A DNA stretch of 54,258 nucleotides from a virus. Taxonomy: Duplodnaviria > Caudoviricetes. The notes below the pieces were generated by a model. It did not search any database and was not told where the DNA came from. It worked only from the letters and a program-made list of their open reading frames with translations. Both the position numbers and the translations under genes were made by a program. The stretch is taken from positions 1 through 54,258 of the IMG/VR virus record IMGVR_UViG_3300012000_000021; one strand, given 5' to 3'. Positions 1 to 54,258 of this stretch are shown in pieces (within the stretch, counting starts at the first letter, position 1; each line of letters starts with the position of its first letter).

Positions 1-321
1 TACCACGCTGGTAGATGTGACACCTGTTGCTTGAAATGTATAGGAGGTCTGAGATTGTAGGCCTGTGACTGTGACAGGTGATGCACCGCTGGCAGTGAAA
101 GAGCCAGGTGAACTGATCACGTTATAAGTTGCAGGAGTTCCACCTGTTGTAGCAGCAGTGATCGCAACAGTGGCAGCACCATTGTTGTAGGCACGTGAAG
201 TACCTACGTTGGTAGCGACAATGGCTGTCGGTGCATCAGGAAAGTCCATGATCTCGGATACTGCTGAGAGACCATCAGGGGTACCTTCGATGCGTTCATC
301 TTGTGCTCTGCGGATAGACAT
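1..321 (-). CDS. FN3-domain tail fibre/adhesin paralog, N-terminal part (runs off the window edge)
   Basis: Own translation from ATG 321: MSIRRAQDERIEGTPDGLSAVSEIMDFPDAPTAIVATNVGTSRAYNNGAATV...VTVTGLQSQTSYTF. This is the same FN3 module as 1251-2804 and 3189-4958. Confidence 0.85.
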   Translation of the reverse strand, partial: MSIRRAQDERIEGTPDGLSAVSEIMDFPDAPTAIVATNVGTSRAYNNGAATVAITAATTGGTPATYNVISSPGSFTASGASPVTVTGLQSQTSYTFQATGVTSTSVV

Positions 322-359
322 AGTGTCTAGTATCTCCTATCATTACTGGAAAAAATTGA

Positions 360-659
360 TTAAGCCGAAATTTCTATTGCAGGAAATTTTATAAAGCCAT
401 CTTTTAGAGTTGCGCCAGCATCTAACTTTTGAGCAGCAGCAAGCATCGACTCTACGGTTGTCTCTGTTACATACCAGTCAGTTAATTCTGAAGGATTGAT
501 TGAGCCTTTGAGTAGGTAGCAGTAGATAAGGGTATCGGGGTCTTGCATATCACCTGTAGCAAAATGAGGTTCAATACGAACGTTGTCATTATTTACAGTA
601 GAGGTAGGGTCAGTACCTTCACCATTAGCCCACTTTAATTTCCATGCGTAGTACTTCAT
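360..659 (-). CDS. hypothetical protein (fibre-associated)
   Basis: 99 aa. ATGA overlap with the upstream gene and an AAGGAG RBS. Confidence 0.75.
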   Translation of the reverse strand: MKYYAWKLKWANGEGTDPTSTVNNDNVRIEPHFATGDMQDPDTLIYCYLLKGSINPSELTDWYVTETTVESMLAAAQKLDAGATLKDGFIKFPAIEISA

Positions 660-1240
660 GCTAACTCCTTCTGGCCTGTTATCTGTTGCATCTCTTGTGA
701 GACTGCACGGATGCCACCTTCTGGAGCCATCTCAAGGGCGCCAATTTGACGAAGAGAGTCCAAATGAGCAGCCTGTGCTTGAGTACCACCAATAGCCTCA
801 AGGGTTGCTTGACGACTTAACCTTTTGTTCCAATATTCTGGCTGTGCTGCTTCAATCTCTTGACGAGTGTACTTGTGCTCAAAAGAGTTATAGATACTCA
901 TCAATGTGTCTAATTCTCTAAATGCCCCAATACCAACGAGGCGAGTCTGTTCAAGACCTAACTCTTTAATTTGAGCATCAATCTCATCTACCTCATCACC
1001 TGTGGCACGAAGTTTGGCAATTTCAATTTCATCTTTCTTCATTTGAAGGCTAACAGTTTTAATAGTGTAATAGAGTTGCTGCAACTCAATAACACACTGC
1101 TGATAGCGCATCTCCTCGGTATCGTGCTGATTAACAACAAATTTCTCTAATTGAAAATCAGAGCGTGCTTGTTGAACCTCAGCCATTGCTAATAAAATAT
1201 CGGGCGTAAACCTTTCAGTTATTTCAGGTAGTAGTTCCAT
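656..1240 (-). CDS. coiled-coil hypothetical protein accompanying the beta-propeller fibre
   Basis: Start moved to ATG 1240 (MELLPEITERF) behind AAGGAG. Helical, Q/E-rich. Confidence 0.75.
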   Translation of the reverse strand: MELLPEITERFTPDILLAMAEVQQARSDFQLEKFVVNQHDTEEMRYQQCVIELQQLYYTIKTVSLQMKKDEIEIAKLRATGDEVDEIDAQIKELGLEQTRLVGIGAFRELDTLMSIYNSFEHKYTRQEIEAAQPEYWNKRLSRQATLEAIGGTQAQAAHLDSLRQIGALEMAPEGGIRAVSQEMQQITGQKELA

Positions 1241-1250
1241 GTGTTGCTCC

Positions 1251-2804
1251 TTATAGTGTTCCTGAGTTAGAGAATCCAGATTGACCGTTACCGCCACTTG
1301 TAGCAATTGTGGTAGCAGATAGTGTAGTAATAGTGTCGTTTGAGAATAACACCTTGTTTATTTGAGTAGTCTTGGTGTTACTGTCAGTAACGTTACCACC
1401 CATTACATATCCTGCAGTACCGCTCTTTGCCACACCTGCTCCATCAAATCTTCCTTGAGAGAAAGTCGCAGAGATTGCTGCAACGGAATCGTTAGAGAAA
1501 GTCAATTTTGCAACTTGAGTTAAAGCAGAACCATTTTCGGCTCCTCCACCCGCCCAGTAACCAGCGGTTCCTGAGTTAGCAAACCCCATGGAATTAGCAC
1601 GAGAAGAAGAGAGTGTTGTTCCTAATGTACTTCTAGTTTCTCCGCTGAATGAGAGTTTCTCAATTCTTGTTGTGTATGAGAATCCTGCAATTTGACCTCC
1701 GCTGTAGTAACCAGCAGTTCCTGAGTTAGCAAATCCAGAGCCGTAAACACTAGGCACGGAGGCAGTAGCCGACAAGGTTGAACCTGCGTCGTTAGAGAAA
1801 GTTATCTTTGTAAACGCATTACGAAGAGTCTGTGGGCTCTGGTTATCACGGCCACCTGTGTAGTAACCAGCAGTTCCTGAGTTAGCAAAGCCTACAGCGC
1901 CGTAAACAGCAGCAACATATGTTGCTGCAATAGTAGAAGAAGATTCGTCAGAAAATACAAGTTTTCTAATTGAGTCAGTGTGTTGGCCAGCAGAGTTCAT
2001 TCCTCCCATGGCGTACCCAGCAGTTCCTGAGTTAGCCATACCAGTAACTATGCCTCTGCCCGTATCAAGGACATTGTCTACTGCAGATACTGTTTCGGAA
2101 CTAAATAGCAACTTATCTGCACGACTTGAGTAACTTGGATAACCGAGGTTACCTCCCACCATAAACCCTGCTGATGGGTCTGGTTTAGGAGTGATTGAAT
2201 TAGATGCGCTAGATGAAACAGATGTACCGTTTGCATTAACTGCTGCAATAGTAAATGTGTATGCCTGTGCAGTTGCAAAAGTTCCTGTAACAGTTAATGG
2301 AGTTGATGTGCCAGAAACAGACAAAGAAACAGAAGGACTGCTAGTTGCTGTGTAAGAGGTAATGGTAGAGCCACCAGTAGCGCCAGCAGTAAAGGGTACA
2401 GACACTACAGTATCGCTAGTTCTTGAAACGGTTCCGATAGTAGGTGCAGCAGGAACAGTGGTTGCAGTGATAGAAGATGATGCGCTAGATGCGGCCCCAG
2501 TTGCAGATGCATTTGTTCCAGTAACAGCAAAGGTATAAGAGGTAGCAGATTGTAATCCAGTAACAGTCAATGGAGATCCAGCACCAGTAGCAGTAAATGA
2601 TCCAGGTGTAGATGTGGCTGTGAAAGAGGTAGAGGTACCACCAGTGGCTGCAGCAGTAAATGCCACAGTCGCAGATCCATTGTTAAATGCACGGGCTGTG
2701 CCTACATTTGTAGCAGCGCCAATAGTGGGTGCATCAGGTACATCAGGGATAGCAACACCGCTCTTGGTGATGCCTGATGTATTAGCACGCTTGATATTAG
2801 CCAT
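1251..2804 (-). CDS. tail fibre/receptor-binding protein: 2x FN3 plus C-terminal beta-propeller repeats
   Basis: FN3 motifs (PDAPTIG...LTVTGL...YTF.V...N), followed by ~50-aa repeats each ending G(F/M)ANSGTAGYxxGG. Confidence 0.8.
   Translation of the reverse strand: MANIKRANTSGITKSGVAIPDVPDAPTIGAATNVGTARAFNNGSATVAFTAAATGGTSTSFTATSTPGSFTATGAGSPLTVTGLQSATSYTFAVTGTNASATGAASSASSSITATTVPAAPTIGTVSRTSDTVVSVPFTAGATGGSTITSYTATSSPSVSLSVSGTSTPLTVTGTFATAQAYTFTIAAVNANGTSVSSSASNSITPKPDPSAGFMVGGNLGYPSYSSRADKLLFSSETVSAVDNVLDTGRGIVTGMANSGTAGYAMGGMNSAGQHTDSIRKLVFSDESSSTIAATYVAAVYGAVGFANSGTAGYYTGGRDNQSPQTLRNAFTKITFSNDAGSTLSATASVPSVYGSGFANSGTAGYYSGGQIAGFSYTTRIEKLSFSGETRSTLGTTLSSSRANSMGFANSGTAGYWAGGGAENGSALTQVAKLTFSNDSVAAISATFSQGRFDGAGVAKSGTAGYVMGGNVTDSNTKTTQINKVLFSNDTITTLSATTIATSGGNGQSGFSNSGTL
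1258..2037. repeat. coding repeat of propeller blades, period about 150-156 bp
   Basis: CCAGC(A/G)GTTCCTGAGTTAGC at about 1561, 1711, 1867 and 2017, with a partial copy at 1258. Confidence 0.85.
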
Positions 2805-2857
2805 GTTGCCTATTGTCTCCTATGGTTACTGAGAAAAAAGTATTACTCAAGCGCAAA

Positions 2858-3160
2858 TTATTGTGCTAGATGAGCAACAAGGGCCTTCAAAGCCTCTGCT
2901 GTTTCAATAGCCGCAAGATTAGCAGCATGCTGTGCTGCTTCACGCTCTTCTTTAAGAGCCGCCGCTGCTAATGCTGCTTCGTGACCCGCTTGCATTTCTG
3001 CAGCGTGAGTGTTGGCCCAAGCAAGAGCGTCGGCTTCTGATGCCCACGGCTCTGATTGACCTGGAAGGTTTGGTTGCATAATGCAGATGTTTCCATCGGA
3101 ATCAATCCATGCTTTGATTCCATCTTCATCATTTGTTATGCGTACTGTGTACTGTGGCAT
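2858..3160 (-). CDS. small fibre-associated protein (possible assembly chaperone)
   Basis: 100 aa directly downstream of a fibre gene. QP..PW.SE..A..WA motif, Ala-rich helix, AAGGAG RBS. Confidence 0.65.
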   Translation of the reverse strand: MPQYTVRITNDEDGIKAWIDSDGNICIMQPNLPGQSEPWASEADALAWANTHAAEMQAGHEAALAAAALKEEREAAQHAANLAAIETAEALKALVAHLAQ

Positions 3161-3188
3161 TTATTTTTTCTCCTTGTTGATTATTGGT

Positions 3189-4958
3189 TTAGGCAAAGGT
3201 TGCGCGGTAATGATAGTTTTCATTTGTATTTGGAGTACCTTGTTGTCTGATAAAACTTACTACATTTCCAACTGCGCCAAGAACTGAATAATCCCAGTTT
3301 GGAACAGCAGTTAAAGCAGTTTGTACTGTGTAGGTAGTGCCATTAAATGTGTATGGCTTTCCACCTATGGGACTACTATTGTATTGAGGCACAACCATTA
3401 CAACTTCACTAACAACAGTTTGATTTACATAGAAAGCATTACTAATGTCACCCCACGGTGCTGAAGTTAAAGCACTCCACGCACTTGTTACAGAGGTACA
3501 TTCATAGGCCGCTGAGTTATTCTGTCTCCAGAACCAACCTTTGCCACCAAAGTTATTATCAACACCAGTGGCGTATTGATTATTCAAGATTGGGCTATCA
3601 ACTCCATTTTGTGTCCAAGCACCACCAAAACTTGTTTGATACCAGGTATAGGGGCCACCTAAAGCATTTCCACCTACTGTTCTAACATTTCCAGTTCCAT
3701 CAAGTGAAGCAAATCCAATACCGAGTCCTTGTTTAGGGAAAACTGACCCTGCTGACCAACTACTTCCATTATAAATTGCTGTTGTATTAGTAATACTAAA
3801 ACCTGAAGTGTATGAACCAATTCTCATAAGAGAATTACTGCTACCACTTGCAGTCAATCTTTGTACAATAGTTTGATAAGTGTCTATGTTCATGTTGCTT
3901 GCTGACCAAGAACTTCCAGTCCATTTGTATCCATTAGGTATAACAGTCTCACCATTGTAAATACCACCACCTACCCAAATCAAACTTGTATTTCCAGCAC
4001 CTTGACCTTGTGTAATAGTATTGCTTGAATTAGGAACACTTGTAGAAACACTCCACGCACCAAGTGCAGGTAATGTTGGGGTCACAGCACTAGAAGCAGA
4101 TGAGGCTGCTGAAGTTCCTGCAGAGTTAGTAGCAGTTACTGTAAATGTGTAAGCAGTTCCATTTGTTAATCCAGAAACTGTAATAGGAGACGCAGAGCCT
4201 GTACCTGTTAATCCACCAGGGCTAGAAGTAACTGTGTACCCAGTAATAGTAGAGCCACCTGTAGCACCCGCTGTAAAGGTAACTGAAGCAGTTCCGTTAC
4301 CAGCAGTTGCCGTTCCAATAGTAGGTGCCTGAGGCACAGATACAGGAGTTACTGAGTTACTTGCAGAAGATGCCGCAGTTGTTCCATTTGCATTTGTTGC
4401 TGTGACGGTATAAGTACGAGCAGTGCCTACTGAATCTGATACAGAAATTGGGCTTGAAGAACCTGTCCCTGTATTACCTGAGGATGAAGTAACTGTATAA
4501 GTTGCAGAAGCACCACCAGTTGCTCCTGGGGTAAAGGTTACAGAGGTGTTAGCAGAGCCTGTGTATGACTGACCAGAGGCAACAGTAGCGGTACCAATTG
4601 TTGGAACTTGAGGAATAGTAGTAGCCGTGATAGAAGAAGAAGAAGCAGAGGTTAATGTGCCATTAGCATTAGCAGCAGAGACTGTAAATGTGTAAGAGGT
4701 GGCACTTTGAAGACCAGTAACAGTAATAGGAGAAGTACCTGTACCAGTAAATGATCCTGGAGTAGAGGTAGCAGTAAAAGTAGTTACTGGCCCACCAGTA
4801 GGTGCGGCTGTATAAGTTACTGTGGCAGCGCCGTTATTGAATGCACGAGAAGTTCCAACGTTAGTTGCAGTGCCGACTGTAGGGGCATCTGGAACGTCAT
4901 CGATAGGTGTTATACCGAACTCGACGCTCTTGAGTGAAACTCTGTTAGTGATAGTCAC
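3189..4958 (-). CDS. tail fibre/receptor-binding protein: 3x FN3 plus kelch-like C-terminal domain
   Basis: Three FN3 repeats (P.APTIGTAT...ITVSGLTNGTAYTFTVTATN), then GG / YNGSSWS kelch-like motifs. Confidence 0.8.
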   Translation of the reverse strand: MTITNRVSLKSVEFGITPIDDVPDAPTVGTATNVGTSRAFNNGAATVTYTAAPTGGPVTTFTATSTPGSFTGTGTSPITVTGLQSATSYTFTVSAANANGTLTSASSSSITATTIPQVPTIGTATVASGQSYTGSANTSVTFTPGATGGASATYTVTSSSGNTGTGSSSPISVSDSVGTARTYTVTATNANGTTAASSASNSVTPVSVPQAPTIGTATAGNGTASVTFTAGATGGSTITGYTVTSSPGGLTGTGSASPITVSGLTNGTAYTFTVTATNSAGTSAASSASSAVTPTLPALGAWSVSTSVPNSSNTITQGQGAGNTSLIWVGGGIYNGETVIPNGYKWTGSSWSASNMNIDTYQTIVQRLTASGSSNSLMRIGSYTSGFSITNTTAIYNGSSWSAGSVFPKQGLGIGFASLDGTGNVRTVGGNALGGPYTWYQTSFGGAWTQNGVDSPILNNQYATGVDNNFGGKGWFWRQNNSAAYECTSVTSAWSALTSAPWGDISNAFYVNQTVVSEVVMVVPQYNSSPIGGKPYTFNGTTYTVQTALTAVPNWDYSVLGAVGNVVSFIRQQGTPNTNENYHYRATFA

Positions 4959-4981
4959 TGGGGTTACCTCTAACTAGTTAA

Positions 4982-5311
4982 TTAGGAAATTTCGCTGCCA
5001 AATAGTGAGAATGAAAGAGTTGCAGTCGAAGCGTATACACGAACCACATCTGTTGTGGCCAAAGTAATTCCTAGAGTCAAAGCAGTTGTGTCTGAGGCTG
5101 CGACTGTTGCACCGTATACGATGTAGTGCTTTGCTTCTGCTGTTGCACCTGCTGGGCTAACCGCAATACGGTAGGTAGCAGCAGAGGCTGCCTGGTTGCA
5201 GATGATGATGGTTGAGCCAACAGTAGATGTTGCTGAAGGCACTGTGTAGAGTGTTGTGAGGGTTGTAGCCGCTGGTGCTGCTTGACCCAAAACTTTGTAT
5301 GCTGTTGCCAT
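4982..5311 (-). CDS. small virion structural protein
   Basis: Start at ATG 5311 (MATAYKVLGQAAPAATTLTTLYTVP...LSFSLFGSEIS) after AAGGAG. All-beta, tail-associated type. Confidence 0.75.
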   Translation of the reverse strand: MATAYKVLGQAAPAATTLTTLYTVPSATSTVGSTIIICNQAASAATYRIAVSPAGATAEAKHYIVYGATVAASDTTALTLGITLATTDVVRVYASTATLSFSLFGSEIS

Positions 5312-5380
5312 GAGACTCCTTCGAAGGGGATGTACATAGGTTAACTGGTACAGAAACTCTATGTGGGCTAAAGTAACGGT

Positions 5381-6382
5381 ATGAATTTGGTGCATAAATC
5401 GGTTTCTCAGGGCGGAAAATTAGCGCCCCTTATCCTGCCTCATAGCCTCACATCTGGTATGGGCTTAATGAATCCATCGATCTTTATCGATGACGATGGC
5501 GACATCCTTGTCAATATTCGCCATGTCAACTACACGCTATACCACTCAGAGCATGACCAACGCTTCTTCAGCCCATGGGGGCCCCTGTCTTATCTGCATC
5601 CTGAAAAAGACCAACGACTAGTTACAACCAACTATCTCTGCCGTCTTGACAAAGATCTTAATGTCATCAATTACACCAAGGTAGATTACTCAGCACTTGA
5701 TGTCCCACCTATCTGGGAGTTTGTTGGTGAAGAGGATTGCCGCATCACTCAGTGGGATGGCAACTACTACCTGATCGGTGTTCGTCGTGATACCACACCT
5801 AATGGTCAGGGTCGCATGGAGTACTCCAAGATCGAGTTGGACAAGAACCACTGGACAGCCAAAGAGGTACAGCGAGTTCGCATACCGCCTCCTATAGACG
5901 TCAACTCATACTGTGAAAAGAACTGGATGCCTATCCTTGATATGCCGTATCACTTTGTGAAGTGGGCTATGCCTACTGAGATTGTTAAGGCTAATCCTGA
6001 TAAGTCTGAGTGTGAGCAGGTACTGGTAAAACAAACACCTTCTACTCCTATTGATCAACGTGGTGGTACTAACATTGTTTCTTGGGGCGATTACTACATC
6101 GCATTTACGCACGAAGTAAAGTTGTGGCGTAACTACCTTAATCAGAAAGACTCGATCTATCGTCACCGCATGATTGTGTGGGATAAGGAGTTCAACTTCA
6201 TTGGTCTGACTAACTCCTTTGCATTCTTAGATACGCCAATCGAGTTCTGTGTAGGAGCCGCTGTTCGTAACGGCAAACTACTGCTAAGTTTTGGTGTGCA
6301 AGATAATGCGGCCTTCGTACTAGAGGTGCCGAAGAAGATTGTAAATGGCTTAGTTACGGAGGCGATGGCATATGGGAATTAA
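5381..6382 (+). CDS. five-bladed beta-propeller glycosidase/glycoside phosphorylase-like protein (GH130/GH43-like)
   Basis: Motifs MNPSI, GEEDCRI, CEKNWMP, RGGT, IEFCVG and LSFGVQD. Confidence 0.7.
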   Translation: MNLVHKSVSQGGKLAPLILPHSLTSGMGLMNPSIFIDDDGDILVNIRHVNYTLYHSEHDQRFFSPWGPLSYLHPEKDQRLVTTNYLCRLDKDLNVINYTKVDYSALDVPPIWEFVGEEDCRITQWDGNYYLIGVRRDTTPNGQGRMEYSKIELDKNHWTAKEVQRVRIPPPIDVNSYCEKNWMPILDMPYHFVKWAMPTEIVKANPDKSECEQVLVKQTPSTPIDQRGGTNIVSWGDYYIAFTHEVKLWRNYLNQKDSIYRHRMIVWDKEFNFIGLTNSFAFLDTPIEFCVGAAVRNGKLLLSFGVQDNAAFVLEVPKKIVNGLVTEAMAYGN

Positions 6383-6932
6383 AGAGATAACAATCGCTCT
6401 TGCTGAAAAGCCTGAGGATGTACAACTCAACTTCGATCTTGCTGAAGCCTATGACAGAGAGAAGCAGTACGCATCTGCTGCAGGGTTCTACTTACGAGCC
6501 GCTGAGTATGGGCACAAGACTCACCCTCTGATTGCTTATGCATCTTTGTTGAAGATGGCGTTGTGCTGGTCTCACCAAGGAGATCGTAATCGAACTGTCT
6601 ACAACAACCTAATGCAGGCTGTTGCATACCTACCTAATCGCCCAGAGGCCTACTTCTTGTTGGCTCGTATTCACGAACGTAACAAGGAATACCAGCAGTG
6701 CTATACCTATGCAGAGATGGGTCTGCTCTATGCAACTACTACCTTCCATAATCCACTGCCAGCATATGTTGATTACAACGGCTCCTACTGCTTGATGTTC
6801 GAGAAGGCGGTAGCAGGTTGGTGGTTAGGCCGCAAAGAAGAAAGTAAAGTTCTATTCCAGCATCTACTCGATGATCACCAGATGGCACCAGAGTATGTAA
6901 GCGGTTGCCTCAATAACTTAAAGTTGTTCTAA
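6372..6932 (+). CDS. TPR-repeat protein
   Basis: Helical repeats, e.g. A..Y.RAAE and QAVAYLPNRPEAYFLLARI. Confidence 0.75.
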   Translation: MGIKEITIALAEKPEDVQLNFDLAEAYDREKQYASAAGFYLRAAEYGHKTHPLIAYASLLKMALCWSHQGDRNRTVYNNLMQAVAYLPNRPEAYFLLARIHERNKEYQQCYTYAEMGLLYATTTFHNPLPAYVDYNGSYCLMFEKAVAGWWLGRKEESKVLFQHLLDDHQMAPEYVSGCLNNLKLF

Positions 6933-6933
6933 T

Positions 6934-7464
6934 ATGTTTCCTAATTGGTTTAAGAGTGTAGAGAAGTACTTCCGTCATGTGCCCAATGTGCCACTTCGTG
7001 CATTACAGATCGGCACTTATACAGGTGATGCCACAGAGTGGCTGCTTAATAACTGCGAGATCGAGTACCTCGATGATGTCGACACCTGGGAGGGAAGTGA
7101 AGAGGTAGCACATGACTCGATTGACTTTACCTCTGTCGAGGATTATTACGACTCACGGTTTAAAGACCCACGCATTACCAAGAACAAGATGACTAGCGAT
7201 GAGTTCTTTTATCGTCCAACTCGCACCTATAACTTCATCTACATCGATGGCGATCACACCGCTTTACAGACCGCCCTCGATGGATTGAATGCCTTCAAAC
7301 TCCTTGAGAAGGGTGGCGTCATGGCCTTTGATGACTACCTATGGAACTACAACGGCAACCCCTTCCTAGAGCCTAAGAGAGGCGTAGACGCCTTCCTAGC
7401 CGTATGTGAGGGACAGTACACAGTCATTGAATCTGGCTATCAGTTGTGGATTGAGAAGTGCTAG
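6934..7464 (+). CDS. class I SAM-dependent methyltransferase (Methyltransf_24-like, glycan O-methyltransferase type)
   Basis: LQIGTYTGDAT motif I, VDTW, FIYIDGDH and GGVMAFDDY. Confidence 0.85.
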   Translation: MFPNWFKSVEKYFRHVPNVPLRALQIGTYTGDATEWLLNNCEIEYLDDVDTWEGSEEVAHDSIDFTSVEDYYDSRFKDPRITKNKMTSDEFFYRPTRTYNFIYIDGDHTALQTALDGLNAFKLLEKGGVMAFDDYLWNYNGNPFLEPKRGVDAFLAVCEGQYTVIESGYQLWIEKC

Positions 7465-8189
7465 ATAACGCCTGCTACGAGGTCTTCCATACGGATACTG
7501 GAAACACACTTCGTAATAAGTCCTATGAGGGAATTGTAGAGGCGCTCTCTTTTCTGCCTCGTCTGGGTTCGCCCACAATGTACTTGAATACAGCAGATAA
7601 GGCTGAGGCGTTTGTCAATCAGACACCTGGATTTAAGGTCAACACAGTCTACGACTACTGTAAACCAGGTGAAACCTTCCCACCATCTGCTGGCGTCATT
7701 GGCGTGTGGGCTAGTAACTATCTGGCTTATAAGAAGTTCCTAGAGACAGATTATGACACCCTGATCATCTTTGAAGATGACATCTTGGTGAGCAAGAACT
7801 TCAAAGAAATTGTCACCATGTACATGCAGGAGTTAATGCCCATCTGGGACTTCTTCTCTTTCTTTGTTCCAGATGATTCTTTGTTCGCCTATAACGAGGC
7901 AGCGCATGATCTTGGTGAAGAGTTTACTTGTCGCTCATACCAGCAGTGGTCCTGTGCAGGTTATGCAGTCAGTCGAAAGGGTGCACAACGTGCAGTTGAA
8001 GATGTGGAATCACGAGGCATCAACTGCCCAGTTGACTGGTACATCTTTAATTTCCGCATGAAGCAAGAAGCAGATCAGATGAAGTTCAATACCTTCACAG
8101 TAAAGCCAGGTGTATACCGCCCTATTAAATTCTTATTAGAGGCAGCACAAATAAGCCAAATACATAGGGGTAGTACAGAACTGCTTTAG
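7458..8189 (+). CDS. glycosyltransferase family 25-like
   Basis: GVIGVWASNYLAYK, LIIFEDD, AGYAVSRKGA and PVDWY match GT25 motifs. Confidence 0.8.
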   Translation: MLDNACYEVFHTDTGNTLRNKSYEGIVEALSFLPRLGSPTMYLNTADKAEAFVNQTPGFKVNTVYDYCKPGETFPPSAGVIGVWASNYLAYKKFLETDYDTLIIFEDDILVSKNFKEIVTMYMQELMPIWDFFSFFVPDDSLFAYNEAAHDLGEEFTCRSYQQWSCAGYAVSRKGAQRAVEDVESRGINCPVDWYIFNFRMKQEADQMKFNTFTVKPGVYRPIKFLLEAAQISQIHRGSTELL

Positions 8190-9560
8190 TTACATTCCAC
8201 CGTATAGAAGAACTGTGACTGTAGGGTTTGCAGATTCAGAACCAATAGTTCCTTGAGCACCTAAGGTTCCCTGTACACCTTGTGGACCGACTGTACCTTG
8301 GGTTCCTTGTGTGGCAATACTTTGTACACCTTGCGTACCCTGTGTTCCTTGAGTACCTACTGCTCCCTGTACACCTAACGTACCTTGAGTACCTTGAATT
8401 CCTTGAGTTCCCTGAGTGCCTTGGGCACCAACTGCTCCCTGAGTACCAAGAGTACCTTGCGTACCTTGGGCACCGTTAGAGCCAACAAAACCAGCAGCAC
8501 CCTGTGCACCTACAGCACCCTGTGCACCTACAGCACCCTGTGCACCTACAGTACCTTGAGCACCAGTGTCACCCTTATCACCAGTACGAGCAAAGGTGAT
8601 TACGATGTCATCTGAGTTAGACAGTGTGCCGTTACCAGATACGTAAGAGCAGTTAACTGTAAACCAGCCAGTGTTATCTGTAAGAGAACCAATTGTGTAA
8701 AGTTTGAATATGCTGTCATCAAACTTCTTAGAGACACGGAAGTGACCCTTGATAGTTGATGTTGAGTCATCAATTGTGTTTAAAAATGTTGAGAGGTCTG
8801 TTGCAGCATCATTACTTGCATCAATGTACATAGCAGTTGCTGTTGTAGGAGACGCATTGAATCTAATGTTTCCTGTACCTGGATCAGAGGCGGTAGTTGT
8901 TGTGCTAAATGTGTAATCAAATGTGGCGCCACCAAAGTTACCTGCAGAACCCTGTACACCTAGAAGTCCTTGTACACCTTGAGTACCTTGAGTACCTTGA
9001 GTACCTTGAGTTCCTTGTGTGCCCTGTGTTCCCTGTGTTCCCTGTGTGCCTTGAGCACCAACTGTACCTTGGCTACCAAGAGTTCCTTGAGTACCTTGAG
9101 CACCTGTTGTACCTTGTACTCCCTGTAATCCTTGAACACCTTGAATTCCCTGAGTACCAGTTGTACCTTGTACACCCTGTGTTCCCTGTGTGCCTTGAGC
9201 ACCAGTAGTTCCTTGAACCGTTGGGACAGAGACATCAATAGCGTTACCGTTTAATGCAAATGTAATGTTGCTACGAGCACCACTAGTAAGCGCATTGTAA
9301 GTATGTTGAACTGTGTGATAGAGGTTAGTTAGACCTTCAGGAAGATCGTCTGTGTTATCTAACGCAGCGCCAGAGATAAGACCAGCAATATCACTGGAGT
9401 CTAGAAAGTAATCTAGGCCGCTCCATGTTGTAGCGCCACCTACACCAATCTTAAATTTTCCAGTATTGGTCTCAAAACCAATCTCACCAGCGGCTAGGAC
9501 TGGATCTGCAGTGCTCCACTGAGTAGCGGTTCCACGTCGGACTTGGATTCTAATTGCCAT
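8190..9560 (-). CDS. collagen-like tail fibre with Mtd/hyaluronidase-type N-terminal anchor
   Basis: N-terminus RIQVRRGTATQWSTADPVLAAGEIGFETNTGKFKIG. G-X-Y repeats flank one globular domain. Confidence 0.85.
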   Translation of the reverse strand: MAIRIQVRRGTATQWSTADPVLAAGEIGFETNTGKFKIGVGGATTWSGLDYFLDSSDIAGLISGAALDNTDDLPEGLTNLYHTVQHTYNALTSGARSNITFALNGNAIDVSVPTVQGTTGAQGTQGTQGVQGTTGTQGIQGVQGLQGVQGTTGAQGTQGTLGSQGTVGAQGTQGTQGTQGTQGTQGTQGTQGTQGVQGLLGVQGSAGNFGGATFDYTFSTTTTASDPGTGNIRFNASPTTATAMYIDASNDAATDLSTFLNTIDDSTSTIKGHFRVSKKFDDSIFKLYTIGSLTDNTGWFTVNCSYVSGNGTLSNSDDIVITFARTGDKGDTGAQGTVGAQGAVGAQGAVGAQGAAGFVGSNGAQGTQGTLGTQGAVGAQGTQGTQGIQGTQGTLGVQGAVGTQGTQGTQGVQSIATQGTQGTVGPQGVQGTLGAQGTIGSESANPTVTVLLYGGM

Positions 9561-9826
9561 TAAGCGTTTCCTCCATCGAAGGTTGTCTCAAAATCAGTAG
9601 TGCCTGCACTTCCACCATCGAGAGTAGTAGTGTCATAGGATGAACCCACGACTCCACCATCTTCTGTTACTGGTTGAATATTTGGCAAAAATTCTATCCA
9701 ACTAACTCCGTTGTACACGAAGAAACTTTGGCTAAGAGAGTTAAAGTAGACGTCACCATCGTACCGTCCAGCAGGTTCTACTCCGCTGGACAGTACGTTG
9801 ATAGGGACGAGTGCTTTTTTACTCAT
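9560..9826 (-). CDS. small tail-associated protein
   Basis: 88 aa, GDVYFNS...VYNGVSW fibre motif, TAATG coupling. Confidence 0.7.
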   Translation of the reverse strand: MSKKALVPINVLSSGVEPAGRYDGDVYFNSLSQSFFVYNGVSWIEFLPNIQPVTEDGGVVGSSYDTTTLDGGSAGTTDFETTFDGGNA

Positions 9827-9829
9827 GTG

Positions 9830-12694
9830 TTACGCCTTGACTACCACTCTGTATGCTTGAGTTGTAACTGGGGCGACTGCAAATCCGACTGTGACTGTGC
9901 TGGTCGTTACGTACACAACGTCAGTTACAACTTCAGCCTTTGTAGTGGTATCCCATACGGTAACCATGATGTCTGTAGTTCCAAGGCTGTGTGTGACTGT
10001 GAACTGTGTAGTTCCAGTTGCTCCACCATCTGTAGAAGTTCCAGTAATAGTTGTTGCGTAAGTTCCAAGTTGACCAGAGGTACCTTGTGCACCTGTTGTT
10101 CCTTGGGTACCAAGAGTACCTTGAGTACCTACTGTGCCTTGCGTACCAGTTGTACCTTGGGCTCCTACAGTGCCTTGGGCACCAACGGTACCCTGCGCTC
10201 CAGTTGTACCTTGTACACCAGTAGCACCATCGAGGTTGATTGACCATACAGCGTATGTTCCTGAGCCTCGAACGTCATTGACGTTTACAACCAGTGTGTT
10301 AGTTCCTGCTGTGTAACTTACTACAGTGGCAGACATGTTGTTGTTTACATCGTAAGCAACTACTACGTCTTGACCTACTGAGTATGAAAGATCTGCATCA
10401 GCCAGTACAAAACTTACGTTGTTTGCTACTGCAATTGCACGTGAGGTTGTAGAGGTTGTCTTGTAGCGATCTGAATGTCCTTCTGTACCTTGGGCACCGA
10501 CAGTACCCTGAGCACCGACGGTACCTTGGGTACCGACAGTACCTTGGCTACCAACAGTTCCCTGAGAGCCAACGGTTCCCTGTGAACCAACTGTACCTTG
10601 GGCGCCTGTTGTACCTTGAGCGCCTTCTGTACCTTGAGAACCGACTGTTCCCTGGCTACCGACAGTTCCTTGGGCTCCAGTTGTACCTTGGGCTCCGACA
10701 GTTCCTTGGCTACCTACAGTTCCCTGGCTACCAACAGTACCCTGTGCGCCAGTTGTACCCTGTGTACCGTCTGTTCCTTGGCTACCTACAGTACCTTGGG
10801 CACCTGTTGTACCCTGTGCACCAGTGGTGCCTTGGCTACCAACAGTACCTTGGGAACCTACTGCACCTTGTGCACCAAGGGTTCCTTGGGCACCGACAGT
10901 TCCTTGAGTTCCTGTTGTACCCTGGCTACCAGTTGTACCTTGAGAACCAACATCACCAGTACGAGCAAACGTTACAAGAACATCACTAGTATCTGGAATA
11001 TCTCCGCTACCTACAAGTGGAGTTACATCTAAGTTGTACCAGCCAGAGTTATCAACCATTGAGTTGATTGCCCAAAGGCCAAATACCGCAGTATTTCCTT
11101 TAACAGTTATCTTTACATGGCCCTTAATTGGTGATGTTGAGTCATCAATAGTCTGTAGATAAGCAGCCATATCAAATGCGTTAATATCATTTTGATCAAT
11201 TGCAATGTGTGTTGAATTTGAAGTATCTGCAGTATTGAATCTAATTTTTCCTGAACCTGGATCAGCCATTGTTGTACTGGCTGCAGTCTCGTACTCAACA
11301 GTTACACCGCCGAAGTTACCTTCTTTACCTTGTACACCTTGAGTACCGTCTGTACCTTGAGCACCTAAAGTACCTTGGCTACCGACTGTTCCCTGGGCAC
11401 CAACTGCTCCTTGAGCACCAAGAGTACCCTGTGATCCGACAGTTCCCTGTGAACCAACTGTACCTTGACTACCGACTGTACCTTGTGCACCGAGAGTACC
11501 TTGGCTACCAACTGCTCCTTGAGATCCAACAGTACCCTGTGTACCTTCAGTACCCTGTGCTCCTACAGTTCCCTGTGCTCCTACAGTACCCTGTGATCCC
11601 ACAGTTCCCTGAGCACCAGTAGTGCCTTGAGCACCGACAGTTCCCTGTGAACCAACTGTACCTTGTGAACCTACAGTTCCTTGTGCACCTGTAGTGCCTT
11701 GAGAACCTAAAGTACCTTGAGTACCAACAGTTCCTTGTGCACCTACTGTTCCCTGTGCTCCTTGAGCACCGAGATCACCAGTACGAGCAAAGGTAAATAG
11801 AAGTTCTTCGCCATTGCTAAAGTTTCCGTTACCAGAGACATAAGCAACGTTAACAGTAAACCAATTTGATTGATCAGTAACACCAGAAATTGTGTAAAGA
11901 GCAAAAACAGAAGTATCATTTTTCTTAGATACTTTTACGTGACCCTTGATAGTAGAGGTTGAGTCATCAATAGTTTGTAAGAAGTTAGAGACATCGTAGT
12001 TACCATCAGAAGGGTTGATGTCTAATGCAAGAATTGTTGCTGAGGCTAACGTAGTGTTATTTAGACGAGCATAGTTGTCGCCTGGGTCTGACATACTTGT
12101 GCTATTACTGTATGTGTACTCAACTGTAATACCACCGAATGAACCTTCAGTACCCTGTGTACCTTGCGCTCCGTTGTTTCCGTCAATACCTTGTATACCA
12201 TTAGTACCTTGTGAACCTACTGTGCCTTGCGCTCCTACAGTTCCTTGTGAGCCTACTGTTCCTTGGCTACCTACAGTACCTTGTGATCCAACTGTACCTT
12301 GAGCACCATTAGAACCATCTAGACCTTGAGCACCTGCTGCTCCTTGGGCTCCTACAGTTCCTTGGCTACCGACAGTACCTTGTGCACCAACGGTACCTTG
12401 CGCTCCTACAGTTCCCTGTGCACCGACAGTGCCTTGAGAACCTATTGCTCCTTGTGTACCAATCGTTCCCTGTGCGCCGACAGTTCCCTGTGCGCCAGTG
12501 GTTCCTTGTGTACCTTGGCTTGCGTTAATCCACGCAGTGCCGTTCCAAGTCTTTACAACCTTATCGTCAGTGTCATAGTAAATCTGACCTTCGACTGGGT
12601 TGGCTGGCTTGTTAACGGTAGCAAGGTTTTGAATACGAGCATTCTGTAATTCAAGTTTTCCTAAATCAATTGGGGTTAAAAACTTACGGGCCAC
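9830..12694 (-). CDS. long collagen-like fibre protein
   Basis: 954 aa. Four G(A/S/T)QGT(V/T/L) collagen segments separated by globular domains; GQIYYDT...WNGTAW at the N-terminus. Confidence 0.9.
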   Translation of the reverse strand: MARKFLTPIDLGKLELQNARIQNLATVNKPANPVEGQIYYDTDDKVVKTWNGTAWINASQGTQGTTGAQGTVGAQGTIGTQGAIGSQGTVGAQGTVGAQGTVGAQGTVGSQGTVGAQGAAGAQGLDGSNGAQGTVGSQGTVGSQGTVGSQGTVGAQGTVGSQGTNGIQGIDGNNGAQGTQGTEGSFGGITVEYTYSNSTSMSDPGDNYARLNNTTLASATILALDINPSDGNYDVSNFLQTIDDSTSTIKGHVKVSKKNDTSVFALYTISGVTDQSNWFTVNVAYVSGNGNFSNGEELLFTFARTGDLGAQGAQGTVGAQGTVGTQGTLGSQGTTGAQGTVGSQGTVGSQGTVGAQGTTGAQGTVGSQGTVGAQGTVGAQGTEGTQGTVGSQGAVGSQGTLGAQGTVGSQGTVGSQGTVGSQGTLGAQGAVGAQGTVGSQGTLGAQGTDGTQGVQGKEGNFGGVTVEYETAASTTMADPGSGKIRFNTADTSNSTHIAIDQNDINAFDMAAYLQTIDDSTSPIKGHVKITVKGNTAVFGLWAINSMVDNSGWYNLDVTPLVGSGDIPDTSDVLVTFARTGDVGSQGTTGSQGTTGTQGTVGAQGTLGAQGAVGSQGTVGSQGTTGAQGTTGAQGTVGSQGTDGTQGTTGAQGTVGSQGTVGSQGTVGAQGTTGAQGTVGSQGTVGSQGTEGAQGTTGAQGTVGSQGTVGSQGTVGSQGTVGTQGTVGAQGTVGAQGTEGHSDRYKTTSTTSRAIAVANNVSFVLADADLSYSVGQDVVVAYDVNNNMSATVVSYTAGTNTLVVNVNDVRGSGTYAVWSINLDGATGVQGTTGAQGTVGAQGTVGAQGTTGTQGTVGTQGTLGTQGTTGAQGTSGQLGTYATTITGTSTDGGATGTTQFTVTHSLGTTDIMVTVWDTTTKAEVVTDVVYVTTSTVTVGFAVAPVTTQAYRVVVKA

Positions 12695-12705
12695 GGTTTA
12701 TCTCC

Positions 12706-13257
12706 TTAAGATAAGTAGGCATTACCTGAGAAAGCGGATTGGAAGGAGACCGTTAGTGAGTTCGAATTAGTGTACGCAATTTCACCTTCAACAATGTTAC
12801 CAGCAGAGTCTATAACTGTAACGTTAGGCTTAAAGCCTAAATTATGAGTAATCGCCCAGGAATTACTGGCCGCTCCTTGCATGTGAGCATATGAGACACG
12901 AGCAACTGTAAAGTACTTATTTGTTGTGCCTTCTGTAAGGTCGTCTGTGTTATCAAGTGCTGCTCCACTAATACCTTGTAGTCCAGCAGTTCCTTGTGTT
13001 CCTTGAGTTCCAGTACCAAGTCGACCTTGTACACCTTGTACACCTTGAAGACCAATGGTTCCCTGTACACCCTGTGTACCTTGGGCGCCTCTGACTCCTT
13101 GAGTACCTTGAGCACCAGTTACCGCTCCACCACCAGAGCAGGCACCGCACCCACAGTTTGATGCGTGGACAGTTCCTTCAGGTGTTGTTATGAGTACGAC
13201 GTTGTTAACTGCAATTGGTACCGTTGCAGACCCTGGACGGGTGTACTGATTCGTCAT
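12706..13257 (-). CDS. short collagen-like structural protein
   Basis: G-X-Q repeats, a TDDLTEGTTNKYF motif and a C-terminal WAITHNLGFKPNVTV domain. Confidence 0.8.
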   Translation of the reverse strand: MTNQYTRPGSATVPIAVNNVVLITTPEGTVHASNCGCGACSGGGAVTGAQGTQGVRGAQGTQGVQGTIGLQGVQGVQGRLGTGTQGTQGTAGLQGISGAALDNTDDLTEGTTNKYFTVARVSYAHMQGAASNSWAITHNLGFKPNVTVIDSAGNIVEGEIAYTNSNSLTVSFQSAFSGNAYLS

Positions 13258-14312
13258 TGGCTTACCTCTTTTGTAACGAAGATTATTCCAGAGACGTAAG
13301 TGTGAGTTACACCTTCTGCGTCTGTCAATTGTACATCGTAGTACGATCTTGCAGGAAGTAAACGAGTCTGCTCACCAGTAAGTGAAAGAACCAGTGTTCG
13401 TTGATTATCGCCATCTTCAGTGATGTTTGGTTTTGTCACAGTAAACTCAGCAAATACAACTGCTGCACCTGGAAGTGATCTAATCTCTGCCAGTGGGGTT
13501 AAGTTGTTTACTTCAAAGTCTAAACGAATAGAGAACTCGTAGTCATCACCTTCGTAGATGTTGAGGTCTTGCACAACAGTTGTTGGAGTTGGTTTGACAT
13601 TTCCATAGGTAGGGATAGGTAGACGAACCCTTGTCTTAGGGGACTTGTTGTCAATCTCCTGTGGCTCAAATACTGGTACGTATTCATTAGTGGTCTTTGA
13701 AATACGACGCAATGAGAACACATCGATCTTGTACAAACCAATGCCAAGTTGTGAACAGAGTTCCTTGTATTGGTTCTTGCGAACTTCAATCATCTGCATC
13801 AACTGGCGGTAACGCTCAGAGCGAGGAATCATCACTCCATCTGGCGCTTGAATGTCGATATCAAAAGAGGCATCTGTAGCCAGTGTGTACATGGCTAGAG
13901 TAGATGCGTAAATAATTACTGGATACTCTTCTACGGTAGGTAAATTTGCCATAGTCATTGTGCGGCCGTAAGAGTCTGTGTGAAAAGTAGTGTGTTGTGC
14001 AAATGCGTCGTCGATATACTGGCAAACTTCAGTCTCTGTGAAGTACTTGAAGTAGTTTCCAGCAACGATAACGACGTCACCTGCTGCTGGAGTGTCGTCA
14101 AAGACGATATGCCCTGTTGCTTCTTCAACCTCTACATCAGCAGACACATCTACTCCATCGCTATTTATGGCTAGGTATGCACCGTCAAGAGGAGAGTAGG
14201 GAATAAGAAAACGGTTAGTGGTGCCATCAGCCACAAATTGGTAGACGAAAGATCGACCAATGTCACCAAGTTCGTAACGTAGGCGGTTTGACATCGCTGC
14301 TAATGTAGCCAC
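13254..14312 (-). CDS. virion structural protein (probable head-tail adaptor/neck)
   Basis: LRYELGD start typical of adaptors and a C-terminal YYDVQL Ig/BppU-like domain. Lies after the capsid gene. Confidence 0.6.
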   Translation of the reverse strand: MATLAAMSNRLRYELGDIGRSFVYQFVADGTTNRFLIPYSPLDGAYLAINSDGVDVSADVEVEEATGHIVFDDTPAAGDVVIVAGNYFKYFTETEVCQYIDDAFAQHTTFHTDSYGRTMTMANLPTVEEYPVIIYASTLAMYTLATDASFDIDIQAPDGVMIPRSERYRQLMQMIEVRKNQYKELCSQLGIGLYKIDVFSLRRISKTTNEYVPVFEPQEIDNKSPKTRVRLPIPTYGNVKPTPTTVVQDLNIYEGDDYEFSIRLDFEVNNLTPLAEIRSLPGAAVVFAEFTVTKPNITEDGDNQRTLVLSLTGEQTRLLPARSYYDVQLTDAEGVTHTYVSGIIFVTKEVSQ

Positions 14313-14370
14313 TTAACCTCCGTAAAATTACTGTGCCTATCATCTCGTGTAATCAAGATTTACACAGGGC

Positions 14371-14426
14371 AAAAAAGGCCCAACCCCCAACTGGGAGGAG
14401 GGCGGGAACCAGTTGAGGGTCGGACT
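14371..14426 (-). terminator. intrinsic terminator
   Basis: Stem CCAACCCCCAACTGG / CCAGTTGAGGGTCGG followed by T6 on the minus strand. Confidence 0.7.
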
Positions 14427-14444
14427 ACTTGTGACGTCTAGTGT

Positions 14445-14816
14445 TTAGTTAGGACGCCAAATATATCCAAGTTGCTCAAGGTAAGCCGCAAGATCTGATG
14501 GGACTCGATACTTAACGCCAGCCTTAAAGGTGTAAGCATTGCCTACGCCGTAAGTCATTTCTTCAATGTCAGTAATTGTACGGATGACAACCATGTCACC
14601 TGCAGTTGATACTCCAACATTTTCGATCTCGTCTAGTACGAGTGGGGCATCTGGCTTCTTAGGATCAAAGACATCCTTCTCCAGACTCTCTGCTTCAAGT
14701 TGCGTAGCAATAGAGATCTCTTCTGCACGCTTCTTTAACTCTGCTGCGTTCTTCTTTGTTGCTTGCTCTTTAGCACGACCTGTTGCGTCTAAAGGACTTA
14801 CTGGTGTATTTGCCAC
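14445..14816 (-). CDS. hypothetical protein downstream of the capsid gene
   Basis: 123 aa, AGGAG RBS. Confidence 0.75.
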   Translation of the reverse strand: MANTPVSPLDATGRAKEQATKKNAAELKKRAEEISIATQLEAESLEKDVFDPKKPDAPLVLDEIENVGVSTAGDMVVIRTITDIEEMTYGVGNAYTFKAGVKYRVPSDLAAYLEQLGYIWRPN

Positions 14817-14848
14817 GGTATGTATTCTCCTAAAGTAGATTGGTTATT

Positions 14849-14889
14849 GATGCCTGGGGACCCAGGAAGGAGTAGGGTCCCCAGACATC
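14849..14889 (-). other. intergenic stem-loop after the major capsid gene
   Basis: GATGCCTGGGGACCC / GGGTCCCCAGACATC 15-bp stem with no U-tract. Confidence 0.65.
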
Positions 14890-14902
14890 TGTAAAACTTG
14901 TC

Positions 14903-16030
14903 TTAGTTTGTGTAAACCTTGACGATAGCCTGATCGGTGATTACACCTAGGCCCCAGATTGCGTACCATGCAAGAGCGTGCTCACGACCGAAGTCAAGAA
15001 CTCCACCGTCACGTAGTTCAACTGGGAGAGAGATTGCGTGACCAAATGCGTTGTCACCAATCATGATTGATTCGTAAACTTCAGCACCGTTACCAGTTGC
15101 TGATGTTAGGTAACCCTTTTCTGCAGTGTAATCAGCAGACTCTGGGTTTCCACCTGAACCTGGGGCTGTGTTAGCCTTGACAGGAACGCTGTACTGATCT
15201 GCTGGAACACCAACAGATGTTGAAGTTGTGTAAGCAGCGTTAACTGCCAACTTCTTAACCTGTGTTGTTTCGATGAATACTACGTCGTATAGACGACCGA
15301 TTTCACCGAGCATGAAGTTACCTGGAGCAGCGTACTTTGTAACTTCGATGAACTCTGGGTTCGAACGAATGTCACGTGACTGCTTTGGGTGTACAAACTG
15401 TACATATGTCTCACCTAAGCGAGGGATGTTCTTACCAGCAAGGGTAAGAGCAGCATCCTTTACAGCACCTGTTGACAACTTGTAGTTACCATCAAGGTCT
15501 GACATCTGTGTTGCTACTGTGCCTTCGTTGTACCAGTCATTAACACCTTGTACTGCTGAGCGGTCGTAACCAAACACTGCTGATGTTGCTGCTGATAGTG
15601 TGTTGCGAGCCTGTACATCTAGGTACTGCGCCATGTGGCGACCTAGAAGACGTGAGGCTGAAGCCATAACGTCATCGAATGATGCGTTAAGAAGTAGTTC
15701 AGAAACTGCTACTGCGTAGCCGTGTTCTGCAACTGTGATTGCGATCTGCTCTGCTGTTAGAGCGTTGGTTGTCATACGAACACCTTCAGTTAGAGGTGTT
15801 GGATCGATACCAAAGTTCTTGTAACGGAGGAAGTTAACGCGTAGACCAGGTGCTACACCTAGTTCTGTCTTCTTAACTGCGAATTGCTCGAAGCGAAGAA
15901 TTGGCATTGCCTGGAACAAGATTTCCTTGCTCCAGATTGTTTGAATTGCTTGGCTCAAAGATGTGTTTGAACCTGAGTACGCTGTAGGCGCTCCTGCGAG
16001 TTGCCCAGTACCTGTAATTGCACTTGCCAT
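14903..16030 (-). CDS. major capsid protein (N4-gp56-like, HK97 fold)
   Basis: 375 aa with PLTEGV, EHGYAV..SE, VHPKQSRDIR, GEIGRLYDVVFIET and DFGR...AWY..WG. Follows the scaffold gene. Confidence 0.9.
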   Translation of the reverse strand: MASAITGTGQLAGAPTAYSGSNTSLSQAIQTIWSKEILFQAMPILRFEQFAVKKTELGVAPGLRVNFLRYKNFGIDPTPLTEGVRMTTNALTAEQIAITVAEHGYAVAVSELLLNASFDDVMASASRLLGRHMAQYLDVQARNTLSAATSAVFGYDRSAVQGVNDWYNEGTVATQMSDLDGNYKLSTGAVKDAALTLAGKNIPRLGETYVQFVHPKQSRDIRSNPEFIEVTKYAAPGNFMLGEIGRLYDVVFIETTQVKKLAVNAAYTTSTSVGVPADQYSVPVKANTAPGSGGNPESADYTAEKGYLTSATGNGAEVYESIMIGDNAFGHAISLPVELRDGGVLDFGREHALAWYAIWGLGVITDQAIVKVYTN

Positions 16031-16069
16031 TTAGGTCAAGTCCTTTCTTAATTGGTTAGTTGGAAGGGA

Positions 16070-16843
16070 TTACTGATCGAACAGTCCCTGACCACGATTG
16101 CTGGCGGCAGTGCCAAGTAACTTGGCTCTTTGTTTCGCATAGTCGGCCATTGTCATGTCCCGAATTGCATCGGGTGTATACGATTGTTGTGACGAGTCAT
16201 TATCGAGGGGTCCTGAGGCAGGTGCGGTAATTCGAGTACCTGCCATTTGTTGCTTCGCAGATTGCATTGCTGCTTGTGCAGATTGCAAAATACTTGAAGA
16301 CTTATCTTTGAGAGTAGCGATGCTGCTCTCAACTTCATCGGGAGTATTACCTTGAATCAAATCGATTAGTTCAGGAACGATATTATCCCGCTCTTGTTCC
16401 AGACGATTTTGACGGTAATTCATTAGTTCTTGGAACCTGCGCTCTTGCTCTAGTAGAGCAAATGCACGTTCTCTTTCAAGACGTTCGTTCTCTAGTTGAG
16501 AACTAAATTCTTGCTCCTTCTTTGCGAGGAGTTCTTTGAACGATAGTTCACTTTCTTCTTCTTGCTTACGCTTTGCTTCTGCTTCTTTCTCAAGAGCAAG
16601 ACGAAGGTTTTCGCGTTCTGCTTCTTTGGCTGCTGCTTCTTCAGCACGAGCCTTTGCAGCAGCAAGTTCTTCTTTCATCTTTTCCATTTGAGGATATAAC
16701 TTTGCTTTTTCTTGCTCACGAGCCTTAGCAATGTCATCTGCGGTATACACAGAACTCACCTCATTCTGAAAAACTTCTTGTGCTGTAACTGCTTCTGCTA
16801 ATTGCGGAGACAGTAGATCAGCGGTTTCTACTTGGTTTTCCAT
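16070..16843 (-). CDS. capsid scaffolding protein
   Basis: E/K/A-rich coiled coil with a C-terminal IRDMTMADYAKQR capsid-binding-type helix. Lies between portal and MCP. Confidence 0.8.
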   Translation of the reverse strand: MENQVETADLLSPQLAEAVTAQEVFQNEVSSVYTADDIAKAREQEKAKLYPQMEKMKEELAAAKARAEEAAAKEAERENLRLALEKEAEAKRKQEEESELSFKELLAKKEQEFSSQLENERLERERAFALLEQERRFQELMNYRQNRLEQERDNIVPELIDLIQGNTPDEVESSIATLKDKSSSILQSAQAAMQSAKQQMAGTRITAPASGPLDNDSSQQSYTPDAIRDMTMADYAKQRAKLLGTAASNRGQGLFDQ

Positions 16844-16973
16844 AGTAATCACCTATATTTTCTGGGTCTTTGTCCGAATGCCTTGCGGCGTGCCACTGGG
16901 TTTTATTACGAGATAATTGCATTACATTTCACTACAAAAATCTCGGTATACTCTGATTTTTTATCAGAATCTT

Positions 16974-18710
16974 CTATTCCTTATCAACCGATCTGCGCTG
17001 TGGGATTTTAGTTCCGTAGGCATCGGTGACAAGTTTGTTACGCAGTTCTGCCTCAGCCTGGACTTCGATTCCCTTAGTCTCTTGGCTTGCAGGATTTTGT
17101 GGATTGTTGTCATCCTGTGGTCCCATCATGCCATCACCCATAACATCGCCGTCTCCTAGTTGAGTAGGCTGCATTGGGATAGCGGAGTTGCCATCAGGTC
17201 CTGGCATCATTCCAGTCATGTCCATGATCTGCTTCTGGATCTGGATCTTTACAAGTTGTAGAGCGCCATCTGCTTCAGCATCAGTGATAAGTTCTTGACG
17301 AATTTCCTGCAACTTCTCCTCTGGGAATTCCTCACCAAGAGTACGAAGTGCACCTTCTTTAGACTCAAGACCCATACCCAACTTAGTCTGGATTTCGTTG
17401 AGCGCAATCAACTTATCAAGAGGCAGTGGCTGTGGGAAGTGAGCATAGTTCATGTACGAGATAGGATCATTAGGATCAAGCATAGGTAGTTGACCTGGCT
17501 TAATAGGTCCATCTACATCTGGGTTGTACATCATCGTCTCTGGTTCCTTGAGGTACAGAGTACGAAGTGCTAACTCGTTGATTCTTTCAATACCCTTGCC
17601 ATACTGGGCTACCTTTTGTGAGTAGCGATTCATCAATGGCTGATACTGGATAGACAGGGCTACACCTGAGGTGTTAGAAATCGCTTGAACTTGTCCCAGT
17701 GCGGTTTCTGGGATGTTCATAAGTTCATGCATTGAGCGCTTTAGAAGTTCGAGATACTTCAAAGCACCATCAATACCTTGGGCGCCGCCTTCAAGATTGA
17801 AGACTTGAGCATCTTTTGGAAGACCGCCCCAAACCTTCTTAGCACCCTTTTCCAAGTTAGAGGCTTTAGCACCCACGATCACTGTCACTGGTGATGCGTG
17901 GTAATTAATGATGTCAGCGACATCAGTGCTAATTTCGTTGTATGCACGGTTGATAGTGATGATGTCATGTGCGTCCGAGAGACCCCACGGCGATCCTGAA
18001 ACAGGAACATTAGGTATATGTACCACTGGGATTAGTCCTAGTGGATTTGGGCGAGAGTCAATTAACTCATCGTTGACGTACTCTTCAATAACGTCGTCAG
18101 TCAAAATTTCAGTATAGGTAAACACTTGACGTGTACCTTCTAGTGATGTTCCCCAGAAACGATACTTCTGTTTAAAACGCAGTAGGCGTGTGCGATCGTG
18201 TGGGTGGAACTCAGGAAAACAGAAAGAAGAGTTCATTGGTAGTAGACGAACACGGCCAGGATGGAAGTGACCAGCAGAGTCTGTCCATGGCTCTTCGTAT
18301 GCGACCTTTACAAAACAATCACCAGTGATTCCGCCTTGCTGTCCCATCTCAAGTAGGACACGCATCTTGTCATTGTCTACTTCCCAAATGCGCTCTAAGC
18401 GATCTGGAACAATTGCTTCTGTTGCTTTAGGTGAACGAAAATGTATACCGTTACCAAATGTAAAACGTGAAAGATAGTCATCAAATGCACGGTAGTAGTT
18501 AACTGCAATCTGCATCTCACCTTGCTCACGGCGATAGCCCCAGTGATGACCAAGATACATCGCCCAGTTGAGTGAGTAACGATTAAGTCGAGGACCGTGT
18601 ACTTCAAACTCTTCATCAGCAAGTTCCACCAAACCAAGTGGTGAAATTGAGATTGTTAAATCGCTAGAGGCTGCTCTATACGATGGAGGACTAAAGTCAA
18701 GAAATGACAT
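16974..18710 (-). CDS. portal protein (SPP1 gp6-like)
   Basis: 578 aa with NPLGLIPVVHIPN...WGLSD and NTSGVAL motifs. Expected position in the head module. Confidence 0.88.
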   Translation of the reverse strand: MSFLDFSPPSYRAASSDLTISISPLGLVELADEEFEVHGPRLNRYSLNWAMYLGHHWGYRREQGEMQIAVNYYRAFDDYLSRFTFGNGIHFRSPKATEAIVPDRLERIWEVDNDKMRVLLEMGQQGGITGDCFVKVAYEEPWTDSAGHFHPGRVRLLPMNSSFCFPEFHPHDRTRLLRFKQKYRFWGTSLEGTRQVFTYTEILTDDVIEEYVNDELIDSRPNPLGLIPVVHIPNVPVSGSPWGLSDAHDIITINRAYNEISTDVADIINYHASPVTVIVGAKASNLEKGAKKVWGGLPKDAQVFNLEGGAQGIDGALKYLELLKRSMHELMNIPETALGQVQAISNTSGVALSIQYQPLMNRYSQKVAQYGKGIERINELALRTLYLKEPETMMYNPDVDGPIKPGQLPMLDPNDPISYMNYAHFPQPLPLDKLIALNEIQTKLGMGLESKEGALRTLGEEFPEEKLQEIRQELITDAEADGALQLVKIQIQKQIMDMTGMMPGPDGNSAIPMQPTQLGDGDVMGDGMMGPQDDNNPQNPASQETKGIEVQAEAELRNKLVTDAYGTKIPQRRSVDKE

Positions 18711-18955
18711 TACTTCTTCTTATCTTTCTTGTTTTCTTTTTTAGTTTCAAGATGCTTTGACTTTTCTTTGTCTTCTTTTTTCTTAGCCATTGCAACTTTA
18801 CGTGTGGCTTCAGTCGTTTCAACAAACTGTCCACCGCTCTGGATGTACTTCTTGTGCACCCATGCTGATGCACCTGGATTTGGGTATGAGGAATACTTAG
18901 CACGAGCCATAGCAACGATAGTTGCATATAACTTTGGGTTTGCGGGTTTTCTCAT
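18710..18955 (-). CDS. small basic hypothetical protein
   Basis: PANPKLY...YP...A.AWV.K.Y...GG.F motif and a Lys-rich tail. Confidence 0.7.
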   Translation of the reverse strand: MRKPANPKLYATIVAMARAKYSSYPNPGASAWVHKKYIQSGGQFVETTEATRKVAMAKKKEDKEKSKHLETKKENKKDKKK

Positions 18956-19024
18956 ATCTCCTCCAAGGATAGCCTAACCACCCTCACACTAGTGTAAGGG
19001 TGGGTCGGCGTACTTACTAAACTA

Positions 19025-19420
19025 TTAGTCGTTTACGACTGTTGGTGACATGCGCTGTGTGCGGCCACCTGAACGAACTGCAGTCTCAAATTGAGCACCT
19101 GAATAGTCATTCATTGTTCCATGTGCAAATTCACCAAGGAATGTTGGTGCTTCTGTCCATGATGCTGATCCAACGTGTGCACGCTCTGAGAGAGTCTCAG
19201 CAGCGGTCTTTGTGTGTACTGGTGCGTTGCGGTTTGGACGGCCAGGTGCTGTTGCAGAACCTGACATCATTCCTACCTGGAAGTCTGCTGGCACATCTGT
19301 GTCAGTTGCGACTCCTTCTTCAAAACGTAGTGGTCCACGGCGAGTTGCGTTGCCAGACTCTTTCATTTCGTAGATCTGAGGTGCACGCTCTGGAAAGCGA
19401 GGTGCTGGTGAGATTGTCAT
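19025..19420 (-). CDS. conserved phage hypothetical protein
   Basis: 131 aa with AAGGAG RBS, between terminase and portal. Confidence 0.75.
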   Translation of the reverse strand: MTISPAPRFPERAPQIYEMKESGNATRRGPLRFEEGVATDTDVPADFQVGMMSGSATAPGRPNRNAPVHTKTAAETLSERAHVGSASWTEAPTFLGEFAHGTMNDYSGAQFETAVRSGGRTQRMSPTVVND

Positions 19421-19470
19421 ATTTACTCCTTACATAGTTTCCACCTTTTTGAGGTATCTATGTTGTTCAA

Positions 19471-21051
19471 CTAGAAAAAAGGATTACTTGATGCAACAAC
19501 TTCTGGCATTACCAAATCCTTAGTTAAGGAGCAGGCAATAGACAGAGAGTCCACAAAGTCATCGTGTGCATAGGATTCGTCAGGTGCGGCAACTAAGAAG
19601 TTAGGTCCTTTGTACTGTACCTCAGCATCTACCATCTGCTGGTAAAACCGCTTCCAAGTACGAAGTCTGCGAGTTTTTGCGTGTGCTGGCCATGCAAGCA
19701 TCTTGCGTTGGATCAATGCCTGTAGGTGCTTCCAACGACCAGATTGCTCACTAGGACTAGATGTCAAAGACATAACCTCTGCCCTAGGAATCAATAGTTT
19801 AAGGCGCTGCGCTACAGCGTCACCTACACCGTTGGCGTCCACACCAATAGCAAGGACGTCGTAGTTACTGAGGAAGTTTACGATCTGGAAGTACTGCTCT
19901 TCCCAATCGTCTCCCTGCATCTCTAACCAGTTAAGGACTCTGTGATCAAAATAACCAAACTCATCAGGACGATCCCAATCAACCCAAACCACAGTAACAA
20001 CTGTAGAGTCAGTTTTACGAGCAGGGTCGATGCCGACAACGACTGGGGTTTTATGCCATACCTTAACCAGTTCTTGAGAAGTGTCCCCCAAGTCGTCCAT
20101 AATGTTTGAAGTAACAAACATGCCTCGCTCAAGAAGCCATTTGCAGTTGTACGACATTTGAAATTCATCTGATTCCTCACCAATTCGTAGTATTTCTTTT
20201 CTAATAAACTTTTCATAGTTATCATTAAACTTTGCAACATCTTTCCAGTCCCATTGGAAATGGTTCTGTCTATTACCACGAGTCGTTTGACGACGTCGGT
20301 TCATCTGGATTGCTTTGTAGAAGTTGTTCTTACTCGTTGTAGGTGTTCCAGTCTTTACCATTGTTCCTGCGTAGTAGGCAAGCATCGGAGAGATTGACTT
20401 AGAGACTACGAAGTCGTCAGCCTCTTGACACTCGTCAATAACGATCAAATGGAAAGACTTAGACTCAATCTTTGCACGAGGGTTTGCAGTCATCATGGTA
20501 ATAGTAGAGCCTGACTTCTTTAGTTTAATCTGACGTGTTACGCCTCCTACACGAGCAGTCTGATCATCAATCTCAGGATCGCCAAGGATCTCTAGTGCAC
20601 GCTCTGATGTAAGGCGTGTGACTGTTCTACCAAATAAAGTTTCAGCCTGTCCTTCAGTAGGTGCAAATAGTCCTACCCACAACCCATCTTTGAATTTACC
20701 AAGTAAGTCTGGGTATAACTTTGCAAGTCTAGGAAGTAGCACCATCAGTGTGGCTACTGTGTCAGCAACAGTCTCTGATTTTCCTGACTGACGTGAAGCA
20801 AGTGCTGTGATCTCTTCACCATCATTAATGATGACAGATTCAATAATACGACGTGCTAGAGGCTTTTGGTAAGGGTGCAGATCATGACCGACAAGGACCT
20901 TAAGAAAGTCCATAATCTTCTCAATAAGTTTGTCAACAAACTGTTGAGACAGTTCATCGAGTTGTTCATCTAGAGGTTCGTTTTCTCCTTGTTCTTCTGC
21001 TTGATAGAACTCAGGACTAATCTCTTCAAACTTGTCTTGATCCACTGTCAT
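19471..21051 (-). CDS. terL: terminase large subunit
   Basis: Walker A ASRQSGKS, Walker B IVIDECQ, TGTP coupling motif, and nuclease motifs GIDPA, DANGVG and HDDFVDS. Confidence 0.93.
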   Translation of the reverse strand: MTVDQDKFEEISPEFYQAEEQGENEPLDEQLDELSQQFVDKLIEKIMDFLKVLVGHDLHPYQKPLARRIIESVIINDGEEITALASRQSGKSETVADTVATLMVLLPRLAKLYPDLLGKFKDGLWVGLFAPTEGQAETLFGRTVTRLTSERALEILGDPEIDDQTARVGGVTRQIKLKKSGSTITMMTANPRAKIESKSFHLIVIDECQEADDFVVSKSISPMLAYYAGTMVKTGTPTTSKNNFYKAIQMNRRRQTTRGNRQNHFQWDWKDVAKFNDNYEKFIRKEILRIGEESDEFQMSYNCKWLLERGMFVTSNIMDDLGDTSQELVKVWHKTPVVVGIDPARKTDSTVVTVVWVDWDRPDEFGYFDHRVLNWLEMQGDDWEEQYFQIVNFLSNYDVLAIGVDANGVGDAVAQRLKLLIPRAEVMSLTSSPSEQSGRWKHLQALIQRKMLAWPAHAKTRRLRTWKRFYQQMVDAEVQYKGPNFLVAAPDESYAHDDFVDSLSIACSLTKDLVMPEVVASSNPFF

Positions 21052-21293
21052 ATGGAACTCTGTGTGCGTCGCTTTAACTCTTTGGCAATAGCGTAGAAGG
21101 CCTCAGCGCCCATAACAACTTCATCGAGGTCAGCCTCGCTCTGGTGCCTCTGCCATGTCGAAATGTTTTTGCCGATCGTATACATTGACTGCTCCATCCA
21201 TAAGATCAAATCTGGAGTAGAGACCGTCGACACTCGTTTCTCGATTCGACTCTGGGGCTGGTGTCCAACCTGCTTCTTCCGTAAAATCCTCAT
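21048..21293 (-). CDS. hypothetical helical protein
   Basis: 81 aa with ATGA coupling to terL. Overlaps the upstream ORF. Confidence 0.65.
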   Translation of the reverse strand: MRILRKKQVGHQPQSRIEKRVSTVSTPDLILWMEQSMYTIGKNISTWQRHQSEADLDEVVMGAEAFYAIAKELKRRTQSSI

Positions 21294-21531
21294 ATGTAAC
21301 TTCCCGTCTTGCTAGTGCTCCGCTTAATGCTTCTTCTTCGTCTTTCATGGCTCCCCACTTACCTAAGACTAGTCCATGGTACTTGGGTAATCGTACTATG
21401 AACGGAGTAGCAGTTCTGTACGGTTCTTCTATTTCTTGGCTCCAGCCACGAACAACAAGTTTGTTACCCCACTCATAGGGGAACCTAGTAACTTGAACAA
21501 ATAGTGATCCGACATTGTGTACCTTTGGCAT
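21130..21531 (-). CDS. hypothetical protein
   Basis: 133 aa, starting immediately after the KTSC gene stop. Confidence 0.65.
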   Translation of the reverse strand: MPKVHNVGSLFVQVTRFPYEWGNKLVVRGWSQEIEEPYRTATPFIVRLPKYHGLVLGKWGAMKDEEEALSGALARREVTYEDFTEEAGWTPAPESNRETSVDGLYSRFDLMDGAVNVYDRQKHFDMAEAPERG

Positions 21532-22245
21532 TTACTTCTTTCTGGATGAAGTGCTGTACTGCTTTCCACGACTGCTTGTCTGAGAGATACGAGCATAACG
21601 GTAGAACTCTTTACGCACACCTGCTGGGATAGAGCGAACATTAGCAGGTCCACGAGGTTTAAAGTCTAAGTACTTATAAATGTATTGGCCCTTTGAGACA
21701 CGTCTTTTGAAGTTCTGCCACTCAGATGGAGTTACCTCGTAGTAGTTGTAGAAGGTTCCATCACGGAACACCACAGTCAGAACGCCTCTTACCTTGTCGT
21801 AACCTGCGGCTACTGTGCGAGGGCGTTCTGGTCTACTGCTAGAGGTTGGAACAACAGTTAATGGAGCCGCTGCTGTGCCTTCATCTCCTTGAGGACCTTT
21901 GTATCCAGGGACAATAAGTTCGCCTGTGTCATCATCTTCATCATAAGACTGGCGGTAAGAAGATCGGTCGACGTAATTTCCGTCTGAGTCAATGTAGTAC
22001 GCATCAGCATCAATGCTCTGCGCTAACGCATCTCCCGCCTGATTGCGACGGTTTGCCTCTCCAAAAGATTGTGGCTTGTAGTACTTGTCAATTTCACCAA
22101 GGAACTCAATACCACCGAACTCTCCAGAAGATGCTGCTGTTGGAAGACCAGCAAAGTTTCCAGAGATCTGACCAAGTAGTTCGCCAGAAGACGGTATAGC
22201 AGTGCGTTGATTGCTCACTGCTCTACCGCCTACTGGACGTACCAT
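21532..22245 (-). CDS. KTSC-domain protein
   Basis: AAGYDKVRGVLTVVFRDGTFYNYYEV..W..F...SKGQYI is the KTSC signature. Confidence 0.8.
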   Translation of the reverse strand: MVRPVGGRAVSNQRTAIPSSGELLGQISGNFAGLPTAASSGEFGGIEFLGEIDKYYKPQSFGEANRRNQAGDALAQSIDADAYYIDSDGNYVDRSSYRQSYDEDDDTGELIVPGYKGPQGDEGTAAAPLTVVPTSSSRPERPRTVAAGYDKVRGVLTVVFRDGTFYNYYEVTPSEWQNFKRRVSKGQYIYKYLDFKPRGPANVRSIPAGVRKEFYRYARISQTSSRGKQYSTSSRKK

Positions 22246-22268
22246 TGTTTTATCCTAACAGATTAGGA

Positions 22269-22967
22269 TTATGCCCAAGGTGTAAGAGTTACTGTTGCAC
22301 CTGGAACAACGCTGTTTTGTCCAGCGGTTAGTGATTGAGTCTTAATTGTTGCTGTTGCAGCAGTTAGTCTAGTTCCAGGTGTGATAGCGCCTGTGTCTGC
22401 GACTGTCCATCCTGAACCTGCAATAATAAGCGTAGTTCCTGAACCACCAGTTACAGTCCAAGTACCAACAAGTGCTGTTGGAATACCTGTTCCTGCAGCA
22501 ATAGTTACCTTTGTACTTACAGGCCATGTGCCTGTTCCACCAGAAACATATACCGTTGCTGCAGTAGTAGCAGTTACGTTAATACGAGTTGGTTGAGTAG
22601 CGGTGTTTGTTGCTGCTGACGCAGTGATAACAGTTAATGAAGCATCCTTCATTGCGTCCTGTGCAAGTGCTGTTGCAAATCCACGAACTTCTGGTACGAG
22701 TACGTAGTCAGTTGCTCCTACTACATCTTCGCCTGCTGTATTTGGTGTATATTGTGGATAACCATTCCAACCTGAAAGAGCGTTGATGTGGCTATCTGCT
22801 GCTGGATCTAGACGACCCGCTACTCTTGTAGTGACTGTTGTCGAAAGAGTTGCACTTGCTGCATTTGGACGAGCATCGTTTGGTTGAATAGGGAAGTTTC
22901 CATATACGAAGTCGATAGCGACCTCGCCTGCGTCATCGAGCAGGTTGCCGTTGTTATTTGTTGCCAT
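22269..22967 (-). CDS. structural protein with an interrupted PASTA-like domain
   Basis: VLVPEVRGFATALAQDAMKDASL ... TIKTQSLTAG..VVPGATVTL with a Thr/Gly beta-rich insert between the halves. Confidence 0.6.
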   Translation of the reverse strand: MATNNNGNLLDDAGEVAIDFVYGNFPIQPNDARPNAASATLSTTVTTRVAGRLDPAADSHINALSGWNGYPQYTPNTAGEDVVGATDYVLVPEVRGFATALAQDAMKDASLTVITASAATNTATQPTRINVTATTAATVYVSGGTGTWPVSTKVTIAAGTGIPTALVGTWTVTGGSGTTLIIAGSGWTVADTGAITPGTRLTAATATIKTQSLTAGQNSVVPGATVTLTPWA

Positions 22968-23025
22968 GAATAGTCTGCTTTCTCTAGAGAAGTTAAAGCC
23001 TCATGCGCTTAGAGGCATGACAAGT

Positions 23026-23262
23026 CTACTTAAAATCATCACAATCATGGTCTTCAAGTTCATTTGTTTCTAGAACAGTACGACAGTCCTTGCATTTGAA
23101 GAATTTGACATCGTCGAGACCTACATGTAAGGAATCAGAGTGATATTCCGCTTGATCCATCTGAGGACCTGCTAGAACCTCTGGAGGAAAAGGACCTCTA
23201 GGGCTGTGAGCAGATGAAGGGATCGCATGTCCTTGTATTGCAAACTTGCGAATTAACTTCAT
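23026..23262 (-). CDS. small zinc-finger protein
   Basis: C-terminal CKDC...LEDHDC. Confidence 0.65.
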   Translation of the reverse strand: MKLIRKFAIQGHAIPSSAHSPRGPFPPEVLAGPQMDQAEYHSDSLHVGLDDVKFFKCKDCRTVLETNELEDHDCDDFK

Positions 23263-23481
23263 CTATTCCTCTGTTTTCTTAGGGGCCTTCTTCTTTGAGA
23301 CTGAGAGTGTTTCAGCAACAGTCTCTTTAGCCTCAGTAAATGCCTCAGTAATGTTTAATAGTCCCGCTTTACGACGGTCCTCCAAGAAACTTGGTAGATC
23401 TTTACCGCAGTAGTAGACAGACTTCGTCTTTGTTATGCGGTAGACATACATAGCGTCATTAGGACAGTTTGCACACTTCAT
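23263..23481 (-). CDS. small Cys-containing protein
   Basis: MKCANC...YC, with TAATG coupling at 23481. Confidence 0.65.
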   Translation of the reverse strand: MKCANCPNDAMYVYRITKTKSVYYCGKDLPSFLEDRRKAGLLNITEAFTEAKETVAETLSVSKKKAPKKTEE

Positions 23482-23831
23482 TACCACTCCAATCCATGAC
23501 TAAACTTTTTGCTCTCAGTGTTCACATCGGCACCGCCACCCATAGGTCCTGGTCGTGATGGGCTTGGGAACATCTCGGATAATATTGTTTTTTGATCTTC
23601 TGGAACATCTCTGTGTTCAGATAAGTTTTGAGCACGAGTCCAGAACTCTGGTGGATACATGCCAAAGTTGCGAAGAATTTGACCATGAGCCTTTAACGCA
23701 GGGATCTGCTTCGTGCGAATTGCAAAATCTAAAATCTTCTTGTCAATTGCAGAAAGAGGATTTACTCGTGAGTCATACCCAGAATTAAAGTGGTTGTATG
23801 AATCATGGTCACGAGATAAACCGCCAGCCAT
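23481..23831 (-). CDS. hypothetical protein
   Basis: 116 aa, tightly packed in the operon. Confidence 0.7.
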   Translation of the reverse strand: MAGGLSRDHDSYNHFNSGYDSRVNPLSAIDKKILDFAIRTKQIPALKAHGQILRNFGMYPPEFWTRAQNLSEHRDVPEDQKTILSEMFPSPSRPGPMGGGADVNTESKKFSHGLEW

Positions 23832-23833
23832 AG

Positions 23834-24202
23834 TTACTTCTTCTTTGGTCGTGTTCCAGGAGCCGTTGGCTTTGCGCCCTTAGACTTCACTGGTACTCGT
23901 GGGACCTTCGCCCCTGTAATTGGATTGGTTGCTGTGTTGCTCTTTAGTGTGCCTGGCACTGGTGCTCCTGTCGTTGATGGGTTTATTGCTCCGCGTTTCC
24001 GATACCCAGGCATTGGTGCTCCTGTGTTTTGTGGTGTCGGTTTAGTCTGTCGTGAAAGTACTGTCTGTTCGGTATGGCTTTGTTGAACCATAGCATTAGA
24101 GTAGTGCTTATCCTTTTCAGGTTCTGGCATAAATTTATCGATCAAACCAGCAGCCGCTGTAAACGGATTCCAGTCCTTTGATTGAAACTGCACGTTGCTC
24201 AT
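23834..24202 (-). CDS. basic Pro-rich hypothetical protein (starts MSNVQF)
   Basis: 122 aa ORF. Confidence 0.65.
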   Translation of the reverse strand: MSNVQFQSKDWNPFTAAAGLIDKFMPEPEKDKHYSNAMVQQSHTEQTVLSRQTKPTPQNTGAPMPGYRKRGAINPSTTGAPVPGTLKSNTATNPITGAKVPRVPVKSKGAKPTAPGTRPKKK

Positions 24203-24216
24203 GGGTCTATCTTCCC

Positions 24217-24582
24217 TTAATTAACGGGATTTGGAGTATTAATCTCAGATTTGTTTAGACAATTTTCAATAGCAATTAGTCTTTCGCCCATCTCTACGAA
24301 AGCCTCCATTACTAACTCTTGGTTTGCATAGAGTTTGTTGACAGTGTCCTTTGTGGACTTACCGCCATTTTGACTTAGTTCGCCGTCTAACTTATTGAGG
24401 CGCTGCATTACTCCTGGAACTTCATCTCTACCAGGGGATGCCTCTTCGCCCTCCCAGTCACGCATGAAGCGCTCCATCCACTGCATGAACCGTTTTATTC
24501 TTTTGTACAGTGGGCTCAAGAGAACTCCTAGGCTAATGAGAGCACCAGTGACAATTCCAATTGTCATAAAGGTATTTGTCAC
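24217..24582 (-). CDS. single-TM membrane protein (lysis-region type)
   Basis: N-terminal TM helix, then DWEGE...PGVMQRL...NGG.S.KD.V. Confidence 0.7.
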   Translation of the reverse strand: MTNTFMTIGIVTGALISLGVLLSPLYKRIKRFMQWMERFMRDWEGEEASPGRDEVPGVMQRLNKLDGELSQNGGKSTKDTVNKLYANQELVMEAFVEMGERLIAIENCLNKSEINTPNPVN

Positions 24583-24600
24583 TGGTGCATCTCCTCTAAA

Positions 24601-24792
24601 TTACTTCTTGCCGAAGCCGTATGATGGATCTTTTGGATTTATAAACTTTGCTGCTGGTCCAAGTAGACCTGCAATAAAGGCGTTAGCCAAAATCTTTGGG
24701 TCCGAAATTCCTGACATGTAGAGCGCTGCTACTGCAGCAGCACTTGCACGAAGCCAAGTTGCTCCTGCAGCCTTAAGTACGTTGATATCCAT
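24601..24792 (-). CDS. putative holin
   Basis: 63 aa with two TM helices and a KFINPKDPSYGFGKK tail; AAGGAG RBS. Confidence 0.65.
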   Translation of the reverse strand: MDINVLKAAGATWLRASAAAVAALYMSGISDPKILANAFIAGLLGPAAKFINPKDPSYGFGKK

Positions 24793-24828
24793 GGTTCTCC
24801 TTACTAGATGCCCTCGGCTAATAATCTC

Positions 24829-24993
24829 TTATTCGTCTCGGTTACGCAGGGGATACGTGATAGCCCATGCAACTAGAGTTGCAACAATTGCATATCCAAC
24901 AATGGTTTTTGCGCTTCCATCAAGAACAACCCATGCAATGAACATGCCAAGGAGTGTCCAGAGTTGGTCAATCATGTCTTTTATTACTCTCAT
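24829..24993 (-). CDS. small two-TM membrane protein (not in the ORF track)
   Basis: Own translation MRVIKDMIDQLWTLLGMFIAWVVLDGSAKTIVGYAIVATLVAWAITYPLRNRDE. ATGA overlap with the 936-aa gene. Confidence 0.75.
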   Translation of the reverse strand: MRVIKDMIDQLWTLLGMFIAWVVLDGSAKTIVGYAIVATLVAWAITYPLRNRDE

Positions 24994-27800
24994 ATTGCTT
25001 CCTTTCTTCGTCTCATTGCCTTGCTCTCACCAGAGGCTCCGCCTCCACCACCTCCACCACCAGAACCGCCTCCACCACTTCGTGATCCACCACCTGTTGC
25101 ACCAGCGGCTGCACCAACTGCATTCATAGCAGCACCTGCAGCAACAACTGTTGCAACAACCATGTCAGTTGCTTCTTTGCGTTCTTCGTCAGACATATCA
25201 GCACCAACACTTCCAAGAGCGTCTAGTACTGCTCCTGGATCTGTAAACACTTCGTTAAGTAATGCTCCTGGATCTTGTAGCAATTCAACTTGCACTGCAA
25301 CCTCTGCAGTAATGATAACTTCATTACCATTCTCATCTTGTCTAACCTCGACAGGAGTTGCTGCTGGTAAGTCTTTGTACTCAATACCTGCATCTTGAAC
25401 CTGTTCTTTTGTTAGAGTATCGCCAGGGGCAACAGAAGAGATAAGTGCCTCCGCAACAATTCCTCGTTCAGCAGTTGATAAGTTTCCATCTTGAGATGCC
25501 ATAGCAACAATGACTGCCACGTCTGCCTTGCTGACGTTGCCATCAGAGGCCAGGGCATCCAGGACTGCATTTTGATCTGCGATTGAAAGTTTTCCATCAC
25601 TTGCCAAGGCATCAACGAGTTGGGCTGCCTCTTTAGCATCCACTTTTCCATCTGCTGCCATAGCATCAGCAATAGCAGAAACTTCTGATGAATCTAACTT
25701 TCCATCAGATAGCGCATCATCTACAACGGCTGTAACCTCTTCTTCTGGAGTTGGTTCAGGAGAAGGAGCAGGTTCGGGTGAAGGTTCAGGTTCTGGTTCA
25801 GGCTCAGGCGCTGGGTCTACTGGTTGCTCAGTTGGAACATCTGGTTCACCAATTGAACCATCAGGATCAGGAATTGCTACAGGTGCTTCGTCAGCAGGCG
25901 CAGGAGGCTCTTCAACAGTTGTTGGTGGTTCCTCAACAGGTTGAGGAGGCATGTCAGGGCCCGTGTCAGTGTTGGCAATTACAGGTGGTTCCTCTACAGG
26001 GTCAGGAGTAGGTTCAGGTGAAACGTCGGGTTGTGGTTCAGGTTGTGGCTCTGGCTGTGGCTGTGGGTCTGGTTGCGGCTGTGGTTCTGGTTCAGCAACT
26101 AACGCAGGTGCTGGAGGAGTCGGAGGAGTAGGTGCTGGAACAGCATCAATAACTGCTTGCGCTACTGCAAGAATTGTTGGTGCTGTATTTACCTTTTCAA
26201 CAGCGGTAGAGACAGTTGCAAGTGCAGTTACTTTATCGGTTAAAGATGTAGTCGCTGTTTCTAAAGCAATTACCTTATTTGAAGGAACAACAGCAATTGG
26301 TGCAATCGCAGCAGCGGCTATTCCTGTTGCTGTGTTTGTAGTGACTACTCCAGTGATAGCAGTATTTAAAGTAGCAATCTGTGCATTTGCGGCAGTAATT
26401 GAGTTTTGAATAGCGGCTGTGCTTGGGTTTGGAGTCGGTGTAAATGAGGCACCTTGACTAATTCTTCCATTAAATCCAGGCCCAGAATTTGTATCGGTAA
26501 TTGGAGTAATTGTTCCATTAGTAGTTGGACGAACATTAAATCTTGCACCATTTGGAATAGGGCCTGTAACACTTACATCCGCTGCCCATGCACCGTCTGT
26601 TGGGTTTACATCAGCGTTAAATCTAATTTGTGTCATTTGAGTATCTGCAGTCATTTGAGGGTATGGACGCACATCCCAGGCAACAGTAAGGGTATTGGTT
26701 GTTGTTGAGTAAGTTACTCCAGAGCCATTACTCCATGTAGTCCAGTCATACCCCGCAATAGAGATAGATGGTGCAGAAGGGGTTGAATAATAATTTTGTC
26801 CTTCATTAACACCAAAAGTAATAGTTGCGTTTGAACCTACATATACGTTTGTATAAACGGTGTTACCCATGCGTAGGTTAAACGGTAAGTTCATACGAAC
26901 GCCAGCATCATCAGTATTGGCCAAGACATTTGTTGATGCACCAACAGTTGCTGCTAGTGCATTAACTGCATCTTGTGCATTGTTGATTGCGACGTTTGCT
27001 TGTGTCAACTCTGTTTGAGCAGCAGTACGTGCAGGGGCAACTGCTGCTACCGCTGTTGTTGCTGCAGTAACTGCTGTGTTTGCTGCTTGTACTTGAGTGG
27101 TTGCAGCCTGTATTGCAGCAGTTGCTGTTGCTGCTCTTGTTGACTCTAATGCTACCTGAGTTGCAACCTGTGTAACAGTTACCTCTGTAACTGGAGTAGG
27201 AGTTGGTGTAACTGTTGGAGTAGAGGTAGGGGTAGGAATAGGAGTTGGCGTTGGAGTAGGAGTAACTGTTGGAGTAGGAGTTGCTGCTGCAACTACTGCT
27301 TGTACTAGAGTTGTTGCTGCCTCTGCAACTGTTGACACCGCTGCAGTTACCGTTGCTTGTGCAGTTGCAACCTCTGTAGATGCTGTTGTCGCTGCTGCTG
27401 GTATTGCTGCTACTGCATTAGTTACTGCAGTTACCGCTGTAGTCACTGCCTCTGTTACTGTTGCTGCAACAGTTGCAATTGGAGTTGTATTTGCTACCTG
27501 TGCTACTGCTGCTACCGCTGTTGTTACTGCGGTGTTTGCTTGTGCAACTTCTGTGTTTGCAGTTGTAACTGCAGCCACTGCGGTTGATGCTGCTGTTGCT
27601 GCTGCTGTTGAGGCTGTAACTGCTTGTGCAACTTCAGTCGTTGCTGTAGCAAGTGCGGTGTTGACTGCTGCTTGGGCAGGACTAACTACCACCTGTTCTG
27701 GCGCAGGTGGAACTGTTTCTTCTGCATACGCTGTTGATTGACCTAATAAATAAAGAAGTGTTGTGAGAAATAGTGTTGCGAATAAACGCACTGCTCTCAA
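24990..27800 (-). CDS. large secreted, membrane-anchored surface protein
   Basis: Signal peptide (...STAYA/EE), Ala/Thr helical stalk, NIDO-like domain (DDAG...LPF...YTNVYVGSNATITFG), PE/PQ linker, DGK repeats, C-terminal TM and RRRK. Confidence 0.8.
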   Translation of the reverse strand: MRAVRLFATLFLTTLLYLLGQSTAYAEETVPPAPEQVVVSPAQAAVNTALATATTEVAQAVTASTAAATAASTAVAAVTTANTEVAQANTAVTTAVAAVAQVANTTPIATVAATVTEAVTTAVTAVTNAVAAIPAAATTASTEVATAQATVTAAVSTVAEAATTLVQAVVAAATPTPTVTPTPTPTPIPTPTSTPTVTPTPTPVTEVTVTQVATQVALESTRAATATAAIQAATTQVQAANTAVTAATTAVAAVAPARTAAQTELTQANVAINNAQDAVNALAATVGASTNVLANTDDAGVRMNLPFNLRMGNTVYTNVYVGSNATITFGVNEGQNYYSTPSAPSISIAGYDWTTWSNGSGVTYSTTTNTLTVAWDVRPYPQMTADTQMTQIRFNADVNPTDGAWAADVSVTGPIPNGARFNVRPTTNGTITPITDTNSGPGFNGRISQGASFTPTPNPSTAAIQNSITAANAQIATLNTAITGVVTTNTATGIAAAAIAPIAVVPSNKVIALETATTSLTDKVTALATVSTAVEKVNTAPTILAVAQAVIDAVPAPTPPTPPAPALVAEPEPQPQPDPQPQPEPQPEPQPDVSPEPTPDPVEEPPVIANTDTGPDMPPQPVEEPPTTVEEPPAPADEAPVAIPDPDGSIGEPDVPTEQPVDPAPEPEPEPEPSPEPAPSPEPTPEEEVTAVVDDALSDGKLDSSEVSAIADAMAADGKVDAKEAAQLVDALASDGKLSIADQNAVLDALASDGNVSKADVAVIVAMASQDGNLSTAERGIVAEALISSVAPGDTLTKEQVQDAGIEYKDLPAATPVEVRQDENGNEVIITAEVAVQVELLQDPGALLNEVFTDPGAVLDALGSVGADMSDEERKEATDMVVATVVAAGAAMNAVGAAAGATGGGSRSGGGGSGGGGGGGGASGESKAMRRRKEAI

Positions 27801-27837
27801 GTTTTCCCCTCGGAATACTCATTGTCCTCTTAGGGAA

Positions 27838-28065
27838 TTATAGCGCTTTGCCTGCTTTACGAATGACAAACTTAGAAGCAACGTTTTGTGAATTTACAGA
27901 TTCACCTTGTACACCCTTACCACGGTTAGCCCAAGAAACAACACTTGGTTCTGCTTTTGATTTGTAACCTAGGTTTGAGTTAAATCCAAACTCTGTCTTA
28001 CGTGGTTTTCTATTTGGATTTACTGTTAGTGCTTGTCGATTTAATTGTGGAACTCTATCTGTCAT
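27838..28065 (-). CDS. small basic protein
   Basis: 75 aa, ATGA coupling. Confidence 0.65.
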   Translation of the reverse strand: MTDRVPQLNRQALTVNPNRKPRKTEFGFNSNLGYKSKAEPSVVSWANRGKGVQGESVNSQNVASKFVIRKAGKAL

Positions 28066-28442
28066 GTTCCTAATCCCCCAATAAATCCTGCAGCAGTACC
28101 GCCAGAACCCGTACCGTCTGTTGCAGAGGCTGCATCGCTTGCACCGCTCATTGGTTGATCATGATCTTTATTGATTTCAGGTGCGCCAGTTCCTGAACCT
28201 AAGGTTCCAACCATGTAAGGGTAATTTAAAAACCAAAACCCTGAACCAGAATACCCAGATTCACGACGACGACCAAAACGGCGACGCTGTTGTTCCTCAA
28301 TATCTGATGCAGAATCAAATTGTGTTGAAAGATTTCTCAAGTTCTTTCCTTCCGCCGTAACACGACTCCCCACAGAGTAACGACCATAAGTATCACCAGG
28401 ACCACCAAAAAGTCCTTTACCAGTTTCATATCTACCTTCCAT
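28062..28442 (-). CDS. Gly-rich hypothetical protein
   Basis: Likely start MEGRYETGKG at 28442 after an AAGGAG RBS. Confidence 0.65.
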   Translation of the reverse strand: MEGRYETGKGLFGGPGDTYGRYSVGSRVTAEGKNLRNLSTQFDSASDIEEQQRRRFGRRRESGYSGSGFWFLNYPYMVGTLGSGTGAPEINKDHDQPMSGASDAASATDGTGSGGTAAGFIGGLGT

Positions 28443-28632
28443 AATTAAATACTCCTTCTGGGTCGTAGACAACTAATGCTGATGCAACTAACTTCGCACT
28501 CATTGCTCGTCCATGATGACCACAGAAATACAATTCACCATTTGCAAGTGTTGCTCGCACTAGCGCTTGTGCTCCGCATTTGTCGCAACGATCAAGTGCT
28601 GACATAGCCTCATGCGTAGTGGTAGTTGTCAT
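28432..28632 (-). CDS. actinobacterial-type small zinc-binding protein
   Basis: LDRCDKCGAQA...GELYFCGHH motif. Confidence 0.75.
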   Translation of the reverse strand: MTTTTTHEAMSALDRCDKCGAQALVRATLANGELYFCGHHGRAMSAKLVASALVVYDPEGVFNYGR

Positions 28633-28805
28633 TAAAAGAACCCTGGCTTTGCTATGGGTGTGTTGGCACCAGGTGCGTACTTGTTCTGTTCACCAGAAAT
28701 CTTTGGAAGTTGTTTTTCATCAAATTTTGAACTTCTTGGCATAGCACCAGCCATAGTGATGCTTCTTTGTGGTGAGAACTGCGCCATAGAAAGGTTCTGG
28801 TTCAT
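28632..28805 (-). CDS. small protein with NLSxxQF leader (not in the ORF track)
   Basis: Own translation MNQNLSMAQFSPQRSITMAGAMPRSSKFDEKQLPKISGEQNKYAPGANTPIAKPGFF. TAATG coupling to the next gene. Confidence 0.7.
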   Translation of the reverse strand: MNQNLSMAQFSPQRSITMAGAMPRSSKFDEKQLPKISGEQNKYAPGANTPIAKPGFF

Positions 28806-28854
28806 GTTCCTATTTTGCCCCCTTTATCGGTCTGTGTAAGGACATAATACCTGT

Positions 28855-28968
28855 ATGGATGATGCCGCCTACATTGCAAAGTTTTCTTGTAGTATATGCG
28901 GCAAACGATACGTAGTAATGACTCTTGCAAGAGATTGCGAAGACGATCACATAGACGGAGAAGATTAA
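28855..28968 (+). CDS. tiny zinc-finger protein (leaderless)
   Basis: MDDAAYIAKFSCSICGKRYVVMTLARDCEDDHIDGED. CATAAT lies 6 nt upstream; TAATG coupling. Confidence 0.6.
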   Translation: MDDAAYIAKFSCSICGKRYVVMTLARDCEDDHIDGED

Positions 28969-29144
28969 TGCCTAGATACGAGTACTCATGCATTCAGTGC
29001 GATTTAGATTACGAAAAAGAGCGTAGCATCACTGAGGCAGATCCTGGTTATCACTGCGACAAGTGCGGCTACGCTCTTCAGCGTGTCTTTAATTCTTTTG
29101 GCCTCTCCTTTAAAGGTGGAGGCTTCTACTCAACTAGAGACTAG
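28968..29144 (+). CDS. FmdB-family zinc ribbon protein
   Basis: MPRYEYSCxxC...CxxCG..LQRVF....LSFKGGGFYSTRD. Confidence 0.85.
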   Translation: MPRYEYSCIQCDLDYEKERSITEADPGYHCDKCGYALQRVFNSFGLSFKGGGFYSTRD

Positions 29145-36493: not shown

Positions 36494-37153
36494 GTGGAAA
36501 AACAAACTCAAGACCTCACTAAATTTATCAATGCTGGAATAAAAAACTTTCAAGAGGCTAATGAGAAGAAGAGGGCAGCGGCTGCTCCACGCAAGGAACT
36601 AGAGCAAAAACAACGAGAAGAACGTCAACGGGCTGCTTTAATTTGTAAATTAACAAAATTAATCAAAAAATACATACGAGAACAAGAAAAAATACGTTTA
36701 AGTGCTCAACACGGAATAGTAATTGGCGATTACGATCGCTGTCGTAGAAACAATGGAGTGGCTTGTGCGCCTTGCAAGGCTGTTGCTGCTGAGTACGTCC
36801 GTGTCAAATGGGCTAGTGACCCCAAATATAAGGCTAAAGAAAAAGAATACTACAAAAATAACCCTGATAAAAGACATGTAAGCAAAAATAGGAAGCGTGT
36901 AAAGGGCGGAAAACACAGAGCGTACACACGAAATCAGATAATTAAACGAGATGGCTCTGATTGCTACCTATGCGGTGATCCTGTGGACTTCACTGCCCCC
37001 CATATACAAGGGCAACCTGGCTGGGAAACCTATCCACACGTAGAGCATGTAATCCCTTTAGCACTAGGTGGGGACGATACCCTCGAAAACGTCAAGTTAG
37101 CCCATGCAAAATGCAATATTGACAAGGGCCTTAGGCTACTGCCTTCATCCTAA
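36494..37153 (+). CDS. HNH endonuclease
   Basis: RDGSDCYLCG...HVEHVIPLALGGDDTLENVKLAHAKCN, plus an N-terminal HG...Y.RC...C.PC zinc module. TATACT lies 6 nt before the GTG. Confidence 0.9.
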   Translation: MEKQTQDLTKFINAGIKNFQEANEKKRAAAAPRKELEQKQREERQRAALICKLTKLIKKYIREQEKIRLSAQHGIVIGDYDRCRRNNGVACAPCKAVAAEYVRVKWASDPKYKAKEKEYYKNNPDKRHVSKNRKRVKGGKHRAYTRNQIIKRDGSDCYLCGDPVDFTAPHIQGQPGWETYPHVEHVIPLALGGDDTLENVKLAHAKCNIDKGLRLLPSS

Positions 37154-37246
37154 CCTCTCAACCATGGCTGACACTTGGCCGAGTCATGCGTGTAATCGCG
37201 TTAATGGTGGGGTGGTCAATTTATTTTTTACAATGTTTACATCATC

Positions 37247-37523
37247 ACCTGACTACTAATCAGGTGCGATGTTGTTAACACACGCTTTGTTATCAGGTTG
37301 TACCAATGATCTGATGACAATCTTGGTGACGATGCAACGATGCAACTTCGGCTACTGCTATCTGAATCAGGTTGCCTGTGTTCGCACAACCAGCCTGTCA
37401 GTCATCTCTCCCACTTGTTATCAGGTAGCAACTAACTATTCATCATCTGTCATCTCATCTACAGAGTTACTCACCTGTGTTATGTGTATCAGGTAATCGA
37501 TCTCTATTAACAGGTTGTACCAA
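37247..37523. repeat. non-coding array of (AT)CAGGT motifs
   Basis: ATCAGGT at 37259, 37292, 37366, 37420 and 37488; inverted ACCTG at 37247 and 37473; 13-mer CAGGTTGTACCAA at 37294 and 37511. Confidence 0.6.
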
Positions 37524-37616
37524 CTATCAGTACTAGATCACCAACCTAGCAATCAACTGGTGTATCTATCTCTCTCTCATTCTCTCTATCTAATCATCAC
37601 TATCGTTCTTTTACAG

Positions 37617-37641
37617 AAAGGGGGTGCTAACGCCCCCCTTT
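37617..37641. terminator. GC-rich hairpin, probable (bidirectional) terminator
   Basis: AAAGGGGGTG-CTAA-CGCCCCCTTT just downstream of the EndoVII gene. Confidence 0.55.
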
Positions 37642-37670
37642 AAAACCCCCTGTTACTGGAATGGGGCGAA

Positions 37671-38045
37671 CTATTCTTTTTGTTGATCTTGTTCTAAATA
37701 CGCAACGGCTCTTCGCAATACATACGAATCATCTTTTAGCATTCCAATCGCCCTGTTGCAGTTATGACATAACCAGCCACGAACGCGATCTGTATCGTGA
37801 TTGTGATCGATCACTAAATCACGAGTCAGGCTCTCTTCGTGGGCGTTACAAATTGCACATCGATAATCTTGTTTTTCTTTTATCTTCAATAAATCTTGGT
37901 AACTCATTTTGTAAATGCGTGACAATCTTTTCGGTTTCTTTTTGCGGTGTCTGCATGCACGACAAATGTTTCTGACATAGCCATAACCTGTTAATTCAAA
38001 TCGATCTAATGGCTTCTCAGTTTCGCAAGAGTTACAAATCTTCAT
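37671..38045 (-). CDS. endonuclease VII-family (recombination/homing) endonuclease
   Basis: CNSC..K...CRAC, then Q..RCAIC...LVIDHNH.T.RVRGWLCHNCNRAIG.LKD. Confidence 0.9.
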   Translation of the reverse strand: MKICNSCETEKPLDRFELTGYGYVRNICRACRHRKKKPKRLSRIYKMSYQDLLKIKEKQDYRCAICNAHEESLTRDLVIDHNHDTDRVRGWLCHNCNRAIGMLKDDSYVLRRAVAYLEQDQQKE

Positions 38046-38125
38046 CGGACTAATGTAATTGAACTTTCAACTACTCGCTCGGACTTACTTGGCGGAACTA
38101 GCGATCTTGGCAGTTACTTCGGGCT

Positions 38126-38143
38126 ATGTGACCCCGATCACAT
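38126..38143. promoter_or_regulatory. CRP/GlxR-family binding site
   Basis: aTGTGA-CCCCGA-TCACAt is a perfect TGTGA-N6-TCACA in the divergent intergenic region. Confidence 0.6.
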
Positions 38144-38351
38144 CTCACGCTCAAACTGACAAGATCAGCCTCACGCTCAATAGCCCTAATTTGGCTTCTA
38201 TGGGCTCTCTCAGGGCTTTACCCCCAATACTGGAATAAGAACCCTATTCATGGGGCGATCGTGGCTCTGCGCCTGATCTGTGAGGGGCGGTTTTCTGATC
38301 GAAACACGCTTTACCTCTCTTATTAGGGTGTACCAATTTGTCGTACAGGTG

Positions 38352-38360
38352 TGCTTTAAT
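38352..38360 (+). promoter_or_regulatory. possible extended -10 promoter for the large RNA/early operon
   Basis: TG-C-TTTAAT about 6 nt before the first stem-forming segment. Non-canonical hexamer. Confidence 0.35.
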
Positions 38361-38366
38361 TCTCTC

Positions 38367-39045
38367 AGTAGCGCACTCGATGTGTGACCACCGATTTCAG
38401 AATCCTCTAGGGGCAAATTGGTGAATCATTCAAAGTGAAAAAAGCGAATCGTTAAAACTGGTAACAGGCTTTAACAATAATTAAATAATAAATAAACATC
38501 GGTGAACTAACCTGCGAAAGATTTCCCATAGTGGACAGTACTTAGGTGACGATCAATTTATTTATTTATTTTTCATAGTGACTAAGAAACTGCGATTTAT
38601 TTATTCGGAATTAGTTATCACTTAATAACTAGTTACTAAGGCAGACATTGTGCGGTCGGACTATACGATGCAATAACACCGAAATAAATAATCGATTCGA
38701 TCATGCTTGCTACGGCGATGCGAATGTAAAAAAAGTAATTACATTCAAGCGGTATTTCAAGGGCGCGAATTAACGATCACGAAACTGATTGTGAATAGCA
38801 GTAGGGCTTAGGGAATGAAGTGTGGAGATTGTCATTGTAATTAGTGACGGAATGTCTCTACTAGTGAGTGCAGGTGGTAATCAATCCAACCGATTGCACA
38901 TTGAAACTAGTTACAAGAAAAAACAATCAGCACTTCTGCTTATGTGTTAATAGTGATCGATCACCATAAATAGTCAGCGAACTATCTTGGTGATCGATCG
39001 CTATGGATACATAACTCGATGTATTCAATCCACTAGTAACTACAA
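38367..39045 (+). ncRNA. candidate large structured non-coding RNA (~670 nt)
   Basis: Essentially ORF-free and AT-rich, with more than 10 nested or long-range stems. Imperfect pairs in the main stems are G-U on the + strand. Confidence 0.7.
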
Positions 39046-39063
39046 AAGGAAACGGAAAACAAA

Positions 39064-39237
39064 ATGAAACAACAAACATTCATCGATGCAAAGGGCAACA
39101 TCGTTGCTCGCGGTCGTATTACTGAGATCGCTATCGATCTATTACTAAATGACGGAACTCGCTTCTACTCAACTAAATCAGATAACTACACACTCGACTT
39201 CATCAAGAAACTAGACATCGTAAAGGTTGCTAAATAA
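39064..39237 (+). CDS. small early protein
   Basis: MKQQTFIDAKGNIVARGRITEIAIDLLL...KVAK after an AAAGGA RBS. Confidence 0.7.
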   Translation: MKQQTFIDAKGNIVARGRITEIAIDLLLNDGTRFYSTKSDNYTLDFIKKLDIVKVAK

Positions 39238-39534
39238 ATGACAACAACACGAACATCAAACACAAACGCTGGCGATCTAATTGCTAATCGCGTTGCATTC
39301 ACAGGTAACAACCTTTACGGCGTTGTTACTCCTTACGATTCAGTTATCTATACAACAGGGCAATTACCGATTGAGTTTCAAGATCAACTTAAATTAGATC
39401 GACCTGACTTTATTGTGTACTCGTATTCAACACCGATTGCTTGGCATTCTAATAGCGGTTGGTTTATGCCTAATTGCAAATACTCAGTTACAACATCAAA
39501 ACATCAAAACTATGTACGAAGGGCGGTTGCATAA
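39238..39534 (+). CDS. conserved phage early protein
   Basis: IVYSYSTPIAWH...YSVTTSKHQ motif, common in phage early genes. Confidence 0.8.
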   Translation: MTTTRTSNTNAGDLIANRVAFTGNNLYGVVTPYDSVIYTTGQLPIEFQDQLKLDRPDFIVYSYSTPIAWHSNSGWFMPNCKYSVTTSKHQNYVRRAVA

Positions 39535-39535
39535 C

Positions 39536-39817
39536 ATGGGTCGACTACACGCAGAGGAATTAGCAAGCGGTGAGTTTGTTATTGATCTCGAACAACAATT
39601 AGCAATTCACTTCTCTAGTAATTGCTATCCACCAATTCCGCACTTCATGATCGCGGTTGCTCAGGAAGCAATCAAGGCGGTTAACGCCGAGCAATACGAT
39701 CTCGAAATTGAATTACCTGCTGGTGTGCAATTTCGTAACTCAACAACTGTTACTGCGATCAACGCGGTTGACGGATTATTCCTAAATGCGTGGATAGATA
39801 GAGATGAGGATTACTAA
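39536..39817 (+). CDS. hypothetical early protein
   Basis: Start MGRLHAEE at 39536; LAIHFSSNCYPPIP motif. Confidence 0.75.
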   Translation: MGRLHAEELASGEFVIDLEQQLAIHFSSNCYPPIPHFMIAVAQEAIKAVNAEQYDLEIELPAGVQFRNSTTVTAINAVDGLFLNAWIDRDEDY

Positions 39818-39912
39818 ATGACGATCTTTATTATTGCGATCATCGCTGGCGTTATTGGCGTACTGATTGAAAACTTATTTCACGAACTCTCACAAAAAAA
39901 TCGGGGTATCTA

Positions 39913-40179
39913 GTGAGCCAATTCAATCTCGATGAACTCGGATTACTTCACACAATGGTTGAAGTGTCACTCGACAACGCACTAGAGAATGGCGCACCAC
40001 CACAGATCGTTGCGGTGCTTCAATCTGTACTACCAAAGATTGAATCTCGTATTGAAGAAGAGTGCAACATCTTCAATGAGTTTCAAAAACTAACTACACA
40101 ACTCGATGATCTGCACCTTGCATCACAGATCATTGTGCAGAACCCTGATGCAGTTACAACCGACTACCAAACAAACTAA
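39913..40179 (+). CDS. hypothetical early protein
   Basis: 88 aa, helical. Confidence 0.65.
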   Translation: MSQFNLDELGLLHTMVEVSLDNALENGAPPQIVAVLQSVLPKIESRIEEECNIFNEFQKLTTQLDDLHLASQIIVQNPDAVTTDYQTN

Positions 40180-40203
40180 TCACCTAGAGAAAACGGAAAC
40201 CAA

Positions 40204-41085
40204 ATGACTACAGAAAACAAATCCCTATTCATTCCTACATTGGAAAAGACATCGCACTACATACCACGCACCTTTACTGGTGGCGTTACAGAAGATGCCA
40301 TGTACGACTTCGCACTTGCTCACAACATGAACATCTTGATTGAGGGCGATGCTGGAACTGGTAAAACAACTTCGGCACTTGCTTACGCATCAAAGCGACA
40401 CATGAACTTCTTCGCTGTTCCATGTAACTCAGCGATCGACTTCACTCAGTTAATCGGTGGCTTGTTCCCTGATGCTGACGGCAAACTAAAGTGGGTTGAC
40501 GGCGCGATCACAAAGATCGTTCGTGAGGGTGGCTTGCTACTTATCAACGAACTCAACAACGCACCTAAGAACCTGTCTCAGTACCTCATGTCACTACTCG
40601 ATGATCGCCGTTCAATTACCCTCATGTCACATGACAACGAAGTGATTACGGCTCACCCTGATCTTCTAGTGGTTGCAGATCAGAATCCAAACTATCGTGG
40701 AACTCAATTACTAAATGAGGCGTGGAAAGATCGCTTCGAAATTAAATTGCGCTTCGATTACGACAACACCATTGAGAAGAAGATCATCACATCTTCATCT
40801 CTACTGGAACTCGCAAACGGAATGCGATCAACATCTCGCAGAGACGATCACGCATCAGATCGTGGAACTATCTTCGAGACACCTGTATCACCACGCATTC
40901 TAAAAACATTCGAGAAGTTAGCAAAGGGCTTGTCATTCGATTTCGCTTGCGATGTATTCGTAAACAATTTCACAGATGAAGAGCGACCTGCGGTCAAGAT
41001 GCTTCTAGAAGGTACTTCATACAACATTCGAGAAGAACTCGGACTCGATGTTGATGCGATCACAACTGAACACGATCAGGCTTAA
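40204..41085 (+). CDS. MoxR/CbbQ/CobS-family AAA+ ATPase
   Basis: GDAGTGKTT, WVDG.I, LLINELN (Walker B variant), NPNYRGTQLLNEAWKDRF and SPR sensor II. Confidence 0.9.
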   Translation: MTTENKSLFIPTLEKTSHYIPRTFTGGVTEDAMYDFALAHNMNILIEGDAGTGKTTSALAYASKRHMNFFAVPCNSAIDFTQLIGGLFPDADGKLKWVDGAITKIVREGGLLLINELNNAPKNLSQYLMSLLDDRRSITLMSHDNEVITAHPDLLVVADQNPNYRGTQLLNEAWKDRFEIKLRFDYDNTIEKKIITSSSLLELANGMRSTSRRDDHASDRGTIFETPVSPRILKTFEKLAKGLSFDFACDVFVNNFTDEERPAVKMLLEGTSYNIREELGLDVDAITTEHDQA

Positions 41086-41087
41086 CA

Positions 41088-43088
41088 ATGTGTGCCTGTG
41101 GTAAATGTCCGTCATGCAAACAATGGGGAGTAACAATGAACTATGACGAAGCAATCGAAGAGTGGGAACTCGACATTCTTGGTGAGACTCGTGAGTCACT
41201 ACGATCACAAGCGATCAAGGCAGAAGAGAAGAAACAACGACTAGAGCGATTCACACAATTCTTCGGTCGTGTTAATTCTGCATTCACTTTCCGCAAAGTG
41301 ATTGTGACTGTTGAGAACTCTCCTATGGAAGCACCTGCTTGGTCAGGTGCATCAACTGTCACTTTCAACTCTCGTGTCATTGGTGATCTCAATGATGCTA
41401 AATCAATCGCTGGTATCAAGGGGCTTGATCTTCACGAGATCAGTCACATTCTTTATACATCTCGTGAAGGATCAGAAATCTTTGATTATGTACGAGATAA
41501 CAATTACTTCATGGCATACAACGCACTTGAAGATCAGAGAATCGAAACTCTCTTTACATCAAAGTATCCGTCAACGATCGACTGGTTTACCGCCACGATC
41601 TTGATTCACTTCGTTGATAACAAAGAGGCTTTCACTAACTCTTATCCGCTATTGCGTGGTCGTAGATACCTGCCTGTTGATCTAAGAGCGCAATCTCGTA
41701 ACGCCTATCCTGAACAAGATCAGATCGATGAAATCTGTGCAGTAGTCGATGAGTACCGCACTCTTCTATTCCCTGCTGATACTGAAAAAGGAAAGGAACT
41801 TATTGCGCGATTTAATGAGTTACTTCCAAAAGGTAATGGCAACGGCTCAGGTAATGGCGAAGGTGGGTCTGTGCGACCTGCTGAGGCTGGTGAAGAGGGC
41901 GATGTAGTCATTCGTATCAATGACCCATTCGGTCATGGCAAGCGACCTTCTGAGGGCTTGGAATCGTCTGCTAATTCACGACCTGTTCCACCAAAGAAAC
42001 AAGAGAAAGATCGTGATCGCTCACAACAACTCGACAAAGAAGATGATGCAGAACTGGCTGAGCAACTGAAATCAAAACCTGTTATCGATGTTGACATCAA
42101 CGACATTGATTTTGATTTTGATTTCGATGATGCAGATTCAGATTCAGATCAGGATTCAGATCAAGATTCTGATTCACATCAACCTTCTGATTCTGCTGGT
42201 TCTTCTGCTGGCGAATTAATCGACACATTGATTGGTGATCTATTAGAAAACATTCTTGATTCTAATGAAACCGAAATCAATGACATCTTGCGACAGATTG
42301 GTGGTTTACCTTCTCTTACTACCAACAATTCAAAAGAGCCTGAGTTAGATTCATTTCATGATCTTGCCCCTGATGCAAATACATTTCAAGCATCGTTGTC
42401 ATTCGGTCGTGAGTTAGAGCGATTGAGATCATCGTTCGACCCTGCATGGGATAGATACGAGTCACAAGGTCGCTTGTCTGCACATCGCTACTTGCGTGGT
42501 GATGAACTCGATACTGTATTCGATCAATGGAATGAAGGTCGTGAAGATGCGACTGAGATCGAATGCGTGATCTTGTTAGACAACTCAGGTTCAATGTCAG
42601 GACACAAAGCCTCTAGTGCGTACAAAGCCATGTACGCGATTAAGAAGGCACTTGATCGTGTTAACGCAAATACAACTGTTATCACTTTCAATGATCGTGC
42701 TAACACCCTGTATCGTGCAACTGATCGCGTTGGTAACACAATTCGTGATGCTGGTACTGGTGGTGGAACAAATGCTGACGGCGCAATTAAGTACGCAACT
42801 AAACTGCTTGCCGAAACTGAGAAGCCTGTTCGTATCTTCTTCGCAATTACTGACGGAGAATGGTCGGGCGATCAGAAAGACAATCACGAAACAATCAAGC
42901 GCATGGCTCGTGCTGGTGTGCTTACTGCATTCGCGTACATTCCTGAAAGTACTGAACCTGTAGAACTAAATGCACAGAAGTCTCACTATTGCGAGATCGC
43001 TTCTGTTGTTCGTAATCCATTCGATCTTGTTTACATGGCGAAATCAATCGTGAAGTACGCGATCTCTCGCCGTCTCGTAAGCAACTAA
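41088..43088 (+). CDS. CobT-like partner: HExxH metallopeptidase-like N-domain, acidic linker and VWA domain
   Basis: LHEISH...NALEDQRIE; MIDAS DNSGSM, GGT and ITDG. Alternative start at 41136 after GGGGAG. Confidence 0.88.
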   Translation: MCACGKCPSCKQWGVTMNYDEAIEEWELDILGETRESLRSQAIKAEEKKQRLERFTQFFGRVNSAFTFRKVIVTVENSPMEAPAWSGASTVTFNSRVIGDLNDAKSIAGIKGLDLHEISHILYTSREGSEIFDYVRDNNYFMAYNALEDQRIETLFTSKYPSTIDWFTATILIHFVDNKEAFTNSYPLLRGRRYLPVDLRAQSRNAYPEQDQIDEICAVVDEYRTLLFPADTEKGKELIARFNELLPKGNGNGSGNGEGGSVRPAEAGEEGDVVIRINDPFGHGKRPSEGLESSANSRPVPPKKQEKDRDRSQQLDKEDDAELAEQLKSKPVIDVDINDIDFDFDFDDADSDSDQDSDQDSDSHQPSDSAGSSAGELIDTLIGDLLENILDSNETEINDILRQIGGLPSLTTNNSKEPELDSFHDLAPDANTFQASLSFGRELERLRSSFDPAWDRYESQGRLSAHRYLRGDELDTVFDQWNEGREDATEIECVILLDNSGSMSGHKASSAYKAMYAIKKALDRVNANTTVITFNDRANTLYRATDRVGNTIRDAGTGGGTNADGAIKYATKLLAETEKPVRIFFAITDGEWSGDQKDNHETIKRMARAGVLTAFAYIPESTEPVELNAQKSHYCEIASVVRNPFDLVYMAKSIVKYAISRRLVSN

Positions 43089-43090
43089 CT

Positions 43091-43186
43091 GTCACTCTCT
43101 AGGTGACTACATGAGATGCGCTATTCGTGGAAGGCTGGCGCAGATCATAAGTGAGTGGGGCTTGTTTTTGGCTTGCCCCACTCACT
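43091..43186 (+). other. intergenic triple hairpin
   Basis: GTCAC/GTGAC, TGCGC/GCGCA and a 12-bp AGTGAGTGGGGC/GCCCCACTCACT stem. Confidence 0.55.
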
Positions 43187-43219
43187 ACCCAAACAATTAC
43201 AACTAAGGAGAATAAAGTA

Positions 43220-43837
43220 ATGAAATCAGCAGACCTACAAATCGGTATTAAGTACGGCGTTATTCCTTCATGGGATTACTCATCACAAGATAAGAAAGAC
43301 CCTGCAAAGGTGCAACGCAGAGCCGTTGCTAACGCAGAGTTAGTCTCACTAGAGAAGTACGAATACAAGGTGTATCGATCAGATAATCCTGATGATGCAC
43401 AATTTACTTCTGCACCAAAGGGAAGTAGATCAGTCGGTTACATCGTCAAATCTTCTGACTGGGCTGGTAACACACAGGGTGACATCTACTGGATAGCGAG
43501 AGCGCAGGACATCGTTGCTGAGTATGCAACTCTTGAAACTCGTTGGACTAAAGAAGAAGCCGAAGAGAAGGCTCGTGAGGCTCAATGGAAGGCAGAACGC
43601 GAAGCCAAAGAACAACAAGAGAAGATTGAACAGGCAAACGCTCAACGATCTATTGATGCGGTCAAAGAATCTCTTCGATCAATCATCGGTTCTCGTGCAG
43701 ACAAACTTGATTTCGAGATTCGTAATCGCCGTCAAGAAAACGGAGATTACAAACTAAGCGGTGCTTGCACTATCGATGTACGCACTCTTCAATCACTAAT
43801 CGAGAAGGTTCTCGAAGCAAGAGACATGGTGGCATAA
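43220..43837 (+). CDS. hypothetical early protein
   Basis: Start ATG 43220 (MKSADLQIG) after AAGGAG. Confidence 0.75.
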   Translation: MKSADLQIGIKYGVIPSWDYSSQDKKDPAKVQRRAVANAELVSLEKYEYKVYRSDNPDDAQFTSAPKGSRSVGYIVKSSDWAGNTQGDIYWIARAQDIVAEYATLETRWTKEEAEEKAREAQWKAEREAKEQQEKIEQANAQRSIDAVKESLRSIIGSRADKLDFEIRNRRQENGDYKLSGACTIDVRTLQSLIEKVLEARDMVA

Positions 43838-44542
43838 ATGAGTTACTTCTTAGATCGATTCGTAGCGATTCAAGATAAGTACTACAAGAACTATCAAGGC
43901 AATACGCATCACTCAACATGGTTGCGTAACAAGCGGTTCGATCACATGATTGAACTAAAACAATTACCGAATACCTATCAAGAAATTGAATACAAGGGGC
44001 ATTCAATCATTGTGCAGGGCATTCACTATCAATGGTGCGACATTTTCGATGTAAATGGGAATCACTTCTCTTCTGTACCACGAACATCAGAGATTAAATC
44101 TCGTGGTGATCTGCAATTCAGTACGATCTTTCTTGCATGGGCTTGGCGTATTGACGGACAACACACAGATAAGCCATTGAACTGGAATAGTGAACACGCA
44201 GTTATCTGTGGCAGTCATTCAACAGACAAGATCGAGAAAACGATCAAACTCGCAAAGAAGCGCATCGATCTTGAAGCAAAGATCGTTGCGGTTCAAGATC
44301 AACTGATCGCTATTGCTGGTGAGCGCATGGTGTACTCAACAAACATGAGTGCATACAACCCATACAACGCCGTAATTAACGATCAGGTGTTTATTCAGGG
44401 GTTTGGTCGGTTGCGTAAGGGCATCATCGTTGAGACAACTGGATCACGATTCGTTGTTGCTTATGTAACTCCCTCTAATCATCATGATCTGAAATACAAG
44501 ACACTTCCACTTAGTCGCTTATACATAAAGGAGAATGCGTGA
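43838..44542 (+). CDS. hypothetical early protein
   Basis: 234 aa with an SH3-like C-terminus. Confidence 0.75.
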   Translation: MSYFLDRFVAIQDKYYKNYQGNTHHSTWLRNKRFDHMIELKQLPNTYQEIEYKGHSIIVQGIHYQWCDIFDVNGNHFSSVPRTSEIKSRGDLQFSTIFLAWAWRIDGQHTDKPLNWNSEHAVICGSHSTDKIEKTIKLAKKRIDLEAKIVAVQDQLIAIAGERMVYSTNMSAYNPYNAVINDQVFIQGFGRLRKGIIVETTGSRFVVAYVTPSNHHDLKYKTLPLSRLYIKENA

Positions 44543-45015
44543 CAACTAAAAGCCGAAAGTCTGCTAAAACTATTGAGCGAGAAAACTTTCTTGCTATTGG
44601 TATTAAGGCGTGCAATCGGTGTGACAACCTGTACGAACTAAGTAACTTTCGATCTGCAAAAACTAAATCGGGAGTAGTTTCGTATTGCATTCCTTGTGAA
44701 GATGCGTACAAAGTAGAGTGGCACTTGAAGCGCAGGATTCAGATCAAGGAATGGATTTACAATCACCTAAAATCTAATCCTTGCGTTGATTGTGGCGAGA
44801 AAGATGTACTCGCACTCGACTTCGACCATGTAAGAGGCGCACGAAAGCGTTACAACATCGCTCATGCGTTCATGCTAAGTAACATGACGATCAAGCGATT
44901 ACAAACTGAGATCGCAAAGTGCGATGTCCGTTGCGGTAAGTGCCACAGAATCCGTACACACATGGCTAGTAAGTCATGGAAATACCGAATGGCTATTGAG
45001 AAAGGAGATGCTTAA
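44539..45015 (+). CDS. HNH endonuclease-like protein
   Basis: CVDCGEKD..ALDFDHV.G...EIAKCDVRCGKCHRIRT. Confidence 0.85.
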   Translation: MTTKSRKSAKTIERENFLAIGIKACNRCDNLYELSNFRSAKTKSGVVSYCIPCEDAYKVEWHLKRRIQIKEWIYNHLKSNPCVDCGEKDVLALDFDHVRGARKRYNIAHAFMLSNMTIKRLQTEIAKCDVRCGKCHRIRTHMASKSWKYRMAIEKGDA

Positions 45016-45182
45016 TTGTTAACAGTAAGAGGCTGGATTGTTCTTGTAATTATTCCTGCATTGATCTTGGTATCGCTATTTACTTATGTAACTCGTGATG
45101 TCTGCTATGTGGGCGAAGGCGGTAACTGGTTGGGCTATGGCTCATGCACAAAGATGATCGATGAAGTGACAGGAGAAAACAA

Positions 45183-45380
45183 ATGATTGATTCAGAACTT
45201 GAAACTCTACTTGCTGATGTTGTTCGATCTAAATGGGGCGATAGAGGTATTGAGTATCTTGTTGGTGCGATCTCTAGCATCACAACTGCTGACCAACTAA
45301 CTGCACTAATCAATGCAAATCTTGATTCTCGTGTAGTTAGAACTTCACCTGACGGCTCACTATTCTTGGGAGATAACTAA
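45183..45380 (+). CDS. hypothetical early protein
   Basis: AGGAG RBS, 65 aa. Confidence 0.65.
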   Translation: MIDSELETLLADVVRSKWGDRGIEYLVGAISSITTADQLTALINANLDSRVVRTSPDGSLFLGDN

Positions 45381-45616
45381 TGATCGCAACTGCAAAAGAA
45401 GCAATAGAGATGATCGAGAAAATGTATGCAACAGACATGAGTGAACAACTAGTAATTACTTGGTGGGATTCAACTGATTTCCAAGATCGTGATCTCGATA
45501 AGGCATTCAATGTCTGTGAAGATGCACTTGATGTCTGTATCGGACACATCAGCGACACAATCGCTGACTTCGTTCCTGCTTTAAGTGAAGGAGATTCAGA
45601 TGCCAATAACGCTTAG
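45380..45616 (+). CDS. hypothetical early protein
   Basis: TAATG coupling, 78 aa. Confidence 0.65.
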   Translation: MIATAKEAIEMIEKMYATDMSEQLVITWWDSTDFQDRDLDKAFNVCEDALDVCIGHISDTIADFVPALSEGDSDANNA

Positions 45617-45928
45617 ACAAGCAAAACTGCTAGATCAAAAGTATCGTCACATTCGAGATTGTTTTGAGTGTGGCGATCAACACGATGTCAATGAGATGTA
45701 TCCAAAAGACGGATACTTAATCTGTGAACCTTGTTCGCAGGGAAGATAGGAGATAACCAATGGGATACGCACAGATCGTTCGTAGGGTAGAAGCCCACGA
45801 ACTAACTAATTGTGATGATTGCGGGAATAACGAACTTACTTCATCAGGTAAATACTTCGAAGAACTAGGTAGTCAAAAGATACTGTGGTTCTGCTTTAAC
45901 TGCATTCATAATCCAACACAGTAACTTT

Positions 45929-46186
45929 ATCGAGTAGGGGTCAACGCAGGGTTAAACGACAGGGTTAATTCATTTCCCTATCTCCTTACCTGCTAAGGGC
46001 GATCATGATCGGCTTCTATGATTGCCGTAGTCGTACCTGCCCCTACTCGATTTCACTATTGATAGAGATCGTCAACACCTAGCAGACTACGGCAGACTGA
46101 AAAGGTGTTATGAAAATCTTGCAAGATCGTTGATCGATTTCAGACCAACGCACAACATCGTTCTACTTCTTGACGATCTCTATCAA
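45929..46186 (+). ncRNA. candidate two-domain structured RNA
   Basis: A 12-bp stem (45929-45940/46040-46051) and a 17-bp perfect stem (46059-46075/46170-46186) each enclose a multibranch interior. Confidence 0.6.
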
Positions 46187-46216
46187 CTATTTAATTAACC
46201 TAGAGAGGATTACAAC

Positions 46217-46390
46217 ATGGATACACCACACCCATTCACACTAGAAGAAGTAAATGCAATCCTTGTTGCACGATTCAATGGCGAATCGTTGCAGAGCGTT
46301 GCTGATCGATTTAACACAAATCGTGTACTGATTAGAAGAATAGAAAGTAAATACATGAACCGATTCAAAGTCGGACACACTTACAATTAA
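46217..46390 (+). CDS. small HTH protein
   Basis: FTLEEVNAILVARFNGESLQSVADRFNTNRVLIRRI; GAGGA RBS. Confidence 0.65.
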   Translation: MDTPHPFTLEEVNAILVARFNGESLQSVADRFNTNRVLIRRIESKYMNRFKVGHTYN

Positions 46391-46486
46391 GGAGAAACTA
46401 AATGACATCAATTCCACAAACTAAATGTAATGACTGCTTGGAATGGGTTGAGTACGAAACTGTCCACGAATGCAAAGGAGAAATAA

Positions 46487-46828
46487 ATGAGTGAACTATC
46501 ATCACACCAAACTGATCTGATTAAGTCGATCACGATCGCTAACGAGTTTCTAAAGATCGTTCGCGGATTCAAAGTAGATTCTGATCGCAAAGACAGTCTG
46601 CCTCAGGAGATCAAGGAGTACCTAGCCAATGAACACCTGAACTCAATCATGGAAGATCAAGAGATCGAACCTGAGATGTTGATTTGGGGATTCCTGCACA
46701 TGATCGAGATTCTCTTGAAGTATGCAGAGTTAGACCCTGAGGACTTAACGAGTGTCATGGATTCGTTTATGAAGTATGTGATCGAAAACCCTGACCAATA
46801 CAGAGATCGGAGTAACGATGAAGATTGA
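46487..46828 (+). CDS. hypothetical early protein
   Basis: 113 aa, AAGGAG RBS. Confidence 0.7.
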   Translation: MSELSSHQTDLIKSITIANEFLKIVRGFKVDSDRKDSLPQEIKEYLANEHLNSIMEDQEIEPEMLIWGFLHMIEILLKYAELDPEDLTSVMDSFMKYVIENPDQYRDRSNDED

Positions 46829-47093
46829 GATCATCAATGCACCATGTCAGTCAGCAGGTGTTGACCCTGAGTTATTCTTTCCTGACCCGACAGAGTACGA
46901 AAAGATTCAGCGAGCCAAAGCAGTATGCAATCAATGTCCTGAGATCACAAAGAATAAATGTCTCTCATTCGCACTAGACAATGGTGTGCAGTATGGAATC
47001 TTCGGCGGTCTAACAGATCACGACAGAGCCCTACTACGCCGTAGAGAGAATCGAAAATACAAGCAGTATGTATCAGTAGTGGGGGAGTATTAA
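46818..47093 (+). CDS. whiB: WhiB-family transcription factor
   Basis: C...DPELFFP...AKAVCNQCP...CLSFAL...GIFGGLT..R: four Cys plus the G(I/V)(W/F)GG turn. Confidence 0.93.
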   Translation: MKIEIINAPCQSAGVDPELFFPDPTEYEKIQRAKAVCNQCPEITKNKCLSFALDNGVQYGIFGGLTDHDRALLRRRENRKYKQYVSVVGEY

Positions 47094-47218
47094 TTATGTA
47101 CACAAAGAATCAGGTAGTAATCGAAGTCAATGGTGGCGTTGCAGAAGTAACTCGTTGCCCTAATGACATCGAAGTAATCATCATCGATTACGACAACGAG
47201 ATCAATGGAGATAACTAA

Positions 47219-47428
47219 ATGATGAATCCAAATGACATAGTGCTATTTACTCGTGAAGAAGCAAATCAATTAGTGAGGAGAGTGCTTACTGATGATGAAT
47301 GGCTAAAGATCAGAGAGTGGATTACTTCTGACGATAATCTGTGGGAAGTGATCGATGAATGTATTCAGAACACGATTAGTGAGGTGATTATCGATGAAGA
47401 TCAACAAGAAACTGGTGAATCGAATTGA
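47219..47428 (+). CDS. hypothetical early protein
   Basis: 69 aa, GGAG RBS. Confidence 0.65.
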   Translation: MMNPNDIVLFTREEANQLVRRVLTDDEWLKIREWITSDDNLWEVIDECIQNTISEVIIDEDQQETGESN

Positions 47429-47616
47429 AGGATTGGCTCACTACTACCGACATCGCACAACAAACAGGGCTAAAGATCGACACGATCTATACCTATCGAA
47501 AGCGCAACACCCTTCCCGAACCCGATCACATGATCGGCAATCGACCACTATGGAAGCAAGAAACAATCGATAAGTGGAACTCTTATCGAATAACACAAAT
47601 AGAAACGGAGAAATAA
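47425..47616 (+). CDS. AlpA/excisionase-like winged HTH
   Basis: WLTTTDIAQQTGLKIDTIYTYRKRNTLPEPD.MIGNRPLW. Confidence 0.8.
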   Translation: MKDWLTTTDIAQQTGLKIDTIYTYRKRNTLPEPDHMIGNRPLWKQETIDKWNSYRITQIETEK

Positions 47617-47844
47617 ATGGTTGCAAATGTAATCAGTAGTCAAACCTCAGCAACAGATCATGTTATTGAGTTTCCAATGAACGGAAATGTTTACACCGCC
47701 AAAGTATTTATTGGTGAGTGGGGCGTTGATGTTGATTGGTTTATTGGTGAGGACTTTATTGCGATCGATGATCGCTGGAAGGTTCTGCCAACTGATCTCT
47801 ACAATCTCGATGATTTGGATTGGGAAGAGATTCTCTATCCATGA
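47617..47844 (+). CDS. hypothetical early protein
   Basis: 75 aa, GGAG RBS. Confidence 0.65.
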   Translation: MVANVISSQTSATDHVIEFPMNGNVYTAKVFIGEWGVDVDWFIGEDFIAIDDRWKVLPTDLYNLDDLDWEEILYP

Positions 47845-47996
47845 GTACCTACAAAGTAACTTTTGTATGGACACGATCAATCGAAGTCGAATGCGATTCC
47901 GAAGATCAAGCGAATCAACTCGGTGAACTATGGCTATCCGAAGCAGTACCGCAGATCGCTCACGACACCGAATGGGATAGTGAGATCGTCAACTAA
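47841..47996 (+). CDS. small early protein
   Basis: MSTYKVTFVWTRSIEVECDSEDQA...EIVN; ATGA overlap. Confidence 0.65.
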   Translation: MSTYKVTFVWTRSIEVECDSEDQANQLGELWLSEAVPQIAHDTEWDSEIVN

Positions 47997-48072
47997 CTCT
48001 TAGCCCTGATCTGGGGCGATCTGAGAGTTACTTCAAGCGCACATAAGCAGATTCCCTAAGCCCACAGTCACT

Positions 48073-48111
48073 ATTGCCCCTAGCCCCTGATCGGGCTAGG
48101 GGCTATTTTTT
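48073..48111 (+). terminator. intrinsic terminator ending the early operon
   Basis: GCCCCTAGCCC-CTGATC-GGGCTAGGGGC followed by TATTTTTT. Confidence 0.85.
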
Positions 48112-48120
48112 GCATTCGAA

Positions 48121-48151
48121 GTTACTCACCAGTAACATTACTCAGCAGTAA
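48121..48151. promoter_or_regulatory. tandem palindromic operator-like sites upstream of the integrase
   Basis: GTTACT-CACC-AGTAAC immediately followed by ATTACT-CAGC-AGTAAC. Confidence 0.55.
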
Positions 48152-48168
48152 CATGAAGGGGGAAGATC

Positions 48169-49431
48169 ATGGCTTATGTCGTAAAGCGTGGGGATAGGTT
48201 TACAGGCTATTACCGAAAGGGCGGTAAACGCCTCTCAGCAGGTACATGGGGCTCGACTATCGATGCCATGTACCACGCCTCAAAAGCAGAGGCATCGGGT
48301 GGCAGCGAGCCTTCTAGGGCTGTATTTACCCTATCGACCTACATCGATTCATGGCTTCCCACCGCCGATCTCATGCCGATCACTCGCAAGGGCTATCGAT
48401 CAGTCATTGACCGCTATGTGATTCCAACTCTTGGAGATCGCAAAGTAACTTCGATCGATACCCGTACCATTCAAAAGTTACTTCAAGCCCTGAGATCAGA
48501 AGGAGTCGGTTCAGCCACCCTCAATCAGATCAAGGCATCACTAGGGTCTGCCTTCTCCCAGTTAGTCGATACAGGAGAATTAACTCAGAACCCTACTCAT
48601 GGGATTCGTATTAAGGCGAAGTATTCGGACATCTCAAATGTTGTAGAACCCGAAGAGTTTAAAGCGATTATTCAGCATCTACCGACCGAAGGGGCGCAGT
48701 TATTCGCCCGATTCTTAGTCGCATCAGGTTGCCGATTCGGGGAAGCAACCGAGATCAGGGTCAAGGACATCAACCTGAGGACAGGGGAAGTCTATGTCCA
48801 AAGGCGAGTCAGCGATCTAGGGTCAAGCCATACCAGCAGGTTTCTAGTCGTAGAAGCCACAAAGTCGGGTCATAAGCGAAGCCTTATGTTAAGCAAAGCC
48901 CTACTACAAGAGATTCAGGGTTATGTCATAGCAAAAGCCCTATCAAAAGATGACCTGTTGTTTCCAAGAACGATCATCTTAACAACAGGTAAACTAGAGG
49001 CTTCTCGTGGAGAAATGTCTAAGCGACCATTCGCCAAAGACGGAAAACTGTTCCAGCATGGAACTCTGTACGCCTATACACATGGGCGTTGCCGATGCGA
49101 GGCTTGTAGAGAGTCGGTGCGAAAGCACAGGCAAAAGACAAAGCCATACCAAAAGCAACAGAGGTTCATCGACCATACGAGTCACCTACCACGAGATGTA
49201 TGGAGAACTACATGGAACAAGGCAATAGCCAAGTCAGGCATCGGTTGGAGTCCTAGAACCCATGATCTAAGGCACGCTAACGCTACTCAACTTCTAAAAA
49301 GCGGAGTAGATGTGCATGAGGTCAAGGAACGCTTAGGGCATCAGTCGATAAAGACGACAGAGCGATACCTACATCGCCTTCGTCACAACCAGTCAAAGGC
49401 ATCAGAAAGTGTCAATGACTTTTTGGAGTGA
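48169..49431 (+). CDS. int: tyrosine recombinase/integrase with an internal zinc-binding insert
   Basis: SGCRFGE (R), TKSG (K), HDLRH, LGHQS and ERY; insert HGTLYAYTHGRCRCEAC. Confidence 0.92.
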   Translation: MAYVVKRGDRFTGYYRKGGKRLSAGTWGSTIDAMYHASKAEASGGSEPSRAVFTLSTYIDSWLPTADLMPITRKGYRSVIDRYVIPTLGDRKVTSIDTRTIQKLLQALRSEGVGSATLNQIKASLGSAFSQLVDTGELTQNPTHGIRIKAKYSDISNVVEPEEFKAIIQHLPTEGAQLFARFLVASGCRFGEATEIRVKDINLRTGEVYVQRRVSDLGSSHTSRFLVVEATKSGHKRSLMLSKALLQEIQGYVIAKALSKDDLLFPRTIILTTGKLEASRGEMSKRPFAKDGKLFQHGTLYAYTHGRCRCEACRESVRKHRQKTKPYQKQQRFIDHTSHLPRDVWRTTWNKAIAKSGIGWSPRTHDLRHANATQLLKSGVDVHEVKERLGHQSIKTTERYLHRLRHNQSKASESVNDFLE

Positions 49432-50012
49432 TGATGAATCTAACAAGAAGAGGCAAGATCGTATTCGGATCGCTATTTACGGCGATGTTCGTTGGTAGTG
49501 GGCTAGTGGTATTGCCACCAGCCTTTAGCCCTACGCAAGCCGAAGCACAGATCATGCAGAAGCAATACCAAGAGCGAGCCCTAGCCAAGTACGAGAATGC
49601 AGACAAACTAACTCAGACACAGTTAGTCGATCTGCTTAGCGCAGTTGGCTTCAAAGGACAAGCCTTACGCTATGCGTGGGCAATCGCTATGAAAGAGTCA
49701 CATGGAAACCCTCTCTCCCACAACGGCAATCGCAAGACAGGGGATAACTCATTCGGGTTGTTCCAAGTCAACATGGTTGACTCATTGGGACAAGATCGCA
49801 GGGAAAAGTTCAATTTAGAGTACAACGCTCAACTGTTGAATCCTGTGGTGAACGCCAAGATCGCTTACTTCATGAGCGCAAAAGGCAAAGACTGGAGATC
49901 ATGGAAAGGTGTCCACAATCCTGTAGTAAAAAAGTGGTTAGCACAGTTCCCTGAAGCACATGCAAAAGCCCTAGCAAAAGCGAAAGCGAAAGCACTAGGA
50001 ATAACAGAGTAA
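49428..50012 (+). CDS. membrane-anchored lytic transglycosylase (SLT/lysozyme-like)
   Basis: N-terminal TM/signal segment; AIAMKESHG (catalytic Glu), SFGLFQVN, LLNPVVNAKIA and W.SW. Confidence 0.85.
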   Translation: MMMNLTRRGKIVFGSLFTAMFVGSGLVVLPPAFSPTQAEAQIMQKQYQERALAKYENADKLTQTQLVDLLSAVGFKGQALRYAWAIAMKESHGNPLSHNGNRKTGDNSFGLFQVNMVDSLGQDRREKFNLEYNAQLLNPVVNAKIAYFMSAKGKDWRSWKGVHNPVVKKWLAQFPEAHAKALAKAKAKALGITE

Positions 50013-50022
50013 GCAATAGGAG

Positions 50023-50048
50023 AAGCCCCGTCAGAAATGGCGGGGCTA
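50023..50048 (+). terminator. hairpin terminator
   Basis: AGCCCCGTCA-GAAA-TGGCGGGGCT with a GNRA loop and a weak U tail. Confidence 0.65.
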
Positions 50049-50102
50049 TCTTCGAAGTAACTCTACCTGGCAGCCAGGTGAGTTAGTTAGTTAGGGGAGC
50101 AC

Positions 50103-50615
50103 ATGGCAAGTGGCGGTATGCAGGACTGGCAGTCAATAAGTCATAGCAAAGCAAAGCCATACCAGAAGCCATACCAGAAGCAAGAGCAATTCCCAAAGCA
50201 ACACCAGAAGGACGAGTGGACTCAACCCGAACTGCCATTTACTGATAAGCCGTGGCGTTCTGATAAGTATCTTACTGATACTGAAATAGAAGAACTCTTT
50301 TGGCGCAAATTAGTGCAGTTGGGTTGGAGATGGCAGACATACGGCGAGAACTTAAAGAGCAAGAACATTGTGTTGCCTTGCCCTTACTGCAATTTACTAA
50401 TGGATAGCCACACCATCATCACAGAAACAAACTCTAAAAGAATGCAAGACAAATATTATTGCGAACAAGTTTTAAAGAGGCACAAGGGTCTTGAATGCAA
50501 AGCCATACTAGAAGACGAAGCAATACCAGAAGCCATATCAGAAGCCATACCAGAAGCATGTTACAAGTGCCATGGTGAAGGCATCTTGCAATCAGGAGAA
50601 GAGTGCGACTGCTAA
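50103..50615 (+). CDS. hypothetical zinc-binding protein carrying the 12-bp repeats
   Basis: CPYC and CYKC...CDC; KPYQKPYQ and EAIPEAISEAIP segments. Confidence 0.6.
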   Translation: MASGGMQDWQSISHSKAKPYQKPYQKQEQFPKQHQKDEWTQPELPFTDKPWRSDKYLTDTEIEELFWRKLVQLGWRWQTYGENLKSKNIVLPCPYCNLLMDSHTIITETNSKRMQDKYYCEQVLKRHKGLECKAILEDEAIPEAISEAIPEACYKCHGEGILQSGEECDC

Positions 50616-50616
50616 A

Positions 50617-52641
50617 TTACTTAGGTTGGTTGTCAGTAATCAGTTTGACTTCGCAAGCATCAGTTGTGCAGTAAGCCTCACCAATAGCATCAGCAGCCAT
50701 TCCTGCATAGACACCAGAGAAGTCAATAGGGAAGAGTTGCATTACGCCTTGCTCTTCGTATTCCTTCTCAGTGATCTGTGTGTAAGGCATTTGAGGATAT
50801 ACATGGTTACCACTAGGCAAGAATGAGACAGTCTTTAGTTGACCATCGTACATATGCAAAGCCGTACCAATAGCCGAGGCTTCCTTTTCTGGATCAAATG
50901 AGATTGTTACAGAGACAGAGTTGTCTGACCAGTAGCGTTGAGCAGTGGCAGCAAGTGCCATCTTCTCGTAAATACTTACATCCTTCTCACTTCGCTTAGC
51001 CTCTGACTTGATAGGGAAGAAGACAACCGAAGTCGTATCAGGAGACTCACTTGCTGGCTCTACTCTGTAGTTAGCAAGTTTGAACAGTGGAAGCATTGGG
51101 TCGTTGTTTGAGAAGCGGATAGCACGATTGAAGTACTGACCACCTACAGTCCAGTGAACTCCTGGAGATTCTCCAGCCAAGATACTTACTGTTCCTGATG
51201 GCTTGACTGTTGTCATCTTGATTGACTCACGGATACCAAGCCACTCTGAGTAGTTGGTGTCATATGACTTGATGACCTTGTAGCCTTCATCCATCCACTG
51301 ACGCAGGACTGGGAGTCCCTTAGTGTCTGCAAAGTTTGCAACACCTGAGACTGATGTACCGATACGGCGATTGCGCTGCATGATCGCATTGGTTTCTTCC
51401 CAGTGAGTTGGAAGCAATGTCACAGTCTTTGCATAGAGGTAAGCGAACTTCAATGTGCGCTTGAAATCTTCAAGATCTGTGTGGCGATTCAAGTAAGTCT
51501 CTACCAATGTGCAGCACTCGTATGACTCTAGTGACTGCTCAGCACATGGGTTGTACCCTGCAATACGCCAGTCCTTGTTGTTGATTGGATCTGCAAGGCG
51601 ACCGTATTGCTTGGAGATGTCCATCCAAATAACTCCTGGCTCTCCGTTGCGAGCAATACCTTCGATGATTCCATCGAGGTTATCTCCTACATTGACAGCC
51701 ACAGAGTTGTTCGACATCCAGCCATGCGTCATACGCTCTGGATACTTCTCGTAGTTCTTTAGGTTTAGAAACTCTTCATCTTCAATGCGACCAATAAGTA
51801 GTTCTGCAGAGCGACGGACGTTGCCAGAGACTACGCACACACCAATCATGTTTCCAATGTCTGCGATGTCACGACGAGTTAACTTCTGACCAGCACGACC
51901 CTTGAATAGTTCACAGATGTACTGGTGCAGTTTGATTAGAGGATCTGCTCCTGCTGCGGTTCCACCGAAGGTGCGGATTGGTTCACCCGCTGGACGGATC
52001 GCTTCGTAATTAAATGTTGGAGCCTTTGTATCTGGCTTGAGGTAGGCATTGATGAGGGCGGCTGTTGCTTCGACCCAACCCTCTCGTGTGTCTGGGATGT
52101 CATAGGTGTAATCTCCTTGTGGTGCATAGATGTTGAACTCCTTATCTGCTCCCTTATCATCAAAACCAACGCCCACTCCGAGCATTGATGCCTCCATAAG
52201 AAATGCAAATGGTTTTGCTGGATCTGTCTTTATCATCGATCCAGTTGAAACGAAGGCGCAATTCTGTAGTGCTGCTGAGTTGCGTTGCTCATTGACGATT
52301 GGAGTTCCCATAACCCATAGACCTCTTCCAGGCGGTGTCCACTTCAAGTTCCATAAGCGATCGAATGCCTCTTTGGCTGAGGCTGCTGGCTTTTCATCTG
52401 ACCATGGCAAGCGGGTCGGCTTTGCGTGAGCCTTCTGCAATGAGTACATGCCGTTAATCACACGTTCACATACATCGACCCACGTCTCTTTCGTACCATC
52501 TGCCTTGAGGCGAGAATAGGTACGTAAAAAAGTTATCTCTCCAACCGAGTTACCTGCTGCATCTTGATAACCAAACGGCGCCTTCTTTGGGCGATAAGGT
52601 CCGATGAAGTCCTCAGTCAGTTTGAAAGATAATGTTGTCAT
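50617..52641 (-). CDS. nrdJ: class II (adenosylcobalamin-dependent) ribonucleoside-triphosphate reductase
   Basis: PPGRGLW, LQNCAF, GNVRRSAE, NPCAEQ (thiyl Cys), TVKPSGTVS and C-terminal CTTDAC. Probable start 52641. Confidence 0.95.
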   Translation of the reverse strand: MTTLSFKLTEDFIGPYRPKKAPFGYQDAAGNSVGEITFLRTYSRLKADGTKETWVDVCERVINGMYSLQKAHAKPTRLPWSDEKPAASAKEAFDRLWNLKWTPPGRGLWVMGTPIVNEQRNSAALQNCAFVSTGSMIKTDPAKPFAFLMEASMLGVGVGFDDKGADKEFNIYAPQGDYTYDIPDTREGWVEATAALINAYLKPDTKAPTFNYEAIRPAGEPIRTFGGTAAGADPLIKLHQYICELFKGRAGQKLTRRDIADIGNMIGVCVVSGNVRRSAELLIGRIEDEEFLNLKNYEKYPERMTHGWMSNNSVAVNVGDNLDGIIEGIARNGEPGVIWMDISKQYGRLADPINNKDWRIAGYNPCAEQSLESYECCTLVETYLNRHTDLEDFKRTLKFAYLYAKTVTLLPTHWEETNAIMQRNRRIGTSVSGVANFADTKGLPVLRQWMDEGYKVIKSYDTNYSEWLGIRESIKMTTVKPSGTVSILAGESPGVHWTVGGQYFNRAIRFSNNDPMLPLFKLANYRVEPASESPDTTSVVFFPIKSEAKRSEKDVSIYEKMALAATAQRYWSDNSVSVTISFDPEKEASAIGTALHMYDGQLKTVSFLPSGNHVYPQMPYTQITEKEYEEQGVMQLFPIDFSGVYAGMAADAIGEAYCTTDACEVKLITDNQPK

Positions 52642-52812
52642 AACCCCTACCATTTCTATAAATGTCTAAATACCCCTCTGTGGGTTGCTTAGTATTGCGC
52701 TTGGAAACCTATCATGCATCTGTTAACTTTGCGAAGTACTCTCGCCAAAAGAAAATGGTCAACTACGGGTGAGATATGTTTTACACCCTGTTAACTGCTG
52801 TTATCAGATAAG

Positions 52813-54258: not shown

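Follow-up and report, generated by a model that had tools for sequence, protein, structure and literature searches.

The window analyzed here, a 54,258-nt stretch of DNA, is a fragment covering about 54% of the ~95-kb genome of an uncultured freshwater (lake) actinophage. It contains a sharply bounded 12.9-kb segment of early genes (positions 37178–50065) from which nearly every short word cut by restriction enzymes is gone and in which GATC is about threefold too frequent. The segment is a rightward early module that comprises small ORFs, an AAA/VWA pair, nucleases, a WhiB-like regulator, an excisionase-like protein, an integrase, and a lysozyme-like protein. Restriction as the selective force on this particular segment is strongly supported, as the lost words are of restriction type, are missing on both strands, are under ongoing selection, and form sets specific to individual lineages. 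We lean toward the explanation that purifying selection keeps the module clear of about 60 words because it is the first-exposed, and probably the first-entering, DNA of the phage, with the pressure on GATC acting separately.

Words lost from the early module

None of 59 minimal forbidden words occurs between 37178 and 50065, whereas their density is high on either side, through 37177 and from 50066 onward. The absent set includes GGCC, CCWGG, ACGT, ATAT, GGNCC, GGNNCC, CCNGG, CCNNGG, CASTG, GGATG, and about 50 more; counted by length, the module lacks five tetranucleotides and 45 further pentanucleotides, most of the latter as reverse-complement pairs. The earlier note had placed a GGCC-free stretch at 37181 to about 53840 and a CCWGG-free stretch at about 37021 to 50065. 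Exact positions bear this out: the flanking copies of GGCC lie at 37177 and 53842 and those of CCWGG at 37016 and 50066, with 59 and 84 copies, respectively, outside the segment and none within it. The depletion is also larger than first noted. ACGT and ATAT, with 100 and 70 copies outside the segment, have 0 inside it, TATA is reduced to 6 copies compared with 72, and AGCT and CCGG are absent from the entire 54,258-nt window. Only 15 of the 64 six-base palindromes are present in the segment and 49 are absent, compared with 36–43 present in each of five late windows of equal length.

The lost words resemble restriction sites in their symmetry and spacing. In a screen of 617 REBASE sites, which do not include ATAT, 35 of the 80 palindromic sites with an expectation of at least 5 are missing from the segment, compared with 13 of 259 non-palindromic ones. 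GG and CC separated by zero, one, or two bases give counts of 0, 0, and 0, as do CC and GG at the same three spacings, and counts are normal from a spacing of three. GCNGC occurs once in the module where 28 copies are expected, and GGATCC, AGATCT, and TGATCA do not occur in it at all. Amino acid and codon usage do not account for the depletion, as permutation of synonymous codons within the 22 early ORFs predicts 29.5 ACGT, 31.8 ATAT, 17.3 GGCC, and 6.7 CCWGG, and 0 of each is observed. Depletion of these words extends in part to the late genes (86 ACGT observed vs. 131 expected; 54 ATAT vs. 97).

The pattern extends to related genomes, which were found with the VWA protein of the module as query and compared at 16 loci. 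The same void recurs at five of these (L001, L002, L004, L005, and L012), and at further loci the void is partial or different. In six relatives separated by 1039–1514 substitutions, only 3–28 forbidden words are found where 130–193 would be expected had the changes been placed at random, which indicates that selection is still acting. Of the 64 six-base palindromes, 4 are left in the module of L014 and 1 in that of L015. The purged word sets vary by lineage: L014 has purged GTAC and TGCA, L015 has purged AGCT inside the module only, and some lineages have purged GATC genome-wide.

Genes and edges of the module

An HNH endonuclease gene lies just outside the left edge (36494–37153, + strand; PF01844, phrog_338) and is not purged, with forbidden words inside it. 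Within the segment, an AT-rich repeat element, TCAATTTATTT..TACAATG (repeat families D6 and D8), occurs at 37216–37235 and again at 38553–38580, both on the + strand, and an RNA contig starts at each copy (run X9, records 24 and 26, spanning 37215–37785 and 38549–39213). A 27-nt direct repeat (family D1) has its reference copy at 37285–37311 (+) and others at 37502–37528 and 38315–38341. The sole leftward gene of the segment encodes an endonuclease VII-like protein (37671–38045, − strand; phrog_2633, E 3e-31) with 51% identity over 67 aa to the endonuclease VII of the terminal module of phage Alone3. It is followed by about 1 kb of non-coding, partly AT-rich, and strain-variable DNA (38046–39063; repeats D4, I1, and I6) with operator-like palindromes, GTGATCGATCAC, at 38953 and 38990 and one more copy at 37803. 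Stretch 38597–38767 of this region is replaced in run X3, the L001 contig begins at window position 38421, and further related contigs begin near 38046–39063.

The remaining genes discussed here are on the + strand up to the right edge. An AAA_5 (MoxR/CobS-like) ATPase (40204–41085) is paired with the VWA (CobT-like) protein (41088–43088), and a conserved early protein (43838–44542) has a predicted structure with a pLDDT of 87.2 and no PDB match at E ≤ 0.001. A second HNH endonuclease gene (44539–45015; phrog_2255, E 1e-29) has a tblastn match in all 16 related loci. The WhiB-like regulator (46818–47093), an actinophage marker, is present in five of five records. Downstream are an excisionase-like DNA-binding protein (47425–47616; phrog_597, phrog_66), a strong terminator-like hairpin followed by a T run (48076–48103), and the tyrosine integrase (48169–49431), which is present in 13 of 16 related loci and suggests that a prophage lifestyle may also be open to the phage. 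The segment closes with a gene for an SLT-type lysozyme-like protein (49428–50012; PF18896). Past the module, the first leftward gene is a class II ribonucleotide reductase (50617–52653, −), followed by a DpdA-like (queuine tRNA-ribosyltransferase-like) gene (52813–54258, −; phrog_887, E 5.5e-56). Among the genes annotated in the module, none is of a known anti-restriction type. In one metatranscriptome, RNA contigs fall mainly on the left part, at 36.2–40.2 kb, and shorter ones at 44.4 and 50.3 kb, which is at most a weak hint as to the module's place in the genome.

It is conceivable, if very unlikely, that the lost words are avoided as targets of the phage's own early nucleases, which would destroy host DNA while the module alone is present. 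The two HNH genes and the endonuclease VII-like gene could supply such activities, and T5 degrades host DNA from its first-step DNA (A1 annotation, T5 record). However, many specificities would be required to cover 59 or more unrelated words, the word sets vary by lineage even though the HNH match is found at every locus, and the words fit known type II sites with exact spacing rules.

Both edges of the segment are razor-sharp, the left at 37177/37178 and the right at 50065/50066. At the right edge, a terminator-like hairpin, AGCCCCG..CGGGGCT (50023–50046, +), can be read from the sequence; a simple terminator scan missed it owing to a weak T tail. The purge ends 20 bases past this hairpin, and a 13-base palindrome, CCTGGCAGCCAGG (50066–50078), contains the first two CCWGG after the gap. 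Hairpin and palindrome mark this inner border as a candidate site of an injection-stop signal.

The sharpness of the edges, along with the module's own integrase and its GC content, which is slightly lower than elsewhere, could suggest that the segment is foreign: a recent mosaic module, an integrated element, or an assembly chimera carrying the signature of another genome. Loose contig ends are also seen in several runs (37246–37286, 49438, 50011–50078, and 50648), showing that strains differ at both edges. We nevertheless regard a foreign origin as highly improbable, the least credible of the explanations considered here. Divergence from relatives is equal in module and flanks (0.86–0.90 identity), contigs bridge both edges (run X1, records 2 and 8; run X3, record 21) with the same junctions in independent assemblies, AGCT and CCGG are missing on both sides of the edges, and cultured relatives have the same layout.

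Genome position and probable first exposure

Those cultured relatives provide the framework for placing the module in the genome. Streptomyces phage BRock (Borockvirus) shares its structural genes with the window (63% identity in the major capsid protein, 60% in the portal, and 53% in the terminase) with matching order and strand, which makes this a BRock-like phage. The BRock record opens with a 12-kb rightward module at a physical end of the genome; a 221-bp terminal repeat, visible as doubled coverage, defines that end. The last BRock gene before the genome end is an HNH gene, the type of gene that also lies just outside the left edge here, and in both phages a DpdA-like gene (31% identity to BRock gp36) lies a few kilobases past the module. 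Alone3 is a mirror image of this layout, again with an inward-facing module at a physical end; these end modules span 10–12 kb in BRock and Alone3. In the complete relative G004, nearly all genes outside the module are leftward, as they are in the window. The module proteins of BRock and Alone3 are, however, unrelated to those of the segment except for an endonuclease VII, and BRock has no integrase (PMC7453282). BRock's own module is neither purged nor GATC-rich, with 45 of 64 six-base palindromes, and thus this cultured relative shares the layout but not the signature.

The most likely cause of the purge would be this genome position, in which the module starts at a physical end and reads inward to a terminator. 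By collinearity with BRock and Alone3, such a module would be the first DNA in the cell, and it would have to persist and be expressed before the phage has any protection. For the remaining genome, either later entry or shielding by early products would explain why it keeps most of the words and is depleted for them only partly. For AGCT and CCGG, and in some lineages for GATC, the purge covers the entire genome, presumably because the shield fails against their readers or because those readers are very common. The earlier note had proposed that the segment enters first under restriction; the part concerning restriction is strongly supported, and first entry is plausible, although we infer both the entry order and the shield. 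First-exposed, and probably first-entering, DNA is our best reading of the segment. Pointing against this reading are the opposite orientation of the genes past the module, the unpurged module of BRock, the flat contig depth across the segment, the integrase in the module, the lack of a T5 pre-early homologue and of a known anti-restriction gene, and the absence of ATAT from the REBASE sites screened. SMRT sequencing detects m5C poorly. Seven freshwater actinobacterial genome bins in one SMRT study are reported to show no methylated motif (PMC6329791), which also counts against this reading.

The closest precedent for the preferred reading is the first-step-transfer (pre-early) DNA of T5, a block of small early genes of about 10 kb at the first-entering genome end, annotated in the T5 record as the first 10,219 bases. 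As expected of a region of this type, the segment lacks restriction sites that the rest of its genome keeps. HNH genes lie in and near the T5 block. According to one report, restriction sites of T5 matter in the first-step-transfer DNA only (PMC12455610). The purge here is far deeper, with five tetranucleotides gone and 15 of 64 palindromes left, whereas the first 10,219 bases of T5 retain 31 distinct six-base palindromes (41–47 in the next three windows). T5 also has a long terminal repeat (about 10 kb), whereas the BRock repeat is 221 bp and the depth across the segment is flat (run X3, 23.4 vs. 22.5–28.6; depth derived from contigs is a rough measure), which argues against a T5-like long terminal repeat. 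Unlike T5, the phage carries an integrase in its module. No homologues of T5 A1, A2, or dmp were found, as tblastn of six T5 pre-early proteins against the window and G004 gave a best E value of 0.58.

T7-like phages (Autographiviridae) similarly have a leading region in which early genes run inward from the first-entering end to a terminator, and for Murciavirus restriction motifs are described in the same source as counting only in the leading region (PMC12455610). That case concerns one type I motif, whereas dozens of type II-like words are purged here. The phage studied here is also akin to the myovirus BRock rather than to a podovirus, and its remaining genes face the opposite way, so that the rest of the genome cannot be drawn in by transcription as it is in T7.

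This poor fit to T7-type pull-in is one reason to consider that the whole genome enters together and that the module is purged only because an intact template is needed for its genes to be transcribed before any shield is in place. Such a shield might consist of an early protein, of co-injected proteins, or of DNA modification, as suggested by the DpdA-like gene, which is conserved in four of five further records, and cuts in late DNA could be rarer or repairable. Partial depletion of the late genes and the end of the purge just beyond the terminator-like hairpin agree with such a scheme. On the other hand, any cut in a linear genome would normally be lethal, which makes purely temporal protection hard to explain, and words with no G or C (ATAT, AATATT, TTATAA, and RAATTY) are also purged specifically in the module, so guanine modification cannot be what shields them elsewhere. 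The DpdA-like gene has no Pfam, NCBIfam, or PDB sequence match, and of the functions for preQ0 synthesis, QueC was found in none of five records and GTP cyclohydrolase I had no match above the family cut-off in any of the five. Single entry seems to us unlikely, though it deserves to be kept in view.

The GATC excess

The second signature of the module is an excess rather than a loss. GATC occurs 169 times in the segment, or 13.1 per kb compared with 3.8 per kb elsewhere; within 37181–50060, the 12,880 bases for which the enrichment was first proposed, there are 169 copies, and the remaining 41,379 bases hold 156. The initial hand counts were exact (11 in 39001–40000, 17 in 47001–48000, 3 in 1–1000, 3 in 15001–16000, and 5 in 51001–52000). 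Among the 169 copies, 61 occur as CGATC and 60 as GATCG, and GATCGATC is present in three copies. The enrichment does not vanish under codon control: the 22 early ORFs contain 130 GATC, whereas synonymous-codon permutation gives 85.8 ± 6.0 with a maximum of 105 in 1000 runs, and all codon-preserving controls together give 64–91. The purge is ruled out as the source, as its control predicts 64.5 ± 5.4. GATC is the most over-represented of 136 tetranucleotides in the module (z = 7.6). The positive pressure on GATC claimed in the earlier note is thus supported by the permutation and purge controls and by the tetranucleotide ranking. The excess is a DNA-level pressure laid over the purge and separate from it, not a by-product.

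In hosts of this lineage, GATC may be read by something that marks or binds DNA and does not cut it, whereas in hosts of sister lineages it would be cut. Methyl or phosphorothioate marks had been raised as possible causes, with a Dam-like methyltransferase or Dnd genes as their source, but no such phage gene emerged. Methyltransferase families PF02086, PF01555, and PF00145 (Dam-type, N6/N4, and C5) are each found in 0 of 5 records, including a complete 94.7-kb record, in searches that gave matches in control genomes. DndC-type PF01507 is likewise found in 0 of 5 records; DndE (PF08870) is too, but it matched no control genome either and so is uninformative. A mark on GATC, if there is one, would thus be the work of the host.

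One tentative proposal, which we hold to be rather unlikely, is that two opposed pressures act on the module, with cuttable words removed and GATC multiplied as a protective mark or protein-recruiting site that is marked fractionally, GpsATC phosphorothioation being one example of such a mark. More GATC would then mean more marks on the first-entering DNA, unmarked copies would be free of cost, and a lineage that shifts to GATC-cutting hosts would purge GATC genome-wide. If this is true, the GATC state of the module, zero or saturated, would report the type of host defense, and a purged block would be a purely computational finder for the leading end of uncultured phages.

A further possibility, to which we give slightly more weight but which is still doubtful, is that the excess has no present function and is a fading relic or a compositional or repair bias toward GAT and ATC. 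The maximal-order Markov ratio of observed to expected GATC reaches only 1.19, as GAT and ATC are enriched as well, and GATT/AATC is enriched 2.1-fold. On terminal branches 8 GATC were gained and 35 lost, and in six comparisons GATC ranks 1–13 of 24 in conservation against the 23 other permutations of its letters, with no consistent edge. An unexplained, approximately four-fold GATC excess is also known in other actinophages, the subcluster B3 mycobacteriophages, whose hosts are reported to lack Dam methylation (PMC4841201). As described there, however, that excess is genome-wide and includes GGATCC, whereas here it is confined to the module, which has no GGATCC, AGATCT, or TGATCA. In T5, GATC is not in excess (26 vs. 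36.8 expected), and the cyanobacterial HIP1 octamer, GCGATCGC, is missing from the module and from the rest of the window alike (0 copies each). Weighing against a relic or bias, in addition to the top tetranucleotide rank and the purge control, is the restriction of the GA..TC excess to a spacing of zero (169 copies against 73, with 57–85 at spacings 1–8). Non-coding DNA of the module has an equal GATC density (39 in about 2.85 kb). Moreover, in the sampled relatives GATC is either missing throughout the locus or enriched in the module; an unenriched module was seen at none of the loci sampled, and L003 has gained GATC, up to 18.2 per kb.

Loss of short words from the early module

The purge of short words from 37178–50065 is the product of selection, not of history. 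This stretch of 12.9 kb, the only long rightward block in the window, lacks about 60 words, five of them tetranucleotides, and we refer to the 59 minimal short words absent from it as forbidden words. It corresponds to the early segment (about 37180–50060) that an earlier note, made from the sequence alone, had described as rich in GATC and free of GGCC and CCWGG. The hand counts in that note were exact on recount, and the stretches that it held to be free of GGCC and of CCWGG are confirmed at 37178–53841 and 37017–50065, respectively. The pattern stands for all three words, but its extent is far wider than had been seen. ACGT and ATAT do not occur in the segment (100 and 70 copies outside), and TATA occurs six times (72 outside). 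Forty-nine of the 64 six-base palindromes are missing, with AGATCT, GGATCC, and TGATCA among them although the segment carries GATC 169 times. Beyond what the five missing tetranucleotides entail, 45 pentanucleotides are missing, mostly as reverse-complement pairs (GGATG/CATCC, GACGC/GCGTC, and CACTG/CAGTG), and this pairing points to selection on double-stranded DNA.

The spacing rules of the lost words fit known type II specificities. Counts of GG N0–2 CC are 0, 0, and 0, as are those of CC N0–2 GG, with normal counts from a spacing of 3, and GCNGC is found once compared with 28 expected. Among REBASE sites with an expectation of at least 5, 35 of 80 palindromic sites are absent from the segment, as are 13 of 259 non-palindromic ones. 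AGCT and CCGG are absent throughout the 54-kb window and the complete 94.7-kb relative G004 (spanning loci L017–L021); codon-shuffled late genes lead one to expect 165 AGCT and 35 CCGG, and none of either is observed. Both edges of the segment are sharp to about 20 bases, with forbidden words dense up to 37177 and back at 50066, and a terminator-like hairpin ends 20 bases before the right edge. The word list was derived from the segment itself, and the zero count inside is thus partly circular; independent support comes from the count expected of each word, its high frequency in the flanks, the sharpness of both edges, and recurrence in relatives.

With the VWA protein of the module, 16 related loci were found in IMG/VR. 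In five of them (protein identity 84–94%), the void recurs and the flanks are normal, and in further loci the void is partial. The word sets are lineage-specific: the L014 module also lacks GTAC, TGCA, and GATC, and in L015 AGCT is missing inside the module only. In the modules of these two distant relatives, 8 of 16 four-base palindromes are absent from each, and the six-base palindromes left number 4 of 64 (L014, 1–10500) and 1 of 64 (L015, 4000–10081). Six relatives differ from the window by 1039–1514 substitutions in the module; projected onto the window, these bring in 3–28 forbidden words, compared with 130–193 when the same substitutions are placed randomly. A recently imported module would be an alternative source of the signature, but divergence is equal in module and flanks (0.86–0.90 identity), which argues against it. 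Selection on the words extends beyond the module, as late genes show partial depletion of the same words (ACGT, 86 vs. 131 expected; ATAT, 54 vs. 97 expected). The same pressure is therefore genome-wide and much stronger in the module.

Other features of composition were observed in passing. The late region is CpG-poor (rho 0.64), with 9 copies of CGCG and 81 of TCGA compared with 104 expected. CpG is not depleted in the module (rho 1.04), where CC is scarce (rho 0.61), TA N3 TA is low (11 vs. 42 expected), and neither the Shine-Dalgarno core GGAGG nor its complement CCTCC occurs. Across 36000–51000, sigma-70-like promoter matches are depleted (8 vs. 29.9 ± 5.1 in shuffles).

Excess and absence of GATC

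The GATC excess is real and acts at the DNA level. The segment's 12,880 bases hold 169 copies compared with 156 in the other 41,379 bases, and the enrichment survives a codon-preserving shuffle, the check proposed in the earlier note. In 22 early ORFs, 130 copies are observed, above all four controls: synonymous codons permuted per gene (85.8 ± 6.0 expected), recoding by late-gene codon usage (65.1 ± 6.2), permutation barred from the 59 forbidden words (91.0 ± 5.4), and late codon usage combined with the purge constraint (64.5 ± 5.4). In the early genes, no other of the 136 tetranucleotides is as over-represented as GATC (z 7.6), and the late genes are neutral for it (137 vs. 126.5). Its density is the same in module non-coding DNA (39 copies in about 2.85 kb) as in ORFs, and the module's shift to the codons GAT, ATC, and CGA is not accounted for by the purge. 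The excess of GA..TC exists at spacing 0 only (169 vs. 73), and the flanks never form RGATCY, TGATCA, or GATCC. The top hexamers are GATC with its allowed flanks, not parts of a longer motif, and no helical phasing of the sites is evident, their spacing being near-exponential (CV 0.90). Three results call for caution: the maximal-order Markov ratio of GATC is just 1.19, recent changes are mostly losses (35 vs. 8 gains), and the conservation of GATC sites does not consistently exceed that of control words.

In G004, the GATC excess is present without the additional purge of ACGT, ATAT, and GGCC, and the two features are therefore separable. In six relatives, neither arm contains any GATC. The VWA protein tree implies two to three changes of GATC state, of which well-supported branches force one only, and no module gene tracks this state. 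One candidate cause, a tie between GATC and the DpdA-like gene, is rejected because that gene is 79–81% conserved in three records where the loci examined are GATC-free. Another, a Dam shield over overlapping sites, is unsupported, with GATC overlapping only 38 of 102 TCGA and 17 of 27 ATCGAT. The phage records contain no genes for Dam-type, N6/N4, or C5 methyltransferases and none of DndC or DndE type, the DndE profile being silent in control genomes too.

In the literature, B3 mycobacteriophages carry a four-fold GATC excess that is given without explanation (PMC4841201), phosphorothioation has GpsATC as a possible target, with only part of the sites marked (PMC6435447), and phage DpdA enzymes with GA motifs have been described. 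SMRT sequencing detected no methylated motif in seven freshwater actinobacterial genome bins (PMC6329791). No known mechanism accounts for a GATC excess that flips to total absence in sister lineages. Because of the Markov ratio, the recent losses, the conservation results, and this literature, we limit our claim to GATC being under its own, host-dependent pressure, and we claim no mechanism. The excess points to an actinobacterial host system that reads GATC and helps the phage rather than harming it.

Position of the module and proposed order of entry

The window is a single linear virus record with an estimated completeness of about 54% (CheckV). One ORF (1–321, minus strand) leaves the window at its end, and the DpdA-like ORF starts at exactly base 54258; the window is a fragment whose two ends are not adjacent in the phage. 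WhiB is found in five of five related records, and the phage is therefore considered an actinophage. Its DNA comes from freshwater and lake metagenomes, with runs from 11 studies carrying it. The segment and bases 1–20000 gave no megablast match in the phage collection, and no prophage relatives were found in genome_contigs with the VWA protein as query.

A guide to the layout of the intact molecule is the Streptomyces phage BRock, whose major capsid protein is 63% identical to its counterpart here. Window and BRock share the order and strand of terminase (19471–21051), portal (16974–18710), major capsid protein (14903–16030), the DpdA-like gene (52813–54258), and reductase (class II ribonucleotide reductase, 50617–52653), all on the minus strand in the window, as are the collagen-like fibres and endolysin. 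In the linear BRock record, a rightward module of small genes takes up the first 12 kb and all other genes are leftward; its DpdA-like gene lies 4 kb past the module, and the gene nearest the opposite end is an HNH gene. The ends of BRock are set by a 221-bp terminal repeat visible as double coverage (PMC7453282). Alone3, a second Streptomyces phage, has the mirror image of this layout, and in G004 nearly all genes outside the module are leftward. From the collinearity with BRock, an end of the window phage is expected between the HNH gene (ending at 37153) and the first operon gene (39064), which puts it on the left edge of the purge or slightly within it. The non-coding stretch at 38.0–39.1 kb is a candidate site for this physical end: the L001 contig starts at window position 38421, and L008, L009, L010, and L014 start close to the stretch. 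The stretch is also strain-variable, and the L001 contig has its opposite end elsewhere.

RNA contigs from one metatranscriptome cover 36238–40203, short ones map to 44.4 and 50.3 kb, and parts of the segment without such cover are not counted as silent. A repeated element has two copies here, and one of these contigs begins at each, a weak hint that these starts could be early transcription starts.

Taken together, the layout and the purge fit the logic of the T5 first-step-transfer DNA and of T7-like leading regions, in line with the order of entry that the earlier note had proposed. According to PMC12455610 and the T5 record, restriction motifs in T5 and T7-like phages count in first-injected DNA only. 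In T5 itself, the first 10.2 kb show this effect mildly, with 31 distinct six-base palindromes compared with 41–47 in the following windows. A simple T5/T7 model nevertheless meets several objections. The long repeat is missing, since contig depth is flat, and a collapsed long terminal repeat is rejected for the same reason. Homologues of T5 pre-early proteins were not found, the later genes run in the direction opposite to the module, the BRock module is not purged, and the molecule ends of the window phage are predicted from collinearity.

To our knowledge, experimental proof of restriction-site selection focused on first-injected DNA comes from few cultured phages only, T5 and recently Murciavirus. 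The principle of purging restriction sites from such DNA is already known; what is new here is the depth and sharpness of the purge, its spread over an uncultured phage family, and the coupled excess or absence of GATC. We found no description of the signature of this lake actinophage family in the literature searched. The logic of T5 and Murciavirus appears to recur in this family in far deeper form, some relatives having lost nearly all six-base palindromes. With such a signature, the leading, early-exposed part of uncultured phage genomes could be found from sequence alone, the restriction repertoire of unidentified hosts could be read from the purged words, and the expected location of anti-defence genes could be mapped.

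Gene content and repeated elements

The module opens with a repeat-containing non-coding leader, followed by an endonuclease VII-like gene that reads leftward and a non-coding stretch of about 1 kb. Next come small ORFs, then an AAA_5 ATPase, the VWA protein, two proteins with no assigned function, an HNH nuclease, further small ORFs, WhiB, an excisionase-like protein, and a strong terminator, and the module ends with a tyrosine integrase and an SLT-type lysozyme-like protein. The window has no tRNA genes, and 36–51 kb gave no Rfam match. The predicted fold of a 234-amino-acid early protein (pLDDT 87.2) has no PDB match at E ≤ 0.001. For the 228-amino-acid ORF at 43151–43837, the listed GTG start is doubted because in relatives stop codons precede an internal ATG near 43220, and this ATG is probably the true start.

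The motif GAAGTAACTC has 16 matches at no more than one mismatch compared with 4.2 expected in the window, including those at 41817, 43840, 47144, 48025, 48118, and 50054. Inverted copies lie on both sides of the terminator upstream of the integrase gene, and the final 10 bases before the right edge are one copy. In the metagenome assembly run X3, one low-depth contig (depth 2) runs from 48137 through 34 other letters back to 38055, both sides of the junction being near copies of the motif. A strain rearrangement, a circle, or a repeat artefact could account for this junction.

Outside the module, a 936-amino-acid protein (24990–27800, minus strand) matches nothing in PHROG or Pfam, and its NCBIfam match is weak (E 0.003, 16.9 bits vs. 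a cut-off of 70). A rightward island amid the tail genes (5381–8189, plus strand) encodes a TPR protein, a class I methyltransferase-like protein (PF13578), and a family 25 glycosyltransferase, and it may have a role in virion glycosylation.

What the first reader, a model, noticed from the sequence alone, without database searches (positions are those of the whole stretch)
38367..39045. Candidate large ornate ncRNA (~670 nt) at the head of the early operon
Seen: an essentially ORF-free stretch in an otherwise gene-dense genome, almost entirely covered by stems. These include CACCGATTT 38389-97 / AAATTGGTG 38415-23; GTTAAA 38451 / TTTAAC 38470 capped by CTG-GTAA-CAG (GNRA loop); an AATAAATAAA / TTTATTTATT arm at about 38485-38570; CGATTTATTTATTCGG 38593 / CCGAAATAAATAATCG 38679 enclosing two hairpins; GAATGTAA/TTACATTC; and a long hairpin at 38940-39014 with a 17-bp core. 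Long-range pairs are CTGATTGT 38785 / ACAATCAG 38923, GAAGTG 38817 / CACTTC 38931 (crossing the previous pair, so a pseudoknot), TTGTAATTAGT 38835 / ACTAGTTACAA 38906 and TAGTTACTA 38630 / TAGTAACTA 39034. Several imperfect positions are G-U on the + strand and would be A-C on the - strand, which points to selection on + strand RNA. Known: phages carry large ornate RNAs of unknown function (ROOL, GOLLD). Inference: this is a member of one of those classes or a new one, transcribed first after infection.
Basis: partly seen in the sequence, partly recalled or inferred. Interest (0 to 1): 0.9.

Follow-up and report, generated by a model that had tools for sequence, protein, structure and literature searches.

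The report
New large structured phage leader RNA
The stretch is a real, roughly 660-base, intricately folded RNA at the start of the non-structural gene block of an uncultured freshwater phage; it belongs to a family that matches no catalogued RNA, and its job is still unknown.

Summary
Confirmed and extended. Window 38367-39027 (+) has no ORF over 50 aa and folds better than shuffles (z -4.74). It has homologues in 28 distinct viral or metagenome sequences. Compensatory changes support the fold: 58 of 102 predicted pairs in 13 full-length members (shuffles 29.9±3.1; slid controls 5-11). In the 3' core of 19 members, 91% of cells pair against 69% shuffled. G-U pairs and alignment folding energy point to the + strand. 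Rfam 15 gives no match, so it is not ROOL, GOLLD, OLE, HEARO or an intron. The RNA is modular: a 5' domain (P0-P3, invariant 19-nt P1 loop), a variable expansion segment, a conserved 3' three-way core, then a 22-27-bp hairpin and a short hairpin before the first ribosome site. It heads a conserved operon (57-aa protein, 98-aa protein, MoxR-like ATPase, VWA protein, WhiB-like factor), which suggests an actinophage. The 5' domain alone also heads an unrelated early operon in three other contigs. Function is inferred only: most likely an autonomous functional RNA released from the early transcript (about 0.45), or a purely cis-acting leader (about 0.35). Transcript ends and strand remain unmeasured.

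The parts
38315..38341 (+). Third copy of a 27-nt repeat (the others are at 37285 and 37502); candidate promoter or operator element upstream of the RNA
   Evidence: the repeat finder family D1, 70-81% identity. Conserved in homologues. Function is inferred only.
38352..38360 (+). TG-n-TTTAAT, a candidate extended -10 box. It would place the transcript start near 38367.
   Evidence: Read from the sequence. The position is conserved in the alignment. The consensus promoter scan did not call it. Inference.
38367..39027 (+). The structured RNA as a whole: 5' domain, expansion segment, 3' core and two terminal hairpins
   Evidence: z -4.74. 102 consensus pairs, 58 with compensatory change. Alignment folding energy is -80.7 on the + strand against -50.5 on the - strand.
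38369..38447 (+). P0: 5'-terminal helix, 38369-72 and 38374-76 paired with GTG 38435-37 and 38444-47 across a conserved A6 bulge. It encloses P1.
   Evidence: Seven of 7 pairs form in 13 of 26 members scanned, with 6 different tetramer pairs, and 6 of 7 pairs in the other 13; L011 changes CAC/GTG to CTC/GAG. The window group has 6 of 7 pairs and an alternative partner, so P0 is weaker in the window itself.
38389..38423 (+). P1 hairpin with the 19-nt loop motif at 38397-38415 and a 4-bp tip hairpin
   Evidence: 8 of 9 stem pairs show compensatory change (helix 2). The motif is unchanged in the 8 homologues that were found through a protein and hold this region. Later members were found with the motif, so its invariance there is circular.
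38451..38475 (+). GNRA-capped hairpin (GTAA, or GCAA in relatives), present only in the AT-rich clade
   Evidence: L004 carries two double compensatory changes. The same four changes (38454, 38472, 38459, 38466) appear in RNA-library contigs of another study.
38487..38566 (+). P2 long-range helix (38487-96/38557-66, continued by ATCG 38498-501/CGAT 38550-53). It encloses the symmetric GTGA/GTGA internal loop and hairpin P3 (38506-38545).
   Evidence: P2 and P3 are found in 18 of 19 members scanned, with unrelated sequences such as AAGTA/TACTT, GATAC/GTATC, GTCAGG/CCTGAT and 19 bp in L066. In L065 the script picked the wrong anchor. The P3 closing pairs covary: CTAA/TTAG, CCAA/TTGG, GCAA/TTGC.
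38575..38582 (+). Conserved single-stranded block ATAGTGAC that ends the 5' domain
   Evidence: Nearly invariant in alignments A1, A2 and A3.
38582..38811 (+). Junction helices CTAA/TTAG (38582-85/38808-11) and CTGC/GCAG (38590-93/38798-801). They close a variable expansion segment (38594-38797) that holds the arm 38593-38694 and the hairpins 38722-46 and 38773-92.
   Evidence: Helices 6, 7 and 10. The segment is replaced in L006, shorter in L010, L011 and L065, and absent in the GC-rich clade.
38817..38936 (+). 3' core. Outer helices are 38817-23/38930-36 and 38827-32/38923-28. Inside them lie Pa (38836-45/38906-15), Pc (38851-55/38898-902), the small hairpin Pd (38856-68) and Pb (38873-77/38886-91, with a bulged base and the 8-nt loop TAATCAAT).
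   Evidence: Alignment A5, 19 sequences from both clades: 91.4% of cells paired against 68.9% shuffled; covariation score 0.598 against 0.167; slid controls at most 0.10. Per-member tables are; the outer helix is.
38951..39003 (+). Long hairpin (16 + 5 bp in the window). Candidate processing or attenuation site.
   Evidence: Helices 16 and 17: 19 of 21 pairs show compensatory change, and the stem sequence is wholly different in L009, L010 and L066. No T-run follows it. Its role is inferred.
39004..39027 (+). Last short hairpin before the ribosome site
   Evidence: Helix 18: 7 pairs, 2 with compensatory change.
39045..39237 (+). Purine-rich ribosome site (39045-55) and the first ORF, a 57-aa protein (39064-39237)
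   Evidence: The ORF is. tblastn found a p57 homologue in 22 of 27 other family loci. AlphaFold2 mean pLDDT is 86.4. There is no Pfam, PHROG or PDB match.

Best explanation
SHOWN: window 38367-39027 (+) encodes a multi-domain structured RNA of a family that is not in Rfam. Members run from about 400 nt (GC-rich clade) to about 770 nt (AT-rich clade). The RNA lies between a promoter-like region and the first ribosome site of an operon of about 9.7 kb that holds no recognised structural gene: 57-aa protein, 98-aa protein, MoxR/CobS-like AAA+ ATPase, VWA protein, HNH endonuclease, WhiB-like factor, ending at a strong terminator at 48076-48103. The phage is probably an actinophage. I put the reality of the + strand RNA family at about 0.95; the confidence given for this explanation (0.45) is for the inferred mechanism that follows.

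INFERRED mechanism, about 0.45: the RNA is a functional molecule in its own right. It is transcribed first from that promoter and folds into a compact body whose 5' end is sealed by helix P0. It is then separated or attenuated from the downstream mRNA at the conserved 22-27-bp hairpin, through double-strand-specific cleavage or partial termination. It acts through its strictly conserved unpaired nucleotides (P1 loop, GTGA/GTGA loop, Pb loop, core junctions) on a conserved cellular or phage component during takeover of the host. The portable 5' domain, found ahead of unrelated early genes in other phages, would be the part that makes this contact.
For: Reality and strand:
- z -4.74.
- In 13 full-length members, 58 of 102 pairs show double change against 29.9±3.1 in shuffles (0 of 500 reach it); 96.6% of cells pair.
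- In the 3' core of 19 members, 91.4% of cells pair against 68.9% shuffled.
- Alignment folding energy is -80.7 (+) against -50.5 (-).
- 137 G-U cells against 15 A-C cells (biased, because the fold was predicted on the + strand).

Not coding:
- Variable columns by codon position are 54/144, 47/146 and 49/145.
- The frame is open in 2 of 13 members.

For an autonomous RNA rather than a gene-specific regulator:
- Size and number of helices.
- Invariant loop and junction nucleotides between clades whose operon proteins are only about 50% identical.
- The first gene downstream differs or is displaced in L003, L008, L058, L066, L072 and L063.
- The 5' domain alone heads a different early operon (RecT-like and DNA-binding proteins) in L068. 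With L079 and L280 it scores 45.8-49.4 bits against an HMM built without these three, while chance carriers of the motif score at most 22 bits.
- The hairpin stem length is kept while its sequence is replaced.

Precedent: mycobacteriophages L5, D29 and StarStuff make an abundant, stable, partly processed non-coding RNA of about 500 nt directly from the early promoter Pleft, with about 90% termination before the early genes (PMC5712189; I read the passages found and section 11).
Against: - No transcript ends, strand or abundance were measured.
- The one long RNA-library contig (38549-39213) runs through the hairpin into the first ORF. This fits co-transcription or DNA carry-over and gives no sign of a discrete RNA.
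- No T-run follows the hairpins.
- No partner is identified.
- The 57-aa protein gives no clue to function.
- The precedent RNA of L5 is not homologous.
- Invariance of the P1 loop is partly circular, because 19 of the 27 further members were found with it.
Confidence: 0.45

Rival explanations
1. A purely cis-acting leader. The folded 5' untranslated region stays on the operon mRNA and works only there. It could make the transcribing polymerase termination-resistant (processive antitermination of the put or nut kind), shield the long mRNA from 5'-end-dependent nucleases, or gate translation of the first gene.
For: The position between a promoter-like region and the first ribosome site is kept in every full-length member. 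No terminator was called between the RNA and the ORF. An RNA-library contig bridges the RNA and the ORF. Helix P0 seals the presumed 5' end. That put and nut act at heads of early operons is recalled, not read here.
Against: At 400-770 nt with about 15 helices, it is far larger than any known antitermination or stabiliser element (recalled sizes). On the + strand between 39000 and 48075 the scan called only two weak terminator-like sites (42084, 44576), and the region's total of 13 sites compares with 8.5±2.8 in shuffles, so there is no clear need for read-through. The first gene is not constant. The 5' domain recurs before unrelated genes.
Confidence: 0.35
2. A catalytic RNA: a self-cleaving or otherwise enzymatic RNA, or an intron-like mobile RNA. 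The conserved junction nucleotides would form an active site.
For: There is a compact three-way core with invariant junction bases. Two homing-type endonuclease genes (HNH, Endo VII) lie just upstream.
Against: No Rfam ribozyme or intron model matches, even at E<=10. No gene is interrupted. The endonuclease genes are absent from several homologous loci that keep the RNA.
Confidence: 0.08
3. A DNA-level element, such as a replication origin, a packaging site or an operator cluster, whose inverted repeats act as DNA.
For: The element lies near the point where the two gene blocks diverge. Part of it is AT-rich (GC 0.33 at 38450-38749). The - strand also folds better than shuffles (z -3.13).
Against: Many conserved pairs are G-U on the + strand: 32 of 102 pairs hold at least one, and several are invariant. 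The alignment folds much better on the + strand. Long-range nested helices and bulges are kept. The AT-rich part is missing in the GC-rich clade.
Confidence: 0.04
4. A decayed or overlapping protein-coding gene. L003 and L085 keep a 146-codon open frame (listed as a 156-aa ORF) across the 5' half, and L006 has a 128-aa ORF.
For: ORFs of 156 aa (L003) and 128 aa (L006) in the same frame. That frame has fewer stops than the other two in the close group.
Against: The frame holds 3-17 stops in the other 11 of 13 members and is shifted by 1- and 2-nt indels in the window. There is no third-position excess of change (54, 47, 49). There is no Pfam match below E 0.1, and no ribosome site before the only ATG (by eye).
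Confidence: 0.02

Closest known systems
ROOL and GOLLD (also OLE, HEARO, raiA): large ornate bacterial and phage RNAs
   Same: It is several hundred nucleotides long and has many covariation-supported helices. Unpaired nucleotides are strongly conserved, it is carried by phages, and its function is unknown. I saw the ROOL/GOLLD/OLE cryo-EM paper only as a search listing and the start of its abstract (PMC12286853).
   Different: No match to any of their Rfam models. It sits at the head of an operon directly before a ribosome site, not as a free-standing gene. The probable host group is Actinobacteria. Multimer formation is untested.
The stable non-coding RNA made from early promoter Pleft of mycobacteriophages L5, D29 and StarStuff
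   Same: An actinophage with an ORF-free stretch of about 500 nt directly downstream of the early lytic promoter and ahead of the early genes. In L5 the RNA is the most abundant phage transcript, stable, partly processed and toxic to the host, and its function is unknown (PMC5712189; passages and section 11 read).
   Different: No sequence or model similarity to the L5 right end (CM R1: no hit at E<=10 with filters off; nhmmer: none; blastn: only 9-14-nt chance matches). Expression is shown for L5 and not here. A covariation-supported fold is shown here and, in what I read, not for L5.
Cis-acting antitermination RNAs at heads of phage early operons (HK022 put, lambda nut)
   Same: Position: just after the promoter, before the first gene of an early operon. 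A small protein gene follows.
   Different: Those elements are tens of nucleotides long, against 400-770 nt here. No match to any Rfam model. No clear internal terminators to overcome.
Candidate structured RNAs predicted from IMG/VR (Fremin and colleagues 2023)
   Same: The data source is the same, and that screen also found many motifs directly upstream of phage genes (PMC10690425, passages read).
   Different: No large RNA of this kind is described in the passages I read.

Membership tests
ROOL, GOLLD, OLE, HEARO, raiA and all other Rfam 15 families | Match to the family covariance model at its gathering score | tested here: not met
   0 matches in the whole window. At E<=10 on 37900-39300 there were only 4 chance-level hits, 12.9-22.9 bits against gathering scores of 40-100. 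Nine homologous loci gave only two tRNAs. A GC-rich member, cut at its 5' end by the contig end, gave nothing relevant.
Group I / group II introns | Intron model match and an interrupted host gene | tested here: not met
   No Rfam hit. The flanks are an Endo VII gene on the other strand and an intact 57-aa ORF.
Large ornate structured RNA (descriptive kind) | Several hundred nucleotides with many helices supported by compensatory change | tested here: met
   102 pairs in 19 helices, 58 with double change. 3' core. P0, P2 and P3. The P1-loop to 3'-core spacing is 190-539 nt across 21 complete members.
Large ornate structured RNA (descriptive kind) | No coding potential | tested here: met
   No ORF over 50 aa in the window. 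No codon-position bias. The frame is open in 2 of 13 members.
Large ornate structured RNA (descriptive kind) | Exists as a discrete transcript | not testable with these tools
   Only assembled contigs of RNA libraries were on hand. They show presence of parts, not ends or strand.
L5-type Pleft non-coding RNA | Homology to the L5/D29 right-end transcribed region | tested here: not met
   CM R1, nhmmer and blastn against L5 50500-52297 found nothing beyond 9-14-nt chance matches.
L5-type Pleft non-coding RNA | Lies directly downstream of the early lytic promoter of an actinophage | tested here: inconclusive
   The position at the head of the operon without recognised structural genes is clear. 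The promoter is only a sequence guess. The host is inferred from a WhiB-like gene and terminase relatives.
Processive antitermination leader (put/nut kind) | Downstream terminators that must be read through | tested here: inconclusive
   Two weak + strand candidates inside the operon (42084, 44576) and one strong terminator at its end (48076). The region's 13 sites compare with 8.5±2.8 expected. Rho-dependent sites cannot be scanned.
Intrinsic terminator ending a free-standing RNA gene | G+C-rich hairpin followed by a T-run at the 3' end | tested here: not met
   No + strand terminator-like site in 38367-39400. No T-run after either 3' hairpin.

The most novel reading that the evidence does not exclude
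A new class of large RNA machine of actinobacterial phages. A portable 5' module (P0-P3, with the invariant P1 loop) docks onto a universal host component. Lineage-specific 3' modules add a second activity, such as catalysis, quaternary assembly like ROOL and GOLLD, or sequestration of polymerase, ribosome or a nuclease. This would make the RNA itself the first effector of host takeover.
Probability: 0.2. Interest if true: 0.9.

Novelty: new member of a known kind. Interest (0 to 1): 0.72.

Why it matters
Few large, highly structured non-coding RNAs are known in bacteria and phages, and nearly all still lack a function. Each new one has been a source of new RNA architecture.

This family has three useful properties:
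- It already has enough natural variation (two clades, 400-770 nt, a swappable expansion segment, a separable 5' domain) to design minimal constructs for structure work.
- It has a fixed, interpretable position at the head of the non-structural operon.
- It is probably carried by phages of abundant freshwater Actinobacteria.

It also gives a structured counterpart to the unexplained, abundant early RNA of mycobacteriophages L5 and D29. Making a large RNA first may therefore be a recurrent strategy of actinophages.

Tried and rejected
- Nucleotide search of the cultured-phage collection with 38000-39300: no match.
- The 57-aa protein against the same collection: no match.
- The nearest cultured terminases are only 53% identical (Streptomyces phage BRock and relatives), so no isolate is available to look up transcriptomes.
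- P1 motif scan of 185,579 prokaryote genomes: 119 stretches, none extending beyond the motif by nhmmer. No evidence for prophage or cellular copies at that sensitivity.
- CM R1 of the 3' core found nothing in 46 more distant loci that encode the 98-aa protein (L012-L057), nor in L068, L079 or L280.
- MAFFT plus RNAalifold on the divergent compact 5' domains gave only 3 pairs, because stems of unequal length were misaligned. I replaced this with anchor-based helix extraction. No 5'-domain covariance model was built.
- RNAalifold's 5'-3' closing helix AGCGCA 38370-75/TGTGTT 38943-48 has no double changes and competes with P0. It is left open.
- RNAalifold's small hairpin 38929-32/38937-40 was rejected in favour of GAAGTG/CACTTC.
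- The 57-aa protein has a confident model but no PDB neighbour at E<=0.001 (best 0.5).
- RNA libraries: parts of the stretch without contig cover (for example 38206-38339 in X1) carry no meaning.
- Ideas not tested: T-loop-like reading of the recurring AATCC motifs; pairing of the 5' end with the ribosome site in the GC-rich clade; the nature of the promoter.
- Supplements of PMC10690425 and PMC5712189 were closed. They may list hairpins of this RNA or alignments of the L5 region.
- Print searches for this RNA: searches found nothing describing it.
Full report
**What the window is.** The window is an IMG/VR virus record of 54,258 bases, estimated 54% complete. Its left part carries - strand genes: tail fibres, portal, large terminase and endolysin. 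From 39064 a + strand block runs to a strong terminator at 48076-48103. That block encodes:
- a 57-aa protein and a 98-aa protein (phrog_32689);
- an AAA_5 (MoxR/CobS-like) ATPase and a VWA protein;
- an HNH endonuclease;
- a WhiB-like factor at 46818-47093.

Between the two blocks lie an HNH gene (36494-37153, +), an Endo VII gene (37671-38045, -) and about 1 kb without genes (38046-39063).

WhiB-like factors are described as exclusive to Actinobacteriota and as an indicator of actinophages (PMC10202952, passages read). The closest cultured terminases are from Streptomyces phages at 53% identity. The host is therefore probably a freshwater actinobacterium. This is an inference.

**The observation.** No ORF over 50 aa overlaps the stretch.
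- The + strand folds at -181.9 kcal/mol against -149.5±6.8 for shuffles (z -4.74). The - strand gives z -3.13.
- The neighbouring non-coding stretches are weaker (z -1.26 and -2.81).
- Rfam 15 gives no match at gathering score in the window. At E<=10 there are only four chance-level hits.

**Relatives.**
- Searching IMG/VR with the 98-aa protein gave 55 loci. In 9 of them (8 distinct) blastn aligned the non-coding stretch at 68-96% identity.
- A MAFFT alignment showed compensatory changes by eye and a 19-nt block in the P1 loop that was unchanged in all 8 holding that region.
- Scanning with this block gave 29 IMG/VR stretches. 22 are true relatives by nhmmer. The other 7 score at most 14.6 bits and look like chance matches inside genes.
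- The same scan gave 119 stretches in prokaryote genomes, none real.
- In all there are 28 distinct 5' sequences including the window, plus L004, which is cut by its contig end.
- Members found with the motif cannot be used to argue that the motif is invariant.

**Is it an RNA structure?**

On 13 full-length members (alignment A1), RNAalifold predicts 102 pairs, 58 with a kept double change. The independent count gives:
- 96.6% of cells paired against 83.1±0.6 in shuffles;
- 58 pairs with double change against 29.9±3.1 (0 of 500 shuffles reach it);
- 5-11 such pairs when the partner is slid by 1-3 columns.

The long hairpin alone has 19 of 21 pairs with double change.

For the 3' core I aligned 19 distinct members from both clades (A5) and wrote the three helices Pa, Pc and Pb from anchor-based tables:
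- 91.4% paired against 68.9±1.5;
- covariation score 0.598 against 0.167;
- slid controls at most 0.10.

Anchor-based extraction also finds three further helices, each with unrelated sequences in different lineages:
- P0, with six different tetramer pairs and a CAC/GTG to CTC/GAG switch;
- P2 and P3, in 18 of 19 members scanned;
- the outer helix GAAGTG/CACTTC.

An RNA-library variant from a second study carries exactly the two double changes that keep the GNRA hairpin paired (38454 with 38472, 38459 with 38466).

**Strand and coding.** The alignment folds to -80.7 kcal/mol on the + strand and -50.5 on the - strand. Predicted pairs hold 137 G-U cells against 15 A-C cells (biased, because the fold was predicted on the + strand).

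L003 and L085 have a 146-codon open frame over the 5' half, and L006 has a 128-aa ORF. Against coding:
- the frame has 3-17 stops in the other 11 of 13 members;
- it is broken by 1- and 2-nt indels in the window;
- changes fall evenly on codon positions (54, 47, 49);
- there is no Pfam match.

**Architecture (window coordinates).**
- A candidate extended -10 box at 38352-60 would start the RNA near 38367. The consensus scan did not call it.
- The 5' domain (38367-38593) has P0 enclosing P1. Then comes a clade-specific GNRA hairpin. P2 follows, enclosing a symmetric GTGA/GTGA loop and P3. The conserved block ATAGTGAC ends the domain.
- Two junction helices (38582-93/38798-811) close an expansion segment (38594-38797). 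It is replaced in L006, shorter in the L010 group and absent in the GC-rich clade.
- The 3' core (38817-38936) is a nested stack of two outer helices and Pa. This leads to a three-way junction of Pc, Pd and Pb, with invariant junction bases and an 8-nt Pb loop.
- The long hairpin (38951-39003) and a short hairpin (39004-27) follow. Then come the ribosome site and the ATG at 39064.
The proposed pseudoknot therefore dissolves into nested helices. The pair 38630/39034 is unsupported.
- The 5'-3' closing helix proposed by RNAalifold (38370-75/38943-48) has no double changes and competes with P0. In the window group P0 itself has one mismatch, so this point stays open.

**Context across the family.** In all members with the 3' core and enough downstream sequence, the RNA precedes the same operon, with proteins about 50-97% identical.
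- tblastn found p57 in 22 of 27 loci and p98 in 19.
- The first gene is not fixed. An extra ORF with a duplicated ribosome-site region is inserted in L003 and L008. Another ORF comes first in L058 and L066. L072 and L063 lack a recognisable p57.
- Three contigs (L068, L079, L280) share only the 5' domain, at 45.8-49.4 bits against an HMM built without them. Loci that carry the motif by chance score at most 22 bits.
- L068 and L280 encode none of the ten window operon proteins tested, and L079 has only 557 nt downstream. In L068 the downstream genes are small unknowns, a DNA-binding protein and a RecT-like protein.

**Expression.** 20 of 24 listed public runs hold part of the stretch. 18 are on record as RNA, from 14 studies, mostly freshwater; only one holds at least half of the sampled words. 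I laid four runs, from two studies.
- In X1, a 665-nt contig covers 38549-39213 and so bridges the RNA and the first ORF. Neighbouring genes on both strands are covered too, so DNA carry-over cannot be excluded.
- In X2, X4 and X5, short contigs of a related strain cover 38420-38593 and 38653-38835.
- Contigs give no strand, ends or level.

**What it does (inference).** Size, number of helices, invariant unpaired bases, a sealed 5' end, modular domains and independence from the identity of the next gene all favour an RNA that is functional in itself. The conserved 22-27-bp hairpin is a plausible cleavage or attenuation point. That double-strand-specific RNase sites separate early RNAs in other phages is recalled, not read here.

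The best precedent is the non-coding RNA of about 500 nt made from Pleft in mycobacteriophages L5, D29 and StarStuff. It is stable, abundant, partly processed and toxic, and about 90% of transcripts terminate before the early genes (PMC5712189). It is not homologous.

Against this reading:
- there is no terminator signature;
- the bridging contig runs through the hairpin;
- there are no expression data.

A purely cis-acting leader therefore remains nearly as likely. My odds:

| Reading | Odds |
|---|---|
| Autonomous RNA | 0.45 |
| Cis-acting leader | 0.35 |
| Catalytic RNA | 0.08 |
| DNA element | 0.04 |
| Coding | 0.02 |

**Novelty.** No Rfam family matches. None of the five literature searches returned a description of it. 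A large screen of IMG/VR reported candidates averaging 67 nt. Single hairpins of this RNA may be in its supplements, which I could not open (PMC10690425). I file it as a new family within the known kind of large ornate phage-borne RNAs.

Noticed in passing
window 37285-37311, 37502-37528, 38315-38341: Three copies of a 27-nt direct repeat (core AGGTTGTACCAA) lie in the non-coding stretches between the two gene blocks. The third lies about 25 nt upstream of the candidate -10 box of the RNA. It may be a phage promoter or operator motif.
   Followed up: partly
window 36494-37153 (+) and 37671-38045 (-): HNH and Endo VII endonuclease genes sit between the diverging gene blocks. Several homologous loci lack them, so they look like mobile insertions next to the RNA.
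   Followed up: partly
window 37616-37640: A G+C-rich hairpin flanked by A-runs and T-runs lies between the HNH gene and the 3' end of the Endo VII gene. It looks like a two-way terminator. The consensus scan did not list it.
   Followed up: no
window 37154-37670: A second ORF-poor stretch is conserved at 71-82% in six related loci (37131-37427) and folds moderately better than shuffles (z -2.81). It could hold another RNA or regulatory DNA.
   Followed up: partly
window 37480-37513 versus 38940-38973: The 5' arm of the long hairpin resembles a segment of the upstream non-coding stretch (71% direct; 21 nt are 90% complementary to 38945-65), next to the second copy of the 27-nt repeat. Unexplained.
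   Followed up: no
window 38144-38180: CTCACGCTCAA occurs twice, 26 nt apart, upstream of the RNA, and two or three times in homologues. It may be a regulator binding site.
   Followed up: no
L003 2747-3217, L085, L006 2464-2850: Long open frames (156 and 128 aa) run across the 5' half of the RNA in a few relatives, although there is no sign of coding selection. The frame concerned has fewer stops than the other two in the whole close group.
   Followed up: yes
L003 about 3440-3711 and L008 3469-3711: An extra ORF (80 aa in L008) is inserted between the RNA and the 57-aa gene. In L003 the roughly 40-nt ribosome-site region (window 39037-39076) occurs on both sides of the insertion, as if the gene had been inserted by recombination at that sequence.
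   Followed up: partly
window 46818-47093 and 48076-48103: A WhiB-like transcription factor gene lies near the end of the operon. A strong intrinsic terminator (11-bp stem, T-run) ends the operon before an integrase-like gene (48169-49431).
   Followed up: partly
L081, L249, L258 (GC-rich members): In these members hairpin P3 carries a second full copy of the 19-nt P1 loop motif. In other members P3 ends in a related AATCC-tetraloop-GGGA tip. This suggests that the two hairpins bind the same partner.
   Followed up: partly

Follow-up and report, generated by a model that had tools for sequence, protein, structure and literature searches.

Short repeated words serve as binding sites or exchange signals in several well-described systems. 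Arm-type sites of phage attP regions include P1, P2 and P'1-P'3 of lambda and P1-P7 of mycobacteriophage L5. At the RNA level, multi-site arrays include the TRAP-binding (G/U)AG repeats of the trp leader and the CsrA-binding GGA repeats of CsrB, where a single protein reads many sites along the same RNA. Some centromere and roadblock systems use tandem direct repeats of 12 bp, and the Neisseria DUS, the Haemophilus USS and the Rickettsia palindromic elements are maintained by a DNA-level process and not by the protein. Here we describe a 12-nucleotide word, repeated through an integrase operon of a phage lineage from lakes and freshwater, that has likenesses to and differences from most of these systems. 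Our best guess, which we hold tentatively, is that it is an array read on the sense-strand transcript.

The repeat word and its operon

The window, meaning the whole stretch of DNA that was analysed, is 54,258 nt of a phage fragment that is 54% complete. The features that bear on the repeat field are the following.

47425-47616: gene for an Xis-like HTH_17 protein, upstream of int
48110-48152, + strand: promoter-like site of the int operon (TTGCAT-17 nt-TAACAT), start of the repeat-carrying transcription unit
48169-49431, + strand: tyrosine integrase (int), 420 aa, Pfam Phage_integrase, E=7.4e-25
48825-48836, + strand: repeat copy in int, exact AAGCCATACCAG, frame +2 (S-H-T-S), in a variable loop
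49141-49155, + strand: repeat copy in int, AAGCCATACCAAAAG, frame 0 (K-P-Y-Q-K)
49428-50012, + strand: gene for a secreted lysozyme-like protein (SLT), Pfam SLT_3, E=1.3e-17
49560, + strand: weak repeat copy in the SLT_3 gene, K-Q-Y-Q, 2 mismatches
49966-50022, + strand: array A, degenerate 12-nt units AAGCCCTAGCAA, AAGCGAAAGCGA, AAGCACTAGGAA, ..., AAGCAATAGGAG
50020-50052, + strand: hairpin 1, directly 3' of array A, conserved RNA-type stem
50055-50092, + strand: hairpin 2 or palindrome, AAGTAACTCTACCTGGCAGCCAGGTGAGTTAGTTAGTT, before the ORF170 ribosome-binding site
50103-50615, + strand: ORF170, with CxxC motifs, its N- and C-termini encoded by arrays B and C
50138-50210, + strand: array B, AAGTCATAGCAA, an exact tandem pair at 50154 and 50166, AAGCAAGAGCAA and AAGCAACACCAG; frame 0 reads KPYQKPYQKQEQFPKQHQK
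50500-50556, + strand: array C, copies at 50500, 50518, 50530 and 50542, frame +1 (AILE..AIPEAISEAIPEA)
50617-52653, - strand: class II ribonucleotide reductase (RNR), convergent with ORF170, right-hand limit of the repeat field

The repeat has the 12-base core AAGCCATACCAG and the full unit AAGC[C/A]ATA[C/G]CA[G/A]AAG; its copies are arranged as direct repeats and have no dyad symmetry. On the + strand of the window, the core is present in 4 exact copies, starting at 48825, 50154, 50166 and 50542, and in 9 copies at one mismatch or fewer, eight of them within 48825-50553 (with one mismatch at 49141, 50500, 50518 and 50530) and the ninth at 2033; the - strand of the whole window holds 0 copies at the same threshold. 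Two-mismatch copies start at 49560 and 50196, and further degenerate units at 50011 and 50138. When both strands are counted at up to two mismatches, the window has 17 matches, where 100 shuffles averaged 4.06 +/- 2.01 and 0/100 reached that number, and a tandem-repeat search (TRF) reports period 12 at 50154-50181 and 50517-50557.

These counts bear out, and strengthen, the clustering of like-oriented copies between 48825 and 50553 that a preliminary description of the window had reported. Most of the positions it listed stand (48825, 49141, 49560, 50154, 50166, 50196, 50500, 50518, 50530 and 50542), but 48935 and 49966 are three-mismatch variants, and 50184 is not the start of a unit, the unit there beginning at 50178 with 4 mismatches. 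The convergence of two transcription units at the array, also part of that description, is confirmed: the + unit ends at 50615 with ORF170 and the - strand RNR ends at 50617, leaving a gap of 1 nt.

The promoter-like site of the operon is overlapped by two 16-bp palindromic operators, GTTACTCACCAGTAAC and ATTACTCAGCAGTAAC, and has a strong terminator just upstream, at 48076-48103; the promoter/operator layout, with 2-4 operators, recurs in relatives down to 61% Int identity. The integrase has a Cys-rich insertion and a predicted lambda-type N-terminal arm-binding fold. ORF170 matches no Pfam or PHROG family, and its Atlas scores, at most 0.80, are none of them informative; it is hypervariable, with 42-96% identity among phages whose Int is ~95% identical, and its homologues all have K/Q/Y/H-rich N-termini. 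A Tgt/DpdA-like protein is also among the neighbours of the repeat field. WhiB suggests an actinobacterial host for these phages, and they appear in lake and freshwater metagenomes from several separate studies. In the INPHARED phage collection, a DNA search with 48100-50700 gave no match and an Int protein search gave only integrases below 60% identity, mostly of actinobacterial phages, the best 15 listed being 23-25% identical to Int. An Rfam scan of 47500-51000 returned two sub-threshold matches only, NsiR1 (E=0.86) and P26 (E=6.4).

Contigs from the RNA libraries X15-X18 cover int, SLT and RNR; one of 2,017 nt spans 48198-50188, and the contig of one relative skips ORF170. As neither strand nor transcript ends can be read from contigs, and they do not prove transcription, we draw no conclusion from them.

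Copies, strands and reading frames among relatives

In the genomes compared, the word is almost restricted to this locus. A relaxed 15-mer scan of the window and three fuller relatives (G001, G003 and G005, genomes of 81-95 kb, G005 being complete at 95.5 kb) placed 7/7 matches in G005, 10/11 in G003, 9/13 in G001 and 10/11 in the window on the int-sense strand of the int-to-RNR stretch, so that equal frequency elsewhere, which the preliminary description had named as the finding that would speak against it, is not seen in any of the four genomes. Among 58 non-redundant relatives, read on the int-sense strand only, all 191 copies fall between int position ~650 and the end of the + unit. A two-strand scan of all 91 loci found six with one - strand copy at one mismatch or fewer. 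We regard as coincidental a copy in antisense orientation that lies 77 nt within the 3' end of RNR; it stems from the codons for A-G-M-A and varies synonymously. Wherever a relative holds both int and RNR, one contig carries the two in unchanged order and orientation, and in L047 and L007, which have extra genes before RNR on the - strand, these genes are repeat-free and the repeats stop at the last + gene.

The copies are not tied to coding sequence. Array A extends past the end of SLT (stop codon at 50010-50012) into non-coding RNA, array C in relatives is partly or wholly 3' of the stop codon, and the L071 clade has repeats without ORF170; in ORF170-less relatives, the 12-nt-phased array continues in non-coding DNA up to a bidirectional terminator. 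Exact units persist in non-coding DNA, in ORF170 alleles that are 30-45% identical and across clades down to 61% Int identity. The variants are lineage specific: AAGTCATACCAA occurs in the L071 clade at three scattered places, including a new position in int, the L055 clade has ..ATAGCAG units, and isolated single copies of 12-15 nt, ~0.9 kb apart, carry common variants of their lineage. Judged from these alignments, the repeats evolve in concert, with lineage variants changing together across dispersed sites. The sister clades L065, L066 and L083 have 0 repeats yet retain the operon and the hairpin, from which we conclude that the repeat element is dispensable, and a search of the repeat-less clades found no substitute repeat family. 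Identity breakpoints among close relatives show no sharp coincidence with the arrays, and the idea that these are boundaries of module exchange is unsupported for that reason.

Reading frames were the basis on which the preliminary description placed the constraint on DNA and not on protein, and both the readings and the conclusion hold. The word encodes S-H-T at 48825 (frame +2), K-P-Y-Q at 49141 (frame 0), K-Q-Y-Q in SLT, and K-P-Y-Q together with A-I-P-E within 50103-50615, and the 191 copies divide into 82 in frame 0, 41 in frame 1, 30 in frame 2 and 38 non-coding or other. Unit positions 1-3, 8 and 11 are nearly invariant and positions 5, 9 and 12 variable, alike in frame 0, frame 1 and non-coding copies, and the frame 2 class (19 contexts) varies only at positions 1, 8, 9 and 12. 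Variation at the third-codon positions of frame 0 copies is 0.01 (position 3), 0.07 (position 6) and 0.06 (position 9), and at the degenerate third-codon positions of frame 1 copies (8 and 11) it is 0.00. Occurrence in three frames and in non-coding DNA, with a positional profile independent of frame, argues for constraint on nucleic acid, and on this comparative evidence the word is set at that level and not at the level of protein.

Synonymous conservation at the int copies, likewise anticipated, proves raised across the relatives compared but not exceptional. At 49141, where copy number varies among relatives and indels are present, the major codons account for GCA 41/41, AAG 50/51, CCA 35/37, TAC 44/48 and AAG 55/55, and the site ranks 19th of 180 five-codon windows of int in synonymous conservation (18 representatives); at 48825, the 12-nt window ranks 292/1249.

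Candidate explanations

Our tentatively preferred explanation is a sense-strand, transcript-level binding array that controls the 3' end of the operon at a convergent junction lacking a terminator. A putative factor with sequence specificity would recognise the copies in the RNA itself, or in the non-template strand as the operon is transcribed. The tandem arrays, placed at the 3' ends of genes beside a + strand RNA hairpin and a terminator-less junction, would form a multi-site platform controlling 3'-end formation, read-through or decay of int-operon mRNA, and control of this 3' end may in turn limit antisense transcription into RNR. A more specific version is doubtful. It would have the arrays provide sequence-specific, factor-dependent 3'-end control or collision avoidance, replacing an intrinsic terminator at the head-on junction, with the recognition word laid over coding loops and termini in all three frames of the int operon across a widespread uncultured lineage of lake actinophages.

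Several observations point to a transcript-level array. The copies are confined to the sense strand and their extent ends where the + unit meets the convergent RNR, the variants shared within the L071 and L055 clades suggest a common reader or template, array A adjoins the + strand hairpin, and a terminator scan of the ORF170/RNR junction found no terminator-like site. Hairpin 1, folded as the consensus of 15 sequences, has one pair of which both partners change in 3 sequences, and G.U or U.G at several others; pair 29-38 is U.G in 11 sequences and U-A in 4, and the G.U variants pair on the + strand only. No T-run follows it. In hairpin 2, the outer stem pairs are conserved and the centre is variable among relatives. 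In predicted + strand RNA, all 10 copies at two mismatches or fewer are more accessible than the median 12-mer (73rd-99th percentile), and in predicted - strand RNA, they are not; such accessibility is what the A/C-rich composition alone would give. As for Rho utilisation, the copies are predicted to be unpaired and the arrays are partly untranslated in relatives, with a C/G ratio of 1.06-1.64 that is unremarkable (57th-93rd percentile of the + block).

Against a transcript-level array, no RNA-binding or termination factor was identified, the sister clades L065, L066 and L083 do without repeats, and local duplication inside coding DNA also predicts restriction to the sense strand. Literature listings offer no precedent: among the matches listed in a full-text search for the 12-mer word, there were only apparently unrelated primer uses, and the listings for freshwater actinophages held nothing on such repeats. 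A different RNA-level idea, antisense pairing with the int start, came from the first 7 nt of the unit being the reverse complement of ATGGCTT. Complementarity of at least 7 nt is kept in 17/32 distinct int start regions (one with 12) and lost through synonymous Ala codons in 15/32, and we rejected it as chance.

The main rival to a transcript-level array is a functionless, self-propagating minisatellite, possible although somewhat unlikely. Linker coding rich in K/A/Q/P/E, with a hexamer period AAGCNN, would have seeded a 12-nt unit with no stop in any of the six frames, slippage would make tandem copies, and short-patch recombination between arrays would homogenise them in permissive loops, termini and UTRs; 12-15-nt tracts are, however, short for gene conversion. 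Tandem units whose copy number varies among close relatives are indeed what is found: every site differs among relatives in copy number and indels, with 1-3 copies at int-973 and variation in arrays B and C at ~95% Int identity, and the unit spacings of 12 (47 cases), 30 (23), 18 (9) and 42 (6) are as slippage in coding DNA would give. The repeat sites are variable loops or termini, whole sister clades lack repeats, the synonymous conservation in int is not extreme, and the same 24-mer, encoding EAIPEAIPE, arose independently in the unrelated metagenome contigs L132, L134 and L135. A coding minisatellite constrained only through its peptide is nonetheless at odds with the three frames, the non-coding copies and the frame-independent profile. 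The mismatches are strongly non-uniform along the unit, with the same pattern in non-coding DNA and all coding frames; exact units are kept in non-coding DNA, in divergent ORF170 alleles and over large Int distances; single copies far apart share lineage variants; and K/A-rich coding elsewhere in the 81-95-kb genomes generates no such repeat family.

Arm-type recombinase sites, proposed in the preliminary description, are in our estimate unlikely. The repeats would be sites of a double-stranded recombination module, arm-type for the Int N-domain and/or tandem sites for the Xis-like HTH_17 protein, and attP would have its centre in the hairpin region that separates array A from array B. The protein side of that proposal gains from the predicted structure, in which Int has a separate N-terminal arm-binding domain modelled as strands 3-7, 10-17 and 20-27 plus helix 30-43 (pLDDT ~80); the best PDB match of Int is full-length lambda Int (1z1b, E=1.2e-8), and a Pfam scan of residues 1-60 gave no match. 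The HTH_17 gene upstream, the non-palindromic direct repeats in 12-bp phase flanking a conserved 70-bp region within ~250 bp, the absence of repeats elsewhere in the 95.5-kb genome and the co-variation of variants across sites all favour it. The repeats do not follow the N-domain, however: L065, with 25/27 beta-sheet residues identical, and the L083 and L066 clades, with 22/27 N-domain residues identical (0.81), have 0 copies, whereas L037, with 19/27, has 6. Nor does the HTH_17 recognition region separate repeat-bearing from repeat-less groups. Arrays A and B flank the hairpin region, but other copies are 0.9-1.2 kb away in int and at 50500-50556, making a field of 1.7 kb with copies inside int; in addition, the repeat-less clades have no substitute family, and in the ORF170-less clade only one side carries an array. 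A prophage search of 185,579 species-representative genomes, one per species, found no integrated relative with the Int protein as query and, with an Int alignment, one weak partial match in an Oscillospiraceae MAG, and neither a tRNA gene nor a T-arm-like core was found. The sister clades with the same N-domain and no repeats, together with the lack of a prophage or attB, weaken the case for arm-type sites. An integron-like cassette array with attC sites was also considered and rejected, since the direct repeats have no dyad and the Int is lambda-like, with an N-domain, and co-directional with the genes.

Other double-stranded arrays, also raised in the preliminary description as polar block sites, are quite unlikely. 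These would be polar roadblocks to RNA polymerase or the replication fork at the convergent junction, or silencing or partition-type nucleoprotein arrays to which a protein of phage or host would bind. A single orientation throughout, with the strongest arrays at a head-on junction without a terminator, fits a roadblock, but this leaves unexplained the copies in int, which lie 0.9-1.8 kb upstream of it, and sister clades with the same junction have no repeats. No candidate binding protein or partition ATPase is among the 12 annotated proteins of the + block.

The remaining suggestion of the preliminary description, origin iterons that lie within coding sequence as they do in gene O of lambda, is very improbable: the repeats are direct, tandem, in one orientation and partly within a gene, but they adjoin neither an AT-rich unwinding region or skew turn (GC is 0.46-0.48 at 48-51 kb, and the window minimum of 0.41 and the cumulative GC-skew minimum are at 38-42 kb, at a divergent strand switch) nor a cognate initiator gene (none of the seven genes from 46487 to RNR matches an initiator, helicase-loader or Rep family), the 12-15-bp unit is scattered over 1.7 kb, and ORF170 is small, hypervariable and absent in the repeat-keeping L071 clade. 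Hardly to be credited either is selection for a short linear motif K-P-Y-Q in three proteins, which the presence of K-[PQ]-Y-Q in Int, SLT and ORF170 and the K/Q/Y/H-rich N-termini of the ORF170 homologues would fit, but which, as sole cause of the repeats, is contradicted in the alignments by 71/191 copies in other frames, 38/191 non-coding or other copies, fixed synonymous third positions and a variable second-codon position.

Significance and comparison with described systems

Should a factor read these repeats, a regulatory or recombination signal would have been layered over three proteins in three frames and kept for long, which would point to an undescribed binding protein in lake and freshwater phages. 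Although these phages encode an integrase, the species-representative genomes searched yielded no prophage. Should the repeats be functionless, they would be a clean natural case of a 12-nt unit evolving in concert across coding frames, and a caution for motif-based annotation of origins and att sites.

With attP arm-type sites, the locus shares direct repeats that are short and non-palindromic, some of them in tandem with a period of about one helical turn, and an adjoining heterobivalent tyrosine integrase, its N-domain fold being predicted here. It differs in that the repeats extend over 1.7 kb, include copies inside int, are all on the sense strand and do not track the N-domain, and in that no core, attB or prophage was found. 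The lambda origin in gene O likewise has direct repeats in an open reading frame, tolerated by the protein, but the present locus, whose unit measures 12-15 bp, lacks an AT-rich stretch, a turn in skew and an initiator gene, and the gene that hosts the repeats is dispensable.

The TRAP and CsrA arrays are similar in their many short sense-strand repeats at regular spacing, predicted here to be single-stranded and set beside a conserved hairpin. They are found in leaders or non-coding RNAs, whereas the repeats of this operon have a longer unit and are mostly coding, in three frames, or at 3' ends. Rut sites offer the parallel of a G-poor, unstructured, C-containing tract, phased here at ~12 nt, ahead of a pause hairpin and at a junction that has no intrinsic terminator. 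Unlike the repeat unit, which has near-invariant positions, a C/G ratio of ~1.1-1.6 and mostly translated copies, rut sites are not sequence specific. Finally, the Neisseria DUS, Haemophilus USS and Rickettsia palindromic elements are also short words that occur in coding sequence, in all frames, and are enriched at 3' ends. Those elements are genome-wide, whereas the repeats described here are gathered in ~1.7 kb of a 95-kb genome, on one strand.

Repeats and their locus

The window is an entire IMG/VR virus record, linear and with a CheckV completeness of 54%, in which the repeats occupy the end of a plus-strand gene block:

46818-47093, plus strand, WhiB
47425-47616, plus strand, Xis-like HTH_17 protein
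48076-48103, strong terminator between the HTH_17 and integrase genes
48169-49431, plus strand, tyrosine integrase (Int)
49428-50012, plus strand, secreted SLT_3 lysozyme-like protein (SLT)
50103-50615, plus strand, ORF170 (170 aa), adjoining the convergent RNR gene
50617-52653, minus strand, class II ribonucleotide reductase (RNR), convergent with ORF170
52813-54258, minus strand, Tgt/DpdA-like gene (481 aa) following RNR, matching PHROG 887 queuine tRNA-ribosyltransferase (E = 5.5e-56)

The PHROG match hints that the phage modifies its DNA with 7-deazaguanine.

The 12-mer AAGCCATACCAG is exact at 48825, 50154, 50166, and 50542, has one mismatch at 49141, 50500, 50518, and 50530, and has two at 49560 and 50196, always on the plus strand. 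Seventeen matches at up to two mismatches compare with 4.06 ± 2.01 in shuffles, and none of 100 shuffles reached 17. Scanning the window placed 8 of 9 plus-strand copies at up to one mismatch within 1.7 kb and found none on the minus strand at that threshold. The preliminary description was right about the main copies and their reading frames; its positions 48935 and 49966 carry three mismatches, and no unit begins at 50184. The sole out-of-cluster one-mismatch copy, at 2033, is overlapped by the last of five exact plus-strand copies of GTTCCTGAGTTAG, which recur at 150- to 309-nt intervals (1258-2035) within a minus-strand ORF (1251-2804). Several large minus-strand ORFs at 8190-13257, probably tail fibers, have collagen-like G-X-Y tracts from very long 9/18/54-nt tandem repeats. 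Six-base palindromes are scarce at 40001-46000 and 48001-52000 (observed/expected, 0.16-0.38 versus 0.31-0.97 elsewhere in the window), a matter of context with no bearing on repeat function.

Searches with ORF170 and Int gave 91 related IMG/VR loci (61-96% Int identity), with the common gene order WhiB, HTH, Int, SLT, usually ORF170, and then convergent RNR. Their repeats lie on the int-sense strand near int nucleotides 651-657 and 967-991, at the SLT 3' end, and at both the 5' and 3' ends of ORF170. Among fuller relative genomes, copies with at most one mismatch fall within the int-to-RNR stretch in 8/8 (G003), 5/8 (G001), 5/7 (G002), 6/8 (G004), and 3/4 cases (G005, a complete genome of 95.5 kb); with a relaxed 15-mer, the shares are 7/7 in G005, 10/11 in G003, 9/13 in G001, and 10/11 in the window. 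Against the rest of the genome, the clustering is locus-specific in these fuller genomes. The tandem 24-mer was located in 15 IMG/VR contigs, every one of them from the phage family of the window, and in 11 metagenome contigs, 7 of them with that family's genes. Another of the metagenome contigs, L136, comes from a relative in which a different small Cys-rich ORF ends in EAIPEAIPED. The remaining three, L132, L134, and L135, use the identical 24-mer to specify EAIPEAIPE within P/A-rich linkers, but the proteins are unrelated, and we take these cases to be chance tandem duplications; two of the three contigs have cyanobacterial-type GCGATCGC words, and one is high in GC. A full-text literature search for the 12-mer found, among the papers listed, no description of the word in phages.

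Constraint and concerted change

In a logo based on 256 distinct contexts, the unit lengthens to AAGC[C/A]ATA[C/G]CA[G/A]AAG, and neighboring copies are spaced by 12 (47 cases), 30 (23), 18 (9), or 42 nt (6). A frame census covered 191 copies at up to one mismatch from 58 nonredundant regions: int contributed 40 read as K-P-Y-Q-K, 30 as x-S-H-T-S, and 3 in frame 1; SLT, 6 in frame 1; ORF170, 42 in frame 0 and 32 in frame 1 (A-I-P-E type); and noncoding or other sequence, 38. The mismatch profile along the unit is much alike in frame 0, frame 1, and noncoding copies, with positions 1 to 3, 8, and 11 almost fixed and 5, 9, and 12 variable; frame 2 copies, from only 19 contexts, vary at 1, 8, 9, and 12. 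At degenerate third-codon positions the base is fixed, yet one second-codon position varies. No other finding argues as strongly that the word, rather than the peptide, is what is kept, and together with the fixed third-codon positions this profile sustains the earlier claim that the constraint is not on protein, placing it on nucleic acid; selection for a peptide motif is scarcely credible.

Within int, word-level constraint appears weaker in its support than in the whole copy set. Synonymous conservation there is mixed: major-codon fractions at codons 324-329 are raised (0.75-1.00 versus a gene mean of 0.67), but the conservation ranks of that codon stretch (19/180 among 18 clade representatives) and of the int-657 site (292/1249) are unexceptional. 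The int-973 site is a loop rich in indels, with one to three copies among relatives.

Dispersed sites also hold lineage-specific variants in common. AAGTCATACCAA is found in the L071 clade at int-812, where the window has no copy, at int-988, and in the array at the 3' end of SLT; several sites carry ..ATAGCAG units in the L055 clade; and in L039 the three-mismatch site int-767 has become a near-canonical copy. Such sharing requires a common reader coevolving with the sites or for templated homogenization. The repeats are a conserved, locus-restricted, sense-strand, nucleic-acid-specified family changing in concert.

Arrays at gene ends and their possible function

Tandem arrays are located at gene ends:

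49966-50022, plus strand, array across the SLT stop codon and into a conserved hairpin (50020-50052)
50138-50210, plus strand, array encoding the ORF170 N terminus
50500-50556, plus strand, array encoding the ORF170 C terminus, in many relatives running on past the stop codon to the RNR stop

The clade lacking ORF170 (L071-L079 and L088) has a single array whose 12-nt phase is kept through noncoding DNA to a bidirectional terminator, and in L047 and L007, with extra minus-strand genes before RNR, the repeats end at the last plus-strand gene. Three of 15 hairpin sequences have one pair altered at both of its bases, and there are several G·U variants, which pair only in plus-strand RNA. Hairpins with AACTCT.../...AGAGTT arms recur at 47993-48033 and 50055-50092, each with GTTAGTTAGG between it and the gene that comes next; the hairpins have the hexamer GTTACT/AGTAAC in common with the int operators. 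The RNR C-terminal A-G-M-A codons (50693-50704), 77 nt inside the gene, are an antisense near-copy of the 12-mer, exact in 11 of the 54 distinct RNR 3' ends listed and with three mismatches in the window.

The best fit, held tentatively, is a transcript-level array, in which the repeats would be bound on the plus-strand transcript of the int operon. Their strict limit to one transcription unit and one strand, their clustering at the 3' ends of genes next to a plus-strand RNA hairpin, and the convergent junction without a terminator all point this way. The copies are predicted to be accessible in plus-strand RNA, although A/C composition alone would give the same; the C/G ratio of the arrays is ordinary. 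Nearly as likely, and still doubtful, is a functionless, self-propagating minisatellite, consistent with the flux in copy number and with whole clades devoid of repeats, but at odds with constraint that is position-specific and frame-independent and with exact units persisting in noncoding DNA across deep clades.

Sites of a recombination module are rather unlikely. The arm-type sites proposed initially would suit the lambda-like N-domain predicted in the integrase, but the repeats do not track that domain: L065 has 25/27 identical residues and no copies, the L066 and L083 clades also lack copies, and a repeat search found no substitute family in these three clades. Nor does the Xis-like protein separate repeat-bearing from repeat-less groups, and no integrated relative turned up in species-representative genomes, nor did scans detect a tRNA or a tRNA-like core. 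A double-stranded DNA array of some other kind, or a roadblock, is less probable again. Replication-origin iterons, also suggested earlier, we regard as most improbable, as the AT-rich stretch and skew turn lie at 38-42 kb rather than at the repeats, no initiator gene was found in the region, and ORF170 is dispensable, the clade without it keeping its array.

The integrase and its promoter

The integrase catalytic domain has an insertion at about residues 288-343 (49030-49200), with an invariant H-G-T..Y..G-C-R-C..C followed by a variable-length K/A/Q-rich linker and no match to a Pfam family. ORF170 homologues among the 91 loci are hypervariable (42-96% amino acid identity) where Int and RNR are 91-97% identical; a C-terminal CxxCxGxG extension is optional, and one entire clade lacks the gene. 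Upstream of int, a conserved noncoding block (48040-48112; ..CATAAGCAGATTCCCTAAGCC..AGTCACTAT..) closes with a strong intrinsic terminator, just ahead of the int promoter. The block may represent a small RNA or, alternatively, the early operon's 3' UTR, and its Rfam match to NsiR1 is weak and subthreshold (E = 0.86).

The universal feature near int is a promoter with palindromic operators. The consensus-like promoter, TTGCAT-17 nt-TAACAT (48110-48152), is overlapped by two to four operators in tandem, each a 16-bp palindrome, TTACTnnnnAGTAA, whose central bases are free; this layout is kept in clades down to 61% Int identity (61 distinct int-upstream regions listed), L065 having one partial copy. 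From this conservation, int seems to be under tight repression by some dimeric regulator, and the operators look like repressor sites rather than arm sites. Arm sites would be expected somewhere, since the integrase model has a three-strand-plus-helix N-domain and finds its best structural match in lambda Int.
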